From: Microcoleus vaginatus GB1-A2
GTDB lineage: Bacteria; Cyanobacteriota; Cyanobacteriia; Cyanobacteriales; Microcoleaceae
Direction: 5' to 3'
Length of the DNA: 40,000 nucleotides
NCBI GenBank assembly: GCA_040004015.1
Contig: JAMPKS010000007.1
Coordinates: forward strand, 79,756-119,755
Shown: positions 1 to 40,000 of the stretch, one piece after another
Position numbering within the stretch: the first letter of the stretch is position 1
Layout: the number at the start of each line of letters is the position of its first letter
Program-made: the position numbers and the translations under genes
Notes under the pieces: generated by a model
The model's database searches: none
What the model was told of the DNA's origin: nothing
Seen by the model: only the letters and a program-made list of their open reading frames with translations

Positions 1-766
1 GTAAGGCGGCATCTGATAAACCGCTGTATTCTTCCGTTCCACCGCCGACGCAGCCATGCTCGCCTGGAAACCAAACTTGAATAACCCGCTGGTTCTCAGC
101 ATCAGGATCTTTCTTCATCAGGGTAACATCGAAGATTTCGCGAATTTCGTCGATCGCCACGGCGTGCAACGCATTCTGAATCGACTTATTTAAAGTGGTG
201 TCGTGGAATCTGTACCTTTTATTGAGCTGTTCGTGATACTTCTTGAAGGCGGGTAGAGTAGGAATACCAAGGGCTCCAACGGTGTCGAAACAACCAAGCA
301 AGGTAATCGGGACGCGCTTGCCGTTATCTTTGCCGTATTCTTCGCGGTAATTGGCTGCTATCTTATCCTTTGGTTTAATGTCTCGGTTACGGTAAAGTTC
401 GTAAGCTTGTGATGCCCTGGTAATATGAGGGCGGTCTAGGAGACCGGAGCAATGGATCATCCCCGCTAGACTCCTGACTGTGTAAGCACCGCGACTGAAC
501 CCGAATAGATAGATTTCGTCACCACGCTCATAGTTGAGAGAAAGAAAACGATAGGCATCTTGTATATTTCTATCGATTCCCAGTCCAGTGGCTCCGCCCA
601 AAATCTTGTTACTATCCGATCCAATTCCCTCGTCATAAAACACGATCTGCGGTACCCCGTCACTGGCGGTCGATTTCACTGCCTGGGCCAGCTTAATCAC
701 ATTACTTGGGTAACTACTATTTAGTTGTTGCCAAGTTCCATCACAGCAAACGATCAGACGTTTCAT
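1..766 (-). CDS. DUF2235-family alpha/beta hydrolase (Tle1-like lipase fold); the C-terminal part runs off the left edge
   Basis: This ORF is absent from the supplied track because it has no stop codon in the window. Reverse-strand translation from the ATG at 764-766 gives MKRLIVCCDGTWQQLNSSYPSNVIKLAQAV...GDEIYLFGFSRGAYTVRSLAGMI...LLGCFDTVGALG...VWFPGEHGCVGGG. It carries the CCDGTW, GFSRGA nucleophile-elbow and FDTVG motifs typical of DUF2235. Confidence 0.8.
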   Translation of the reverse strand, partial: MKRLIVCCDGTWQQLNSSYPSNVIKLAQAVKSTASDGVPQIVFYDEGIGSDSNKILGGATGLGIDRNIQDAYRFLSLNYERGDEIYLFGFSRGAYTVRSLAGMIHCSGLLDRPHITRASQAYELYRNRDIKPKDKIAANYREEYGKDNGKRVPITLLGCFDTVGALGIPTLPAFKKYHEQLNKRYRFHDTTLNKSIQNALHAVAIDEIREIFDVTLMKKDPDAENQRVIQVWFPGEHGCVGGGTEEYSGLSDAAL

Positions 767-1020
767 TTTTATATTCTCTCTTTGAATCTGAAATTTGAGA
801 GCGAGCTGTCATTGGCAATCGGTTATTTGAGATCGCCAATTCCCGCTTTTCGAGCACTTCAGGCGATCGCTCCTCATTTTTTGCTCGAAATTTGGATCTG
901 GCGGGCCAATCTTTAGCTATTTCCGTTCTCAGGATATTAGTTCTAAAACACCATCCCGTCTAGTTTGTTGTATTAAAATGTCAATTTTATTTATTTTTCT
1001 TAATTAAAAAAATTAATAGC

Positions 1021-1129
1021 GTGGAATCATAGGTTGGGTTCTGGGAAAATGCTCGATTCTCCTAAAACGTAAAAATTTCAGAGCGTGAAATCGTAGGTTT
1101 GGTTCTGGGAAAATGCTCGATTCTCCTAA
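1021..1129. repeat. Two 45-bp direct repeats (1021-1065 and 1085-1129) with a 64-bp period
   Basis: GTGGAATCATAGGTTGGGTTCTGGGAAAATGCTCGATTCTCCTAA versus GTGAAATCGTAGGTTTGGTTCTGGGAAAATGCTCGATTCTCCTAA, 42/45 identical, separated by a 19-bp spacer. Confidence 0.9.
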
Positions 1130-1209
1130 CTGGAGGATTGAGCCGACGCCCTAGCTAACAAACCTTTAAACAGATTTACGCTCTGCTTTGTTAGCTTTTA
1201 CAACAGCTA

Positions 1210-2230
1210 TACAGCACTTCCGGATGTTATGAGGTACAGTAGCAGCAATTAGTAAACCAGTTTTTAAGATGTTTCGGATTAATTAAGTCAAGAGCCACAG
1301 CAATTATCGTGTCAACCATTTTAGTGCTGGTTGGTGAAAACTGGATCAATAAAGATTTGAGTTGCGACCACCATAATTCAATTGGATTAAAATCAGGAGA
1401 GTATGGGGACAAACACAAGATGGAAGCACCCACCGCTTCAATCATAGGCTTAATTGAATCTACTTTATGCGCTGGTAAGTTATCCATCACTACTACTGCT
1501 CCCGACCACAATTTTGGCACTAAACATTTCTCCATAAACACCTCAAATGCTTGGCTATCCATCGAGTTGTCTATGGTCATTAATGCCACTACTTGCGTGA
1601 GACTAATTGCACCAATTACTGTGACTTTCTTACCTCGATAAAAAGGTTTGACCGCATAGGCTCTCGTTCCTTGTTGGGAACGTGCATGAGTTCTGGTTAA
1701 ACAAGCGTAATACTCCAGTCTCATCTAAAAATACTAGATTTTTTGGGTCGATATGCTTAACTTTTTCCCAATACTCTAACCTTAATTTCATGACTCTTTC
1801 AGTGCCGGCTTGGCTACTTCTCACTGTTTTTTTTTACGATTTAATCCCAACTTTTGTAAGGCATTACACATGGCTGTTCTACCCACCCAATTTCCCGTCT
1901 TCTGGGCAAATAACTCACACAATTCTAGTAAGGTTGCATCGGGATGTGCTGCCACTATTTCTCTCAACTCTGCTGTGGAATTATTCAAATGACTGTATCT
2001 CGGTTTCCCCCTGGGTAAGGGCTGTAAATTCCCCTCTATTTTTTGTTGCTTGACCAGTTTTTGAACTAAGCTTTTACTGACGGAAAATATCGCTGCTGTT
2101 TTTCTGATCGACAGCTTCTGATCTTGATGGGCTGCTACTATTTTTGTTCGCAAATCTACTGAATATGCTTTCATTGGTGTATTTTTTTTATCTATTCTTA
2201 TTGTACCTCATAACACCCGGAAGTGCTGTA
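1210..2230 (-). mobile_element. IS630/Tc1-mariner family insertion sequence (about 1.0 kb) with terminal inverted repeats and a TA target-site duplication
   Basis: The 26-bp IRs are CAGCACTTCCGGATGTTATGAGGTAC (1212-1237) and its reverse complement at 2203-2228, matching 25/26. Each is flanked by TA (1210-1211 and 2229-2230). The internal ORFs show IS630 hallmarks. Confidence 0.85.
1227..2174 (-). pseudogene. IS630-family DDE transposase split over three reading frames
   Basis: ORF 1821..2174 is the HTH N-terminus and ends in NRKKKQ* on an A9 run (T9 at 1827-1835 on the + strand). The next frame is -1 relative to it and continues with ...LEYWEKVKHIDPKNLVFLDETGV. A second frame change near 1700-1715 is needed to reach LTRTHARSQQGTRAY...DNLPAHK...YSPDFNPIELWWSQLK. 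The A9 site fits programmed -1 slippage, but the second shift looks like a genuine indel. Confidence 0.75.
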
Positions 2231-2276
2231 TCTTATCGATTTGTCAGTGGGCTGCAAGATAATAGTGACGTATTGA

Positions 2277-2311
2277 CCGCACCCATAGCAGGTTCGATGC
2301 TCTGGGTGCGG
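2277..2311. terminator. Perfect 9-bp stem hairpin (CCGCACCCA-N17-TGGGTGCGG) between the MFS gene 3' end and the IS630 end
   Basis: The inverted repeat was read directly from the sequence. T-rich sequence (TTAAAATTTGTTT) follows only on the + strand, so assigning it as the terminator of the minus-strand MFS gene is uncertain. Confidence 0.3.
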
Positions 2312-2418
2312 TTAAAATTTGTTTCAGTCACTTTAAGCTTTTCTGCCATGTGCTTGAAGTTTTTAACAATCTATGGGCTTTTCGGGTTTCTCGATCGATA
2401 AATTTGTGCGAAAATTTC

Positions 2419-3858
2419 CTAGCCCCGGTTAAATTGGAAACGTCCAAAAGTGGGGACGATCGACCGCAGCGACAAGCTGCGGGGTTCTCGCACCAAAATC
2501 AAAGGCAGCAAGCCTACCAACCGCACAGCAGCCGAAAGGGCAAACAGTGCTCCCAAACTCATGCCCGGAAGTTCGACAAGAAAGCCGCCGGCGGTAGTTC
2601 CCAAAGCCCCTGCTACTCCCGAAACTGCTGCGGCGATCGCAAAATAAGTCGAGGGTTGCTCGATCGGCGCTATCTCCATTTGAATATTGTTAGTACAAAG
2701 CCCGATCGCCCCTAAAGTCGTTCCCCCCAGCAAGTGCAGCAGCGGCAGCCACACCCACACGGCAAACGGGTAATTGCCCGTACCCAACCACAGCAAAGGC
2801 GTTACAGCCACCACCAGCCCAACAGCAATTAGCAGGGGGCGATTTCCCCAGCGATCGGCCAACTTGCCCCAAAACATCAGCAGCAGTAGATTAGCCCCGG
2901 AACTGAAGCTGCTGTAAATCGTTACCAAACTCACATCCAAGCTTAATTCTTTCAGCAGGTAGATATTAAAAAATGGCGCGCTGAGATTAACTGCAAATGT
3001 CCACACGCTGAAGTAAAGAATAAACATTAAGAAATTAGAATCTTTCAGCACAGAAGGCACAAAATCTGTTATTTGCTTTTCTTTTTTCTTTGTAACTCGA
3101 TGCCTCTCTGCATCTTTTTTATATAGCTGGGGATTCACATCAACCATGAAGAATTGACACCCCAAACTAATCATTCCCGCCAAAACACCCACCAATAAAA
3201 CAATACCGTAGCCCAAAATTGGATCGGCGCCCCAAGTTGACACTCCCCATCCCATCAACGGCACTCCTAGCAAAGTTATGAGGCTCAGAGCACTGTTGCG
3301 AAAGCCAAAATAGCGTCCCCGCAAGCGGTGAGGAACCACGGCAGCCATCCAACTGAACCAGTTAGAATTGGCAAAAGCTCCCAGCACGCTAGCTGCTACG
3401 ACTGTTACCAGCGTCCATTGCAGCAGTTGGTGGGGGTCTGCGTACTGGGAACCCCAAACAATTGCCACCGCGAACATCAGCCACAGCAGCCGCGACACGC
3501 CGAATATCCCTAGGTTGTACCAGTGGCGGCTGGTTGTGCGGTCTGCGATGTAGGCTCCTAATGGCTGCAGGAGATTTACCACCATCGGAATAGCCGAGAA
3601 TATACCTATTTCCACGCTGCTGGCGCCGAGTTGCAGCAAGAAGTTGCTCAGCAGGACACCGCCGGTCGCCGACTCAAAGACAGTGGCAAAAACACCGTCT
3701 ACAGTTGAGGCTTTCAGGGTCGATCGCACCTCTTGTTTAGAAATTTTGAGAGCTGTTTTTGGAGATAGAACAAGCTTAAATATTTTCTTGTCTAGTATTT
3801 CTGGAGTCTGAAGAGATAGAGGTTCATTTAACTGTGCAACTGGTTCAAACATAGTCAT
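2419..3858 (-). CDS. MFS-type transporter (multi-pass membrane protein)
   Basis: The 479-aa ORF has about 12 hydrophobic segments and a central charged loop (YKKDAERHRVTKKKEKQ). The overlapping ORFs on the other strand look like composition artefacts. Confidence 0.75.
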   Translation of the reverse strand: MTMFEPVAQLNEPLSLQTPEILDKKIFKLVLSPKTALKISKQEVRSTLKASTVDGVFATVFESATGGVLLSNFLLQLGASSVEIGIFSAIPMVVNLLQPLGAYIADRTTSRHWYNLGIFGVSRLLWLMFAVAIVWGSQYADPHQLLQWTLVTVVAASVLGAFANSNWFSWMAAVVPHRLRGRYFGFRNSALSLITLLGVPLMGWGVSTWGADPILGYGIVLLVGVLAGMISLGCQFFMVDVNPQLYKKDAERHRVTKKKEKQITDFVPSVLKDSNFLMFILYFSVWTFAVNLSAPFFNIYLLKELSLDVSLVTIYSSFSSGANLLLLMFWGKLADRWGNRPLLIAVGLVVAVTPLLWLGTGNYPFAVWVWLPLLHLLGGTTLGAIGLCTNNIQMEIAPIEQPSTYFAIAAAVSGVAGALGTTAGGFLVELPGMSLGALFALSAAVRLVGLLPLILVREPRSLSLRSIVPTFGRFQFNRG

Positions 3859-4152
3859 AGGATTTTAGCTGTAGATTAAAGAATTGCCAAATCTTGGTTG
3901 GGCAAGGGTTTGAGGCTGGCTGGCCATTAAATTTTTTTTCACGCGCAGGTGTCAAGAAAATTTAATCTTGCTGCTAGAAATTGCTAAGCTAGCCTCTTAA
4001 GATAAAACCAGCCCGGCCTTCAAGGTGTTAGCTTGAAAGCTAGACTGGCACTTCCGGGTAATTGTTATTAATATAGATGGCAAGCGATCGCTGACACATC
4101 AACCGCTTGGGAGATATAAATTTGCTAATTGTACAAAAGTAGGTTTTAGGGC

Positions 4153-4581
4153 TTAACAAGGAAGCGAACTCAGCACTTCGCCTGCCAAAAATTGCTCGAA
4201 TTCCGCCTCAAACAAGTCGCCCCAAGGGCCAAAACAAATTTCGCGCGAGATCCTCCATTCCGCTCTCAAACCTTTACGGCTGGCTAAATCTATAGAATGT
4301 AAGACGATCGACTTGCCGAGTATAGCTGCTAACTCCAGCCCTCGGGCCAGGGCGGCAATTCCCTCTGGGGCGACAGCATCCACTTGCTGCATATCCACAA
4401 CAACTCCAAGGGCAGCATTTTCTAAAGCTTGCTCCAAATTATGTTGGAAATCTAGGACAGCTATGCCGCCGAGACAGCCCTTGGGTTGCAAAACAATGGT
4501 GTTGGATGCGGCGGTTTCTGGATCTAGCTGAGCGGTTGAACCCGAAACAACTGAAGGAATGAGGTTAGTGGCGGTCTTCAT
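4153..4581 (-). CDS. STAS-domain protein (anti-sigma-factor antagonist-like)
   Basis: The internal ATG at 4579-4581 is preceded by GGGGGAAGAAAG. The product MKTATNLIPSV...IVLQPKGCLGGIAVLDFQHNLEQALENAALGVVVDMQQVDAVAPEGIAALARGLELAAILGKSIVLHSI has a SpoIIAA/STAS-like architecture. The 96 codons upstream in the same frame belong to an IscB remnant. Confidence 0.65.
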   Translation of the reverse strand: MKTATNLIPSVVSGSTAQLDPETAASNTIVLQPKGCLGGIAVLDFQHNLEQALENAALGVVVDMQQVDAVAPEGIAALARGLELAAILGKSIVLHSIDLASRKGLRAEWRISREICFGPWGDLFEAEFEQFLAGEVLSSLPC

Positions 4582-4599
4582 CTTTCTTCCCCCTGGGAG

Positions 4600-4869
4600 A
4601 CTCTCAACATAGCTGTACTGAGCACGGGGTAGATGGGAGGAAAAAGGGTGCAACGTCTGTGGGAGATAGCTATAACCATCTTTTTTTTGAACCTGTTTAC
4701 AGTATTTGTACTTAATTCCAGGAATCTGTTTGTTCAGTCCAAGCGATCGAAATCGAGATTCCGGGTTTTTTGTGAAAATCACAGGCACGTGCCCGTAAGG
4801 CTTCGGAGTCGGTTGTTGGCGAGCGCACCTCAAGAAAAGGGTGGCTGCGATCGGCAACTCGCAGGGCAA
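4600..4869 (-). pseudogene. Decayed 3' fragment of a second IscB-type element (C-terminal domain plus right-end sequence)
   Basis: The translation ...GLNKQIPGIKYKYCKQVQKKDGYSY (KKDGYSY at 4666-4686) parallels the C-terminus of the intact IscB, GRVAGISHKYCRAIHKKDGYSYGF*. Downstream, TTTTTCCTCCCATCTAC (4629-4646, minus strand) matches CTTTCCTCCCCATGTCTAC at 13711-13729. Confidence 0.6.
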
Positions 4870-4878
4870 AATTATGAC

Positions 4879-4908
4879 TTGACAAAATTTACGCTAACTG
4901 CTGATAAT
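4879..4908 (+). promoter_or_regulatory. Sigma70-type promoter candidate for cbiD (TTGACA-N18-GATAAT)
   Basis: TTGACA lies at 4879-4884 and GATAAT at 4903-4908, about 90 nt upstream of the cbiD start. Confidence 0.45.
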
Positions 4909-4997
4909 AGCAAACCTTAGAATTAAACTTAAATGTTTGAGGGGTATCACTGCTACTGTGTGATATCGATCGTCGGCAAATTTACGGATTTCTGAAT

Positions 4998-6185
4998 TTG
5001 AGCGTGACCAAAACTAAACCTTTATCCGGGTATACACTGCCAGTATTTGCGTGTGCGGCCGCACTTGCAGCTTTGCGGTGCTTGCGTGAGGGTATTCAGT
5101 CTCTAGAGAGCGTATCAGTAAATTTACTGGAACCGCAAATAACGGCAGAAATTCCGATCGAGCAGGCGTCTGTACTCAAAACTGGTACAGCTTTAGGCGT
5201 GACTCGCTCCGATCCGGGGGAAAACCTCGATCTGACTCGCAATACCCCCGTTTGGGCAATGGTGGAATTGGGCCCAGGGGGAGAGGGGGAAAGCGGGAGA
5301 GAGGGAGAGAGGGAGACGGGGAGAGAGGGAGAGAATCGGGGAGAGGGAGAGCAAATTGTCATTCTCGGCGGTGAAGGTATAGGGCGTCACACAGTCGGTG
5401 GAGGGGCGGCGATCTATGATTACGCAATGCGGCTGCTGCGATCGAATCTGAGCCGAGAACTCGCACCGTCGGAAAAAATTACTGTCACCCTGATTCTGCC
5501 GTCAGGGCGCCAACTAGCCACCCGCACTTCTAACGAAGCTTTCGGTGTGGTAGAAGGACTTTCGCTGCTGGGTACAACGGGCATTTCTCAACCGCTGAGC
5601 GCCCCCGGACAGTTGGAAGTTTACCGCGAACAACTGCAACAAAAAGCCGAACTGTTTGACACTTTAGTGTTCTGCATCGGCGAAAACGGCTTGGATTTGG
5701 CGCGACAACTAGGGATTAATCCTGATAGGCTCGTCAAAACCGCTAACTGGCTCGGCCCGCTGCTGGTAGAAGCAGGATGTCAGGGCGTGCGATCGATTTT
5801 GCTGTTTGGCTATCACGGGAAACTGATGAAATTGGCGGCGGGAATTTTTCACACTCACCACCACCTCGCCGACGGGCGCAGGGAAATTCTCACAGCTTAC
5901 TGTGCTAAAGCTGGAATGCCCGCCGATGCGTGTTCCGCGATTTTTGCCGCAGCGACAGCCGAAGACGCTCTCGGGCAACTGCGGGCTTTGGACGCCCAAA
6001 CAGGCAGCAATTGGGTCGATCGAATTTACGGGGACATCGCCCGACAAATAGACTTGCGGTCATCGGATTGCATTTTTACTCACACTAACTTGCGCATCCC
6101 CGTGGGCTCGGTGATGTTCGGGCGCGATCGCAAAATTATTGTTAAAAGTGACATAGGAGATACATTTATGACCCAAATTTGTTAA
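4998..6185 (+). CDS. cbiD: Cobalt-precorrin-5B (C1)-methyltransferase CbiD
   Basis: The 395-aa ORF contains GYTLPVFACAAALAAL, IVILGGEGIGRHT, GLSLLGTTGISQPLS and LLFGYHGKLMKLAAGIFHTHH, which are typical of CbiD. The start is TTG at 4998 or GTG at 5004. Confidence 0.85.
   Translation: MSVTKTKPLSGYTLPVFACAAALAALRCLREGIQSLESVSVNLLEPQITAEIPIEQASVLKTGTALGVTRSDPGENLDLTRNTPVWAMVELGPGGEGESGREGERETGREGENRGEGEQIVILGGEGIGRHTVGGGAAIYDYAMRLLRSNLSRELAPSEKITVTLILPSGRQLATRTSNEAFGVVEGLSLLGTTGISQPLSAPGQLEVYREQLQQKAELFDTLVFCIGENGLDLARQLGINPDRLVKTANWLGPLLVEAGCQGVRSILLFGYHGKLMKLAAGIFHTHHHLADGRREILTAYCAKAGMPADACSAIFAAATAEDALGQLRALDAQTGSNWVDRIYGDIARQIDLRSSDCIFTHTNLRIPVGSVMFGRDRKIIVKSDIGDTFMTQIC
5276..5352 (+). repeat. 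Polypurine GGGAGA-type low-complexity tract of about 77 nt, in frame inside cbiD
   Basis: The sequence GGGGGAGAGGGGGAAAGCGGGAGAGAGGGAGAGAGGGAGACGGGGAGAGAGGGAGAGAATCGGGGAGAGGGAGAG encodes GGEGESGREGERETGREGENRGEGE. Confidence 0.9.
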
Positions 6186-6197
6186 TCTAGTGTGAAT

Positions 6198-6232
6198 ATC
6201 CCTGAATTTTGTTTAAAACATCGGTCAGGGAT
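6198..6232 (+). terminator. Hairpin downstream of cbiD (ATCCCTGA-N19-TCAGGGAT)
   Basis: An 8-bp perfect stem starts 13 nt after the cbiD stop and is followed by AATATTT. The large loop makes a terminator role only tentative. Confidence 0.35.
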
Positions 6233-6520
6233 AATATTTAACAAGTAATAATTCTTTGTCCCTAGACCTTAATTATACTAGGTTGCTTGGGGACGCAGTT
6301 TTTGACGCCAGAGTTCAATTAATTAGGGTAAGGATTTAAGTAAATCTATGCTTGCCCTCGACCTTATTAATCGACTACGAGCGCTGACTGCAATCTAGTA
6401 TAAATAAGATTTATTCCTAGCGACTAATGCTTGCTCGGTTTCCTCAGTATTGTAGTGAAGCCGCGACAAATACCTCCCCTACTTTCTGCCCAATTAGCAC
6501 TTAGCAATTACGCAATAACC

Positions 6521-8134
6521 GTGACTACTCAAATAGAAACTGAATCAGTCCTCACAAACTCTTTTGTGGAGCAGATAGAGCGCCAGATTATCGTGATTCT
6601 CGACTTCGGTTCGCAATATTCCGAACTGATTGCTCGTCGAATTCGCGAAACTCAAGTATATTCAGAAGTTATTTCTTACCGCACTACGGCAGAACAGTTA
6701 AAAGCTATCAATCCTAAAGGAATTATTCTTTCAGGAGGCCCAAGTTCTGTATACGATGAAAAAGCACCCCACTGCGACCCAGAAATTTGGAATTTGGGAA
6801 TACCGGTGTTGGGAGTGTGTTACGGGATGCAGTTGATGGTAAAGCAGCTCGGAGGCACGGTTGAGCGATCTAAATTAGCCGAATACGGCAAGGCATCGTT
6901 ATTTATTGACGATCCTACGGATTTGCTGACAAATGTCGAAGAGGGCAGCACTATGTGGATGAGCCACGGAGACTCCTGTACTGAGCTGCCGGCGGGTTTT
7001 GAGATCCTCGCTCACACGGACAATACTCCGTCTGCTGCTGTTGCTAACCACGAGAAAAATTTGTACGGCGTTCAGTTTCACCCAGAAGTAGTTCACTCGA
7101 TCGGGGGAATAGCTTTAATTCGCAATTTTGTTTACCACATTTGCGAGTGCGAACCGACTTGGACGACTGCTACTTTTGTGGAGCAATCGATTCGCGAAAT
7201 TCGAGAGCAAGTCGGAGACAAACGAGTTTTGCTGGCTCTATCGGGCGGTGTAGATTCTTCTACTTTGGCTTTCTTGCTGCACAAGGCGATCGGCGACAAA
7301 CTTACCTGTATGTTTATCGACCAAGGGTTTATGCGGAAGTATGAACCAGAACGGTTGGTAAAATTATTTAAAGAGCAATTCCACATTGACGTTGAGTATG
7401 TTAATGCTCGCGAACGCTTTTTAGCTCAACTTGAAGGGATTACCGATCCGGAAGTAAAACGCAAGCGGATCGGTCACGAGTTTATCAACGTATTTGAAGA
7501 AGAATCGAAGCGTCTGGGCCCCTTCGACTACCTCGCACAAGGTACTCTTTATCCTGATGTGATTGAGTCGGCTGACACTAATGTAGACCCGAAAAGCGGC
7601 GAGCGAGTTGCTGTTAAAATTAAAAGCCACCACAACGTGGGGGGTTTGCCGAAAGATTTGCGATTTAAGCTGATTGAACCGCTGCGAAAACTGTTTAAGG
7701 ATGAAGTGCGAAAAGTCGGCCGGTCGATCGGGCTTCCCGAAGAAATTGTGAACCGACAACCTTTCCCCGGCCCGGGATTGGCGATTCGGATTATAGGAGA
7801 AGTTACCGCAGAGAGACTAAATATTTTGCGAGATGCTGACTTCATTGTTCGCCAAGAAATTAACCGCCACGGATTGTACGGTGAACTTTGGCAAGCTTTT
7901 GCTGTTTTGCTACCGGTTCGCAGTGTAGGCGTGATGGGCGATCAGCGCACTTATGCTTACCCGATCGTTCTGCGGTTTATTAAGAGTGAAGACGGGATGA
8001 CGGCTGATTGGGCGCGGGTTCCTTACGATTTGTTGGAACTGATCTCGAATCGGATTGTGAATGAGGTTAAGGGGGTGAATCGGGTGGTTTACGATATTAC
8101 TTCTAAGCCGCCGGGTACGATCGAATGGGAATAA
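6521..8134 (+). CDS. guaA: GMP synthase (glutamine-hydrolysing)
   Basis: The ORF contains [36 protein letters not shown] (ATP-PPase P-loop) and the C-terminal PPGTIEWE. The track ORF starts at TTG 6431, but GTG at 6521 gives a length closer to typical GuaA, so the start is uncertain. Confidence 0.9.
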
Positions 8135-8181
8135 TATCGCGTTCGATTGGCGGCTTGCGATCTTCAATTTTCGAGAGTTCT

Positions 8182-8232
8182 AAATGTTATGTGCAAGTCA
8201 TGTAATTAACGCGGGACTTACACATAACATTT
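8182..8232. repeat. 18-bp inverted repeat hairpin (AAATGTTATGTGCAAGTC / GACTTACACATAACATTT) with a 15-nt loop
   Basis: There is one mismatch in 18 bp. It lies 48 nt downstream of the guaA stop and immediately precedes the truncated GNAT reading frame. It may be the guaA terminator or a rearrangement scar. Confidence 0.6.
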
Positions 8233-8672
8233 ATATTTGCTATCGAAGACACAAATGTATGGGTGGCGATCGCCGCTGATTCAACCGTGGGTTTTGTAGC
8301 TGTGAAACTAGATTCCGAGTCGCGCATGGGTGAAATCTACATGGTAGCTGTCGATCCCGACTTTCAAGGTAACGGGATTGGCACTGCTTTGATGGAATTC
8401 GTTCTTATAGCAACAGCCCTATCGCTTAGTACATAAATAACTATCATGAATAGAGTCTAAAAGAAGCGTTTCATAAACGGTTTGATTCGGGTAGCATAAC
8501 TGTCAACAGTCAATTGTCAACTGTCAACTACTATAATTGGATGAAAGATGCTGGGATGGCTGTTGCTATGGTCGAGACTGGAGGCGATCGCGGTTATGAA
8601 AGAGCGCGTCGCACTTATCAAAAGCTGGGCTTCGGGCTGTTGCCGATCGCCCGATATTTCAAGAAGCTCTAG
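8206..8672 (+). pseudogene. GNAT-family N-acetyltransferase remnant, N-terminally truncated and split by an insertion of about 100-130 bp
   Basis: Frame 1 reads ...IEDTNVWVAIAADSTVGFVAVKLDSESRMGEIYMVAVDPDFQGNGIGTALMEF (motif A, Q/RxxGxG), then runs into unrelated sequence with a stop near 8436. After the insertion, WMKDAGMAVAMVETGGDRGYERARRTYQKLGFGLLPIARYFKKL* occupies 8538-8672. Confidence 0.65.
8498..8532. repeat. STRR heptamer array (AACTGTC-type, 5 units) inside the GNAT-disrupting insertion
   Basis: The units are AACTGTC AACAGTC AATTGTC AACTGTC AACTACT, the reverse complement of the array family at 16946-16987. Confidence 0.85.
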
Positions 8673-8693
8673 GTACGCAGGAATTGAAAGCCG

Positions 8694-9206
8694 ATGCCTG
8701 ATAGTAAATTCACTCTCAGCAAAGCTGTAGAAGCTTTCGATCTCACGATCGTTGAAGGAACTCGCTTTTTACCGGAAATTTCCCCAGTTACTCCCAGTTC
8801 TTTACTGCAGGATACTCTCAGAGAAACGATTCCCTGGGCAATAGCAGTGAGTAGCGAAAAAGCTCGATCGGAAGGCATTATCAATCCGGTGTTATTGGAA
8901 GTAAAACGCCAACTTCAAGGACAGATTAGCATTTTTTCCGGCGAGGAATTCAATGGAGAACCGGAGGCCGAGCTCGCAGGTTATATTGACTTTTTATTGA
9001 GTCGTTCCCCGGAGCAATTATTTATCCAAGCTCCTGCGGTTATATTGGTGTCAGCCAAGAAAGAAGACCTGAAACCCGCTCTAGGACAATGCCTTGCAGA
9101 AATGGTGGCGGTTCAACGGTTTAACCGACAAAAGCAACAGCCGATATCGACGATTTACGGAACAGTTACTAGCGGTACGGTTTGGCGGTTTCTCAAGCTA
9201 GGATAG
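8694..9206 (+). CDS. HsdR_N-like / PD-(D/E)xK-fold protein ended by an in-frame TAG (probable decaying paralogue of 20398..21030)
   Basis: It shares SEKARSEGIINPVLLEV, GQCLAEMVAVQRFN and GTVWRFLKLG with the 210-aa protein at 20398..21030. The frame stays open after the TAG (9204-9206) to 9296 and still aligns with the paralogue tail (IDLTDYPLPRVEQILGFLVWM). The expected ExK reads VSAKK. Confidence 0.6.
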   Translation: MPDSKFTLSKAVEAFDLTIVEGTRFLPEISPVTPSSLLQDTLRETIPWAIAVSSEKARSEGIINPVLLEVKRQLQGQISIFSGEEFNGEPEAELAGYIDFLLSRSPEQLFIQAPAVILVSAKKEDLKPALGQCLAEMVAVQRFNRQKQQPISTIYGTVTSGTVWRFLKLG

Positions 9207-9382
9207 CAATGCGCGTCCATCGATCTTACCGATTATCCGCTACCTCGGGTCGAGCAAATCTTGGGTTTTCTAGTTTGGATGACGGCCCGAGGGTGAGCTG
9301 ATATTATACAGAAATATCGACCTGCTGCGGCGTTGATGCGTCAAGGACTGGAGGCGATCGCCAAACAACTATTTTAGCCGTC

Positions 9383-12133
9383 ATGAAATTAAGTTTATTT
9401 CTGAGTGCATTAATCTTTGCCGAACTAGCAAATCTTTGCTGTTCGACTCCAGCCACAGCGCAGCTCGTTCCCGACACGACTTTAGGGGCAGAAAATTCTC
9501 TGGTTGCGCCGAATGTCGAGATTAAAGGAATTTCGGGCGATCGCGCAGAGGGGGGCGCGGTGCGCGGTGCTAATTTATTCCACAGTTTTCGAGAATTTAA
9601 CGTCCGCGAAGGCAGGGCAGTTTATTTTGCCAATCCGGCGGGTGTGGAAAATATTTTGACTAGGGTAACTGGCGGCAATCCTTCTAATATTTTGGGAACG
9701 ATCGGCGTTTTGGGAAATGCCAATTTATTTTTGCTCAATCCCAACGGTATTGTCTTCGGGCCGAAGGCGCGTTTGGATGTCGGGGGTGCTTTTTATGCCT
9801 CCACTGCGAGCAATTTGGTATTTAGAGGCGGATTGAATTTCAGTGCAGCTAATCCGCAAACTGCGCCGCTGTTAACTGTGAATATTCCTGTAGGTTTGCA
9901 GTTTCGGGGAACGGAAAAAGGAATTCTGAATGCAGGCGGCCAACTTGAGGTACAAAATGGCAGAATTTTGGCTTTAGTGGGGGGGCAAAATACGGCACCG
10001 GGAACGGCAGGAGTGACGGTTTCAGCGGCAGGAAGTTTGACTGCTGCTGATGGCAGAATTGAATTGGGAGGGTTGGCGGCGGCGGGAATTGTGGAATTGA
10101 GCGCTAACGGCTTGATTTTTCCCGATCGCGTGGCGCGCGCTGACGTATCCCTGAACAACCGCGCCAGCCTGAACGTGTCAGCTAGCGGCAGAGGCAGCAT
10201 TGCGATCGCCGCTCGAAATTTAGACATTGCTTCGCAGAGCTCTCTGAATGCGGGCGTGCTCGCGGGTTTCAATTTGGGGGGCGCTGTGCCCGGAAGCATC
10301 AGTATCAACGCTTCGGATGCGGTGGCGATCGCGAACAGCCGCGTCGAAACCGATGTTAAAAGCGGAGGTGTCGGCGATGCCGGGCCGATCGAAGTGAGGG
10401 CGGGTTCTCTGTTTGTCAGAGACGGTGCGGTGCTGCTGAGCGGCGTTCGGAAAGCCGACGCTCAAAACCCTGCCGGTCAAGGAAATGGGGGCAATATAGC
10501 TGTGGAAGCGCGCGATCGCGTTTCCCTGACTGGGAGCGATACTGCGATCGTCGCCAACATCGGCAACGGCGTTGTCGGCAGGAGCGGTAAAATTAGAATT
10601 ACTGCTAGCAGCGGCTCAATTTCCCTCGCTGACGGCGCTAAGCTGCGGACGGGTACGTCGGGACAGGGAAATGCCGGTCAAATTACCCTGCGCGCGGGAG
10701 ATGCAGTTTCCCTGACTGGCGGCAGCCGGATCGAAGCGGAAGTTGACAGCGGTGCTGTGGGGAACGGCGGCGATGTCAGCATTGTGGCGCGATCGCTCTC
10801 CCTGACAAACGGCGCGGCGCTGGTAACGCGCGCTAGCAAAGCAGAAGCCGAAAAGCCGGCCTCCCGGGGAAATGCGGGAAATGCGATTGTTAACGTGCGG
10901 GAAGGGGTGACGCTCGATCGCGGTTTTATTGTCACCGCAGTGGGAGATGAAGTGCTCGGAAAAAGCGGCGAAATTGTCATAAACGCGCGATCGCTGGCGC
11001 TCGGCAACGGTTCTCGCCTGGAAACGGCGACTTCTGGGGGGAACCCGGGTAATCGGTCGATCGCGGGCAATACTGACATCAGCGTGCGCGATCGCGTGGT
11101 GATTGCCGGCAGCAACAGCGCCAATCCCAGCGAGCGATCGGGCATTTTTGCCACTGTTACCGATCGGGCGCAAGGCGGTTTTGGCGGCAATATCAAGATC
11201 GCAGCCCGATCTGTTACTGTCAGAAACGGCGCCCAAATAACGGCAAGCAGCGAGACTTTTCAACCGCTGCAAACAGCGGACAATTTGCGGAACAATGCAG
11301 GCAGCATCAACATTAAAGCCGGCAACATCCGTTTAGAAACAGGCAGCATTGAAGCCAACACGCAAGCCGGGAAACGAGCGGAAATACAATTAGATTCAGC
11401 GGGATTGCAAATGCTGAGAAATAGCGCGATCGCTACTAATGCCGACAATACCAACGGCGGGAATATTACTCTCAGACTCAGTACATTAGCTGGATTAGGA
11501 AATAGCGACATTACAGCCAACGCCCGAAATGGAGGAGGGGGAGTAATATCGATTTCTTCTCAAGCAATTTTTGGGTCAAAATCCCAGACAAGACAGCAAG
11601 TAGAATCTCGATTGACAGGCGAGCAAATTCTCGATACAGAGTTCAGCCAGCGATTTTTGCCGACCAGCGATATCGTAGCAATTTCTCAAACAGACCCCAC
11701 CCTTAGCGGCACGGTAACAATCGTAACTCCTGATACTGACCCCGCATCTGGGTTAGTCGAATTGCCGGAAAACGTTGTCGATCCGGCGGCATTGATCGGG
11801 CAGAATCCCTGCGAAAGAGGGCGGGAAAGCGAATTCACAATTACCGGGCGCGGCGGCTTGCCTGCGAATCCCGGCGAAGCGTTAAATAGCGATAGCGTGC
11901 GAGTTAATTTAGTCGAACCCGCAGCACCGGCAAATTCGGGAAATACACTGCAAACGCAGCCGCTATCAAATATTGAGGGAGGGAATGGGGAAACTGCGCC
12001 AATAATTGTGGCTGCTAATGGGTGGATTCAAAACGAACGGGGGGAAGTAATTTTAGTTGGCTATAACCCTGCAGGTACGGGAACAAATCATCGAGTTCAA
12101 ACTCGGGCTGCTTGTGGGCAGCATCTGCGTTGA
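9383..12133 (+). CDS. TpsA-like secreted beta-helix protein with a filamentous-haemagglutinin N-terminal (TPS) domain
   Basis: It has a signal peptide (MKLSLFLSALIFAELANLCCSTPATAQ) followed by the TPS motifs NLFHSFREFNV, ENILTRVTGGNPSNILG and NANLFLLNPNGIVFG. Many G-N-x-G-x-I repeat turns follow, then a conserved C-terminal module (FTITGRGGLPANP...NGWIQNERGEVILVG). Confidence 0.85.
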   Translation: MKLSLFLSALIFAELANLCCSTPATAQLVPDTTLGAENSLVAPNVEIKGISGDRAEGGAVRGANLFHSFREFNVREGRAVYFANPAGVENILTRVTGGNPSNILGTIGVLGNANLFLLNPNGIVFGPKARLDVGGAFYASTASNLVFRGGLNFSAANPQTAPLLTVNIPVGLQFRGTEKGILNAGGQLEVQNGRILALVGGQNTAPGTAGVTVSAAGSLTAADGRIELGGLAAAGIVELSANGLIFPDRVARADVSLNNRASLNVSASGRGSIAIAARNLDIASQSSLNAGVLAGFNLGGAVPGSISINASDAVAIANSRVETDVKSGGVGDAGPIEVRAGSLFVRDGAVLLSGVRKADAQNPAGQGNGGNIAVEARDRVSLTGSDTAIVANIGNGVVGRSGKIRITASSGSISLADGAKLRTGTSGQGNAGQITLRAGDAVSLTGGSRIEAEVDSGAVGNGGDVSIVARSLSLTNGAALVTRASKAEAEKPASRGNAGNAIVNVREGVTLDRGFIVTAVGDEVLGKSGEIVINARSLALGNGSRLETATSGGNPGNRSIAGNTDISVRDRVVIAGSNSANPSERSGIFATVTDRAQGGFGGNIKIAARSVTVRNGAQITASSETFQPLQTADNLRNNAGSINIKAGNIRLETGSIEANTQAGKRAEIQLDSAGLQMLRNSAIATNADNTNGGNITLRLSTLAGLGNSDITANARNGGGGVISISSQAIFGSKSQTRQQVESRLTGEQILDTEFSQRFLPTSDIVAISQTDPTLSGTVTIVTPDTDPASGLVELPENVVDPAALIGQNPCERGRESEFTITGRGGLPANPGEALNSDSVRVNLVEPAAPANSGNTLQTQPLSNIEGGNGETAPIIVAANGWIQNERGEVILVGYNPAGTGTNHRVQTRAACGQHLR

Positions 12134-12139
12134 TTTACC

Positions 12140-12407
12140 GGAGTAGAATGTAAGGAACCCCACGCTTAAAAGCGGGGGCTTTTGGAAAGTCCGGCTCGTT
12201 CCGAGCGGTTCAAGAAAAAAGCCCAAACCTTACCAGAGACAGGATTAGACCTACGTTTCTTGAGTCATAATACCGGATAATGCGTCGCTAGTTTTCCGCT
12301 CTATTGCTAGTCGTTAAACATCTGTACAAGGGTTAAGGAAGTGCGACTAGCTCAACAAGCTCATGAAACCTTCTCGAAGCGAACTTTACCCCGAAAGGGA
12401 GGACATT
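12140..12407 (+). ncRNA. Candidate omega-RNA (IscB guide RNA scaffold)
   Basis: This 274-nt ORF-free stretch lies directly upstream of and abuts the iscB start, which is the canonical omega-RNA position. It has multiple local helices: CCCCACGC/GCGGGGG (12158-12178), CCGGCTCG/CGAGCGG (12191-12207), and GCTAGTCG (12306-12313) paired with CGACTAGC (12343-12350). The exact ends were not determined. Confidence 0.45.
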
Positions 12408-13685
12408 ATGTCTAATTTTGTTTTCATAATTGATGCGAACAAACGACCACTAACACCGATTCATCCGGGTTTTGCACGCAGACTTTTCAAGCAAAAAAAG
12501 GCTGCGATTTACCGCAAGTTTCCGTTTACTTTGATACTCAAAGAATCACGCTCCGATCTGACCGTACCCGACTTGCAACTCAAGATAGATCCTGGTTCTA
12601 GGGTAACAGGTTTTGCGATACTCAACGGCGCAAAAGTTATTTGGGCGGCAGAATTAACGCATAGAGGTCAGGCTATTAAAAATGCTTTACTCTCACGCAG
12701 TCAACTACGAAGAGTCCGACGAAATCGACACACTCGTTATCGTCAACCAAGATTCTTAAATCGTACCTGTCCTCAAGGTTGGCTAGCCCCCAGTCTACAA
12801 CATCGTGTCGAAACCACGCTTACCTGGGTCAACAAACTTATTAAGTTTGCGCCGACAAACTCAATCACTCAAGAACTGGTACGGTTCGACTTACAACAAC
12901 TTGCTCACCCTGAAATCTCAGGGATTGAATACCAACAAGGAACACTTTTAGGATATGAAGTCCGCGAATACCTTCTTGAAGTTTGGGAGAGGAAATGCGC
13001 TTATTGTGGCATTAAAAATGTACCATTACAGGTAGAACATATCCACCCCAAGGCCAAAGGTGGTAGTAACCGAATTTCTAACCTGTGTCTTGCTTGCGAT
13101 ACTTGCAACAATAATAAAGGTACTCAGGATATCAAGCAATTCCTAGCCAAGAAGCCTGATGTTCTCAAACGTATCCAAGCACAAAGAAAACGCCCTCTCA
13201 AGGATGCGACTGCGGTCAATTCTACCCGCTGGACGTTACTCAATCGACTAAAAGAAACAGGACTCCCCGTGGCTACGGGGTCGGGAGGTCGAACTAAGTT
13301 TAATCGAACTCGCTTACAACTGCCTAAATCTCATTGGTTGGATGCGGCGTGTGTAGGCAAGGTCGAAGAGTTGAATGTACTAACTTCTCAACCGCTGTTA
13401 ATCAAAGCAATGGGACACGGAACGCGACAGATGTGCGGTACAGATAAATTTGGATTCCCAATTCGTCATAAATCAAGAAAGCAAATTCATTTCTGTTTTC
13501 AAACTGGCGATATCGTCAGCGCGACAGTCACCGCAGGAAAGAAAATTGGCTGTTATACGGGACGAGTTCTTTGCCGCGCATCCGGTTCGTTTGATATTGC
13601 TACAACCACGGGAAGAGTGGCAGGGATTAGTCACAAATATTGCCGTGCAATTCACAAAAAAGATGGTTATTCCTATGGATTCTAG
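12408..13685 (+). CDS. iscB: IscB, an OMEGA-type RNA-guided nuclease (PLMP-like N-terminus, split RuvC with HNH insertion, C-terminal TAM-interaction-like domain)
   Basis: The ATG at 12408 is preceded by a GGGAGG RBS. Motifs are VFIIDANKRPLTPIHP (PLMP-type), LKIDPGSRVTGFAIL (RuvC-I Asp), ITQELVRFD (RuvC-II Glu), CAYCG...LQVEHIHPKAKGGSNRISNLCLACDTCNNNKG (HNH with a Cys4 arrangement) and KSHWLDAACVG (RuvC-III His/Asp). The product is 425 aa. Confidence 0.85.
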   Translation: MSNFVFIIDANKRPLTPIHPGFARRLFKQKKAAIYRKFPFTLILKESRSDLTVPDLQLKIDPGSRVTGFAILNGAKVIWAAELTHRGQAIKNALLSRSQLRRVRRNRHTRYRQPRFLNRTCPQGWLAPSLQHRVETTLTWVNKLIKFAPTNSITQELVRFDLQQLAHPEISGIEYQQGTLLGYEVREYLLEVWERKCAYCGIKNVPLQVEHIHPKAKGGSNRISNLCLACDTCNNNKGTQDIKQFLAKKPDVLKRIQAQRKRPLKDATAVNSTRWTLLNRLKETGLPVATGSGGRTKFNRTRLQLPKSHWLDAACVGKVEELNVLTSQPLLIKAMGHGTRQMCGTDKFGFPIRHKSRKQIHFCFQTGDIVSATVTAGKKIGCYTGRVLCRASGSFDIATTTGRVAGISHKYCRAIHKKDGYSYGF

Positions 13686-13840
13686 TTGTAGGCGACTGAA
13701 GTCGCTGCCGCTTTCCTCCCCATGTCTACAGCCAGGGGCTTCTCGCTCGTTTTTCGGTGCTTTTTCAACCGCAGATATCAGCGGATTAACACAAATTAAC
13801 GCTGATAGAGTTCGATCTGTTATGATGGAGCAACTAATAA

Positions 13841-14019
13841 TCTCCGGGCTTTTGTGTTGAGCGAAGGTGGCATCGCCTGCGCTGGTATGATGCTAATGGT
13901 AATTGGATTGCCGCGACTGCCGAAGGAGCCGGGGCAGCAAGCCGAACAGCAGCGCTGTTCGGGCAGAAGGTTTAGCCGAAAGGTTGAGGGCGATGGGGCT
14001 CGATCGAGATGAACTTTAG
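13841..14019 (+). pseudogene. 3' remnant of a Uma2 (DUF820) family endonuclease gene, frameshifted
   Basis: One frame reads RWHRLRWYDANGNWIAATAE. A second frame ends in AVRAEGLAERLRAMGLDRDEL* (stop at 14017-14019). This matches my recollection of the usual cyanobacterial Uma2 tail (WLRWYD..G.WI.T..E ... AERLAA.LRALGIDPD). No 5' part is present. Confidence 0.5.
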
Positions 14020-14032
14020 CTGAGAACCGTAA

Positions 14033-16939
14033 ATGGCACGCAAACAGATGGGAAAAATTCAAAAAATACTCGATATTTTGGCGGGTATCTCTCTATTTGC
14101 AGCCATCAAAAGACTGTACGGCCGGCACTGGTCGATCGCGCTTGCTGTATTATTTATCATCTCCACAGCAGTGCCGCCAATCCTCTCGGCAACAGCTCAA
14201 ATCCCAATTATTCAAGCTCAACAAAATACCCCGCAGTTAGTACAGCAAGCTAAAAATTTTTACCGACAGAGACAGTTCGAGGGCGCTGCGAATATCTGGC
14301 AGCAAGCCGCCGCTGCATTTGCCGCCAAAAGCGACAGTTTAAATCAAGCAATGGCACTCAGCAATCTGTCGCTCACCTACCAGCAGCTCGGAGAGTGGCA
14401 ACAGGCAAAAACTGCGATCTACCAAAGCATCAATCTCCTGCAAAAATTAGCAAATAGCTCGGAAAAACAGCGAATTTTTGCCCAAAGCCTCGACATTCAA
14501 GGGCGGCTGCAAAGAGCCAGCGGCGACTCAGAAACTGCGATCGAAACTTGGCAAAAAGCCGCCGAAATTTATACTCAAATCGGGAACAAAGACGCTGCAA
14601 TTCAAAATCGGATAAATCAATCCCAAGCCCTACAAGATTTGGGTCTTTACCCCAGAGCTTGCAAAACTTTACTAAATGCTTTCGCTCTGGATATCCAAGA
14701 CTGTAAAAGTTTAACCGAATTACCGCCAGAAACCGCAAGCAAAAAGTTAGAAATTATCGCAAACCAACCCGATTCGCTGCTGAAATTTGATGCAATGTAC
14801 GGCCTCGGCGAAATTCTGCGAGTTATCGGCAATTTGCAGCTATCTCAAAATATTTTAGAATCGAGTTTAACGGTTGCGCGGAATTTGCGATCGCCCTTAG
14901 AGGAAAGTACAGCAATGCTCGGTTTGGGGAATACAGCCCGAGCATTTGTCGAAAGGCAAATCTTGCTGCCTCCCCAAGACCAAGATACCACCATACTTAT
15001 CTTAAAAACTCAAGAGGCTTTAAACTTTTACCGCGAAGCCGCACAGCTATCTCCATCTCCAACAGCCCAACTTCAAGCCCAACTAAATCAGCTCAGTTTG
15101 CTGTTAGAAAGCCAGCCGTGGATAGGAGAGGGCGAATTAACAAAAGCTGGGGATTTGTGGCCGTCCATTCAAGAAAAAATCAATAACTTGCCCGCCAGCA
15201 GAGGCGGAATTTACGCTCAAATTAACTTAGCTCAAAATTATATCAAACTGAGCAAAAGAGGGGCAACCGCAGCAAGATTGCCTTTACAATTGCCAACAGC
15301 TAGCGAGATTAATAAAATCTTGACAAAAGCAGCAGAACAAGCTAGAACATTGGGGGATAAAAAAGCAGAAGCTTATGCAGTTGGCAGTTTGGGTACTCTG
15401 TACGAAAGCTCGAAACTGTGGAAACTGGCAGAAAATTTGACATATCGAGCTTTAAGCTTAGTTTCATCCTCGAAAGCAGCCGACGTTACCTATCAATATT
15501 TCTGGCAGTTGGGACGCATCCACAAAGCGCAAGCAGATATTGAGAAAAGCTTGGGAAATACCGATAAAGCCGAAAAGTATATTGAAACAGCAGTTGCAGC
15601 TTATACCAATGCGTTTGAAAATTTGCGATCGCTGCGGAGCGACTTGGTAGCGCTCAATCCCGAAGTGCAATTTTCCTTCCGCGACAGCGTAGAACCAGTT
15701 TACCGCCAATTAGTAGCGCTGAACTTGCAAGTCGCCAAATCTCTGATTGGTAAAGGCAAAATTGATGACAGCCAAAAATCTCTCAAACAAGCTCGAGATG
15801 TCATAGAATCCCTGCAAATAGCGGAACTCAACAACTTCTTTCAAGATGCCTGCATTGATGTCAAAACCCAACAAATTGATCAAGTCGATCGCACCGCAGC
15901 AATTATCTATCCAATTATCCTCGAACAGCAGCTAGAAGTAATAGTTCGCTTGCCCGGTGGCAAATTGCTTTTGTACACTCCCACTAACCCTGATAATAAC
16001 AGTCAGGCTGTCACTCAACAAGAACTAGAAAATACTTTAATAGAATTGCGATCTGGCGAAAAAAACGCTTCTCTTCAATCCACAGCCAGCCGCAATAACT
16101 TTTTGCCTTTAACTCAAAAAGTCTATAATTGGTTGATCCGCCCGATCGAAACAGGGCTGCAAGAAAGCCAAGCCAAAATATTAGTTTTTGTCCTCGACGG
16201 CGAATTGCGAAATATCCCGATGGCAGTGCTCCACGACGGCAGTCAATATTTAGTAGAAAAATATGCGATCGCTCTCACGCCCGGTTTGCAACTGCTAAAC
16301 CCGCAACCTCTCTCGCAAGCGCAGTTAAGAGCCTTAATTGCCGGCGCCGCTAATGCCCCCAGCTTTCAAGCAAACAATCTCAATCCGCTGCCCGGTGTCG
16401 AAAGAGAATTGAACGATATTGCCGAAACACTGCCGAATAATGACAAGCGCGAAAATGAGAATTTTACCAAAGCTAACCTGCAAGCTACTATTAATCGAGT
16501 GCCTTTTCCTGTAGTTCACATCGCCACCCACGGACAGTTTAGTTCCAACGCTGAAAGAACATTTATTCTCGACTGGAACGGACAGATAAATGTTAAAGAT
16601 TTAGATGGATTGCTGCGGGTAACAGATCGAAAAAGACCGATCGAACTGCTTGTTTTAAGCGCTTGCGAAACCGTAGCCGGAGACAGCAGGGCCGCTTTGG
16701 GATTGGCCGGAGTTGCGGTGCGCGCGGGCGCTCGCAGCACCCTAGCGACGCTGTGGCAAGTTAGCGATGAAAGCACGGCTGTGTTTATGAGTGAATTCTA
16801 CAGCGAATTAGCTAAATCTCAAGGGCAGGTTAACAAAGCTGAAGCGCTGCGCCGAGCTCAAGTCAAGCTTTTAAAAGATAGCAAATACCAGCATCCATAT
16901 TTCTGGGCGCCTTATGTTTTAGTGGGAAATTGGAAGTAG
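14033..16939 (+). CDS. TPR-repeat CHAT-domain (caspase-like) protease with an N-terminal signal/anchor
   Basis: The 968-aa ORF has a hydrophobic N-terminus (ILAGISLFAAI...LAVLFIISTAVPPILSATAQ), TPR-like repeats, and a C-terminal CHAT domain with the His (VVHIATHGQF) and Cys (LVLSACETVAGD) dyad and the ending HPYFWAPYVLVGNW. Confidence 0.85.
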   Translation: MARKQMGKIQKILDILAGISLFAAIKRLYGRHWSIALAVLFIISTAVPPILSATAQIPIIQAQQNTPQLVQQAKNFYRQRQFEGAANIWQQAAAAFAAKSDSLNQAMALSNLSLTYQQLGEWQQAKTAIYQSINLLQKLANSSEKQRIFAQSLDIQGRLQRASGDSETAIETWQKAAEIYTQIGNKDAAIQNRINQSQALQDLGLYPRACKTLLNAFALDIQDCKSLTELPPETASKKLEIIANQPDSLLKFDAMYGLGEILRVIGNLQLSQNILESSLTVARNLRSPLEESTAMLGLGNTARAFVERQILLPPQDQDTTILILKTQEALNFYREAAQLSPSPTAQLQAQLNQLSLLLESQPWIGEGELTKAGDLWPSIQEKINNLPASRGGIYAQINLAQNYIKLSKRGATAARLPLQLPTASEINKILTKAAEQARTLGDKKAEAYAVGSLGTLYESSKLWKLAENLTYRALSLVSSSKAADVTYQYFWQLGRIHKAQADIEKSLGNTDKAEKYIETAVAAYTNAFENLRSLRSDLVALNPEVQFSFRDSVEPVYRQLVALNLQVAKSLIGKGKIDDSQKSLKQARDVIESLQIAELNNFFQDACIDVKTQQIDQVDRTAAIIYPIILEQQLEVIVRLPGGKLLLYTPTNPDNNSQAVTQQELENTLIELRSGEKNASLQSTASRNNFLPLTQKVYNWLIRPIETGLQESQAKILVFVLDGELRNIPMAVLHDGSQYLVEKYAIALTPGLQLLNPQPLSQAQLRALIAGAANAPSFQANNLNPLPGVERELNDIAETLPNNDKRENENFTKANLQATINRVPFPVVHIATHGQFSSNAERTFILDWNGQINVKDLDGLLRVTDRKRPIELLVLSACETVAGDSRAALGLAGVAVRAGARSTLATLWQVSDESTAVFMSEFYSELAKSQGQVNKAEALRRAQVKLLKDSKYQHPYFWAPYVLVGNWK

Positions 16940-16945
16940 CAGCAA

Positions 16946-16987
16946 ACAGTTGATAGTTGACAGTTGATAGTTGATTATTGGCAATTG
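16946..16987. repeat. STRR heptamer array (ACAGTTG/ATAGTTG, 6 units)
   Basis: The units ACAGTTG ATAGTTG ACAGTTG ATAGTTG ATTATTG GCAATTG lie immediately after the CHAT gene stop. Confidence 0.85.
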
Positions 16988-17030
16988 TTAACGCAGTTTT
17001 TTCTATCGTTCTGAGGGTTGGTCGATCGTT

Positions 17031-17190
17031 CCGATAGTCCGAAAGGGGTTTTCAACCCCGGTCTCACAGCTAAAGTCCTCTAAAAGAAAACTCAAATTTA
17101 TCGGAAGTGCGATCGTAATTAACAGTCGGTTGAAACCGACTTAAGCTATGACGCAGGGGGTTAAACCCCTGCCGGACTGTCGGACTACCG
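17031..17190. repeat. Inverted pair of a roughly 50-bp element, each arm with its own hairpin, plus a central hairpin (MITE/REP-like)
   Basis: The left arm is CCGATAGTCCGAAAGGGGTTTTCAACCCCGGTCTCACAGCTAAAGTCC (17031-17078). The right arm (17138-17190) reverse-complements to CGGTAGTCCGACAGTCCGGCAGGGGTTTAACCCCCTGCGTCATAGCTTAAGTC. The central hairpin is AGTCGGT-TGAA-ACCGACT (17124-17141). The structure sits between convergent genes. Confidence 0.7.
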
Positions 17191-17217
17191 AAATGCCCGA
17201 TCGCGTCAAAGTCCGTT

Positions 17218-17799
17218 TCATAAATCCGGGGGTAAAAGTAAATTATCTACCCGCACAATTACCCCGTTTTTAGCCTCAATAGACGGTTGAACTCCTTTAA
17301 CATTATCATTCATAATCACTCCATCAGGTGCGACGCGAATTTTCACTGTGCCGCCTTCAACTGTTTTAATTTCCCCTTTATTCACATCTTCAGCAGTGAC
17401 ACTGCCAGCAATTAAATGATATTTCAAAACTCTCGCTAATTTCTCCTTGTTTTGCGGCTGGAGTAGCTGACTGTAAACAGCAGCATTTTTACGAAAAGCT
17501 TGATTGGTAGGAGCGAAAATTGTTAAAGGGCGACCTTCTTGTCTGAGCAGATCCGTCAAACCAGCAACAGCCAACACAGAAGCAAGAGTTTGGAATTCGC
17601 TTTCTCTCTTGAGAGTATCTGCAATGTTGCCGCCCGATCGCTGGGGGGAGTCAAGTACGGAAGAGGGCTGAAAAGTGCTCTGGGATTCGCGGTTAGATTG
17701 CGCTAAGACGGGTAAAATCAAGAGACTGCTGAGGCCAAGAATTCCCGCTAGCACCGCCGCGCGATCGCGCCATCCTTGAGAATTGTAAAATTTGCTCAT
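17218..17799 (-). CDS. Secreted fasciclin (FAS1) domain protein
   Basis: It has a signal peptide (AAVLAGILGLSSLLILPVLAQ) and the FAS1 motifs TIFAPTNQAF, VLKYHLIAG and NGVIVRVDNLLLP. Confidence 0.85.
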   Translation of the reverse strand: MSKFYNSQGWRDRAAVLAGILGLSSLLILPVLAQSNRESQSTFQPSSVLDSPQRSGGNIADTLKRESEFQTLASVLAVAGLTDLLRQEGRPLTIFAPTNQAFRKNAAVYSQLLQPQNKEKLARVLKYHLIAGSVTAEDVNKGEIKTVEGGTVKIRVAPDGVIMNDNVKGVQPSIEAKNGVIVRVDNLLLPPDL

Positions 17800-17866
17800 A
17801 ATTTATAAGTGAATTTACAGAAATAACCTACACTCATTATTATAATCCTAAGAATAGAAGCTGCTT

Positions 17867-20401
17867 GTGGCGATCGACTGCCAAACATTTTATACCCGAT
17901 GCCTATTTTTAGCGACTGCAACGCTGCTGCTGTGGGCGTCTCCATCTGGGCAGATATTTTTCTGTCCTCAAATCTCTCTGGCACAAACCCCAACAGTTCG
18001 CGAAACCAACAAATCGAAAGCAGAACAGCTTTATCAAGCAGCTACCGAGCAATTAAATAAAGGTCAACTCCGCCCAGCTTTGAAAACATTCGAGCAGGTT
18101 TTGGCAACTCTCAGGGAAATGAGCGCTCCGCAAGCAGAAGCAGCAACGCTAAACCAAATTGGTTTGGTTTACAACAATCTAGGCGAGTCGCAAAAAGCGC
18201 TCAATTACTATCAGCAAGCCCTGACAATTTTTCAACAGCACCAAGCTCGGAAAGAGCAAGGCACAACCCTGACAAACATAGCAGCAGTTTACCGCAATCT
18301 CGGTCAGTATCAAAAAGCTTTGGAATTTTACCAGCAAGCTTTGGCACTCCGCCGCGCAGTCCAAGATGCGCTCGGTGAAGCGATAACTCTCAATAACATG
18401 GCGGCCGTTTACGACAATCTCGGTCAGTATAAAAAATCTCTGGAATTTTACCAGCAAGCTTTGGCAATTTTTGATAAAGTAAAGGACGGTAGAGGTAAAG
18501 GAACTACTCTCAATAATATTGGCTTGAATTACAGCAATCAAGGTGCATATACCGAAGCTTTATCTTACTACAAACAAGCGCTGGAGATTTTGGAAGCAGC
18601 GGGCGATCGCATGGGAGTAGGTCGAATTTTAACTAATATCGGTTTTGCTTACAGCAATGTCGCTGAATATCAAAAAGCTTTGGCATCTTTAGAACAAGCT
18701 TTGGCAATTCGGCGGGAAATCGGCGATCGCCCCGGAGAAGCTGTCACCCTCGATCGCATGGGAACTGTTCACCGCCAGCAAAAGTCCGATCGAACAGCGC
18801 TGCAATTTTACCAGCAAGCTTTAACCATTTTTCGGGAAGTAAATAACAGCCCAGGTGCCGGCTATACTCTCAGCAATATCGGCGCAACTTTGTTAAAAAG
18901 CGACCGCTTTGAGGAGGCAACAAAGCAATTAATGACCGCAGTGGAAGTTTGGGAATCCCTGCGGCCGGGATTGACTGACGAAAATAAAGTATCCCTGTTT
19001 GAAAAACAAGCTGAAACTTACAGTTTTTTGCAGCAGGCTTTGATTGCTCAAAACCAAATAGAAGCCGCTTTAGAAATTGCGGAAAGAGGCAGGGCGCGAG
19101 CATTTGCCGAGCTGTTGGCTTCTCGAATGGGAACTGAGAATTCAGAACAATTAGCTGTGCCAAAACCGCCAAATTTAGCGCAAATCAGACGGATAGCTGC
19201 GGAGCAAAAAGCGACATTAATTGAATATTCAATTGTTGATGAAAAACTTTATGTCTGGGCGATAGCCCCAAGCGGCGATATTGCTTTCCGCCAAATTGAT
19301 ACCAGCAATTTAGATATTTCCCTGGCTGATGTGGCGAGGAATACGCTAGTAGCTGCTGCTACGGGCAGAACTCGCGGTTCTGCACCGGATGCCCGCGCCG
19401 CAGAAAGTGCAAATAATTCGGCAGGGGTTTCAACTCGAAGACTCAACCGCCGCCTGCATCAAACTTACAAATTATTGATAGAACCGCTCGCCAATATTTT
19501 GCCAAAAAATGAGGGCGACCGGGTAATTTTCATCCCCCAAGGCGTGCTGTTTTTAATTCCATTTGCAGCTTTACAAGATGCAGCGGGCAATTATATAATA
19601 GAAAAACATACTGTCTCAATTGCACCTTCAATTCAAGTATTGGATTTAACTCGCCAGCATCGGCAGCGGCTGCGATCGCACCCGAGTTCGCAGTTATTGG
19701 TAGTCGGAAATCCGACAATGCCCAGCATTCGATCGATCCCGGAGGAGGCGCCGACACCTTTGAGTCCTTTGCCCGGGGCCGAACAGGAAGCGATCGCAAT
19801 TGCGAGAATACTCCAAACGCAAGCTATTGTCGGCAAGGATGCTACAGAAAGGGCGATCGTGCAGAAGATGCCGCAAGCGAGAATCATTCATCTAGCGACT
19901 CACGGATTGCTCAACGAATTGCAAGATATGGATTTGGGAGTACCGGGGGCGATCGCGCTTGCACCCGATCGCACCCCCCCAGCCGGGGCAACCACAGGGG
20001 GATTGCCCCTACATCAAGGGGGGGCTATGACTTCAACTACCGCCGATTCAGGGGGGGGTGCAGGTGACGGTTTGCTGACTTCTGGGGAGATTTTCAACCT
20101 GAAGCTGAACGCGGAATTGGTGGTACTGAGCGCTTGCAATACCGGTAGGGGAACGATTTCGGGAGATGGAGTGCTGGGATTGTCGCGATCGTTTATTGCT
20201 GCGGGAGTTTCCAGTATTGTAGTATCGCTGTGGTTTGTGCCCGACGCACCGACAGCGGATTTGATGACAGAATTTTACCGTCAATTGCAGCCGAATTCCG
20301 ATAAAGCGGCAGCGCTGCGGCAGGCAATGTTAGTGACGATGCGACGGCACCCTCAACCGAGCGATTGGGCGGCTTTTACCTTGATTGGGGAAGCGGATTA
20401 A
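17867..20401 (+). CDS. TPR-repeat CHAT-domain protease with a signal peptide
   Basis: The start is GTG. The N-terminus LFLATATLLLWASP is followed by at least 7 clear 40-aa TPR units (LNNIGLVYNNLGESQKALNYYQQAL type). The CHAT dyad is IIHLATHG and LVVLSACNTGRG, and the C-terminus is DWAAFTLIGEAD. Confidence 0.85.
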   Translation: MAIDCQTFYTRCLFLATATLLLWASPSGQIFFCPQISLAQTPTVRETNKSKAEQLYQAATEQLNKGQLRPALKTFEQVLATLREMSAPQAEAATLNQIGLVYNNLGESQKALNYYQQALTIFQQHQARKEQGTTLTNIAAVYRNLGQYQKALEFYQQALALRRAVQDALGEAITLNNMAAVYDNLGQYKKSLEFYQQALAIFDKVKDGRGKGTTLNNIGLNYSNQGAYTEALSYYKQALEILEAAGDRMGVGRILTNIGFAYSNVAEYQKALASLEQALAIRREIGDRPGEAVTLDRMGTVHRQQKSDRTALQFYQQALTIFREVNNSPGAGYTLSNIGATLLKSDRFEEATKQLMTAVEVWESLRPGLTDENKVSLFEKQAETYSFLQQALIAQNQIEAALEIAERGRARAFAELLASRMGTENSEQLAVPKPPNLAQIRRIAAEQKATLIEYSIVDEKLYVWAIAPSGDIAFRQIDTSNLDISLADVARNTLVAAATGRTRGSAPDARAAESANNSAGVSTRRLNRRLHQTYKLLIEPLANILPKNEGDRVIFIPQGVLFLIPFAALQDAAGNYIIEKHTVSIAPSIQVLDLTRQHRQRLRSHPSSQLLVVGNPTMPSIRSIPEEAPTPLSPLPGAEQEAIAIARILQTQAIVGKDATERAIVQKMPQARIIHLATHGLLNELQDMDLGVPGAIALAPDRTPPAGATTGGLPLHQGGAMTSTTADSGGGAGDGLLTSGEIFNLKLNAELVVLSACNTGRGTISGDGVLGLSRSFIAAGVSSIVVSLWFVPDAPTADLMTEFYRQLQPNSDKAAALRQAMLVTMRRHPQPSDWAAFTLIGEAD

Positions 20402-21030
20402 TTGCGATCGCGCCTTTCAGCATCCAGCAACAATTCGCACTGTTGAAACACGTAATTGATAGCGGCAAATAGTCGATTTAGGTCATCAATCAAGTAAGAC
20501 TGTTTGTTTTTAGTAAAACTATTTGACTTCAGCTTGCCAAACTGCCATACTCCCCCATTCGAGACAATTCCAAATACTTCTTGCTCTGAGTTTTCATTCA
20601 GTCGCTGTGCCGCAATCATTTCAGCCAAACACTGCGCCCATCCATTTTCAAAGTTATCTTGTTTCGCTTCTACTAACAGAAAGTAAGGTTGTTCAAAAAC
20701 GACTTTTCCTAATGAAGAACGTTTAGCTAAAATATATTCAGGAAATCCCGAAAGATATTGGTCGTAGGTGAGAGATTGATGGCTCCACAAAACAAACCCG
20801 CTATAATAGCGCTTCCAAACTTCTTTGAGCACTGGGTAAATTAAATTTTCGCAAATTGCAAATTCCGAATTATCAACAACTCCTTCTCGCATTGTAAATT
20901 CTAAATCTTCTCGAAAATAGTCAGAGACATGAAACTCTGTTTCTACTATAAAATTAGATTCGGTGTAGGTAATTTGAAATTCTTTGAGGACTGAACCGAC
21001 TGTTTTGTAAGCGCTGAAAGGCATAATCAC
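20398..21030 (-). CDS. HsdR_N-like / PD-(D/E)xK restriction-endonuclease-fold protein
   Basis: The 210-aa ORF contains NSEFAICENLIYPVLKEV (an HsdR N-terminal-like helix) and PEYIL...YFLLVEAKQDNFENGWAQCLAEMIAAQRLN (D/E...ExK...Q). It is co-oriented with csx1 and 120 bp downstream of it. Its stop overlaps the convergent CHAT gene stop. Confidence 0.65.
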   Translation of the reverse strand: MIMPFSAYKTVGSVLKEFQITYTESNFIVETEFHVSDYFREDLEFTMREGVVDNSEFAICENLIYPVLKEVWKRYYSGFVLWSHQSLTYDQYLSGFPEYILAKRSSLGKVVFEQPYFLLVEAKQDNFENGWAQCLAEMIAAQRLNENSEQEVFGIVSNGGVWQFGKLKSNSFTKNKQSYLIDDLNRLFAAINYVFQQCELLLDAERRDRN

Positions 21031-21121
21031 TTACCAAGTTTAGGTTGCGTATTTTATTGAGTTGATTTTAGCATGGGGAAAGGAGATGGGGGAGTGGGAA
21101 GGGCGATCGGTTTGACAAAAA

Positions 21122-21153
21122 TTTCTTCTCTAGTCTATTTCTTCTCTAGTCTA
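21122..21153. repeat. Tandem 16-bp duplication (TTTCTTCTCTAGTCTA x2) covering the csx1 stop codon
   Basis: Read directly from the sequence. The second copy contains the TAG stop of csx1 (21151-21153, minus strand). Confidence 0.85.
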
Positions 21154-22416
21154 TTTATCTGGCAATAGTTCCTCACTAATTGTCTTGAATTTAGGAGATA
21201 GTGATAGAACTTTTTTCTTAATACTACCAGCAGTTTGAGGTTGATTATTCATGCCACAATGAGCAATATCATTACGCAACTCTGCCATTTGACTCCAGAC
21301 ACTAGCAAGTTCATTTGCTTGTGGCAAAGCTGCAAACTTTTCATTGCAACGGCTATCAAGAGGAGGGCGAGGATGAGGTCTATTCTGTTCAACTGCATTA
21401 TTTAGAGCAGCTTCTACATACTTGCGACCTCTTGAATAATCGAACATGGGTTCACCAAATCGCAGCGCTAAGATAGAAACTAACCACTCACGTGCTAAAG
21501 TGACGGCTTGTACTAATTGATCTCGGTCAATGTACCATTGAATCATCTGCAATTGTAGCCGCAGATTCTGACTCAATGCTGCTTCATCTTTAGGATTTTC
21601 GAGAGCAAATTGTCCGTACTGTTGAACTACCTTATCTGATAAAAGTGAAAATGGTTTTGCTCTATCGGCAAAACTCGGTGCAGCTTTTTGGAGAATTTCT
21701 TCTAACTTAGTAGCAGATTGCATCGTCTCAATAGGTCTAGTTACACTTAAAGCTAGAGAGATATTCTCAATTGCTTCAACCGAATTCTTAAGATTGTCTC
21801 TAATTTGTCTGCTAGATGGAATCTCGCTTAATTCAAAAGTTGAGGGGATAGCACTTTTAAGTAAATTAGCGAGTTCTCGTCCGTCTCCTATTTTGACAAA
21901 TTGATTAGTGGCTGTAATCCAATCAATCATTGACACAAATTCAGATAGGTCAATGACAGGCGCTGGTACGTTATTTTTGCTGTCGCTTAACTCAGGAGCA
22001 CCATAGTAAATAGCTGCAATTGTTACGTTTTTAGCCGCTTTGAGGTAAGCAGCGAATAAAAAGACGAGAAAAGGGAGCGATCGGAGTCCGTGAGTAATAT
22101 CAAAAATTACGCAATCGTCTTCATCAACATATTGAGTGATGATTTTAAAAGTTTCCCACATTTCCTCCGTAGTTCTACCAGTTGGGATATCAATCGGCTT
22201 GATACGCGCATCTCCTAGTGCTTCTAATAGAGGCCAAGTAGTTGCTTTTGCTTCTTCTGTGACGCACACTAACATAGTGTCATATTCACAAAACTGGTGC
22301 AGTGCTTCAGCAAATACTTGACCCTTGTAGGTGCGATTGCTATGGCTGTAAATAGTTTCTCTTGGATATTTACCTAAAAATGTAATGATTTTTGTAATGA
22401 TTTTTGTTTGACTCAT
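21151..22416 (-). CDS. csx1: CARF-HEPN effector RNase of the Csx1/Csm6 family
   Basis: The N-terminus is CARF-like (ITFLGKYPRETIY...VIFDITHGLRSLPFL). The C-terminal HEPN motif is Rx4H (ELRNDIAHCG). It is the last gene of the type III operon. Confidence 0.75.
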   Translation of the reverse strand: MSQTKIITKIITFLGKYPRETIYSHSNRTYKGQVFAEALHQFCEYDTMLVCVTEEAKATTWPLLEALGDARIKPIDIPTGRTTEEMWETFKIITQYVDEDDCVIFDITHGLRSLPFLVFLFAAYLKAAKNVTIAAIYYGAPELSDSKNNVPAPVIDLSEFVSMIDWITATNQFVKIGDGRELANLLKSAIPSTFELSEIPSSRQIRDNLKNSVEAIENISLALSVTRPIETMQSATKLEEILQKAAPSFADRAKPFSLLSDKVVQQYGQFALENPKDEAALSQNLRLQLQMIQWYIDRDQLVQAVTLAREWLVSILALRFGEPMFDYSRGRKYVEAALNNAVEQNRPHPRPPLDSRCNEKFAALPQANELASVWSQMAELRNDIAHCGMNNQPQTAGSIKKKVLSLSPKFKTISEELLPDK

Positions 22417-22427
22417 TGCTAATCTCC

Positions 22428-23192
22428 TTAATCTAGTTTAACCTTGGTTTGACCCATTCCCAAACGGGTTTTAATTCCCGTACCCGCATACTGACTGTAT
22501 TGAACCAGCAAATTAGCAACATTAGCCAGCAAGGAATCAGTGCGGTAAGGAATTTGCAGCGTTACTTGGCCAACAAACCCGTTTACATATCCTCTCGGCA
22601 ACTGCTGCGATCGCGTTTGAATCTTGTGGTGTTTTAATAAAACAGCCTGACTCAAATAAGCGAGTAATTCATCACTCCCCAAATAAACAGGAGCAAAGTG
22701 ATTCCACCTTTCTAACCAACTGCGAAACATCTGATTGGGAACCGGTAAAGCTAAGTGCGCCGAACCTTGTGCGAAAGCAGTCGGAGTTGTAAATTTAAGG
22801 TCGAAGCGGCGGACGGGTTCTGGTTCATTGGCTACAAGTTCTGTGTAAAGTTGTTCGTAGCTGGTGATTTCATCTTCTCGATTAATTATATCAAATTTAG
22901 CCCCGAGAAATTCGAGAGATGCTGAGAGATTCAAGGAGGCGATCGCTTTTGCAGCATTTTCCTGCAGGCCAGACAAAGACAAGGTATAAAACTCATCTGG
23001 TGTAAACGTCTGAAAATCTTTTGAAACTTGGTAGAAACCCTGAATTCCTGAAAAACTTACAGAAGGTACGGTCTCACTCCCGACTTCTAATCCTAATCGG
23101 CGATGCAACTCCTTCACCAATTCTAAATGGTAAGCGCGCGGCAAAAGAGCGGGTTCGGATACAGTTAATGTCCAGGTAGAACGAATTAGCAT
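22428..23192 (-). CDS. cas6: Cas6 pre-crRNA endoribonuclease
   Basis: The 254-aa ORF has RAMP architecture and a C-terminal glycine-rich loop (YAGTGIKTRLGMGQ). Its start overlaps the csm5 stop. Confidence 0.75.
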   Translation of the reverse strand: MLIRSTWTLTVSEPALLPRAYHLELVKELHRRLGLEVGSETVPSVSFSGIQGFYQVSKDFQTFTPDEFYTLSLSGLQENAAKAIASLNLSASLEFLGAKFDIINREDEITSYEQLYTELVANEPEPVRRFDLKFTTPTAFAQGSAHLALPVPNQMFRSWLERWNHFAPVYLGSDELLAYLSQAVLLKHHKIQTRSQQLPRGYVNGFVGQVTLQIPYRTDSLLANVANLLVQYSQYAGTGIKTRLGMGQTKVKLD

Positions 23193-24472
23193 GGCTTAAA
23201 CTTTACCCATCCAGGTACATATTTGATATCGCCCTTATGATCTACAACAGTCCGCCGCGATTTTGGTGCTTCAAAACCCGGTGCTTTGATTCCGCAAGTA
23301 TCACGGATTTCTTCTATCAATTTCTCATCAAGACATAAACTAACCGTAGTTCCCAACATTCCGCTTGCCCAACCAATCCTTAAGCTATAAGGGCACTCAG
23401 TCGGTTCGTATAGTTCCTGAATATAGCTGAAATTTAAGTCTTTACCTTGAGAGCGATTATTTTTGATATCCTCCCAATAATCATGTTCAGCATCCCATTG
23501 CTCTTGAGCGAAATCTCGACAAATTTTCAGCAGTTCGTCCAGATTTTTAAACGGTATTTTCATCCCTTCGCTGTGACTGAACCATTGTAGCATTTCCGTA
23601 TCCAGACTCAGGGTGAATTCAGTCTGTACGTTGCGAACCATTTCGGCATAAATGGAAGCGCGATATTTGGCTTTATAATCTGGGAAGCGGCTGGAGACAA
23701 TAACTTCAGCAACTATAGGTAAGTTGAAAAATACATTTTTTCCTTGCTTAGTAACTTTTTTGACTTCTAGCAAAGGCTGAGAATCGGTGACTTTAATGGC
23801 TCGCATGAAGTCCGTGTTAGGCCCAATTTTGCTTTTGACCCATCGCCCTTGATATGATAGAGCAAAATCAGTGAATAAACTATCCATGAATAGTTCATCA
23901 TCTAAAAATTTTTGTTTGTGTTTATTTGCGACTTCCCCTCTACCAAGTTTTTCTCGTAATTGGATTTCTATGACACTAAGGCTGGCAGATTCTGGGAGTT
24001 GATATTTGTTTTCATGTTTGAGGAGGTGGTAGGCGATCGCAGTTCTAATTGCCCCTTTAATCGACGAACCGGGAATATACAATTGTCCCATGCCGTTGCG
24101 AATCATCGGACGCAAATCTGTCACCGGATTTTCAGTCCATTTATGACTGACGGCAATTTCAGGAAAAATGCGATCGCCATCTTCACCTGTAGCATTCCAC
24201 CATTGATCGCCCAAGACATCTTCAAGCAATTTAGTAATATTTTTGCGCTCTTCAATAGTACGAATATAATCGTCCAATCGACCCCCTTGATACAGCACTT
24301 TTGCTAAAGCTTCCCGATCTGGGAGATAAACCCTTTTAGATGTCTGGACATATTCAAAAGGATTCAAGCGCGAGACTTCTGAGCCGATATGTAAAATAGG
24401 ACTTGTTAGCTGAATCCGCTTTGATTCGGAAGCTTCAGGTTTTTTGATGGCAAGGTGAGAAGTAGCAGTCAT
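23186..24472 (-). CDS. csm5: Csm5 (Cas7-family RAMP subunit)
   Basis: It contains LTSPILHIGSEV... and YIPGSSIKGAIRTAI. Its size and position after csm4 fit Csm5. Confidence 0.75.
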   Translation of the reverse strand: MTATSHLAIKKPEASESKRIQLTSPILHIGSEVSRLNPFEYVQTSKRVYLPDREALAKVLYQGGRLDDYIRTIEERKNITKLLEDVLGDQWWNATGEDGDRIFPEIAVSHKWTENPVTDLRPMIRNGMGQLYIPGSSIKGAIRTAIAYHLLKHENKYQLPESASLSVIEIQLREKLGRGEVANKHKQKFLDDELFMDSLFTDFALSYQGRWVKSKIGPNTDFMRAIKVTDSQPLLEVKKVTKQGKNVFFNLPIVAEVIVSSRFPDYKAKYRASIYAEMVRNVQTEFTLSLDTEMLQWFSHSEGMKIPFKNLDELLKICRDFAQEQWDAEHDYWEDIKNNRSQGKDLNFSYIQELYEPTECPYSLRIGWASGMLGTTVSLCLDEKLIEEIRDTCGIKAPGFEAPKSRRTVVDHKGDIKYVPGWVKFKPC

Positions 24473-24477
24473 GATAT

Positions 24478-25545
24478 TTATTCACTCTTGACTTTGATAG
24501 GAAGACTCAAACTAATGCCGCTGCGATAAATTGGATGATTCGTAAATCCTAACGGGGTTACATCAGCTAGTTTGCCGATAGGTTCAGAGGAAAAAACAGA
24601 ACCTTCAGCAAACATTCTAATTGACTTGCGACGTAACTGATACCCAGAAGGAGAAGAGGATACCCAACCGCCTCTTTCTATAATTTCATAACTGGCCTTT
24701 TCATCTGCGATCACCTCGTGCAGTTTTTGTTCGTCATTTGTCCAAAACAAACTCAAAAGAGTGTAGTAACTGTTGTCTTTAAAATCTACTACTTGTTGCC
24801 AAGTCGGACATAAAGAATCCCACTTAGCTTTAAACTGTCCGCTTCCGCTAGAACGTTCCCCACCTAAACCTTCATCTCCCAGCCACTTCAAGACAGCTTG
24901 TAGGTCATGTTCCAAGGTTTTATTGACGCAGGGAAAGTGGATGAGAAAATATAAGCCTGAATGGGCTTGGCTATCTTGTTGAAATTGTACGATGCCTGTG
25001 TGATAAAAGTTAGTTGCTCTAGTTACTCTGTCTATCGCGACTTTGGGCAGCGGTCTCTTTTTGTAACAGGTTCCGTAAGCAAATGCTCTCGCTTGATTTA
25101 AGTTTCCCTGACTTTTGCCATCATTAGTATAAGTAATGAGTTCGTCGCTATCTGCAAACCCTTCGCCCTGATACCACCGCTGCCAAATTTCCAAAGGCAA
25201 GTAATTGAGTTTTTTCTTGTAAGTCTTAAAAAAATTCAAATCGTCATCTGGGTAATTCCAGGGAAATCGGAGCGGTTTCGGCAAATAGTAGGTAATTTTA
25301 TCTGCTACTTGCTGATAGATAAAAGTAGAACTGATGCAAAATGGTGGCGGGTTTTCCCGAGCGCAAAACTGTTGCAACAATTCGGAAACTGCCTGAGATC
25401 CAAACATTCGAGCATACACCGCAATCAACGCACTAAATAGCGTATCCGATCGCACTCGTTCGCTAGTTTCCTCAATCCCAATACCTAATTCTCCGAAGTG
25501 TGCAGTCCCTAAAAATTGTAGTCGCACAAGTTTCCAGACGCTCAT
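24478..25545 (-). CDS. csm4: Csm4 (Cas5-family RAMP subunit)
   Basis: It contains LQFLGTAHFGE...VRSDTLFSALI and a glycine loop (GLGGERSSGSGQF). Its start overlaps the csm3 stop (ATGA). Confidence 0.8.
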   Translation of the reverse strand: MSVWKLVRLQFLGTAHFGELGIGIEETSERVRSDTLFSALIAVYARMFGSQAVSELLQQFCARENPPPFCISSTFIYQQVADKITYYLPKPLRFPWNYPDDDLNFFKTYKKKLNYLPLEIWQRWYQGEGFADSDELITYTNDGKSQGNLNQARAFAYGTCYKKRPLPKVAIDRVTRATNFYHTGIVQFQQDSQAHSGLYFLIHFPCVNKTLEHDLQAVLKWLGDEGLGGERSSGSGQFKAKWDSLCPTWQQVVDFKDNSYYTLLSLFWTNDEQKLHEVIADEKASYEIIERGGWVSSSPSGYQLRRKSIRMFAEGSVFSSEPIGKLADVTPLGFTNHPIYRSGISLSLPIKVKSE

Positions 25546-26537
25546 TTTGTTTCTCCGGTCAATTTTTTTTGTTGAATCCTGTCACTCAACGTGCCAAAGT
25601 TTTTGAGAAGTGCTGATGTATCATCTGGTTCCAGGATGGGAGCTCGAAAGTCAACACCATCTTCTGTTATCCGCCGATATTGCTCCAAGTCGCGCCAGAA
25701 ACACTTAAAGTTTTCAAACCGGACTTTTCCGTAACCCCGCGATCCGTGTCCCCCCAAAGCATCATCTTCGAGGAGGGAAAGCCCGATCGCGATATTCTGC
25801 AAATCCTCTATAGCTTGAGTGACATTATCCGCGCGATCGCCATCAGCTTCGACAGTATAAACTAACTCAAACTTGAATTTTGCACCTCTGGGAACTCGTT
25901 CGACTTGGCGGGGATTGGCAGCAGCAGTTACGCGATCAATACCGTTCTCAAATTTCCACTCAGTCATGTAAAGTCCGGTGTCTACTCGCTTAAGTTGCTC
26001 GGCAGATTCAGAGATGAGATGACAATCGCGTACAATTAACCGTGCCGGAGAATTGCGACCTTTTTTCACCAGGCTGTGTACCACACCATTTATAGGGCGA
26101 GTAACAAAACTACCGTTGCTTTCTACTCGCTCCAAACCTTCGGCTTGTGCCCGTGAAGTTTCAACCCAAAAATTAGAGCCGCCAGTAGAGCCAAACAACC
26201 GACTAATAGGACAAGTCAGCGCACCTTGATAACAAATCGGCTGTTGGTTAATTTCACTGTATCCATCCACCAGATCGTCGCTTTCATAACGATAAGTATT
26301 GCTCCCTCCAGCTCGATTCAAAGGTTTATTGTGAAACCGCTCCAAAATAGAGCGCAATTTGCCTTTAATTGAAGAACCGGGAAGGTATGGAAACTGGGTA
26401 ATAGGGTCACGGACAACGGCTTTATCTAGACCGCCGATGTCGAGTTTTTCTCCACCACCCCCAATGTGCATTCCTGTCTCTAATAGCAAGGTGCTTTCTA
26501 GACGAAATTTACCGAGTAGTTGTTTGTGTTGCAGCAT
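25542..26537 (-). CDS. csm3: Csm3 (Cas7 backbone/target RNase subunit), unusually long at 331 aa
   Basis: It contains ETGMHIGGGGEKLDIGGLDKAVVRDPITQFPYLPGSSIKGKLRS (with the catalytic-loop Asp), RLFGSTGG, RLIVRD and GGHGSRGYG. Confidence 0.85.
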   Translation of the reverse strand: MLQHKQLLGKFRLESTLLLETGMHIGGGGEKLDIGGLDKAVVRDPITQFPYLPGSSIKGKLRSILERFHNKPLNRAGGSNTYRYESDDLVDGYSEINQQPICYQGALTCPISRLFGSTGGSNFWVETSRAQAEGLERVESNGSFVTRPINGVVHSLVKKGRNSPARLIVRDCHLISESAEQLKRVDTGLYMTEWKFENGIDRVTAAANPRQVERVPRGAKFKFELVYTVEADGDRADNVTQAIEDLQNIAIGLSLLEDDALGGHGSRGYGKVRFENFKCFWRDLEQYRRITEDGVDFRAPILEPDDTSALLKNFGTLSDRIQQKKLTGETK

Positions 26538-26539
26538 GA

Positions 26540-27043
26540 TTAATTATCTTTTCCTCCGGCAGCTTTATGATAAGCAATGATAGATTCAATCAATTGAACT
26601 AGGCGATAGAAATCTGGTGAGTCTTTAACTTTGTCGATCGCTTCTGAAATCACGTCGCTCAGTGGTTTCACAGGATTGCTGCGACGATCTTGTTGCCGAA
26701 CCGCAGCATAAGCTAACTTTGGCTTTAGTAGAAACAGCTCATCCTCAATGACAGAAAAACTCTCTTTTTTATCTTGAGCAAGTTTGACTTTGAGACGCTT
26801 AACAGCATCCAAAAACTTGCGAATTTGGTTAGTTTTTAATTCTTGCTCCTTGAGATATGTCCCTAGTAACTCTGCCTCCTTAACCAGTTGGCGAATTTCG
26901 TAATTTCGCAACTGTCCATCCTTTAAACTGCGGATAGTTTGAATCATTTGTTGGTCAGCACTCAAATCAGTTTGATTTCTGAGTTGCCCCTGAATCGCTC
27001 TCTGTTCCTGTCTGGTGTTGGGTCTATTAGCTGGATTTGTCAT
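26540..27043 (-). CDS. csm2: Csm2-like small subunit (Cas11)
   Basis: It contains TNQIRKFLDAV, LKPKLAYAAVRQ and LIESIIAYHKAAGG. The likely start is the internal ATG at 27043 (MTNPANR), which overlaps the cas10 end by 17 nt. The track ORF extends to 27103. Confidence 0.7.
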   Translation of the reverse strand: MTNPANRPNTRQEQRAIQGQLRNQTDLSADQQMIQTIRSLKDGQLRNYEIRQLVKEAELLGTYLKEQELKTNQIRKFLDAVKRLKVKLAQDKKESFSVIEDELFLLKPKLAYAAVRQQDRRSNPVKPLSDVISEAIDKVKDSPDFYRLVQLIESIIAYHKAAGGKDN

Positions 27044-29354
27044 CGTTTTCAGCGCGGTTGAGTAGTTCAATCCAAGTTGCGATCGCCCCGAAATAAGGTG
27101 CATTGTACGGACTCATCAGAGATTTTCGTACAGGTTTCTGAAGCTCTTCAGGCAATCGCGCGATGGTGTAAGCTATTTGAGGTAGGTGCAAATAATATCG
27201 AATATCTTTCTCTTCATTTTCATAATCAACTTTTCTCCTTTTAGTTTTGATATCCTCAATCATTTGCTCTTGCATTTGAGATGTTAGTAAAAGATTCCGT
27301 ACAAAACTGCGAGAGTAAATTTTCTCCAACGGATCTAGGAACTTTTGGACAAAAGGCAAGACACCAAATAAACTCAGCGTTTCCCCTGTTCCCAAATATT
27401 CTTGGGTTTTAGAGTCAATCTCTGCGATATCTGCTAGTTTAATATCTCTTGCTCCCAACCACTGGCTCCACTTGAACACTTTGTTATCAAATAATCCGAA
27501 ACTATCGCGACCATTATCTTTAGCAGCATCCTCAGCTTTTTCGGCTAACTTTGCAGCTTGATATAGTGGAAACTTTTCTTTTTCGATACTAATGCCACCG
27601 GACAAAGTAATATCTGGGTTATTCCCTGTATAAGCGCGAAAACTTTGATATACATCAAAAGCAAAATCAACTATTTCATCCCAAGCGCCGCTGACAAATA
27701 AATCATCACCTCCTGCATAAATAAATAATAAATTTTCTCGTGACTCTTTGTTTAAAACAATAGCACTATCGGCGAGATTAGCTAGACGGTTTTTTGCCAA
27801 ACTGTTGAGATAGACTTTAAAAAAGTAACTCATTTGGCGAGAAAGCCCCGCCAATCTCGGCAATGTTTGGTTCTCACCCAAACCCTCAGCAAAAATTCGC
27901 CCCAGTCTGTCTACATCCATCCGCAAATAGCCAACTCTAGAAATTCCCTTAGCTTTCTCTGCCATCTCATTCGCTCGGATGAAACCCGATTCTTCTTGGC
28001 TGAGCTGACCATAATTTCCTAAAAGTAACGGAACTATATTTTGAGTTTCAGCATCTCGATATTCTTGAAGATTCCAATTGTTGATAAAGAAAACATTTTT
28101 CTCCCCCTCAACTTCATCTATCTGTGCCCGCTCAGGTAGAAGGTAATAGTAAGCTTTAGGAAATGAAATTCTAAAAGCACTTGAGACTTTTTGCTGAGGT
28201 GGATGCCTTTTGTCCTGTCGCACAAGAGCCTCAACTTTAAATAGTTTACCACCCAAGCGAAACATCCGGCGACAAGTTGAACAAGCCTGTACGGAATCAG
28301 GTCGATCGGTATTTAAGTTTTCCAACTTCTTCACATCATCTCGATGACAAACTTGGCACTTGTCATAGCTACGACGCGGGCGAATAAAATAGTTTATCTC
28401 CTCAGCAAACTTCCGAGATTTCTGGGGAGTCAGTTTTTTCGTAACTGTTGACCAGTGCTTAGCAAAGTCTTTTTGACTGACATCTTTAACTGGAAATGTG
28501 ATGTAGTCAAGAGCCAAAAAGACTTTACCCTGGAAGTTTCCTAGCAACCATTTGTTGAATTCTCTGTGGACTCTGTTTAAAACAAGTTTTGTGTCTTGAG
28601 TAGCAGCCGCTAATAAATATAAATTACCGCCACCCGCATAAATAACATTAGTACGTGGTAACTTTAACTCTTCCAAAAGCTGCTGAACAATTTCTTCAGT
28701 GACTAATTCCAAATAAAAACTCCGAGCGCGGAGAGATTTCAGCGCACCGTCAGAAGCAATGGTGTAAATAAACTTTTGAATTCCCGATAAATCACCGGCA
28801 ATTAAACCGACCGCAGTTGCATCAGGATTGTCAACCAAAGCAGATGCTACGGCCGCAGTCGATCGCACCATATCTATCAAAGCAATATTCCGCTCGCCAA
28901 AACTGAGACAAGAAGCGTACTTCTCTAAAATCAGAGTTAGCAGTGATAAATTTTGCCAGTCTTGTTCCCGAAGATTTTCTAACTCGGGTCTGACAATTGT
29001 TTTATACGCTTCTAAATCGGGAGGTGCTTTCAGCGGATAAGGAATAGGCGGGTAAGAATCATCGCTAGCTTCGATCGCCTTTGGCGGACAATAGTGTTGC
29101 TGATTTCGTTCGTTACCCTCTGACAATTTGACAGCATCAAATAGCAACTCCAAGTAACTGATTTCTGTCTTTTCCCATGAAAATAGTTTTGGCGTTTTTT
29201 TCGATGACAATAATTCTTTCGCTTTATCAACGGCTTCAGTCACCCTTGGCTCTTTTGAAAGTTGACAGCCATCGGGTAATTTCGCCTCAGCCCAATCTGC
29301 TAAAGCGCAGATAGCTTGCTGGATAACTTGGAGAGCAACTTCTTGTGATGTCAT
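27027..29354 (-). CDS. cas10: Cas10 (Csm1-type large subunit) with an intact GGDD cyclase motif and no recognisable HD motifs
   Basis: It contains GDLSGIQKFIY and IYAGGGNLYLL (Palm1), a CxxC...CxxC zinc module (CQVCHRDD...CSTCRRMF), and IYAGGDDLFVSG (GGDD at 27702-27713). The N-terminal 170 aa lack an HD dyad, and the position that normally reads S-L-x-D-H reads IALIDMVRST. Confidence 0.85.
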   Translation of the reverse strand: MTSQEVALQVIQQAICALADWAEAKLPDGCQLSKEPRVTEAVDKAKELLSSKKTPKLFSWEKTEISYLELLFDAVKLSEGNERNQQHYCPPKAIEASDDSYPPIPYPLKAPPDLEAYKTIVRPELENLREQDWQNLSLLTLILEKYASCLSFGERNIALIDMVRSTAAVASALVDNPDATAVGLIAGDLSGIQKFIYTIASDGALKSLRARSFYLELVTEEIVQQLLEELKLPRTNVIYAGGGNLYLLAAATQDTKLVLNRVHREFNKWLLGNFQGKVFLALDYITFPVKDVSQKDFAKHWSTVTKKLTPQKSRKFAEEINYFIRPRRSYDKCQVCHRDDVKKLENLNTDRPDSVQACSTCRRMFRLGGKLFKVEALVRQDKRHPPQQKVSSAFRISFPKAYYYLLPERAQIDEVEGEKNVFFINNWNLQEYRDAETQNIVPLLLGNYGQLSQEESGFIRANEMAEKAKGISRVGYLRMDVDRLGRIFAEGLGENQTLPRLAGLSRQMSYFFKVYLNSLAKNRLANLADSAIVLNKESRENLLFIYAGGDDLFVSGAWDEIVDFAFDVYQSFRAYTGNNPDITLSGGISIEKEKFPLYQAAKLAEKAEDAAKDNGRDSFGLFDNKVFKWSQWLGARDIKLADIAEIDSKTQEYLGTGETLSLFGVLPFVQKFLDPLEKIYSRSFVRNLLLTSQMQEQMIEDIKTKRRKVDYENEEKDIRYYLHLPQIAYTIARLPEELQKPVRKSLMSPYNAPYFGAIATWIELLNRAENDDKSS

Positions 29355-29386
29355 ATCTAAAACTTCCTCAATTACCTAGCGAACTA

Positions 29387-29692
29387 TCAATCAACTAAGT
29401 CACCCAAATTATACTCAGGATTGTGAGTAATAGCAATTACATATTTTCCCAATTTGGGATCGAAAACTCCAACTGCACCGTAAAGATGAGAAACTTTGTG
29501 AGCCAAAACACAAGCTACAGGTATAGATGTCGGCCCATTAATTTTAATTAGCCGCCCTCCCGACAATTCCCCAGAATTGCTCATTTCTGCCAAACGAGCC
29601 GCCGCATCTCGCACAATTTGGTCGTTTTGAGCAGCTTCTCCAAATCCAATTTTTAACACTTCACCCTGAAGTTCAATCTTGTAAGTAGTCAT
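29387..29692 (-). CDS. csx3: Csx3 (Crn3-type cyclic-oligoadenylate ring nuclease family)
   Basis: The 101-aa ORF reads LIKINGPTSIPVACVLAHKVSHLYGAVGVFDPKLGKYVIAITHNPEYNLGDLV. This aligns by eye with my recollection of the Archaeoglobus fulgidus Csx3 core (ISGRGPIWLHCFLAHKYHH..VAVYDPRLGAVVVQSHS...GDVI). Confidence 0.7.
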   Translation of the reverse strand: MTTYKIELQGEVLKIGFGEAAQNDQIVRDAAARLAEMSNSGELSGGRLIKINGPTSIPVACVLAHKVSHLYGAVGVFDPKLGKYVIAITHNPEYNLGDLVD

Positions 29693-29730
29693 CAGCTCTT
29701 CCCACTCGATCTCCCGGATTATTGCATACT

Positions 29731-29752
29731 ATCGGAAATACCCCCTTCCGAT
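29731..29752. promoter_or_regulatory. Inverted repeat ATCGGAA-N8-TTCCGAT in the 103-bp divergent csx3 / WYL-regulator intergenic region (candidate operator)
   Basis: The palindrome was read directly. It is the only obvious dyad in the divergent promoter region. Confidence 0.35.
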
Positions 29753-29795
29753 CGCCCTTACGCTATAAAACACAATTTAAATCCCTCAACCCACC

Positions 29796-31217
29796 ATGAA
29801 CCCAACATTTCGCAATCCGCCACACCCCAGACTCCTAGAGGATTTCGCCAACGGAACTCTCGACCAAATGCAAAATCTCACCCGCGCCATCAGGTTATGG
29901 GTTTTGGTAAGTTGGCTGTACAGCGACGAGGGATATATTGCCCTTAGCAGTCCCTTTACCTATGCTGATTGGCGCGAAGCTTTCTTTGGCGAGAATTACA
30001 AAGATGAAAAGCAGGAAGATATTATTAACTATTCAGACCCGAATTGTGCTTGCAACAAAACAACGCAACAGTGGTTGAGAAAATGGAATGTATCTGTAAA
30101 CGAGTGGCGGCAATGTTTACAAAAACAAATAGCTATTGCCGATGCTGATTTAGACAAGCTCTTAGCAGAAAAGTTATTCGCTCAGGTGCGAAAATCGCTG
30201 CAAAATGACTTCGATTTATTGGTGGAGCGGCATTTGCTGCAACGGTTAACCAGGGTGACGGGTAGAAGTAAAAACTACCGCCGAGTTGACATAATACCGC
30301 CAATTTCCCGCCCAACAGAAAACCCCAATACAGACAGCAATTTGACTCCAAAAACACAGGCTTATCTCGCTGCTACTTTGGGGATGTTTAGTTTTCTCGA
30401 CCCGAGTTTGCCTTTATTAGCCGACCAATTTTCAGAAGAGGTAGTTGATGAAGACAATCACCGCGTCTTTTTGTACGTTGATTATCTCGTACCCGAATCT
30501 AGTCCCATGCAAGATGCTGTCGATCAATTTCAGAGCGAATTGCAGGAAATGTGGGATTCTCAAAATATCGCTCCTTTGCTATTAACTTATCGCAGCGCTC
30601 ATCAAAATCAGATTAAGGAGTGCGTTGTTTATCCTGTTTGTATTTACTTTATGGATCGAGCTAAATATTTGTGTGCCTACGGCAGCACCCCCAGAGGTGA
30701 AATTAATTGGTACAAATATCGGCTCGATCGCATAATTTCAAAACGTCTAGAATCCTTGGATTGGCAAGATTCTCGGGTTCCCCAATTACTCAAGGAGAAA
30801 TATCAGGAAAATAACCTGCCCACTCCCAAAACAGTTAACGATATGTTAAAGGAAGCTTGGGGCTGCGATTTTTATAAAGAAACTGCGCTGATGGTATTGC
30901 GGTTCGATCGCACTTTTCATCAAAGTTATATGCAGGGAATCAGCATTCACCATACCTGTACCGCCATAGAGCCCGATCGCGCCGCCACATTAATCACACA
31001 ATATACTCCCAACCCAGAACATCGATCGGCACTTTTACAAATCCTCCAGTCTCGCCCAACCGACGATGCTTACTACCAAGTCACTTACCGAGAGACAGAC
31101 TACTACCCGCTGAGGTGGTTGCGAGCTTTGGGTTCAGAAGTCGAAATTCTGCTACCTTGGGACTTGCGACAGAAAATGGCCGTAGAAATCCAAAAAACTC
31201 GGAACTTGTACCAATAG
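29796..31217 (+). CDS. CRISPR-associated WYL-domain regulator (resembles the cyanobacterial TIGR03985-type family)
   Basis: The 473-aa ORF has a WYL-type core (VVYPVCIYFMDRAKYLCAYG...INWYKYRLDRI) and a C-terminal VEILLPWDLRQKMAVEI segment typical of WYL regulators. It is transcribed divergently from the type III operon. Confidence 0.7.
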   Translation: MNPTFRNPPHPRLLEDFANGTLDQMQNLTRAIRLWVLVSWLYSDEGYIALSSPFTYADWREAFFGENYKDEKQEDIINYSDPNCACNKTTQQWLRKWNVSVNEWRQCLQKQIAIADADLDKLLAEKLFAQVRKSLQNDFDLLVERHLLQRLTRVTGRSKNYRRVDIIPPISRPTENPNTDSNLTPKTQAYLAATLGMFSFLDPSLPLLADQFSEEVVDEDNHRVFLYVDYLVPESSPMQDAVDQFQSELQEMWDSQNIAPLLLTYRSAHQNQIKECVVYPVCIYFMDRAKYLCAYGSTPRGEINWYKYRLDRIISKRLESLDWQDSRVPQLLKEKYQENNLPTPKTVNDMLKEAWGCDFYKETALMVLRFDRTFHQSYMQGISIHHTCTAIEPDRAATLITQYTPNPEHRSALLQILQSRPTDDAYYQVTYRETDYYPLRWLRALGSEVEILLPWDLRQKMAVEIQKTRNLYQ

Positions 31218-31245
31218 TCTTTTGCTCGATAATTATCAAAGCTAT

Positions 31246-31297
31246 TGTGGAAAACTTGCTGATTTCTGTGGAAAACCCCCCTTTTCCTGTGGAAAAC
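31246..31297 (+). repeat. Three direct copies of TGTGGAAAAC spaced exactly 21 bp apart
   Basis: The copies lie at 31246-31255, 31267-31276 and 31288-31297, starting 29 nt after the WYL gene stop. Confidence 0.9.
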
Positions 31298-31313
31298 TAG
31301 CACTAAATTAAGT

Positions 31314-31368
31314 GCGATCGCTTTAATTCCATTGATAGCATTTAAAAAATTAAAGGAATTGCGATCGC
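31314..31368. repeat. HIP1-bounded hairpin (GCGATCGC-TTT-AATTCC ... GGAATT-GCGATCGC)
   Basis: It has a 14-bp stem with a 3-nt bulge and a 24-nt AT-rich loop, and lies between the convergent WYL and CDF genes. Confidence 0.6.
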
Positions 31369-31502
31369 AAAAACCGCCTTCCTCCTTCATCCCTCAACCT
31401 GCTGTTTGCTGGAAATACAGCCTAAATATTTCCTCCTTCACATCCATCCTCTTCCAGCTTCAGTCTATCCGTTACATCCTTTAAATCCCTTACACTCATC
31501 CG

Positions 31503-32474
31503 TTACCGAACTTCACGCTTAACTTCTTCCTTCTCTTGAGAATCGTAGCTAATTTGGTCGGAATGGTAAGCCGGCGGCTCAACGTGAATTAAGATGCGTA
31601 CAGGGCTGAAACGTTCTTCCAAACGGGCTTCTACTTCTTCTGTAATCCGGTGAGCTGTTTCTACATCGACAGCATCCACAATCATGTGCATCTCAATAAA
31701 TACTTGACGCCCTACCACACCGCGGGAGGCGATCGAGTGACAGTTGACAACCCCCGGTACATCGATCGCGATCGCGTGAATAACTTCCGGTGCGATCGCC
31801 ATTTCATCCACCAACCAAGGCAGATTTTCCCTTAAAACCTTCCAACCGCTGCTAAATACCAAAACAGCCACAGGAAAAGACAAAAACACATCCAGGAATT
31901 GCAGTTGAGGTATATTCCAAACCTGCCCTTGCCAAACACCAATCAACCCGCCGATGACCATAATTGTCACCCAAACATCGCTCATCGTGTGCTGAGCGTC
32001 AGCCACTAAAATCGCGCTACCGAGACGTTGGCCAACTCTGCGCTCGTAAAAAGTGACAAAAATATTAATCCCCAGTACAATCAGCAAAATCCACAGTTCA
32101 TTTGGGGATATTTTGACAACTTTACCCCCGTTAATCAGCCTTTCGACAGCACCGCTTAGAATTTCAAAACAGGCAATTCCCAGAAAAGCAGCAATTCCCA
32201 GAGCTCCGAGAGCATCAAATTTTTGGTGTCCGTAGGGATGATCGCGATCGGGCTGCGGATTGGCATAATGATTAGTTACCAATCCTAAAATATTATTAGC
32301 GCTGTCCGTGACGCTGTGCAAAGCATCTGCCAGCAAACTGAGGGAACCAGTCAGCCATCCCACGGCTGCTTTAATTGCCATCACCAGCAAATTGAGCAAT
32401 AAAGTAATTATTAAAACCTTGCGGACTTCGGAACGGTTATCGGCAACCATAAACTCTCCTCGATCTGCCGTCAA
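31503..32474 (-). CDS. Cation diffusion facilitator (CDF) family metal efflux transporter
   Basis: It has six hydrophobic segments, the motifs LLADALHSVTDSANN and HPYGHQKFDALG, and a C-terminal cytoplasmic domain (VNCHSIASRGVVGRQVFIEMHMIVD). Confidence 0.85.
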   Translation of the reverse strand: MTADRGEFMVADNRSEVRKVLIITLLLNLLVMAIKAAVGWLTGSLSLLADALHSVTDSANNILGLVTNHYANPQPDRDHPYGHQKFDALGALGIAAFLGIACFEILSGAVERLINGGKVVKISPNELWILLIVLGINIFVTFYERRVGQRLGSAILVADAQHTMSDVWVTIMVIGGLIGVWQGQVWNIPQLQFLDVFLSFPVAVLVFSSGWKVLRENLPWLVDEMAIAPEVIHAIAIDVPGVVNCHSIASRGVVGRQVFIEMHMIVDAVDVETAHRITEEVEARLEERFSPVRILIHVEPPAYHSDQISYDSQEKEEVKREVR

Positions 32475-32685
32475 GTTTTCTGGTTTCTAGTTTAAAGCTT
32501 ATCAAATCATAACAGGTTAAAACTCTTGCGGAATCAAGCTTGCGACTAGATTTATATTCATTAATTTAGCCTAGCTTCTTGAGACAATTTTTAATTAATA
32601 CCAATTTCGCAGTCCAATTGAGCGGGAATGTACTTCTTTTGGGTTACTATATTTTTTATCATTAACAATCGTATGTTAAATTTCA

Positions 32686-33039
32686 TTGCCCATGTCTCTT
32701 TCTCCGCTGACACTGAATTTAGTCGAAGGTTCTGTCTCCTTTAGCTTTTCCCCGCAAGCCGCGCGGGATTTGCAAAGCGCGATCGCCGCTTTGATGGAAA
32801 GCTTGAAAGCTGTAGCCGCCAAAACTGCTGGCGGCAAAGCTTCTCCCCTGAAACCTATGGAATATCGGTATGCAGGAGATGTATTTTTGGAAGTTTTCTG
32901 CAATCCGAATATCTGGCCAACTCCTTTTGCTGCAAAAGTGCTGATTACGGTTAGGGACGATCGCGTGCGCGTGACCACCGAAGCCGAACTCAGCCGCCTG
33001 CGCGACGATCTCGCTCAGTATATCGAACAAGTCGGTTGA
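32686..33039 (+). CDS. Hypothetical protein
   Basis: Of three overlapping ORFs, only this one has a protein-like composition (…EAELSRLRDDLAQYIEQVG). It is followed by a strong hairpin. No family was recognised. Confidence 0.5.
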   Translation: MPMSLSPLTLNLVEGSVSFSFSPQAARDLQSAIAALMESLKAVAAKTAGGKASPLKPMEYRYAGDVFLEVFCNPNIWPTPFAAKVLITVRDDRVRVTTEAELSRLRDDLAQYIEQVG

Positions 33040-33089
33040 GATTCTCAACCTGAAACGCTCTTGTTTTAGATTCCCGACTTCTTGAAGAA

Positions 33090-33111
33090 GAACAGGCTTT
33101 CCGGCCTGTTC
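33090..33111. terminator. Bidirectional terminator-like hairpin (GAACAGGC-N6-GCCTGTTC)
   Basis: A perfect 8-bp GC-rich stem lies between convergent genes. A T-run (TTAATTTTTTT) follows on the + strand, and TTCTTCTTC follows on the - strand. Confidence 0.5.
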
Positions 33112-33153
33112 CACAAAGAGTTAATTTTTTTGTGGGGAGTAGGGGTTGGGCTT

Positions 33154-34011
33154 CTAGCCGGCCCCTGAAAGGCTTATTGAAAGGGGATAACTATCTGCCG
33201 GCGACGCCGACCATTCCCACATTGAACCTGCATAATTCTTAGCATTAAATCCCACATTTGTCAAGACACAAGTCAACCATGCAGAACGAATTCCCCCGGA
33301 GCAATAACTCACAATTTGAGTTGACTGCGAAACTCCTTTTTGCTGCAAAATAGCGACAATTTCCCCGCGATCCAGCAGTTTTCCCTGTTTGTCCATTAAC
33401 TGTTTGTAATAGAGGTGAACCGCACCGGGAATGTGACCGCCCCGCTTTTCTCCGTAAGGCGTTTTACCTGCATATTCTCGCGGCTCTCTAGCGTCAATAA
33501 CTGCTAAATTATCATCTCCTAAAATAGCTTTAAATTCATCCCGCTGAATTTCCCAATTCGAGCGGCGAGATATTACAAAATCTCCTGTTTTCGGTGGATT
33601 GTTTGCAGCTTTTACTCGATTAATTCCAGCTTTGATTAAAGCTCGATATCCTCCATCGACAAAAACTGCTTTTTCGTGTCCCAAAGTCCGCAACATCCAA
33701 ACAATTCGCCCGTCTTCGCCCCACCCTTTAACCGGATCGGCAACGACTATGACAGGTTGGTCTTGACAAATGCCCATTGCTTGCAGTTTTTGAGTTAAAA
33801 CTGTGTTATTTTCGAGGAGTTTTCCTTTGTCGGCAAAGTGCGATTGAGAAAATTCCTGCCAATTTACAGCAACAGCTTTCTGCAAGGGAGAAAACCACTT
33901 TAAAATAGGTTCGCGAACATCTAGCAAAGTAGCTCCTTGTTCCAGCAATTGCTTAGCTAAATCTGCGTTTACTATCCAATTATTTGCTAAATTACATAGT
34001 AAATTAGACAT
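33154..34011 (-). CDS. Tandem-rhodanese sulfurtransferase
   Basis: It has two rhodanese-like halves. The active-site loop YCSGGIRSAW is in the C-terminal domain, and GHIPGAV is present. Confidence 0.8.
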   Translation of the reverse strand: MSNLLCNLANNWIVNADLAKQLLEQGATLLDVREPILKWFSPLQKAVAVNWQEFSQSHFADKGKLLENNTVLTQKLQAMGICQDQPVIVVADPVKGWGEDGRIVWMLRTLGHEKAVFVDGGYRALIKAGINRVKAANNPPKTGDFVISRRSNWEIQRDEFKAILGDDNLAVIDAREPREYAGKTPYGEKRGGHIPGAVHLYYKQLMDKQGKLLDRGEIVAILQQKGVSQSTQIVSYCSGGIRSAWLTCVLTNVGFNAKNYAGSMWEWSASPADSYPLSISLSGAG

Positions 34012-34014
34012 TAT

Positions 34015-34536
34015 TTATTGAGCAACTTTTACTGTATTAGCAGCGCAGGCTAGAAGCCCTTTGGTATTAGTTGGATTAGGTGGTTTAATCTTGCCAGGAG
34101 CAGCATTTAGACACAAGATTGCTTGGGTAGTGTTTCCTACCAAAAAGACTCCTCCCACAAAACTTTTGAGATTAGCTTGCTTCGATACTCCGTAGTTAAA
34201 TACAGCACCTTTGTTCACCATGCCGATCGAGTAGCTGTAATTGGCTGCCTCAGGTTTAACTTGGAGACCGAGATAAACAAATAGATTGGAAACAGAACTT
34301 GTAAAGCCTGCTTTTTCAGCATAGTAAAGTTGCTGAGCTTTATTCATCGAACCCACAAATTGTTGGGCTTCTGATTCCTTAGCTTTAAGCGTTTGTGACA
34401 CTTGAGCTTCCGAGACAGGACTGAAAAGAACTGGCAGAGTTAGAGCTGCGATCGCAACTTTGAGCTGCCAGTTGCGGCTGCTAGAAATCCGGCTTAATTT
34501 CACAGACAACAGGTGGAATGAGCGGTTGAGGAACAT
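34015..34536 (-). CDS. Type IV pilin-like G/H family protein (cyanobacterial)
   Basis: It has an N-terminal hydrophobic segment followed by KESEAQQFVGSMNKAQQLYYAEKAGFTSSVSNL, which is typical of that family. Confidence 0.6.
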   Translation of the reverse strand: MFLNRSFHLLSVKLSRISSSRNWQLKVAIAALTLPVLFSPVSEAQVSQTLKAKESEAQQFVGSMNKAQQLYYAEKAGFTSSVSNLFVYLGLQVKPEAANYSYSIGMVNKGAVFNYGVSKQANLKSFVGGVFLVGNTTQAILCLNAAPGKIKPPNPTNTKGLLACAANTVKVAQ

Positions 34537-34540
34537 ATAA

Positions 34541-35602
34541 TTAAACTAATTGTTTTGCCTGAAACTGTTGCAACGCCCAAGGAGCAACCGTGCCGTGTTC
34601 TGTAATAATTCCTGAGATTAATTCGGCCGGAGTTACGTCAAAAGCGGGATTGTAAAATTCGACTCCCACAGGACAAATTCGCGTAGTTCCAACTTGATAC
34701 ATTTCAACTGGATCGCGTTCTTCAATAGGGATTTTGCTGCCGTCGGGAAGTTCAAAATCAATTGTTGACAGAGGAGCGGCGACAAAAAACGGGACGTTGT
34801 GAGCTTTGGCAACAATTGCTAAACTGTAAGTGCCAATTTTATTGGCGGCGTCGCCGTTAGCAGCGATTCTGTCTGCACCGACAACTACTGCGTGAATCAT
34901 GCCGAGTTTCATGCAGTGAGCGGCCATATTGTCGGCTATTAATGTGACGGGAATTCCTTCTTGCACGCATTCCCAAGTGGTGAGTTTTGCACCTTGGAGA
35001 CGCGGCCTAGTTTCGTCTGCAAAAACTCTTCCGAGTCTTCCTTCTCGCCAAGCAGAACGAAATACACCTAAAGCAGTACCGTAGCCTGCTGTTGCCAACG
35101 CACCTGCATTGCAGTGAGTTAGTAAGTTCAATTTTTCGGGTGTAGCTGGCAGAACTTCTAAACCTTTGTCGCCGATATCTTTACAAGTTTGCAAATCTTC
35201 TGCTTGAATGGTTTTGGCCATTTCTAACAAAGTTTTTTGCACTTGTTCAACAGAACCGCTAGTTCTCTCGGCTGTTTTGAGCATTCGCGATATTGCCCAA
35301 AACAAATTAACCGCCGTGGGACGAGTGGAACGCAATAACTCGCCAACTTGTTCTAATTTAGCGAGAAATTCGGTGCGATCGCCCGTGTCGATTTCTCGCG
35401 CCCCCAAATACATCCCGTAAGCTGCTGCTACCCCGATCGCCGGAGCACCTCGGACTATCATAGTTTTAATCGCCTCAGCCATATCTTCGCAGCGGCTAAT
35501 TTCGACTACACCGTATTCTTTCGGCAGTCGGTTTTGGTCAATTAGCAGAACTCGGTCTTCCATCCAAGTGACGGGGGAAACAGGGGAGTTTTGAGCGGTC
35601 AT
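34541..35602 (-). CDS. mtnA: S-methyl-5-thioribose-1-phosphate isomerase
   Basis: It contains [60 protein letters not shown] and [18 protein letters not shown]. Confidence 0.9.
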
Positions 35603-35745
35603 CGATTTTAATTATGTGAACGACAAGTTTATATGATGCCACGAAGGCGGGTCTTCCTCTATGTTATGAGGGTTTACGAATATTTGCACTGGGAATCCGA
35701 GTTTTGGGTAAACCCGCCCCGCAGTAGATTGGGATGCTTTCGTTA

Positions 35746-36321
35746 CTATCGGCCTATATTCCGCTTCATGCGATCGAGTTCTTCGTCTGCTTCCCAGCGT
35801 TGAAACTTTTCTTCTAAAGGATCGGCCGCATTAAAACTGTTATAATTTGAACTCTGATTCCAACCCTTTGTATCCCAATTTGGCTCTGTTTTAGTGGTAG
35901 TGCGAGTTGCAGCTTCTGCCGCTTTTGCTCGGACTTCTTTGCGACGCATTTGAATTTGGCGGTACAGTTCTTTGGCTTTTTCAATCCGTTCTTTGCAGCC
36001 TTGCATTTGCCCCCAGCGCTGATTTCCCTGACGCAGCAAAGTTGCTTGTCGCTCTTGGGCTGCTTGAGCTAAATCGAGCCTTTGAGCCGCTTTAGCTTTG
36101 TTGATTCGATCGTTCCAGCGCTGAATTTCTTGGGCGGCGGAGAGAATTTCTGCTTGGAGTTGTTTCTCTTGTTTCTGGATATCGAGAATCAGTCGCAGAG
36201 TGTCTTCTTCTTGTTCCTTCAGTTGTTCTTCTATTGCCTGCAATTCCAGATGGGGATTGCTGCGCAAAAATTCTTCTAATCTGGTTTCTAGAAAGCTGCT
36301 GACATCATCAAATAAGCCCAT
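35746..36321 (-). CDS. Conserved cyanobacterial coiled-coil protein (PspA-like heptads; resembles the family annotated as TIGR04376)
   Basis: The sequence begins MGLFDDVSSFLETRLEEFLRSNPHLELQAIEEQLKEQEEDTLRL and is followed by a long charged helical region. The family name comes from memory, not from a search. Confidence 0.6.
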   Translation of the reverse strand: MGLFDDVSSFLETRLEEFLRSNPHLELQAIEEQLKEQEEDTLRLILDIQKQEKQLQAEILSAAQEIQRWNDRINKAKAAQRLDLAQAAQERQATLLRQGNQRWGQMQGCKERIEKAKELYRQIQMRRKEVRAKAAEAATRTTTKTEPNWDTKGWNQSSNYNSFNAADPLEEKFQRWEADEELDRMKRNIGR

Positions 36322-36345
36322 TTTTTATAATTCCTCAGTCCTTAA

Positions 36346-36436
36346 TCATAGGTCATTAGTCATTGGTCATTAGTTATTAGTCATTGGTGCTTAGTCACTG
36401 GCGATCGATCATCGGTCATTACTTGTTAGTTATAGC
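36346..36436. repeat. STRR heptamer array (TCATTAG/TCATTGG, about 13 units)
   Basis: The units read TCATAGG TCATTAG TCATTGG TCATTAG TTATTAG TCATTGG TGCTTAG TCACTGG and continue in the same pattern. Confidence 0.9.
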
Positions 36437-36585
36437 AGAAGAAAGTTCGGCAACGGATTGTGGAACCGATTTAACCGATAGAAGGAAGAAGCAATAAGAG
36501 CTAGGTTTTCAGCAATTAAGAACGTCTTGCCGGTTGCTATATTATAACTGTTGTCACCGCTCGTGAGGTACAGCCTCGTAATTGC

Positions 36586-36660
36586 CCATTACCTATTACC
36601 TATTACCTAACTCATAACTAATGACTGATAACTAATGACTAATGACTGATGACTGATTAG
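36586..36660. repeat. STRR heptamer array in the opposite orientation (CTATTAC / ATGACTG / ATAACTA, about 10 units)
   Basis: The units read CCATTAC CTATTAC CTATTAC CTAACTC ATAACTA ATGACTG ATAACTA ATGACTA ATGACTG ATGACTG. The TAATGAC core is the reverse complement of the GTCATTA core at 36346-36436. The array overlaps the stop of the upstream gene. Confidence 0.9.
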
Positions 36661-37985
36661 AACTTTTGTCCCACAAAAACCGATCGCACATCTCCTCCCT
36701 TGCGGATAACGGCTTCTTGATTTTTGATTTCTGCCAGCGTCCAACCGCTAGCGCCAATGCTTTCGCCCACATAAATTCTGCGGGCTACGCCGTCTACTTC
36801 AAACAAAGCAGCCGATCGGTCGCCCAATTCCAAAATCCCTACCAGCGTGTGGGCGGAAGTCGGGGCGCTGCTGACGGCCGGTGCCGATTGCTCGGGCGCG
36901 GGCGCGGATTGCTGGGCTGCTGCTGCAGCAGGCGCTGGTGCCGGTTCGGTTTCGCGAGCCAAAATCTTCGGCTGTGGAGACTCCGAGGGGGAAGGGGAAG
37001 CGGCGAGGGGAGTTCGAGTGCCGGCGGCGGCGATCGCTCGACCGGAGGCTGGAGCCGCCGGCGAGGGCGAAACTGCGGCGGTTTGAGGAGCCGCCGGAGC
37101 CGCCGGAGCAGCAGCTACCGGAGCCGCCGGAGCAGCAGCTACCGGAGCAGCCGGAGCCACAACTACCGGAGCAGCCGGAGCCACAGTCACCTGAGCGGGG
37201 GGAGGGATGACTACGATTTGGGGTGCAGGTGCTCCCGGTTGCGCGCCGACTTGTTCTAGGGCATCAGCGATGCGGTTGACTGCTGTCGAAAGACCTGCGG
37301 TTGCCGGCGGCGCGCCGGAAATTGAAATGCTCGGCAGCGTCCCTGGAGTGGCAACTCCGGGAACTCCTGCAAGTTGCGGGTTGGCCTGGGGTGCTTTTTT
37401 TTGTTCGATCGCTTCTAGCGAACGCTGCACGTATTCGACAAACGGGGTGTCTGGTGCTGTTTTGCCACTTGCTACGGGCCTCTCTGGTGCGGAGGCGGCG
37501 GGCAAGCGCACCAGTCCCGACCGGCTTGCCAGCCACAAGCCCATGACTAGCAGCAGCGACCCAAATGCTGCTCCGAGCAACATTCTGTCAAATGATTGTT
37601 TCGACTGCTGTTTTTTGGTTGTTTCTAGGGCGACTTGGCGGGCGATCGCTTCTACGTCTTTTTCTGCTCGCTGCGGCGGGGGCGCCAACGGCGACAAAAC
37701 TATTTGAGGTACCGAGATCGACTTGAGCGCCACGAATTCTGGCGCTACCGGCTCGGCTGGCAGCCCGCCACTGCCGTCGAATGCTTGATCGACTCCTTCA
37801 AACAGTTCGTCCATCAACCGATCGGCGTAGGACTCTACTGCCACTGCTTCGGCTGGCACTGTTTCCACCGTCGCCATCACGGCGATCGGATCTGACGCTG
37901 ATTCCAAAGACATCTGTTTGGCGATTACTTTTTGAGGCATAGTTTTGTGTTTGCTCCCGCTCCTCGACAACCCTGAGATTCTCAA
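36657..37985 (-). CDS. Pro/Ala-rich membrane-anchored protein with a small C-terminal beta-rich domain (PilP/GspC-like by eye)
   Basis: It has one TM segment (LLGAAFGSLLLVMGLWLA), a long PAAPV low-complexity region, and the C-terminus LVGILELGDRSAALFEVDGVARRIYVGESIGASGWTLAEIKNQEAVIRKGGDVRSVFVGQKF. The antisense ORFs are composition artefacts. Confidence 0.65.
   Translation of the reverse strand: MRISGLSRSGSKHKTMPQKVIAKQMSLESASDPIAVMATVETVPAEAVAVESYADRLMDELFEGVDQAFDGSGGLPAEPVAPEFVALKSISVPQIVLSPLAPPPQRAEKDVEAIARQVALETTKKQQSKQSFDRMLLGAAFGSLLLVMGLWLASRSGLVRLPAASAPERPVASGKTAPDTPFVEYVQRSLEAIEQKKAPQANPQLAGVPGVATPGTLPSISISGAPPATAGLSTAVNRIADALEQVGAQPGAPAPQIVVIPPPAQVTVAPAAPVVVAPAAPVAAAPAAPVAAAPAAPAAPQTAAVSPSPAAPASGRAIAAAGTRTPLAASPSPSESPQPKILARETEPAPAPAAAAAQQSAPAPEQSAPAVSSAPTSAHTLVGILELGDRSAALFEVDGVARRIYVGESIGASGWTLAEIKNQEAVIRKGGDVRSVFVGQKF
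37096..37191. repeat. Four tandem 24-bp units (two subtypes) inside the Pro/Ala-rich gene
   Basis: GGAGCCGCCGGAGCAGCAGCTACC occurs twice, followed by GGAGCAGCCGGAGCCACAACTACC and GGAGCAGCCGGAGCCACAGTCACC. These encode the 8-aa repeats (AAPAAPVA). Confidence 0.9.
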
Positions 37986-38574
37986 CTTCAGACTTCTACA
38001 GGATACTTGTGATGTTGACCAATTCTTGGCTCAGAACAGGTCAATTGTATCTCACTCATCACCATATTTTTAGTCCTCGGCCAACTTACTTTGCCCGATC
38101 GACTTTTGTTTTACCTGTTTTGGGCCTTTTCGCCCCTGTTTTCTGCTGCCAGTCTTATTTGCTTACCCTGACTTTTACTGCATATTCTACTGCTTTTGTC
38201 AACCCCACCCTCCGGGGCTTCGCTGTTTTTGACACACAGCTTTACTTGAGGCTCTCGCAAAAAAAGCGGGTTTTTTGTCGCTGTTTCCGATCGCCTTGCA
38301 GCTTTAACAAGGATTTCAGACTTTTAACCGTCTTAAATTTGTTTGTCAGTTTGCTTGACAGTAGTAACAGACGACCCATTTTATAACTTTAATAGTAGCA
38401 TAGCTTCATCACAATTAGGTGATAAATTGTCAAAGGTTGCCAAATTGTCGGCTAAATAAGCATTATTCCTAATATTTTTTTACCAGACTATTTGTAATAT
38501 AAAAAGAAAAAAACTCTTGAAATTTGTCAATATATATTCGTTTCAGCATGAGATTTTTTCAGTCATAATTCCTC

Positions 38575-38602
38575 TAGCTCCTGTCATTGTGAGCAGGAGC
38601 TA
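38575..38602 (-). terminator. Hairpin just downstream of the ABC-F gene stop (TAGCTCCTG-N10-CAGGAGCTA)
   Basis: A 9-bp perfect stem lies 25 nt after the stop at 38627. No clear U-tract follows. Confidence 0.35.
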
Positions 38603-38626
38603 AACACAACTCTCGGACAACCCAAA

Positions 38627-40000
38627 TTAACCCACCCGTTCCGCCAATTCCAACCAGCGCTCAGTCGCATGATCGATCTGCTGCGTCAACTGAGCCAAAC
38701 GATCCGATAACTTCTTCACCTCCGCAAATCCGCTCGGAGCATTGTTAGACAACCTCTTCTCAATCTCTTGTTTCTCAGCTTCCATCTTCGGAATTTGACT
38801 TTCTAATTGTTCGTATTCCCGCTTATCATTGAAGGAAACTTTGGTGGAGCTTTGAGTGGAATTCTTGGATTTTGAATTATTAGATTCAGCCGTGCGTGTA
38901 AGTTTTTCTTTTTCTTTTTGCCCTTTGATTTCCTTGGCTTCTTCGGCTTTCTTGTAGTCTAAATACACCGAATAATTACCGGGATACAAACGCAAATTGC
39001 CGCCCGGTTCCAAAGCGAAAACCATGTCGATCGTGCGATCGAGAAAATAGCGATCGTGGGACACCACAATCACGCAGCCGTTAAAATCTTCGAGATAATC
39101 CTCCAAAACCGCCAAAGTCTGCACGTCCAGGTCGTTTGTCGGCTCGTCCAAAATCAGCACGTTCGGCGCACTCATCAGCACTTTCAAGAGAAATAATCGG
39201 CGCTTTTCCCCGCCAGAAAGTTTGTTAATCGGTGCATACTGTTGGTTGGGTGGAAACAGAAACTTTTCCAACATTTGAGAAGCGGTAATGATTTCCCCAT
39301 CCGCCGTTTGCACCAACTCCGCCACACTTTTCAAGTATTCAATAACTCGCTGGTCTTCATTGGGCGTCAAATCCTCTGAATGCTGGTCAAAATAACCAAT
39401 ATGAATGGTTGTCCCAATTTCGACAGTACCCGAATCCGGCTGAATGCGTCCGGTGATGATATCCATCAGGGTCGATTTTCCCGCACCGTTGCAGCCAATA
39501 ATTCCAATCCGGTCTTCGGGAGTGAAATTGTAGGTAAAATCTTTAATTAAAGTGCGATCGCCGTAAGCTTTATTGATATGCAATAACTCAATCACCTTCT
39601 TACCAATCCGGCGGCCCGCTGTGGCAATCTCGACTTTGCCGTTGGCTGTTTTGAATTCCTCTGCTCGCATATCTTTAATGCGATCGATCCGGGCTTTTTG
39701 CTTCGTACTGCGCGCCTTCGGCCCCTTCTTGAGCCATTCCAACTCGCGCCGCAATACTCCCGAGAATTTGCGCTGAGTGCTGGCGGCCGATTCTTCAGCT
39801 AGGGCTTTTTTCTCCAAGTAATAAGCGTAATTCCCAGCATAATTGTAAAGGTCGCCGCGATCGATCTCCAGGATGCGATTGGTAACGCGATCGAGAAAAT
39901 AGCGATCGTGCGTAATCAGCAGCAAAGCACCGCGATAGCCGTTCAAATAGTTCTGCAACCACTCCACAGACAGCGCATCCAAGTGGTTTGTCGGTTCATC
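38627..40000 (-). CDS. ABC-F family ATPase (Uup/EttA-like); the N-terminal part runs off the right edge
   Basis: It shows the end of the first ABC domain (LLLITHDRYFLDRV), an inter-domain linker, and a second domain with Walker A (GCNGAGKST), signature (LSGGEKRR) and Walker B (ILILDEPTNDLD), plus a C-terminal coiled coil. The reading frame stays open to position 40000. Confidence 0.85.
   Translation of the reverse strand, partial: DEPTNHLDALSVEWLQNYLNGYRGALLLITHDRYFLDRVTNRILEIDRGDLYNYAGNYAYYLEKKALAEESAASTQRKFSGVLRRELEWLKKGPKARSTKQKARIDRIKDMRAEEFKTANGKVEIATAGRRIGKKVIELLHINKAYGDRTLIKDFTYNFTPEDRIGIIGCNGAGKSTLMDIITGRIQPDSGTVEIGTTIHIGYFDQHSEDLTPNEDQRVIEYLKSVAELVQTADGEIITASQMLEKFLFPPNQQYAPINKLSGGEKRRLFLLKVLMSAPNVLILDEPTNDLDVQTLAVLEDYLEDFNGCVIVVSHDRYFLDRTIDMVFALEPGGNLRLYPGNYSVYLDYKKAEEAKEIKGQKEKEKLTRTAESNNSKSKNSTQSSTKVSFNDKREYEQLESQIPKMEAEKQEIEKRLSNNAPSGFAEVKKLSDRLAQLTQQIDHATERWLELAERVG

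Follow-up and report, generated by a model that had tools for sequence, protein, structure and literature searches.

A probably stranded but apparently nuclease-competent IscB element with its omega-RNA behind a tpsA-like gene in Microcoleus

Does an iscB gene lying behind a tpsA-like gene in the chromosome of Microcoleus (M. vaginatus complex) belong to a mobile element, has it been taken over by its host, or is it a relic? In the 40,000-nt stretch of DNA analysed here (the window), a preliminary description had placed an apparently intact IscB RNA-guided nuclease with a candidate omega-RNA leader at 12134-13840, without a nearby TnpA, and had left open whether it was non-autonomous or domesticated. 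The reading that best fits what protein, RNA, element ends and flanks show, and which we hold with high confidence, is that the window carries a 1.61-kb non-autonomous 'ISC' element of the IS200/IS605 superfamily, made up of iscB and its omega-RNA (HEARO), in the form of a probably stranded, apparently still nuclease-competent copy. By homology, a well-known type of small mobile element is present here in intact form.

The iscB gene occupies 12408-13685 on the forward strand and encodes 425 aa, in the order PLMP motif, RuvC-I, arginine-rich bridge helix, RuvC-II, HNH, RuvC-III and C-terminal domain. The protein begins MSNFVF, and because the MSN start is common to all 16 of the relatives examined, an in-frame ATG at 12363 was ruled out as the start codon; a Shine-Dalgarno-like GGGAGG, read from the sequence, lies at 12397-12402 on the same strand, 5 nt before the iscB ATG. 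A profile search of the kind proposed in the preliminary description places the protein in the IscB family, with a match of 452.6 bits (cutoff 175) to the NCBIfam equivalog model NF040563 (guided_IscB) over residues 5-317. Pfam models detected RRXRR at residues 5-178 (1.9e-68) and HNH at residues 197-239 (2.7e-11), while a search of the PDB returned TbaIscB (4e-37) and OgeuIscB (2e-23), with 3e-36 obtained in a profile search. The catalytic residues of the split RuvC domain, D61, E156, H309 and D312, align with D61, E193, H340 and D343 of OgeuIscB. The HNH domain sits between RuvC-II and RuvC-III, and its catalytic H211 corresponds to H247 of OgeuIscB; the zinc-binding CxxC pairs at 197-200 and 230-233 (C197/C200 and C230/C233) are conserved.

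The PLMP position is filled by PLTP at residues 14-17; across 17 sequences P14 is found in 16, and L15 and P17 in all 17, with T, N, S, A or D at position 16. The bridge helix (residues 97-119, RSQLRRVRRNRHTRYRQPRFLNR) lies inside the RRXRR match, between RuvC-I and RuvC-II, and its residues R97, R101, R104, R105, R107, R110, R112 and R119 are invariant in 47 relatives. The C-terminal region, residues 345-425, is conserved within its own family and includes KKDGYSY at 417-423. Searched against PDB sequences, the C-terminal 110 residues matched nothing, and between solved IscB structures and the last ~80 residues (345-425), where a TAM-interacting (TI) beta-barrel is expected, no sequence similarity could be detected. 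With 47 close relatives as input, AlphaFold2 gave a model of mean pLDDT 43.9 and pTM 0.29, which is too poor for a fold search. Overall, curated protein models, homologues of solved structure and the comparison of copies all bear out the earlier claim of an intact 425-aa IscB with its full set of motifs. The dN/dS of iscB relative to its relatives is 0.07-0.26, indicating purifying selection on the gene, and from the intact residues the window protein is probably nuclease-competent. Some sister copies carry catalytic substitutions (D61H in L003, H309Y in L007), so not all members of the family are active.

The gap between the tpsA stop codon (12131-12133) and the iscB ATG measures 274 nt, and a covariance-model scan of the leader, also proposed earlier, found in it a full-length match to the HEARO RNA family at 12150-12389 on the forward strand (Rfam RF02033, 136 bits where the gathering score is 83, E 2.6e-28, covering model positions 1-211 of 211). 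The match ends 18 nt before the iscB ATG, on the same strand, as anticipated for an omega-RNA in the leader abutting iscB. Of 20 related loci, 17 have HEARO upstream of iscB, and an RNAalifold consensus fold of 17 sequences has compensatory double changes in 27 of its 36 pairs, so that the structure is supported by covariation. Judged by this match, the leader RNA is the known IscB omega-RNA; the same segment is also the transposon end on that side (RE in TnpA terms). Neither the protein motifs nor the HEARO match can be put down to chance. Separately, we considered translational masking through pairing of 12239-12253 with the start-codon region at 12407-12421 (14/15 complementarity, G-U allowed). 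The pairing was no better than in shuffled controls and was not conserved beyond the closest subfamily, and the idea was dropped.

Together, the protein and the leader bear on the reading that the gene encodes a stand-alone HNH or McrA-type restriction or homing endonuclease preceded by an unrelated structured RNA. Many relatives at 75-91% identity are named '5-methylcytosine-specific restriction endonuclease McrA' by JGI, and the Pfam HNH match would agree with such a name. Yet a RuvC fold with its D/E/H/D residues is split by the HNH domain, the RRXRR/PLMP N-terminus fills residues 5-178, the curated IscB equivalog model is matched at 2.6 times its cutoff, the leader belongs to the IscB guide-RNA family, and a 99% identical protein is named "RNA-guided endonuclease IscB" by NCBI. 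The sequence evidence already contradicts this reading, which we regard as barely conceivable. Exact-sequence look-up of the window tpsA and IscB proteins returned no record, and their context was taken from homologues.

If the gene and its RNA form a mobile element, the same unit should recur elsewhere, and we found homology to 12150-13759, with sharp ends and unrelated flanks, at 12 other independent insertion sites. Comparison with the copies at these sites sets the bounds of the element at 12150 to ~13759 (1.61 kb), 16 nt downstream of the tpsA stop codon, with the right end placed at about 13756-13759; the span of 12134-13840 given in the preliminary description overshoots on both sides, and 13760-13840 consists of host flank and a decayed Uma2 gene. 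Both ends carry subterminal imperfect hairpins in direct orientation, at 12158-12181 and 13718-13741 on the forward strand, and there are no terminal inverted repeats. The hairpin at the omega-RNA side (CCCCACGCTTAAAAGCGGGGGCTT, repeat family D2) folds as DNA at -8.4 kcal/mol (z -2.8) and shows compensatory stem changes between copies. Its direct repeat at the other end (LE in TnpA terms), the imperfect palindrome CCCCATGTCTACAGCCAGGGGCTT, is 71% identical to it and is kept in all family copies, with an unexceptional fold energy (z 0.25). A further small DNA hairpin, GCGAC-TGAA-GTCGC at 13692-13705 on the forward strand, follows directly after the iscB stop codon, and its stem changes are compensatory across subfamilies (e.g. 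GCGGT/ACCGC and GCAGA/TCTGC).

The position of the omega-RNA end bears directly on the guide. Homology to all other copies sets in precisely at 12150, to the left of which the flanking DNA of one site is unrelated to that of another; in published IscB elements the guide is kept outside the transposon end (bioRxiv 10.1101/2023.03.14.532601). By analogy, the 16 nt at 12134-12149 on the forward strand (TTTACCGGAGTAGAAT), which lie outside the element, directly after the tpsA stop and directly 5' of the scaffold, are the predicted native guide of this copy; this sequence occurs once in the window. The earlier proposal that the 5' flank would supply the guide therefore stands as to the flank, although the guide comes from the 16 nt after the tpsA stop and not from the 3' coding end of tpsA.

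The opposite end defines the junction and the candidate TAM. At 13756-13761 on the forward strand the window reads G|GTGCT, whereas all 12 other family sites have GTGA followed by A, G, T or C, and other subfamilies have ATGA or GTGA. Aligning the copies, as the preliminary description had suggested, thus yielded the element ends and a family GTGA motif from which the window copy departs, its GTGC being a variant or mutated form of the family junction. No target-site duplication flanks the window copy. The literature gives N|ATGA and GT|GA as ISC target sites (PMC4810608) and TTCAT, or ATGAA when read on the iscB strand, as the TAM of GstIscB (bioRxiv 10.1101/2023.03.14.532601); the 12 GTGA sites agree with all of these. 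From the flanks and these precedents, the candidate TAM of the family is RTGA(R) on the iscB strand, that is, GTGA followed by a purine-biased base. An exact empty site for the window insertion was not found among L083/84, L090, L081 and L086-89, which either lack the element and have diverged intergenic DNA or lie on contigs ending just after tpsA, and the conserved GTG(A) therefore sets the limit of precision for the junction positions.

The element carries no transposase of its own. Among window ORFs of at least 120 aa, Pfam searches of the 35 largest detected no Y1 transposase (three small ORFs nested in tpsA or in the 36657-37985 ORF were left out), and within this scope the earlier statement that no TnpA is nearby and that the element is non-autonomous is upheld. 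Motif scans, a crude test that is no proof of absence, likewise revealed no TnpA in the 40-kb window (six-frame scan for HUH..Y) or in 80 related loci with 3-kb flanks. Since only ~1.5% of iscB genes are near a tnpA (bioRxiv 10.1101/2023.03.14.532601), this absence is normal for iscB and makes the element non-autonomous rather than special. By analogy, the window element would be mobilised in trans by a TnpA encoded elsewhere.

The host neighbourhood informs on the age of the insertion. On its left lies the tpsA-like gene (9383-12133, forward strand), identified by its TPS secretion domain (Pfam TPS, 7.9e-49); on its right, outside the element, lies a frameshifted 3' Uma2 remnant at 13815-14016 on the same strand, in keeping with the truncated Uma2 gene reported there. 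In a tblastn search with the intact 269-aa Uma2 of L090, residues 150-165, 198-213 and 243-269 were found in three different frames (E 2e-10) and residues 1-149 were absent. Other Microcoleus genomes share the conserved tpsA-Uma2-CHAT neighbourhood and have no element in it, which supports an insertion younger than the corresponding lineage splits and agrees with the relatively recent insertion surmised at the outset. Two copies at other, unrelated Microcoleus sites are 99.0% (L001) and 99.3% (L091) identical to that of the window, with 11-16 nt differences in 1610, and they sit 3 and 144 nt after co-oriented ORFs. On this sequence record, members of the family are plainly still mobile in the M. 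vaginatus complex.

These data also speak to the 'domesticated' alternative, in which the host has captured the nuclease and its RNA for a chromosomal role, such as regulation or defence tied to tpsA/CHAT, and the locus is no longer a transposon. Several features could be taken that way, including the lack of a nearby tnpA, the non-canonical GTGC junction, the intact iscB ORF, and a position inside a conserved neighbourhood where the copy would be co-transcribed with tpsA. However, iscB genes as a rule lack a tnpA nearby, neither transposon end is damaged, two unrelated sites hold copies that are 99.0-99.3% identical, and orthologous loci of other Microcoleus genomes have no element. Given how young the copy is, its intact ORF carries no information on selection at the insertion site, and its catalytic residues are kept, without the inactivation seen in known domesticated relatives. 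The alternative thus found no support, and we consider it very improbable.

That this mobile element may now leave its site only poorly is suggested by its junction and the adjacent deletion. About 1 kb of ancestral DNA is missing at the window copy, comprising intergenic sequence and the 5' half of Uma2 (residues 1-149). The 3' end of tpsA resembles that of a diverged orthologue, and the deletion may lie on either side of the element; the possibility that the 45 nt left of the element derive from Uma2, through insertion into that gene and a later left-side deletion, was set aside because the alignments were unconvincing. Given the GTGC junction and the ~1-kb ancestral deletion, the window copy is probably stranded, that is, poorly excisable and poorly self-targeting. 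That a stranded copy, locked behind tpsA and co-transcribed with it, represents early immobilisation or domestication, with the deletion perhaps left either by an IscB-induced break that was repaired imprecisely or by two copies recombining, is a speculation to which we give little credence.

A stranded copy could also be a dead one, with no functional omega-RNA transcribed, no activity, and an ORF that is intact merely through recent insertion. The 11-16 differences in 1610 nt would then mean that integrity reflects youth, and the altered TAM position, the deleted 1-kb flank and the catalytic substitutions in sister copies, by which the family decays, fit such a relic. We also found no promoter-like or terminator-like site on the forward strand between tpsA and the element, and thus no promoter of its own. 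Against this, no damage is seen in any of the residues for catalysis and zinc binding, in the ribosome-binding site or in the full-length HEARO structure, and a co-oriented tpsA ending 16 nt upstream without a terminator-like site is the usual setting for production of IscB omega-RNA. We therefore regard a dead relic as unlikely, and favour a stranded copy that retains a competent nuclease.

For guide use, cleavage and the life cycle of this probably nuclease-competent copy, we reason from characterised homologues. The co-oriented tpsA gene most likely supplies the transcript carrying guide and omega-RNA, and its layout relative to the element matches the orientation bias and the guide-outside-RE arrangement of published elements (bioRxiv 10.1101/2023.03.14.532601). 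The co-oriented ORFs that precede the two ~99% copies, 3 and 144 nt away, fit the same read-through model. Read-through from tpsA would yield an RNA whose first 16 nt (TTTACCGGAGTAGAAT) are the guide and whose next ~240 nt are the omega-RNA scaffold. IscB would be translated from the same transcript and would bind the omega-RNA, and the complex would be expected to cut double-stranded DNA wherever a guide match precedes the TAM RTGA(R) on the iscB strand. In the life cycle of the element, the target may be the 'donor joint' left by excision through a TnpA encoded elsewhere.

Beyond annotation, the locus matters little, as it is recognised by curated models and its near-identical copies already carry the name IscB in public Microcoleus genomes. 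The novelty attached to it in the preliminary description was overrated, given that HEARO/IscB is a curated family, that absence of tnpA is typical and that cyanobacterial ISC elements have been known since 2016. Literature searches found no experimentally characterised cyanobacterial IscB, which is absence of evidence only. The modest practical value of the locus is that a compact 425-aa IscB now comes with a predicted native guide (TTTACCGGAGTAGAAT), defined element ends and a TAM candidate read from the flanks. The family, still moving in the M. vaginatus complex, also offers a way to search for the cognate TnpA or to put a cyanobacterial IscB to the test. Together with the adjacent deletion, the altered junction makes a small natural experiment on the fate of such elements after TAM loss.

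Among known systems, the closest counterparts are the ISC2 elements, IscB-encoding non-autonomous transposons described by Kapitonov et al. in 2016 that include ISC2-1_GS of the cyanobacterium Geitlerinema sp. PCC 7105 and families of K. racemifer (PMC4810608), and that catalogue already covered cyanobacterial ISC elements (PMC4810608). Like ISC2, the Microcoleus element falls within a length of ~1.3-1.7 kb, has one iscB gene and no tnpA, bears subterminal imperfect hairpins, starts with GT(A/C)A at its 5' end, inserts beside (A/G)TGA without target duplication, and occurs in several near-identical copies per genome or clade. It differs from ISC2 in host genus and sequence family, and in the GTGC junction and adjacent ~1-kb deletion of the window copy. 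Its omega-RNA resembles HEARO RF02033 in lying upstream of and co-oriented with an HNH/RuvC ORF and in its conserved, covarying helices, whereas the Microcoleus subfamily has an extra ~27-nt hairpin (at ~12186-12215, in the second stem region) relative to the consensus. In the GstIscB element, which comes from Geobacillus stearothermophilus (Meers et al., bioRxiv 10.1101/2023.03.14.532601), the transposon end likewise forms the limit of the omega-RNA, beyond which lies the guide; reliance on a co-oriented gene upstream, a TAM (TTCAT/ATGAA) resembling RTGA(R), and TnpA mobilisation in trans would be further likenesses, but donor-joint cleavage and re-copying were demonstrated for the Gst element and would carry over to Microcoleus by analogy. 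The protein shares domain order and catalytic residues with OgeuIscB (PDB 7XHT, 7UTN, 8CSZ) and with K. racemifer IscB, one gene of which (L073) is 56% identical to the window IscB. Finally, the PLMP motif lies at positions 14-17 exactly as in OgeuIscB (PMC9640706), from which the Microcoleus protein differs in length (425 versus 496 aa) and in having PLTP instead of PLMP.

The iscB ORF (12408-13685, forward strand) encodes a 425-aa protein beginning MSNFVF, with a GGGAGG box 5 nt before its ATG. While an alternative, longer in-frame start exists at 12363, the MSN start is common to all 16 relatives examined, so we place the start at 12408. The product matches the Pfam domains RRXRR (1.9e-68, residues 5-178) and HNH (2.7e-11), and scores 452.6 bits against the NCBIfam equivalog NF040563, "RNA-guided endonuclease IscB", for which the cutoff is 175. 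All structures matched in a PDB sequence search were of IscB, IsrB or small Cas9 proteins, including TbaIscB (4e-37) and OgeuIscB (2e-23, raised to 3e-36 with a family profile). Alignment to OgeuIscB and within the family places the catalytic residues at D61, E156, H211, H309 and D312, the counterparts of OgeuIscB D61, E193, H247, H340 and D343, which are named as catalytic in the structure paper (PMC9640706); residues 14-17 are PLTP, where OgeuIscB has its PLMP motif. The preliminary description had read these IscB motifs correctly. Two full-length sister iscB ORFs (3001-4275 in each of loci L003 and L007) carry the RuvC catalytic substitutions D61H and H309Y, respectively, and their sequences suggest nuclease-dead variants inside the same family.

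The omega-RNA leader that had been put forward as a candidate proved to be a full-length match to HEARO (RF02033; 12150-12389, forward strand; 136 bits versus a gathering score of 83, E 2.6e-28, all 211 model positions), the sole Rfam family to exceed its gathering score anywhere in the window. HEARO was later shown to be the IscB omega-RNA (PMC9755519; bioRxiv 10.1101/2023.03.14.532601). Of 20 related loci, 17 have HEARO upstream of iscB, and when 17 HEARO RNAs are folded to a consensus, 27 of the 36 pairs show compensatory double changes. Relative to the Rfam consensus, the omega-RNA of the Microcoleus subfamily has an additional hairpin of ~27 nt (CCGGCTCG...CGAGCGG, 12186-12215). In one related locus (L013), group II intron (domain V) matches replace HEARO upstream of iscB (2780-2857 and 1125-1202), while another (L016) has an additional HEARO in opposite orientation (2042-2258, reverse), ~500 nt upstream of the first, an order that suggests elements arranged head-to-head.

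A search of one genome per species yielded 80 related loci, mainly from Microcoleus and other filamentous cyanobacteria; among them is a gene from Ktedonobacter racemifer that is 56% identical. When the window is aligned with its 14 closest loci, nucleotide homology starts at 12150 in all (to within 3 nt by blastn) and stops at 13754-13763, and the flanks beyond are unrelated; the element therefore extends from 12150 to about 13759 (1.61 kb). It begins GTAAGGAACCCC and finishes CTCGCTCGTTTTTCGGTG, and HEARO model position 1 falls exactly on its start. Between the tpsA stop codon (12131-12133) and this start lies a 16-nt flank, TTTACCGGAGTAGAAT (12134-12149, forward strand), outside the element, which is exactly where the guide sits in published IscB elements (bioRxiv 10.1101/2023.03.14.532601). 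Near its two ends the element has subterminal hairpins that resemble each other and lie in direct orientation (12158-12181 and 13718-13741), the pattern expected of IS200/IS605-type ends. A further hairpin directly after the iscB stop (13692-13705), also found at equivalent positions in L001-L078, is kept across subfamilies by compensatory stem changes (GCGAC/GTCGC, GCGGT/ACCGC, GCAGA/TCTGC) and could mark the 3' end of the mRNA or belong to the transposon end.

Copies of the element that are 99.0% and 99.3% identical occur with different flanks in Microcoleus sp. F10-A1 and at a third site in M. vaginatus GB2-A3, while a metagenome contig (L082) shares the window's arrangement, with 99.2% identity over tpsA and the insertion. 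These near-identical copies, together with dN/dS values of 0.07-0.26 between the window iscB and its relatives, indicate that the family moved recently and is under purifying selection overall. No Y1 transposase was detected by Pfam in the window's 35 largest ORFs with 120 aa or more (a set leaving out three smaller ORFs nested in tpsA or in the 36657-37985 ORF), nor by a crude HUH..Y motif scan of the window and the 80 loci with 3-kb flanks. A missing TnpA is the normal state for iscB: tnpA is nearby in only about 1.5% of iscB genes (bioRxiv 10.1101/2023.03.14.532601), and ISC elements, cyanobacterial ones included, were described as non-autonomous in 2016 (PMC4810608). The GB2-A3 locus also has a TnpB-only element (OrfB_IS605/Cas12f-like; 620-1837) ~2 kb upstream of its IscB copy, so both OMEGA nuclease types coexist in the lineage.

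The element is absent from the tpsA-Uma2-CHAT site of the other Microcoleus genomes compared (L090 and L083/84). The gene order in L090 is tpsB, a 200-aa gene, tpsA, a spacer of ~650 bp, Uma2 (269 aa) and CHAT, and that in L083/84 is similar. In the window, a frameshifted Uma2 remnant starts 55 nt after the element and comprises only residues 150-269, with internal deletions and stops. The ancestral sequence beside the element has therefore lost about 1.03 kb; the deletion could lie on either side, and the element may or may not have caused it. The truncation of Uma2, previously taken as a sign of recent insertion, is thus real, but with multiple lesions in the remnant it does not by itself date the event. 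On the other side, nucleotide homology of tpsA to its orthologues stops at 12104, ~45 nt before the element. The final ~9 tpsA codons (12105-12133) are unlike those of all orthologues compared (L081, L086, L088, L090), the C-terminus being QTRAACGQHLR in the window versus QTPATNTCRMRQ in orthologues, each followed by a stop. In related Microcoleus loci, tpsB, a ShlB/POTRA two-partner-secretion transporter gene, lies between guaA and tpsA (1468-4339 in L081, 133-2154 in L090). The window has only 551 bp here (8137-8687), with acetyltransferase-like fragments as well as repeats of the heptamer AACTGTC (8498-8529), and its tpsA therefore has no adjacent transporter.

The family's 12 other independent sites (represented by the 14 closest loci plus the GB2-A3 copy) all have GTGA at the far junction when read along the iscB strand; most other subfamilies have ATGA or GTGA there. 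This agrees with the published ISC target sites N|ATGA and GT|GA (PMC4810608) and with the GstIscB TAM, TTCAT, which is ATGAA on the iscB strand (bioRxiv 10.1101/2023.03.14.532601). The window copy has GTGC, a junction with which excision is probably inefficient and recognition of the donor joint poor. In a second Microcoleus/Planktothrix subfamily (L016, L017, L021-L024, L026, L027, L030, L058, L077), the element finishes ...CCAAGGGGGAAGA(A/C)AG followed by ATGA, ~75-80 nt after the iscB stop. The ATG of this junction often opens a host ORF, e.g. MNLTPESKVLVQGIT in L026/27/30, so that the element lies exactly at the start codon and supplies a Shine-Dalgarno-like G-rich run before it.

Elsewhere, the window includes a type III CRISPR-Cas effector operon (21151-29354, reverse strand) encoding Cas10/Csm1 (27027-29354), Csm2, RAMP proteins, Csm4 and Cas6 (22428-23192), adjoined by a divergent WYL-domain gene (29796-31217, forward); a search of the window with Tandem Repeats Finder revealed no CRISPR array. 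There are also a DDE_3 transposase fragment (1227-1724, reverse), a second TPR-CHAT gene (17867-20401, forward) that follows the first one 0.9 kb downstream, and tandem arrays of the heptamers TCATTGG and ACTAATG (36338-36420, 36608-36657), which are of the short-tandem-repeat kind frequent in filamentous cyanobacteria.

While the protein, the RNA, the element's ends and the pattern of its flanks come from the present analysis, the working steps of the element are modelled on Gst, Ogeu and Kra IscB. Read-through from tpsA would yield a guide and scaffold RNA; no promoter-like or terminator-like site was found between tpsA and the guide/scaffold, and each of the two other ~99% identical copies follows a co-oriented ORF, at distances of 3 and 144 nt. 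IscB would bind this RNA, and the complex would cut guide-matched DNA bearing the TAM. In the life cycle, the cleaved target would be the donor joint left by TnpA excision, the cut favouring re-copying of the element.

As had been remarked, no characterised cyanobacterial IscB was found in the literature searched, but this does not make the locus unusual. A 99% identical protein is already named "RNA-guided endonuclease IscB [Microcoleus vaginatus GB2-A3]" at NCBI, while the JGI label for relatives, McrA, is a misnomer. The finding is thus real and was correctly interpreted, but it was already known: neither the protein, the RNA, the lack of tnpA nor the cyanobacterial host is new, and the altered junction and adjacent deletion are a minor curiosity.

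Follow-up and report, generated by a model that had tools for sequence, protein, structure and literature searches.

The window, a 40,000-nt stretch of DNA from the soil cyanobacterium Microcoleus vaginatus GB1-A2, contains a minus-strand operon, csx3-cas10-csm2-csm3-csm4-csm5-cas6-csx1 followed by a PD-DExK gene, with a WYL gene divergent from it (positions 20398-31217; identified with Pfam, NCBIfam, and PADLOC). It is likely a working type III-A (Csm) interference and signalling operon that relies on CRISPR arrays at other sites in the genome. The operon is an ordinary representative of a known type III-A kind, and the Cas10 of this strain is already annotated by NCBI as type III-A. The initial annotation placed eight co-oriented genes here, and all eight lie where it put them, but it overlooked the ninth, the PD-DExK gene. 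With this gene included in the operon, the start of the locus moves from 21151 to 20398. The features are as follows.

29796..31217, plus strand: WYL-domain CRISPR-associated regulator (HTH-WYL, TIGR03985; NCBIfam, PADLOC, Pfam WYL and WCX)
29693..29795, no strand: divergent intergenic region between csx3 and the WYL gene, 103 nt, presumed promoter/operator (from position only)
29387..29692, minus strand: csx3 (Crn3-like, 101 aa), first gene of the operon, putative cA4 ring nuclease (Pfam, PADLOC)
27027..29354, minus strand: cas10/csm1, 775 aa (TIGR02578)
26540..27103, minus strand: csm2 (Cas11 small subunit), real start probably downstream of 27103 (Pfam, TIGR01870)
25542..26537, minus strand: csm3 (Cas7 backbone, putative target-RNA nuclease; TIGR02582)
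24478..25545, minus strand: csm4 (Cas5; TIGR01903)
24500..28600, minus strand: exchanged core cassette, cas10 from about aa 251 to its end, csm2, csm3, and csm4 (nucleotide identity, dS, trees)
23186..24472, minus strand: csm5 (TIGR01899)
22428..23192, minus strand: cas6, predicted pre-crRNA endoribonuclease (Pfam, PADLOC)
21151..22416, minus strand: csx1 (CARF-HEPN, 421 aa), predicted cOA-activated RNase (PADLOC, TIGR02221, motifs)
20398..21030, minus strand: PD-DExK family CRISPR-associated putative nuclease, 210 aa, ninth gene (PADLOC)

Scores above the curated cut-offs for Cas10 and Csm2 to Csm5 bear out the earlier description of a complete type III-A effector and signalling operon. Cas10 scored 594 bits on TIGR02578 (cut-off 170) and also matched Pfam Cas10-Cmr2_palm2 and Csm1_B. 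Csm2, the small subunit that separates III-A from III-B and III-D, scored 108.1 bits on Pfam Csm2_III-A and 69.3 on TIGR01870 (cut-off 30.6). Csm3 (215.5 bits on TIGR02582, cut-off 90), Csm4 (329.3 on TIGR01903, cut-off 55), and Csm5 (78.5 on TIGR01899, cut-off 38.3) were each found as well. By inspection, the Csm3 loop IGGLDKAVVRDP retains an Asp, which we take to be in the position of D32 in the catalytic loop of Staphylococcus epidermidis Csm3. The cas10 and csm2 ORFs overlap by 77 nt, the csm2 start being uncertain, and the other junctions are overlaps of 4-7 nt or gaps of 2-32 nt. None of the nine operon genes, nor the WYL gene, is truncated or frameshifted.

Cas10 appears to have kept its cyclase and lost its HD nuclease. 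The GGDD cyclase motif is intact (aa 548-551), and this motif, the Zn-finger cysteines, and the Palm1 GDLSG are invariant in 20 Cas10 homologues. The N-terminus is different. Alignment to solved Csm1 structures in the PDB (E=4.5e-76) begins at about residue 107 of the query, and the TIGR02578 match begins at model position 87 of 753. HD nuclease motifs were absent from the N-terminus by profile, PDB alignment, and residue inspection, and the first 190 aa contain a single His. The sequence VIQQAI presumably occupies the site of LLHDIGK in canonical Csm1, with QQ at the position of the HD dyad. A 'DM' is aligned opposite the 'DH' of T. onnurineus Csm1. An AlphaFold model of residues 1-185 (pLDDT 80) matched Csm1 in Foldseek only non-significantly (E=0.86). 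The profile start, the structure alignment, and the missing His/Asp ligands thus agree with the earlier claim of a Cas10 without HD motifs. With this site dead, defence would rely on signalling and RNA cleavage and not on Cas10 DNase activity.

An adjacent CRISPR array and cas1-cas2 are typical of III-A loci and are not obligatory. No CRISPR array was found in the 40-kb window by Tandem Repeats Finder, a repeat search, a k-mer array finder, or Rfam; as a positive control, the k-mer finder did recover arrays at 20 related loci. Neither was a solitary repeat found, the degenerate search for the clade's repeat core giving one match with three mismatches, within the tpsA-like gene, which is at chance level. 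No cas1 or cas2 was detected in the window when every other ORF of 100 aa or more was compared with Pfam, or by tblastn with a relative's Cas1 and Cas2. These absences cover 9-20 kb on each side of the operon and uphold what had been reported by eye. An IS630 transposase and an IscB element are also present in the window.

In 42 related cyanobacterial loci, each with about 10 kb of flank per side, an array was present in 12 and cas1 in four, so a nearby array is missing in about 70% and cas1 in about 90%. The loss of the HD motifs is common to the whole cyanobacterial clade, including array-bearing members. A missing array is therefore normal among the cyanobacterial relatives and not special, and the suggestion that this is an unusual system is not supported. 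With no array of its own, the operon most likely borrows its guide RNAs from arrays elsewhere in the genome. Of the proposals made for the source of the guides, a distant array is the best-supported reading, and we infer its use in trans. Anabaena sp. PCC 7120 has orphan arrays dispersed throughout the genome, and its type III Cas6 processes them in trans; such use is the documented norm in filamentous cyanobacteria (bioRxiv 10.1101/2020.04.14.041012). Microcoleus genomes possess arrays with spacers that match Microcoleus phages (bioRxiv 10.1101/2023.04.12.536658).

Cas6 can indicate what the repeats might look like. It was identified with Pfam CRISPR_Cas6 (66.3 bits, cut-off 25) and with PADLOC Cas6 (E=7.2e-23) and Cas6_IIIa (E=7.7e-23), it scored 41.7 on NCBIfam TIGR01877, under the cut-off of 58.65, and its C-terminal glycine-rich loop is present (GTGIKTRLGMG). 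Array-linked Cas6 proteins that are 57-74% identical to it all have neighbouring repeats that share one hairpin and end 3' in GAAAC. The cognate repeat is thus probably of the 35-37-nt cyanobacterial family ending in ...CCCC-N4-GGGGA(C/T)(G/T)GAAAC. Of the six syntenic Microcoleus loci, five have a Cas6 that is 92-95% identical, and its dN/dS is about 0.2. Its retention and conservation are expected only if repeat-containing precursors are processed. This argues against a repurposed system that uses no CRISPR-derived guides and works with host RNAs or a non-CRISPR guide in regulation or stress signalling. The array-less state is stably kept at one chromosomal position, the locus has its own WYL regulator, and nothing in the window indicates where the guides originate, all of which would fit such a role. 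However, no repeat-like or other structured RNA was found in or beside the operon by Rfam or the degenerate repeat search, the identical gene set of relatives adjoins ordinary arrays with cas1-cas2, and arrays in trans are the norm described above. One relative (L039) has the complete layout, array-cas1-cas2-array-WYL-csx3-cas10. We consider repurposing highly improbable. Nor is there support for any need to invoke it, which the initial annotation had raised as one option: Cas6, the Csm3 loop Asp, GGDD, and the HEPN motif have all been preserved, and purifying selection acts on the genes.

The operon is found at the same chromosomal site, always without an array, in six Microcoleus genomes (L001-L004, L021, and L042). 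A CDF transporter, rhodanese, and mtnA are on one side and the PD-DExK side is on the other, with a flank identity of 88-98%. These genomes are of different species and none has an array within 10 kb, which is contrary to the proposal that an array was recently deleted beside csx1 or the WYL gene. When compared with orthologues in five Microcoleus genomes, every gene has a dN/dS of 0.1-0.4. These values are about 2-3 times higher than those of the flanking housekeeping-type genes (0.08-0.16) and still well below 1. The operon genes are under purifying selection. That the operon is a remnant, inactive or decaying after the loss of its array and adaptation genes, is very unlikely given these values, the full-length genes, and an array-less layout kept across species-level divergence (flank dS 0.05-0.3). 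L042 and L021 have a truncated csx3 and a deletion of the WYL gene, which would fit such decay; the WYL gene is 95-96% identical in L001, L002, and L004 and 84.5% in L003. The 40 kb without array or cas1/cas2 could also be seen as orphaning, as could a degenerate HD domain and the relaxed constraint on Cas10 residues 18-120 (dN/dS 0.43-0.59 plus indels), but the HD loss is shared with relatives that do have arrays.

One part of the operon has a different history. The last two-thirds of cas10 through csm4 (24500-28600) is a cassette exchanged by recombination. Overall it is about 55-65% identical between Microcoleus genomes that are 95-100% identical in the flanks. Compared with the syntenic Microcoleus L002 and L003, nucleotide identity within it is about 50-75%, whereas from csm5 onward the identity to both is 97-100%, and in the csx3 region it is 97-100% to L002 and 83-96% to L003. 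The 3' switch point is the csm4/csm5 junction. Inside the cassette dS is 1.8-2.6 or saturated, as against 0.05-0.3 outside, and in core-gene trees the Microcoleus alleles are scattered among other cyanobacterial orders. A tentative reading, which we regard as rather unlikely, is that this is a fixed, array-less docking locus into which effector-core cassettes of distant cyanobacteria are swapped, at least three to four deeply divergent alleles being kept within the genus by selection. If so, homologous recombination would proceed through the conserved segment of csx3 and the 5' part of cas10 and through the csm5-cas6 segment. It is speculation that selection drives the exchange, for example as escape from anti-CRISPR proteins with which phages attack the Cas10-Csm4 core.

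The locus had been described as more AT-rich than its neighbours. This is the case: its GC content is 41.9%, compared with 47.4% in the rest of the window, and no other 10.8-kb stretch of the window is lower. Low GC is usual for defence genes and so proves little about acquisition by itself. Horizontal acquisition, which had been proposed from it, applies to the cas10-csm4 segment and not to the chromosomal site, which is old and shared by the six Microcoleus genomes. It is quite unlikely that the whole locus is a recently acquired island that arrived without an array. Such an island would explain the low GC, the flank past the PD-DExK gene differs in L003, L004, and L042, and the IS630 transposase and IscB element could point the same way. 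Against this, the same site is occupied in all six genomes between closely similar flanks, foreign ancestry is confined to the internal cassette, and relatives with an empty site, target-site duplications at the boundaries, or att sites are absent across the genus.

The accessory genes are consistent with a cyclic oligoadenylate (cOA) signalling function. Csx1 matched PADLOC CARF2--CARF_HEPN (E=5.6e-114), TIGR02221 (96.9, cut-off 76.25), and TIGR02549 DxTHG (37.1, cut-off 21). Both motifs expected of the CARF-HEPN protein that had been proposed are in the sequence, FDITHG and the C-terminal HEPN (R-X4-6-H) motif RNDIAH. The gene for PD-DExK (PADLOC PD_DExK, E=1.6e-47) encodes a VEAKQ motif and, in 12 or more related loci, has csx1 or cas6 directly before it; the protein had no match in Pfam, NCBIfam, or the PDB. 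The WYL protein, the divergent regulator proposed earlier, matched TIGR03985 (266.6 bits, cut-off 60), PADLOC HTH-WYL (E=2.8e-160), and Pfam WYL (27.2, cut-off 21.8), the family match being full length and including WCX. Scans of the divergent region for promoter consensus gave chance-level results, and a terminator scan was likewise uninformative.

Csx3 is common in cyanobacteria beside type III loci. The first gene of the operon matched Pfam Cas_csx3 (30.2 bits, cut-off 21) and PADLOC models (Csx3-AAA N-terminus, E=2.9e-32; another Csx3 model, 2.5e-21), and its ring nuclease role is putative. It scored 29.1 on the NCBIfam equivalog TIGR02579, under the cut-off of 55.4. We know of no biochemically characterised member of the short cyanobacterial Csx3 subfamily. 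Archaeoglobus fulgidus Csx3 is a cA4-specific ring nuclease, and H57, H60, D69, R71, and H80 were taken as its catalytic or binding residues (PMC7371418). H57, D69, and H80 are conserved as H65, D78, and H90. H60 is replaced by S68, with H69 adjacent, and R71 by K80. This pattern, including the S-H and the K, is invariant in short Csx3 proteins of cyanobacteria.

The most likely mechanism can be put together from these genes. Cas6 would cut pre-crRNA from distant arrays, and the crRNA would be loaded by the Csm complex. When a complementary phage transcript is bound, Csm3 would cleave that RNA and the Cas10 cyclase would be switched on. The messenger, judging from homologues most likely cA4, would activate the HEPN RNase of Csx1 and lead to non-specific degradation of RNA. 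Csx3, translated first from the same transcript, could degrade cA4 as a putative ring nuclease and reset the system. No HD DNase activity would take part in defence, which would depend on signalling and RNA cleavage instead. The WYL protein may regulate transcription from the shared 103-nt divergent region.

The locus resembles the III-A systems of S. epidermidis, S. thermophilus, T. onnurineus, and M. tuberculosis in its cas10/csm1-csm2-csm3-csm4-csm5 core, cas6, and CARF-HEPN RNase, and its Cas10 aligns to Csm1 structures with the GGDD and Zn finger kept. Unlike them, it has an HD-less Cas10 with a shortened, fast-evolving N-terminal domain, no adjacent array or cas1-cas2, an accessory RNase of the Csx1 type and not Csm6, and the additional Csx3, WYL, and PD-DExK proteins. 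With the type III-D system of Anabaena sp. PCC 7120 it shares a filamentous host, a cas cassette with a Cas6 that serves distant arrays, and crRNAs tagged with 8 nt of the repeat, the last two as we infer for Microcoleus (Reimann et al., bioRxiv 10.1101/2020.04.14.041012). The Anabaena Cas6 differs in an additional C-terminal domain, and the Microcoleus subtype is III-A, not III-D. Synechocystis sp. PCC 6803 (SyCsx1, SyCsm6) likewise has a cyanobacterial CARF-HEPN Csx1, which is cA4-activated, and a dedicated cOA-degrading protein, putative in Microcoleus (PMC9676260). The Microcoleus Csx3 differs from that system and from A. fulgidus Crn3/Csx3 (PMC7371418) in being short, with S-H for H60-H61 and K for R71. 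Csx1, Csx3/Csx3-AAA, HTH-WYL, and PD-DExK are all listed as type III-associated families by Shah et al. 2019 (PMC6546367), and only their particular combination and the gene order differ.

The finding is mainly a calibration point. An array-less, cas1-less, HD-less III-A locus looks odd against the textbook loci of Staphylococcus or Streptococcus, but it is common in filamentous cyanobacteria, and scans should therefore not flag it as unusual. At the Microcoleus locus an effector core has been exchanged by recombination while the accessory genes around it stayed conserved, a clear natural case, and many Microcoleus genomes are now available for following up the cassette exchange. It appears that an entire clade of cyanobacterial III-A systems depends only on cOA signalling and RNA cleavage, and the Csx3 subfamily of this clade departs from the characterised enzyme in two functional residues.

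The genes of the minus-strand operon were identified with three independent profile libraries, Pfam, NCBIfam, and PADLOC. All eight open reading frames named in the initial annotation are present where it had placed them, and their families were confirmed by these libraries. Its starting point for the locus, 21151, needs to be moved. A ninth gene, encoding a PD-DExK protein, was found at 20398-21030, and therefore the locus starts at 20398.

Genes of the type III locus (20398-29692, minus strand) and the divergent gene beside it
csx3, minus strand: Pfam, 30.2 bits against a cut-off of 21; PADLOC Csx3-AAA N-terminus, E=2.9e-32
cas10/csm1, minus strand: NCBIfam, 594 bits against a cut-off of 170
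csm2, minus strand: 69.3 bits against a cut-off of 30.6
csm3, minus strand: 215.5 bits against a cut-off of 90
csm4, minus strand: 329.3 bits against a cut-off of 55
csm5, minus strand: 78.5 bits against a cut-off of 38.3
cas6, minus strand: Pfam, 66.3 bits against a cut-off of 25
csx1 (CARF-HEPN), minus strand: PADLOC, E=5.6e-114; motifs FDITHG and RNDIAH
20398-21030, same strand as csx1 and 120 nt downstream of it: CRISPR-associated PD-DExK family (PADLOC, E=1.6e-47)
29796-31217, divergent: HTH-WYL protein, TIGR03985

Csx1, Csx3, HTH-WYL, and PD-DExK are all catalogued accessory families of type III systems (PMC6546367). The PD-DExK gene is found together with csx1 or cas6 in 12 or more related loci, and its protein has no match in PDB, Pfam, or NCBIfam. 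A perfect 16-nt direct repeat (ATTTCTTCTCTAGTCT, 2.2 copies) lies across the csx1 stop codon at 21121-21156. Promoter and terminator scans gave signal no better than that of shuffled sequence.

The absence of an array and of adaptation genes, as first proposed from the sequence, was borne out. Nothing resembling CRISPR was found in the 40-kb window by Tandem Repeats Finder, by a repeat search, or by Rfam at gathering and E<=1 thresholds; the latter returned only a HEARO RNA and a spurious snoRNA match. A custom k-mer array finder, which picked up arrays in 20 related loci, also found none in the window. A search for a solitary or degenerate copy of the clade's repeat core gave one match with three mismatches, in the tpsA-like gene, which is at chance level. 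A 64-nt tandem (1.9 copies, 1007-1129) was rejected as CRISPR, the copies being 5 nt apart. It is a duplication with an 89% match beside a split IS630-family transposase (HTH ORF, 1821-2174; DDE_3 ORF, 1227-1724). Neither cas1 nor cas2 was found when all remaining ORFs of 100 aa or more were searched with Pfam, or by tblastn with a relative's Cas1 and Cas2.

The flanking genes are chromosomal in character. They encode an MFS transporter, CbiD, GuaA, a TpsA-like protein, two TPR-CHAT proteins, a fasciclin, a CDF transporter, a rhodanese, a pilin, MtnA, and an ABC-F protein. The HEARO RNA (RF02033, 136 bits, E=2.6e-28) is directly upstream of an ORF of 440 aa, which has RRXRR and HNH domains and whose start it overlaps. 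Together (12150-13685, plus strand) they make up an IscB/omega-RNA (OMEGA) element, whose insertion site directly follows the tpsA-like gene. Heptamer tandem repeats at 36338-36420 and 36588-36657, which resemble cyanobacterial STRR repeats, lie on either side of the intergenic region that separates ORF 35746-36321 from ORF 36657-37985. The latter ORF (minus strand, 442 aa, 60% GC) contains 24-nt periodic repeats at 37094-37181 and has no Pfam match.

Two large genes for TPR-CHAT (caspase-like protease) proteins adjoin the operon, at 14033-16939 and 17867-20401 on the plus strand. The second and the PD-DExK gene are convergent, and their stops overlap by 4 nt. A functional connection with the type III system, like that in Craspase or SAVED-CHAT, was considered and rejected. 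The adjacency looks coincidental because Pfam detected neither a CARF nor a SAVED sensor domain and homologues occur near only 2 of 76 related loci. In addition, the 844-aa protein starts with a hydrophobic, signal-like segment.

The 76 related loci, 74 of them cyanobacterial, came from a scan of species-representative genomes. Where at least 20 kb was retrieved, an array was present in 12 of 42 cyanobacterial loci and a detectable cas1 in four. The full layout, array-cas1-cas2-array-WYL-csx3-cas10, is seen in the Aulosira locus. Every array adjoining a related locus is built of 35-37-nt repeats that contain a CCCC-N4-GGGG hairpin and have GAAAC at the 3' end, and the Cas6 proteins linked to these arrays are 57-74% identical to the Cas6 of the window. 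The operon occupies the same chromosomal site in six Microcoleus genomes, with flank identity mostly of 85-98%, and none of the six has an array within 10 kb. One call by the k-mer finder in these genomes (L042, 3150-3388) was rejected, as it is a tandem repeat of about 100 nt in three copies and is not CRISPR-like. Thus, the array-less state is old, stable, and typical of the clade, and a recent deletion is not supported. All cas genes are full-length, and their dN/dS values lie between 0.1 and 0.4. That the operon is a decaying remnant is very unlikely given its intact and constrained genes, its retained Cas6, and its conserved synteny. The same observations weigh against a system repurposed to work without CRISPR-derived guides, which is likewise very unlikely.

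The operon is a mosaic, as mapped by nucleotide identity to the syntenic locus of M. vaginatus FACHB-2002.

Nucleotide identity to the FACHB-2002 locus along the operon
csx3 and the sequence upstream, down to 29301: 97% or more in almost every 100-nt bin
29300-28601, cas10 aa 1-250: 73-93%
28600-24500, cas10 aa 251 to end, csm2, csm3, and csm4: about 50-75% (500-nt bins 60-66%, one 77%)
From 24500, csm5 onward: 97-100%

High identity resumes exactly at the csm4/csm5 junction in this comparison; in another syntenic Microcoleus locus (L004) the 3' breakpoint is inside csm5 instead. Within the cassette, synonymous sites are saturated or diverged by 1.8-2.6, against 0.05-0.33 outside it. In neighbour-joining trees the Microcoleus core alleles fall in at least three or four separate places among sequences of Nostocales and Oscillatoriales, and for Csm5 and Cas6 the same genomes group tightly in a single clade. 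In M. asticus, csx1 is replaced by a paralogue with 34% identity, and csm5 is separated from cas6 by an inserted AriA/AriB-like (PARIS-type) ATPase-nuclease pair (16203-18685 of that locus). Two other syntenic Microcoleus loci, L042 and L021 (~9746-10000), have lost the WYL gene, and what remains of their truncated csx3 is an ORF of 73 aa whose N-terminus is unrelated. In these loci, regulator and putative ring nuclease have both been lost naturally. The locus is indeed more AT-rich than its surroundings (41.9% GC against 47.4% in the rest of the window). This fits the history of core-cassette exchange and does not indicate the recent horizontal arrival of a whole island. Such a recent acquisition is unlikely, and it is weakened by the intact, constrained genes, the retained Cas6, and the conserved synteny.

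The Cas10 protein retains GGDD (aa 548-551), four zinc-finger cysteines, and the Palm1 GDLSG motif, all invariant among 20 homologues. As the initial annotation had it, HD nuclease motifs are absent. The NCBIfam match begins only at model position 87, alignments to solved Csm1 structures begin near residue 107, and a single histidine lies within the first 190 residues. The N-terminal helix reads VIQQAI at the position of the canonical LLHDIGK of Csm1, and VDM aligns with YDH of Thermococcus onnurineus Csm1. Loss of the HD motif is common to all cyanobacterial homologues examined. Among the best 120 Cas10 homologues, Pfam finds only palm2 and Csm1_B, with one carrying an additional domain. Residues 18-120 have dN/dS of 0.43-0.59 and 9-12 gapped codons, against 0.10-0.30 in the rest of the protein. 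These values represent relaxed constraint, so positive selection was rejected, and the region appears to be a relic domain. AlphaFold models residues 1-185 as helical (pLDDT 80), and the Foldseek matches of this model to Csm1 are non-significant (E=0.86).

Csx3 was aligned with that of Archaeoglobus fulgidus, whose functional residues have been described (PMC7371418). H57, D69, and H80 correspond to H65, D78, and H90; H60 aligns with S68, which is followed by a conserved histidine, and R71 with K80. This pattern is fixed among short cyanobacterial Csx3 proteins, and ring-nuclease activity of the subfamily is plausible. Nine loci, mostly of Nostocales (L010, L013-L016, L031, L037, L052, and L059), have a short csx3 upstream of cas10 followed by a gene for a 305-325-aa protein with an N-terminal Csx3 domain of the Csx3-AAA type. 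The Microcoleus locus, in contrast, has the short form only.

It is probable that the operon encodes a functional III-A system that depends on crRNAs supplied in trans and works by signalling. Cas6 would mature crRNAs from distant arrays, and the products would be expected to measure about 37-43 nt and to carry at the 5' end a tag of 8 nt (ACGGAAAC, ATGGAAAC, or ATTGAAAC). A literature search found nothing on the CRISPR systems of M. vaginatus. Microcoleus genomes do have arrays, with spacers that match Microcoleus phages (bioRxiv 10.1101/2023.04.12.536658). In Anabaena 7120, scattered orphan arrays of the kind found in filamentous cyanobacteria are processed in trans by a type III Cas6 (bioRxiv 10.1101/2020.04.14.041012), and the current classification includes many type III loci without arrays, with crRNAs or Cas6 supplied in trans (PMC12669027). 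The Csm complex would bind complementary transcripts, which Csm3 would cut, and Cas10 would make cOA, probably cA4. Csx1 of Synechocystis is activated by cA4 (PMC9676260). Here, Csx1 would degrade RNA, Csx3 would clear the signal, and the WYL protein would control the divergent promoters. The system would have no HD DNase activity.

The initial annotation of an array-less III-A operon stands, and its interpretation is supported in part. The operon, whose Cas10 NCBI already annotates as type III-A, belongs as an ordinary member to a widespread clade of cyanobacterial III-A systems, and the exchange of its core cassette is a modest new observation.
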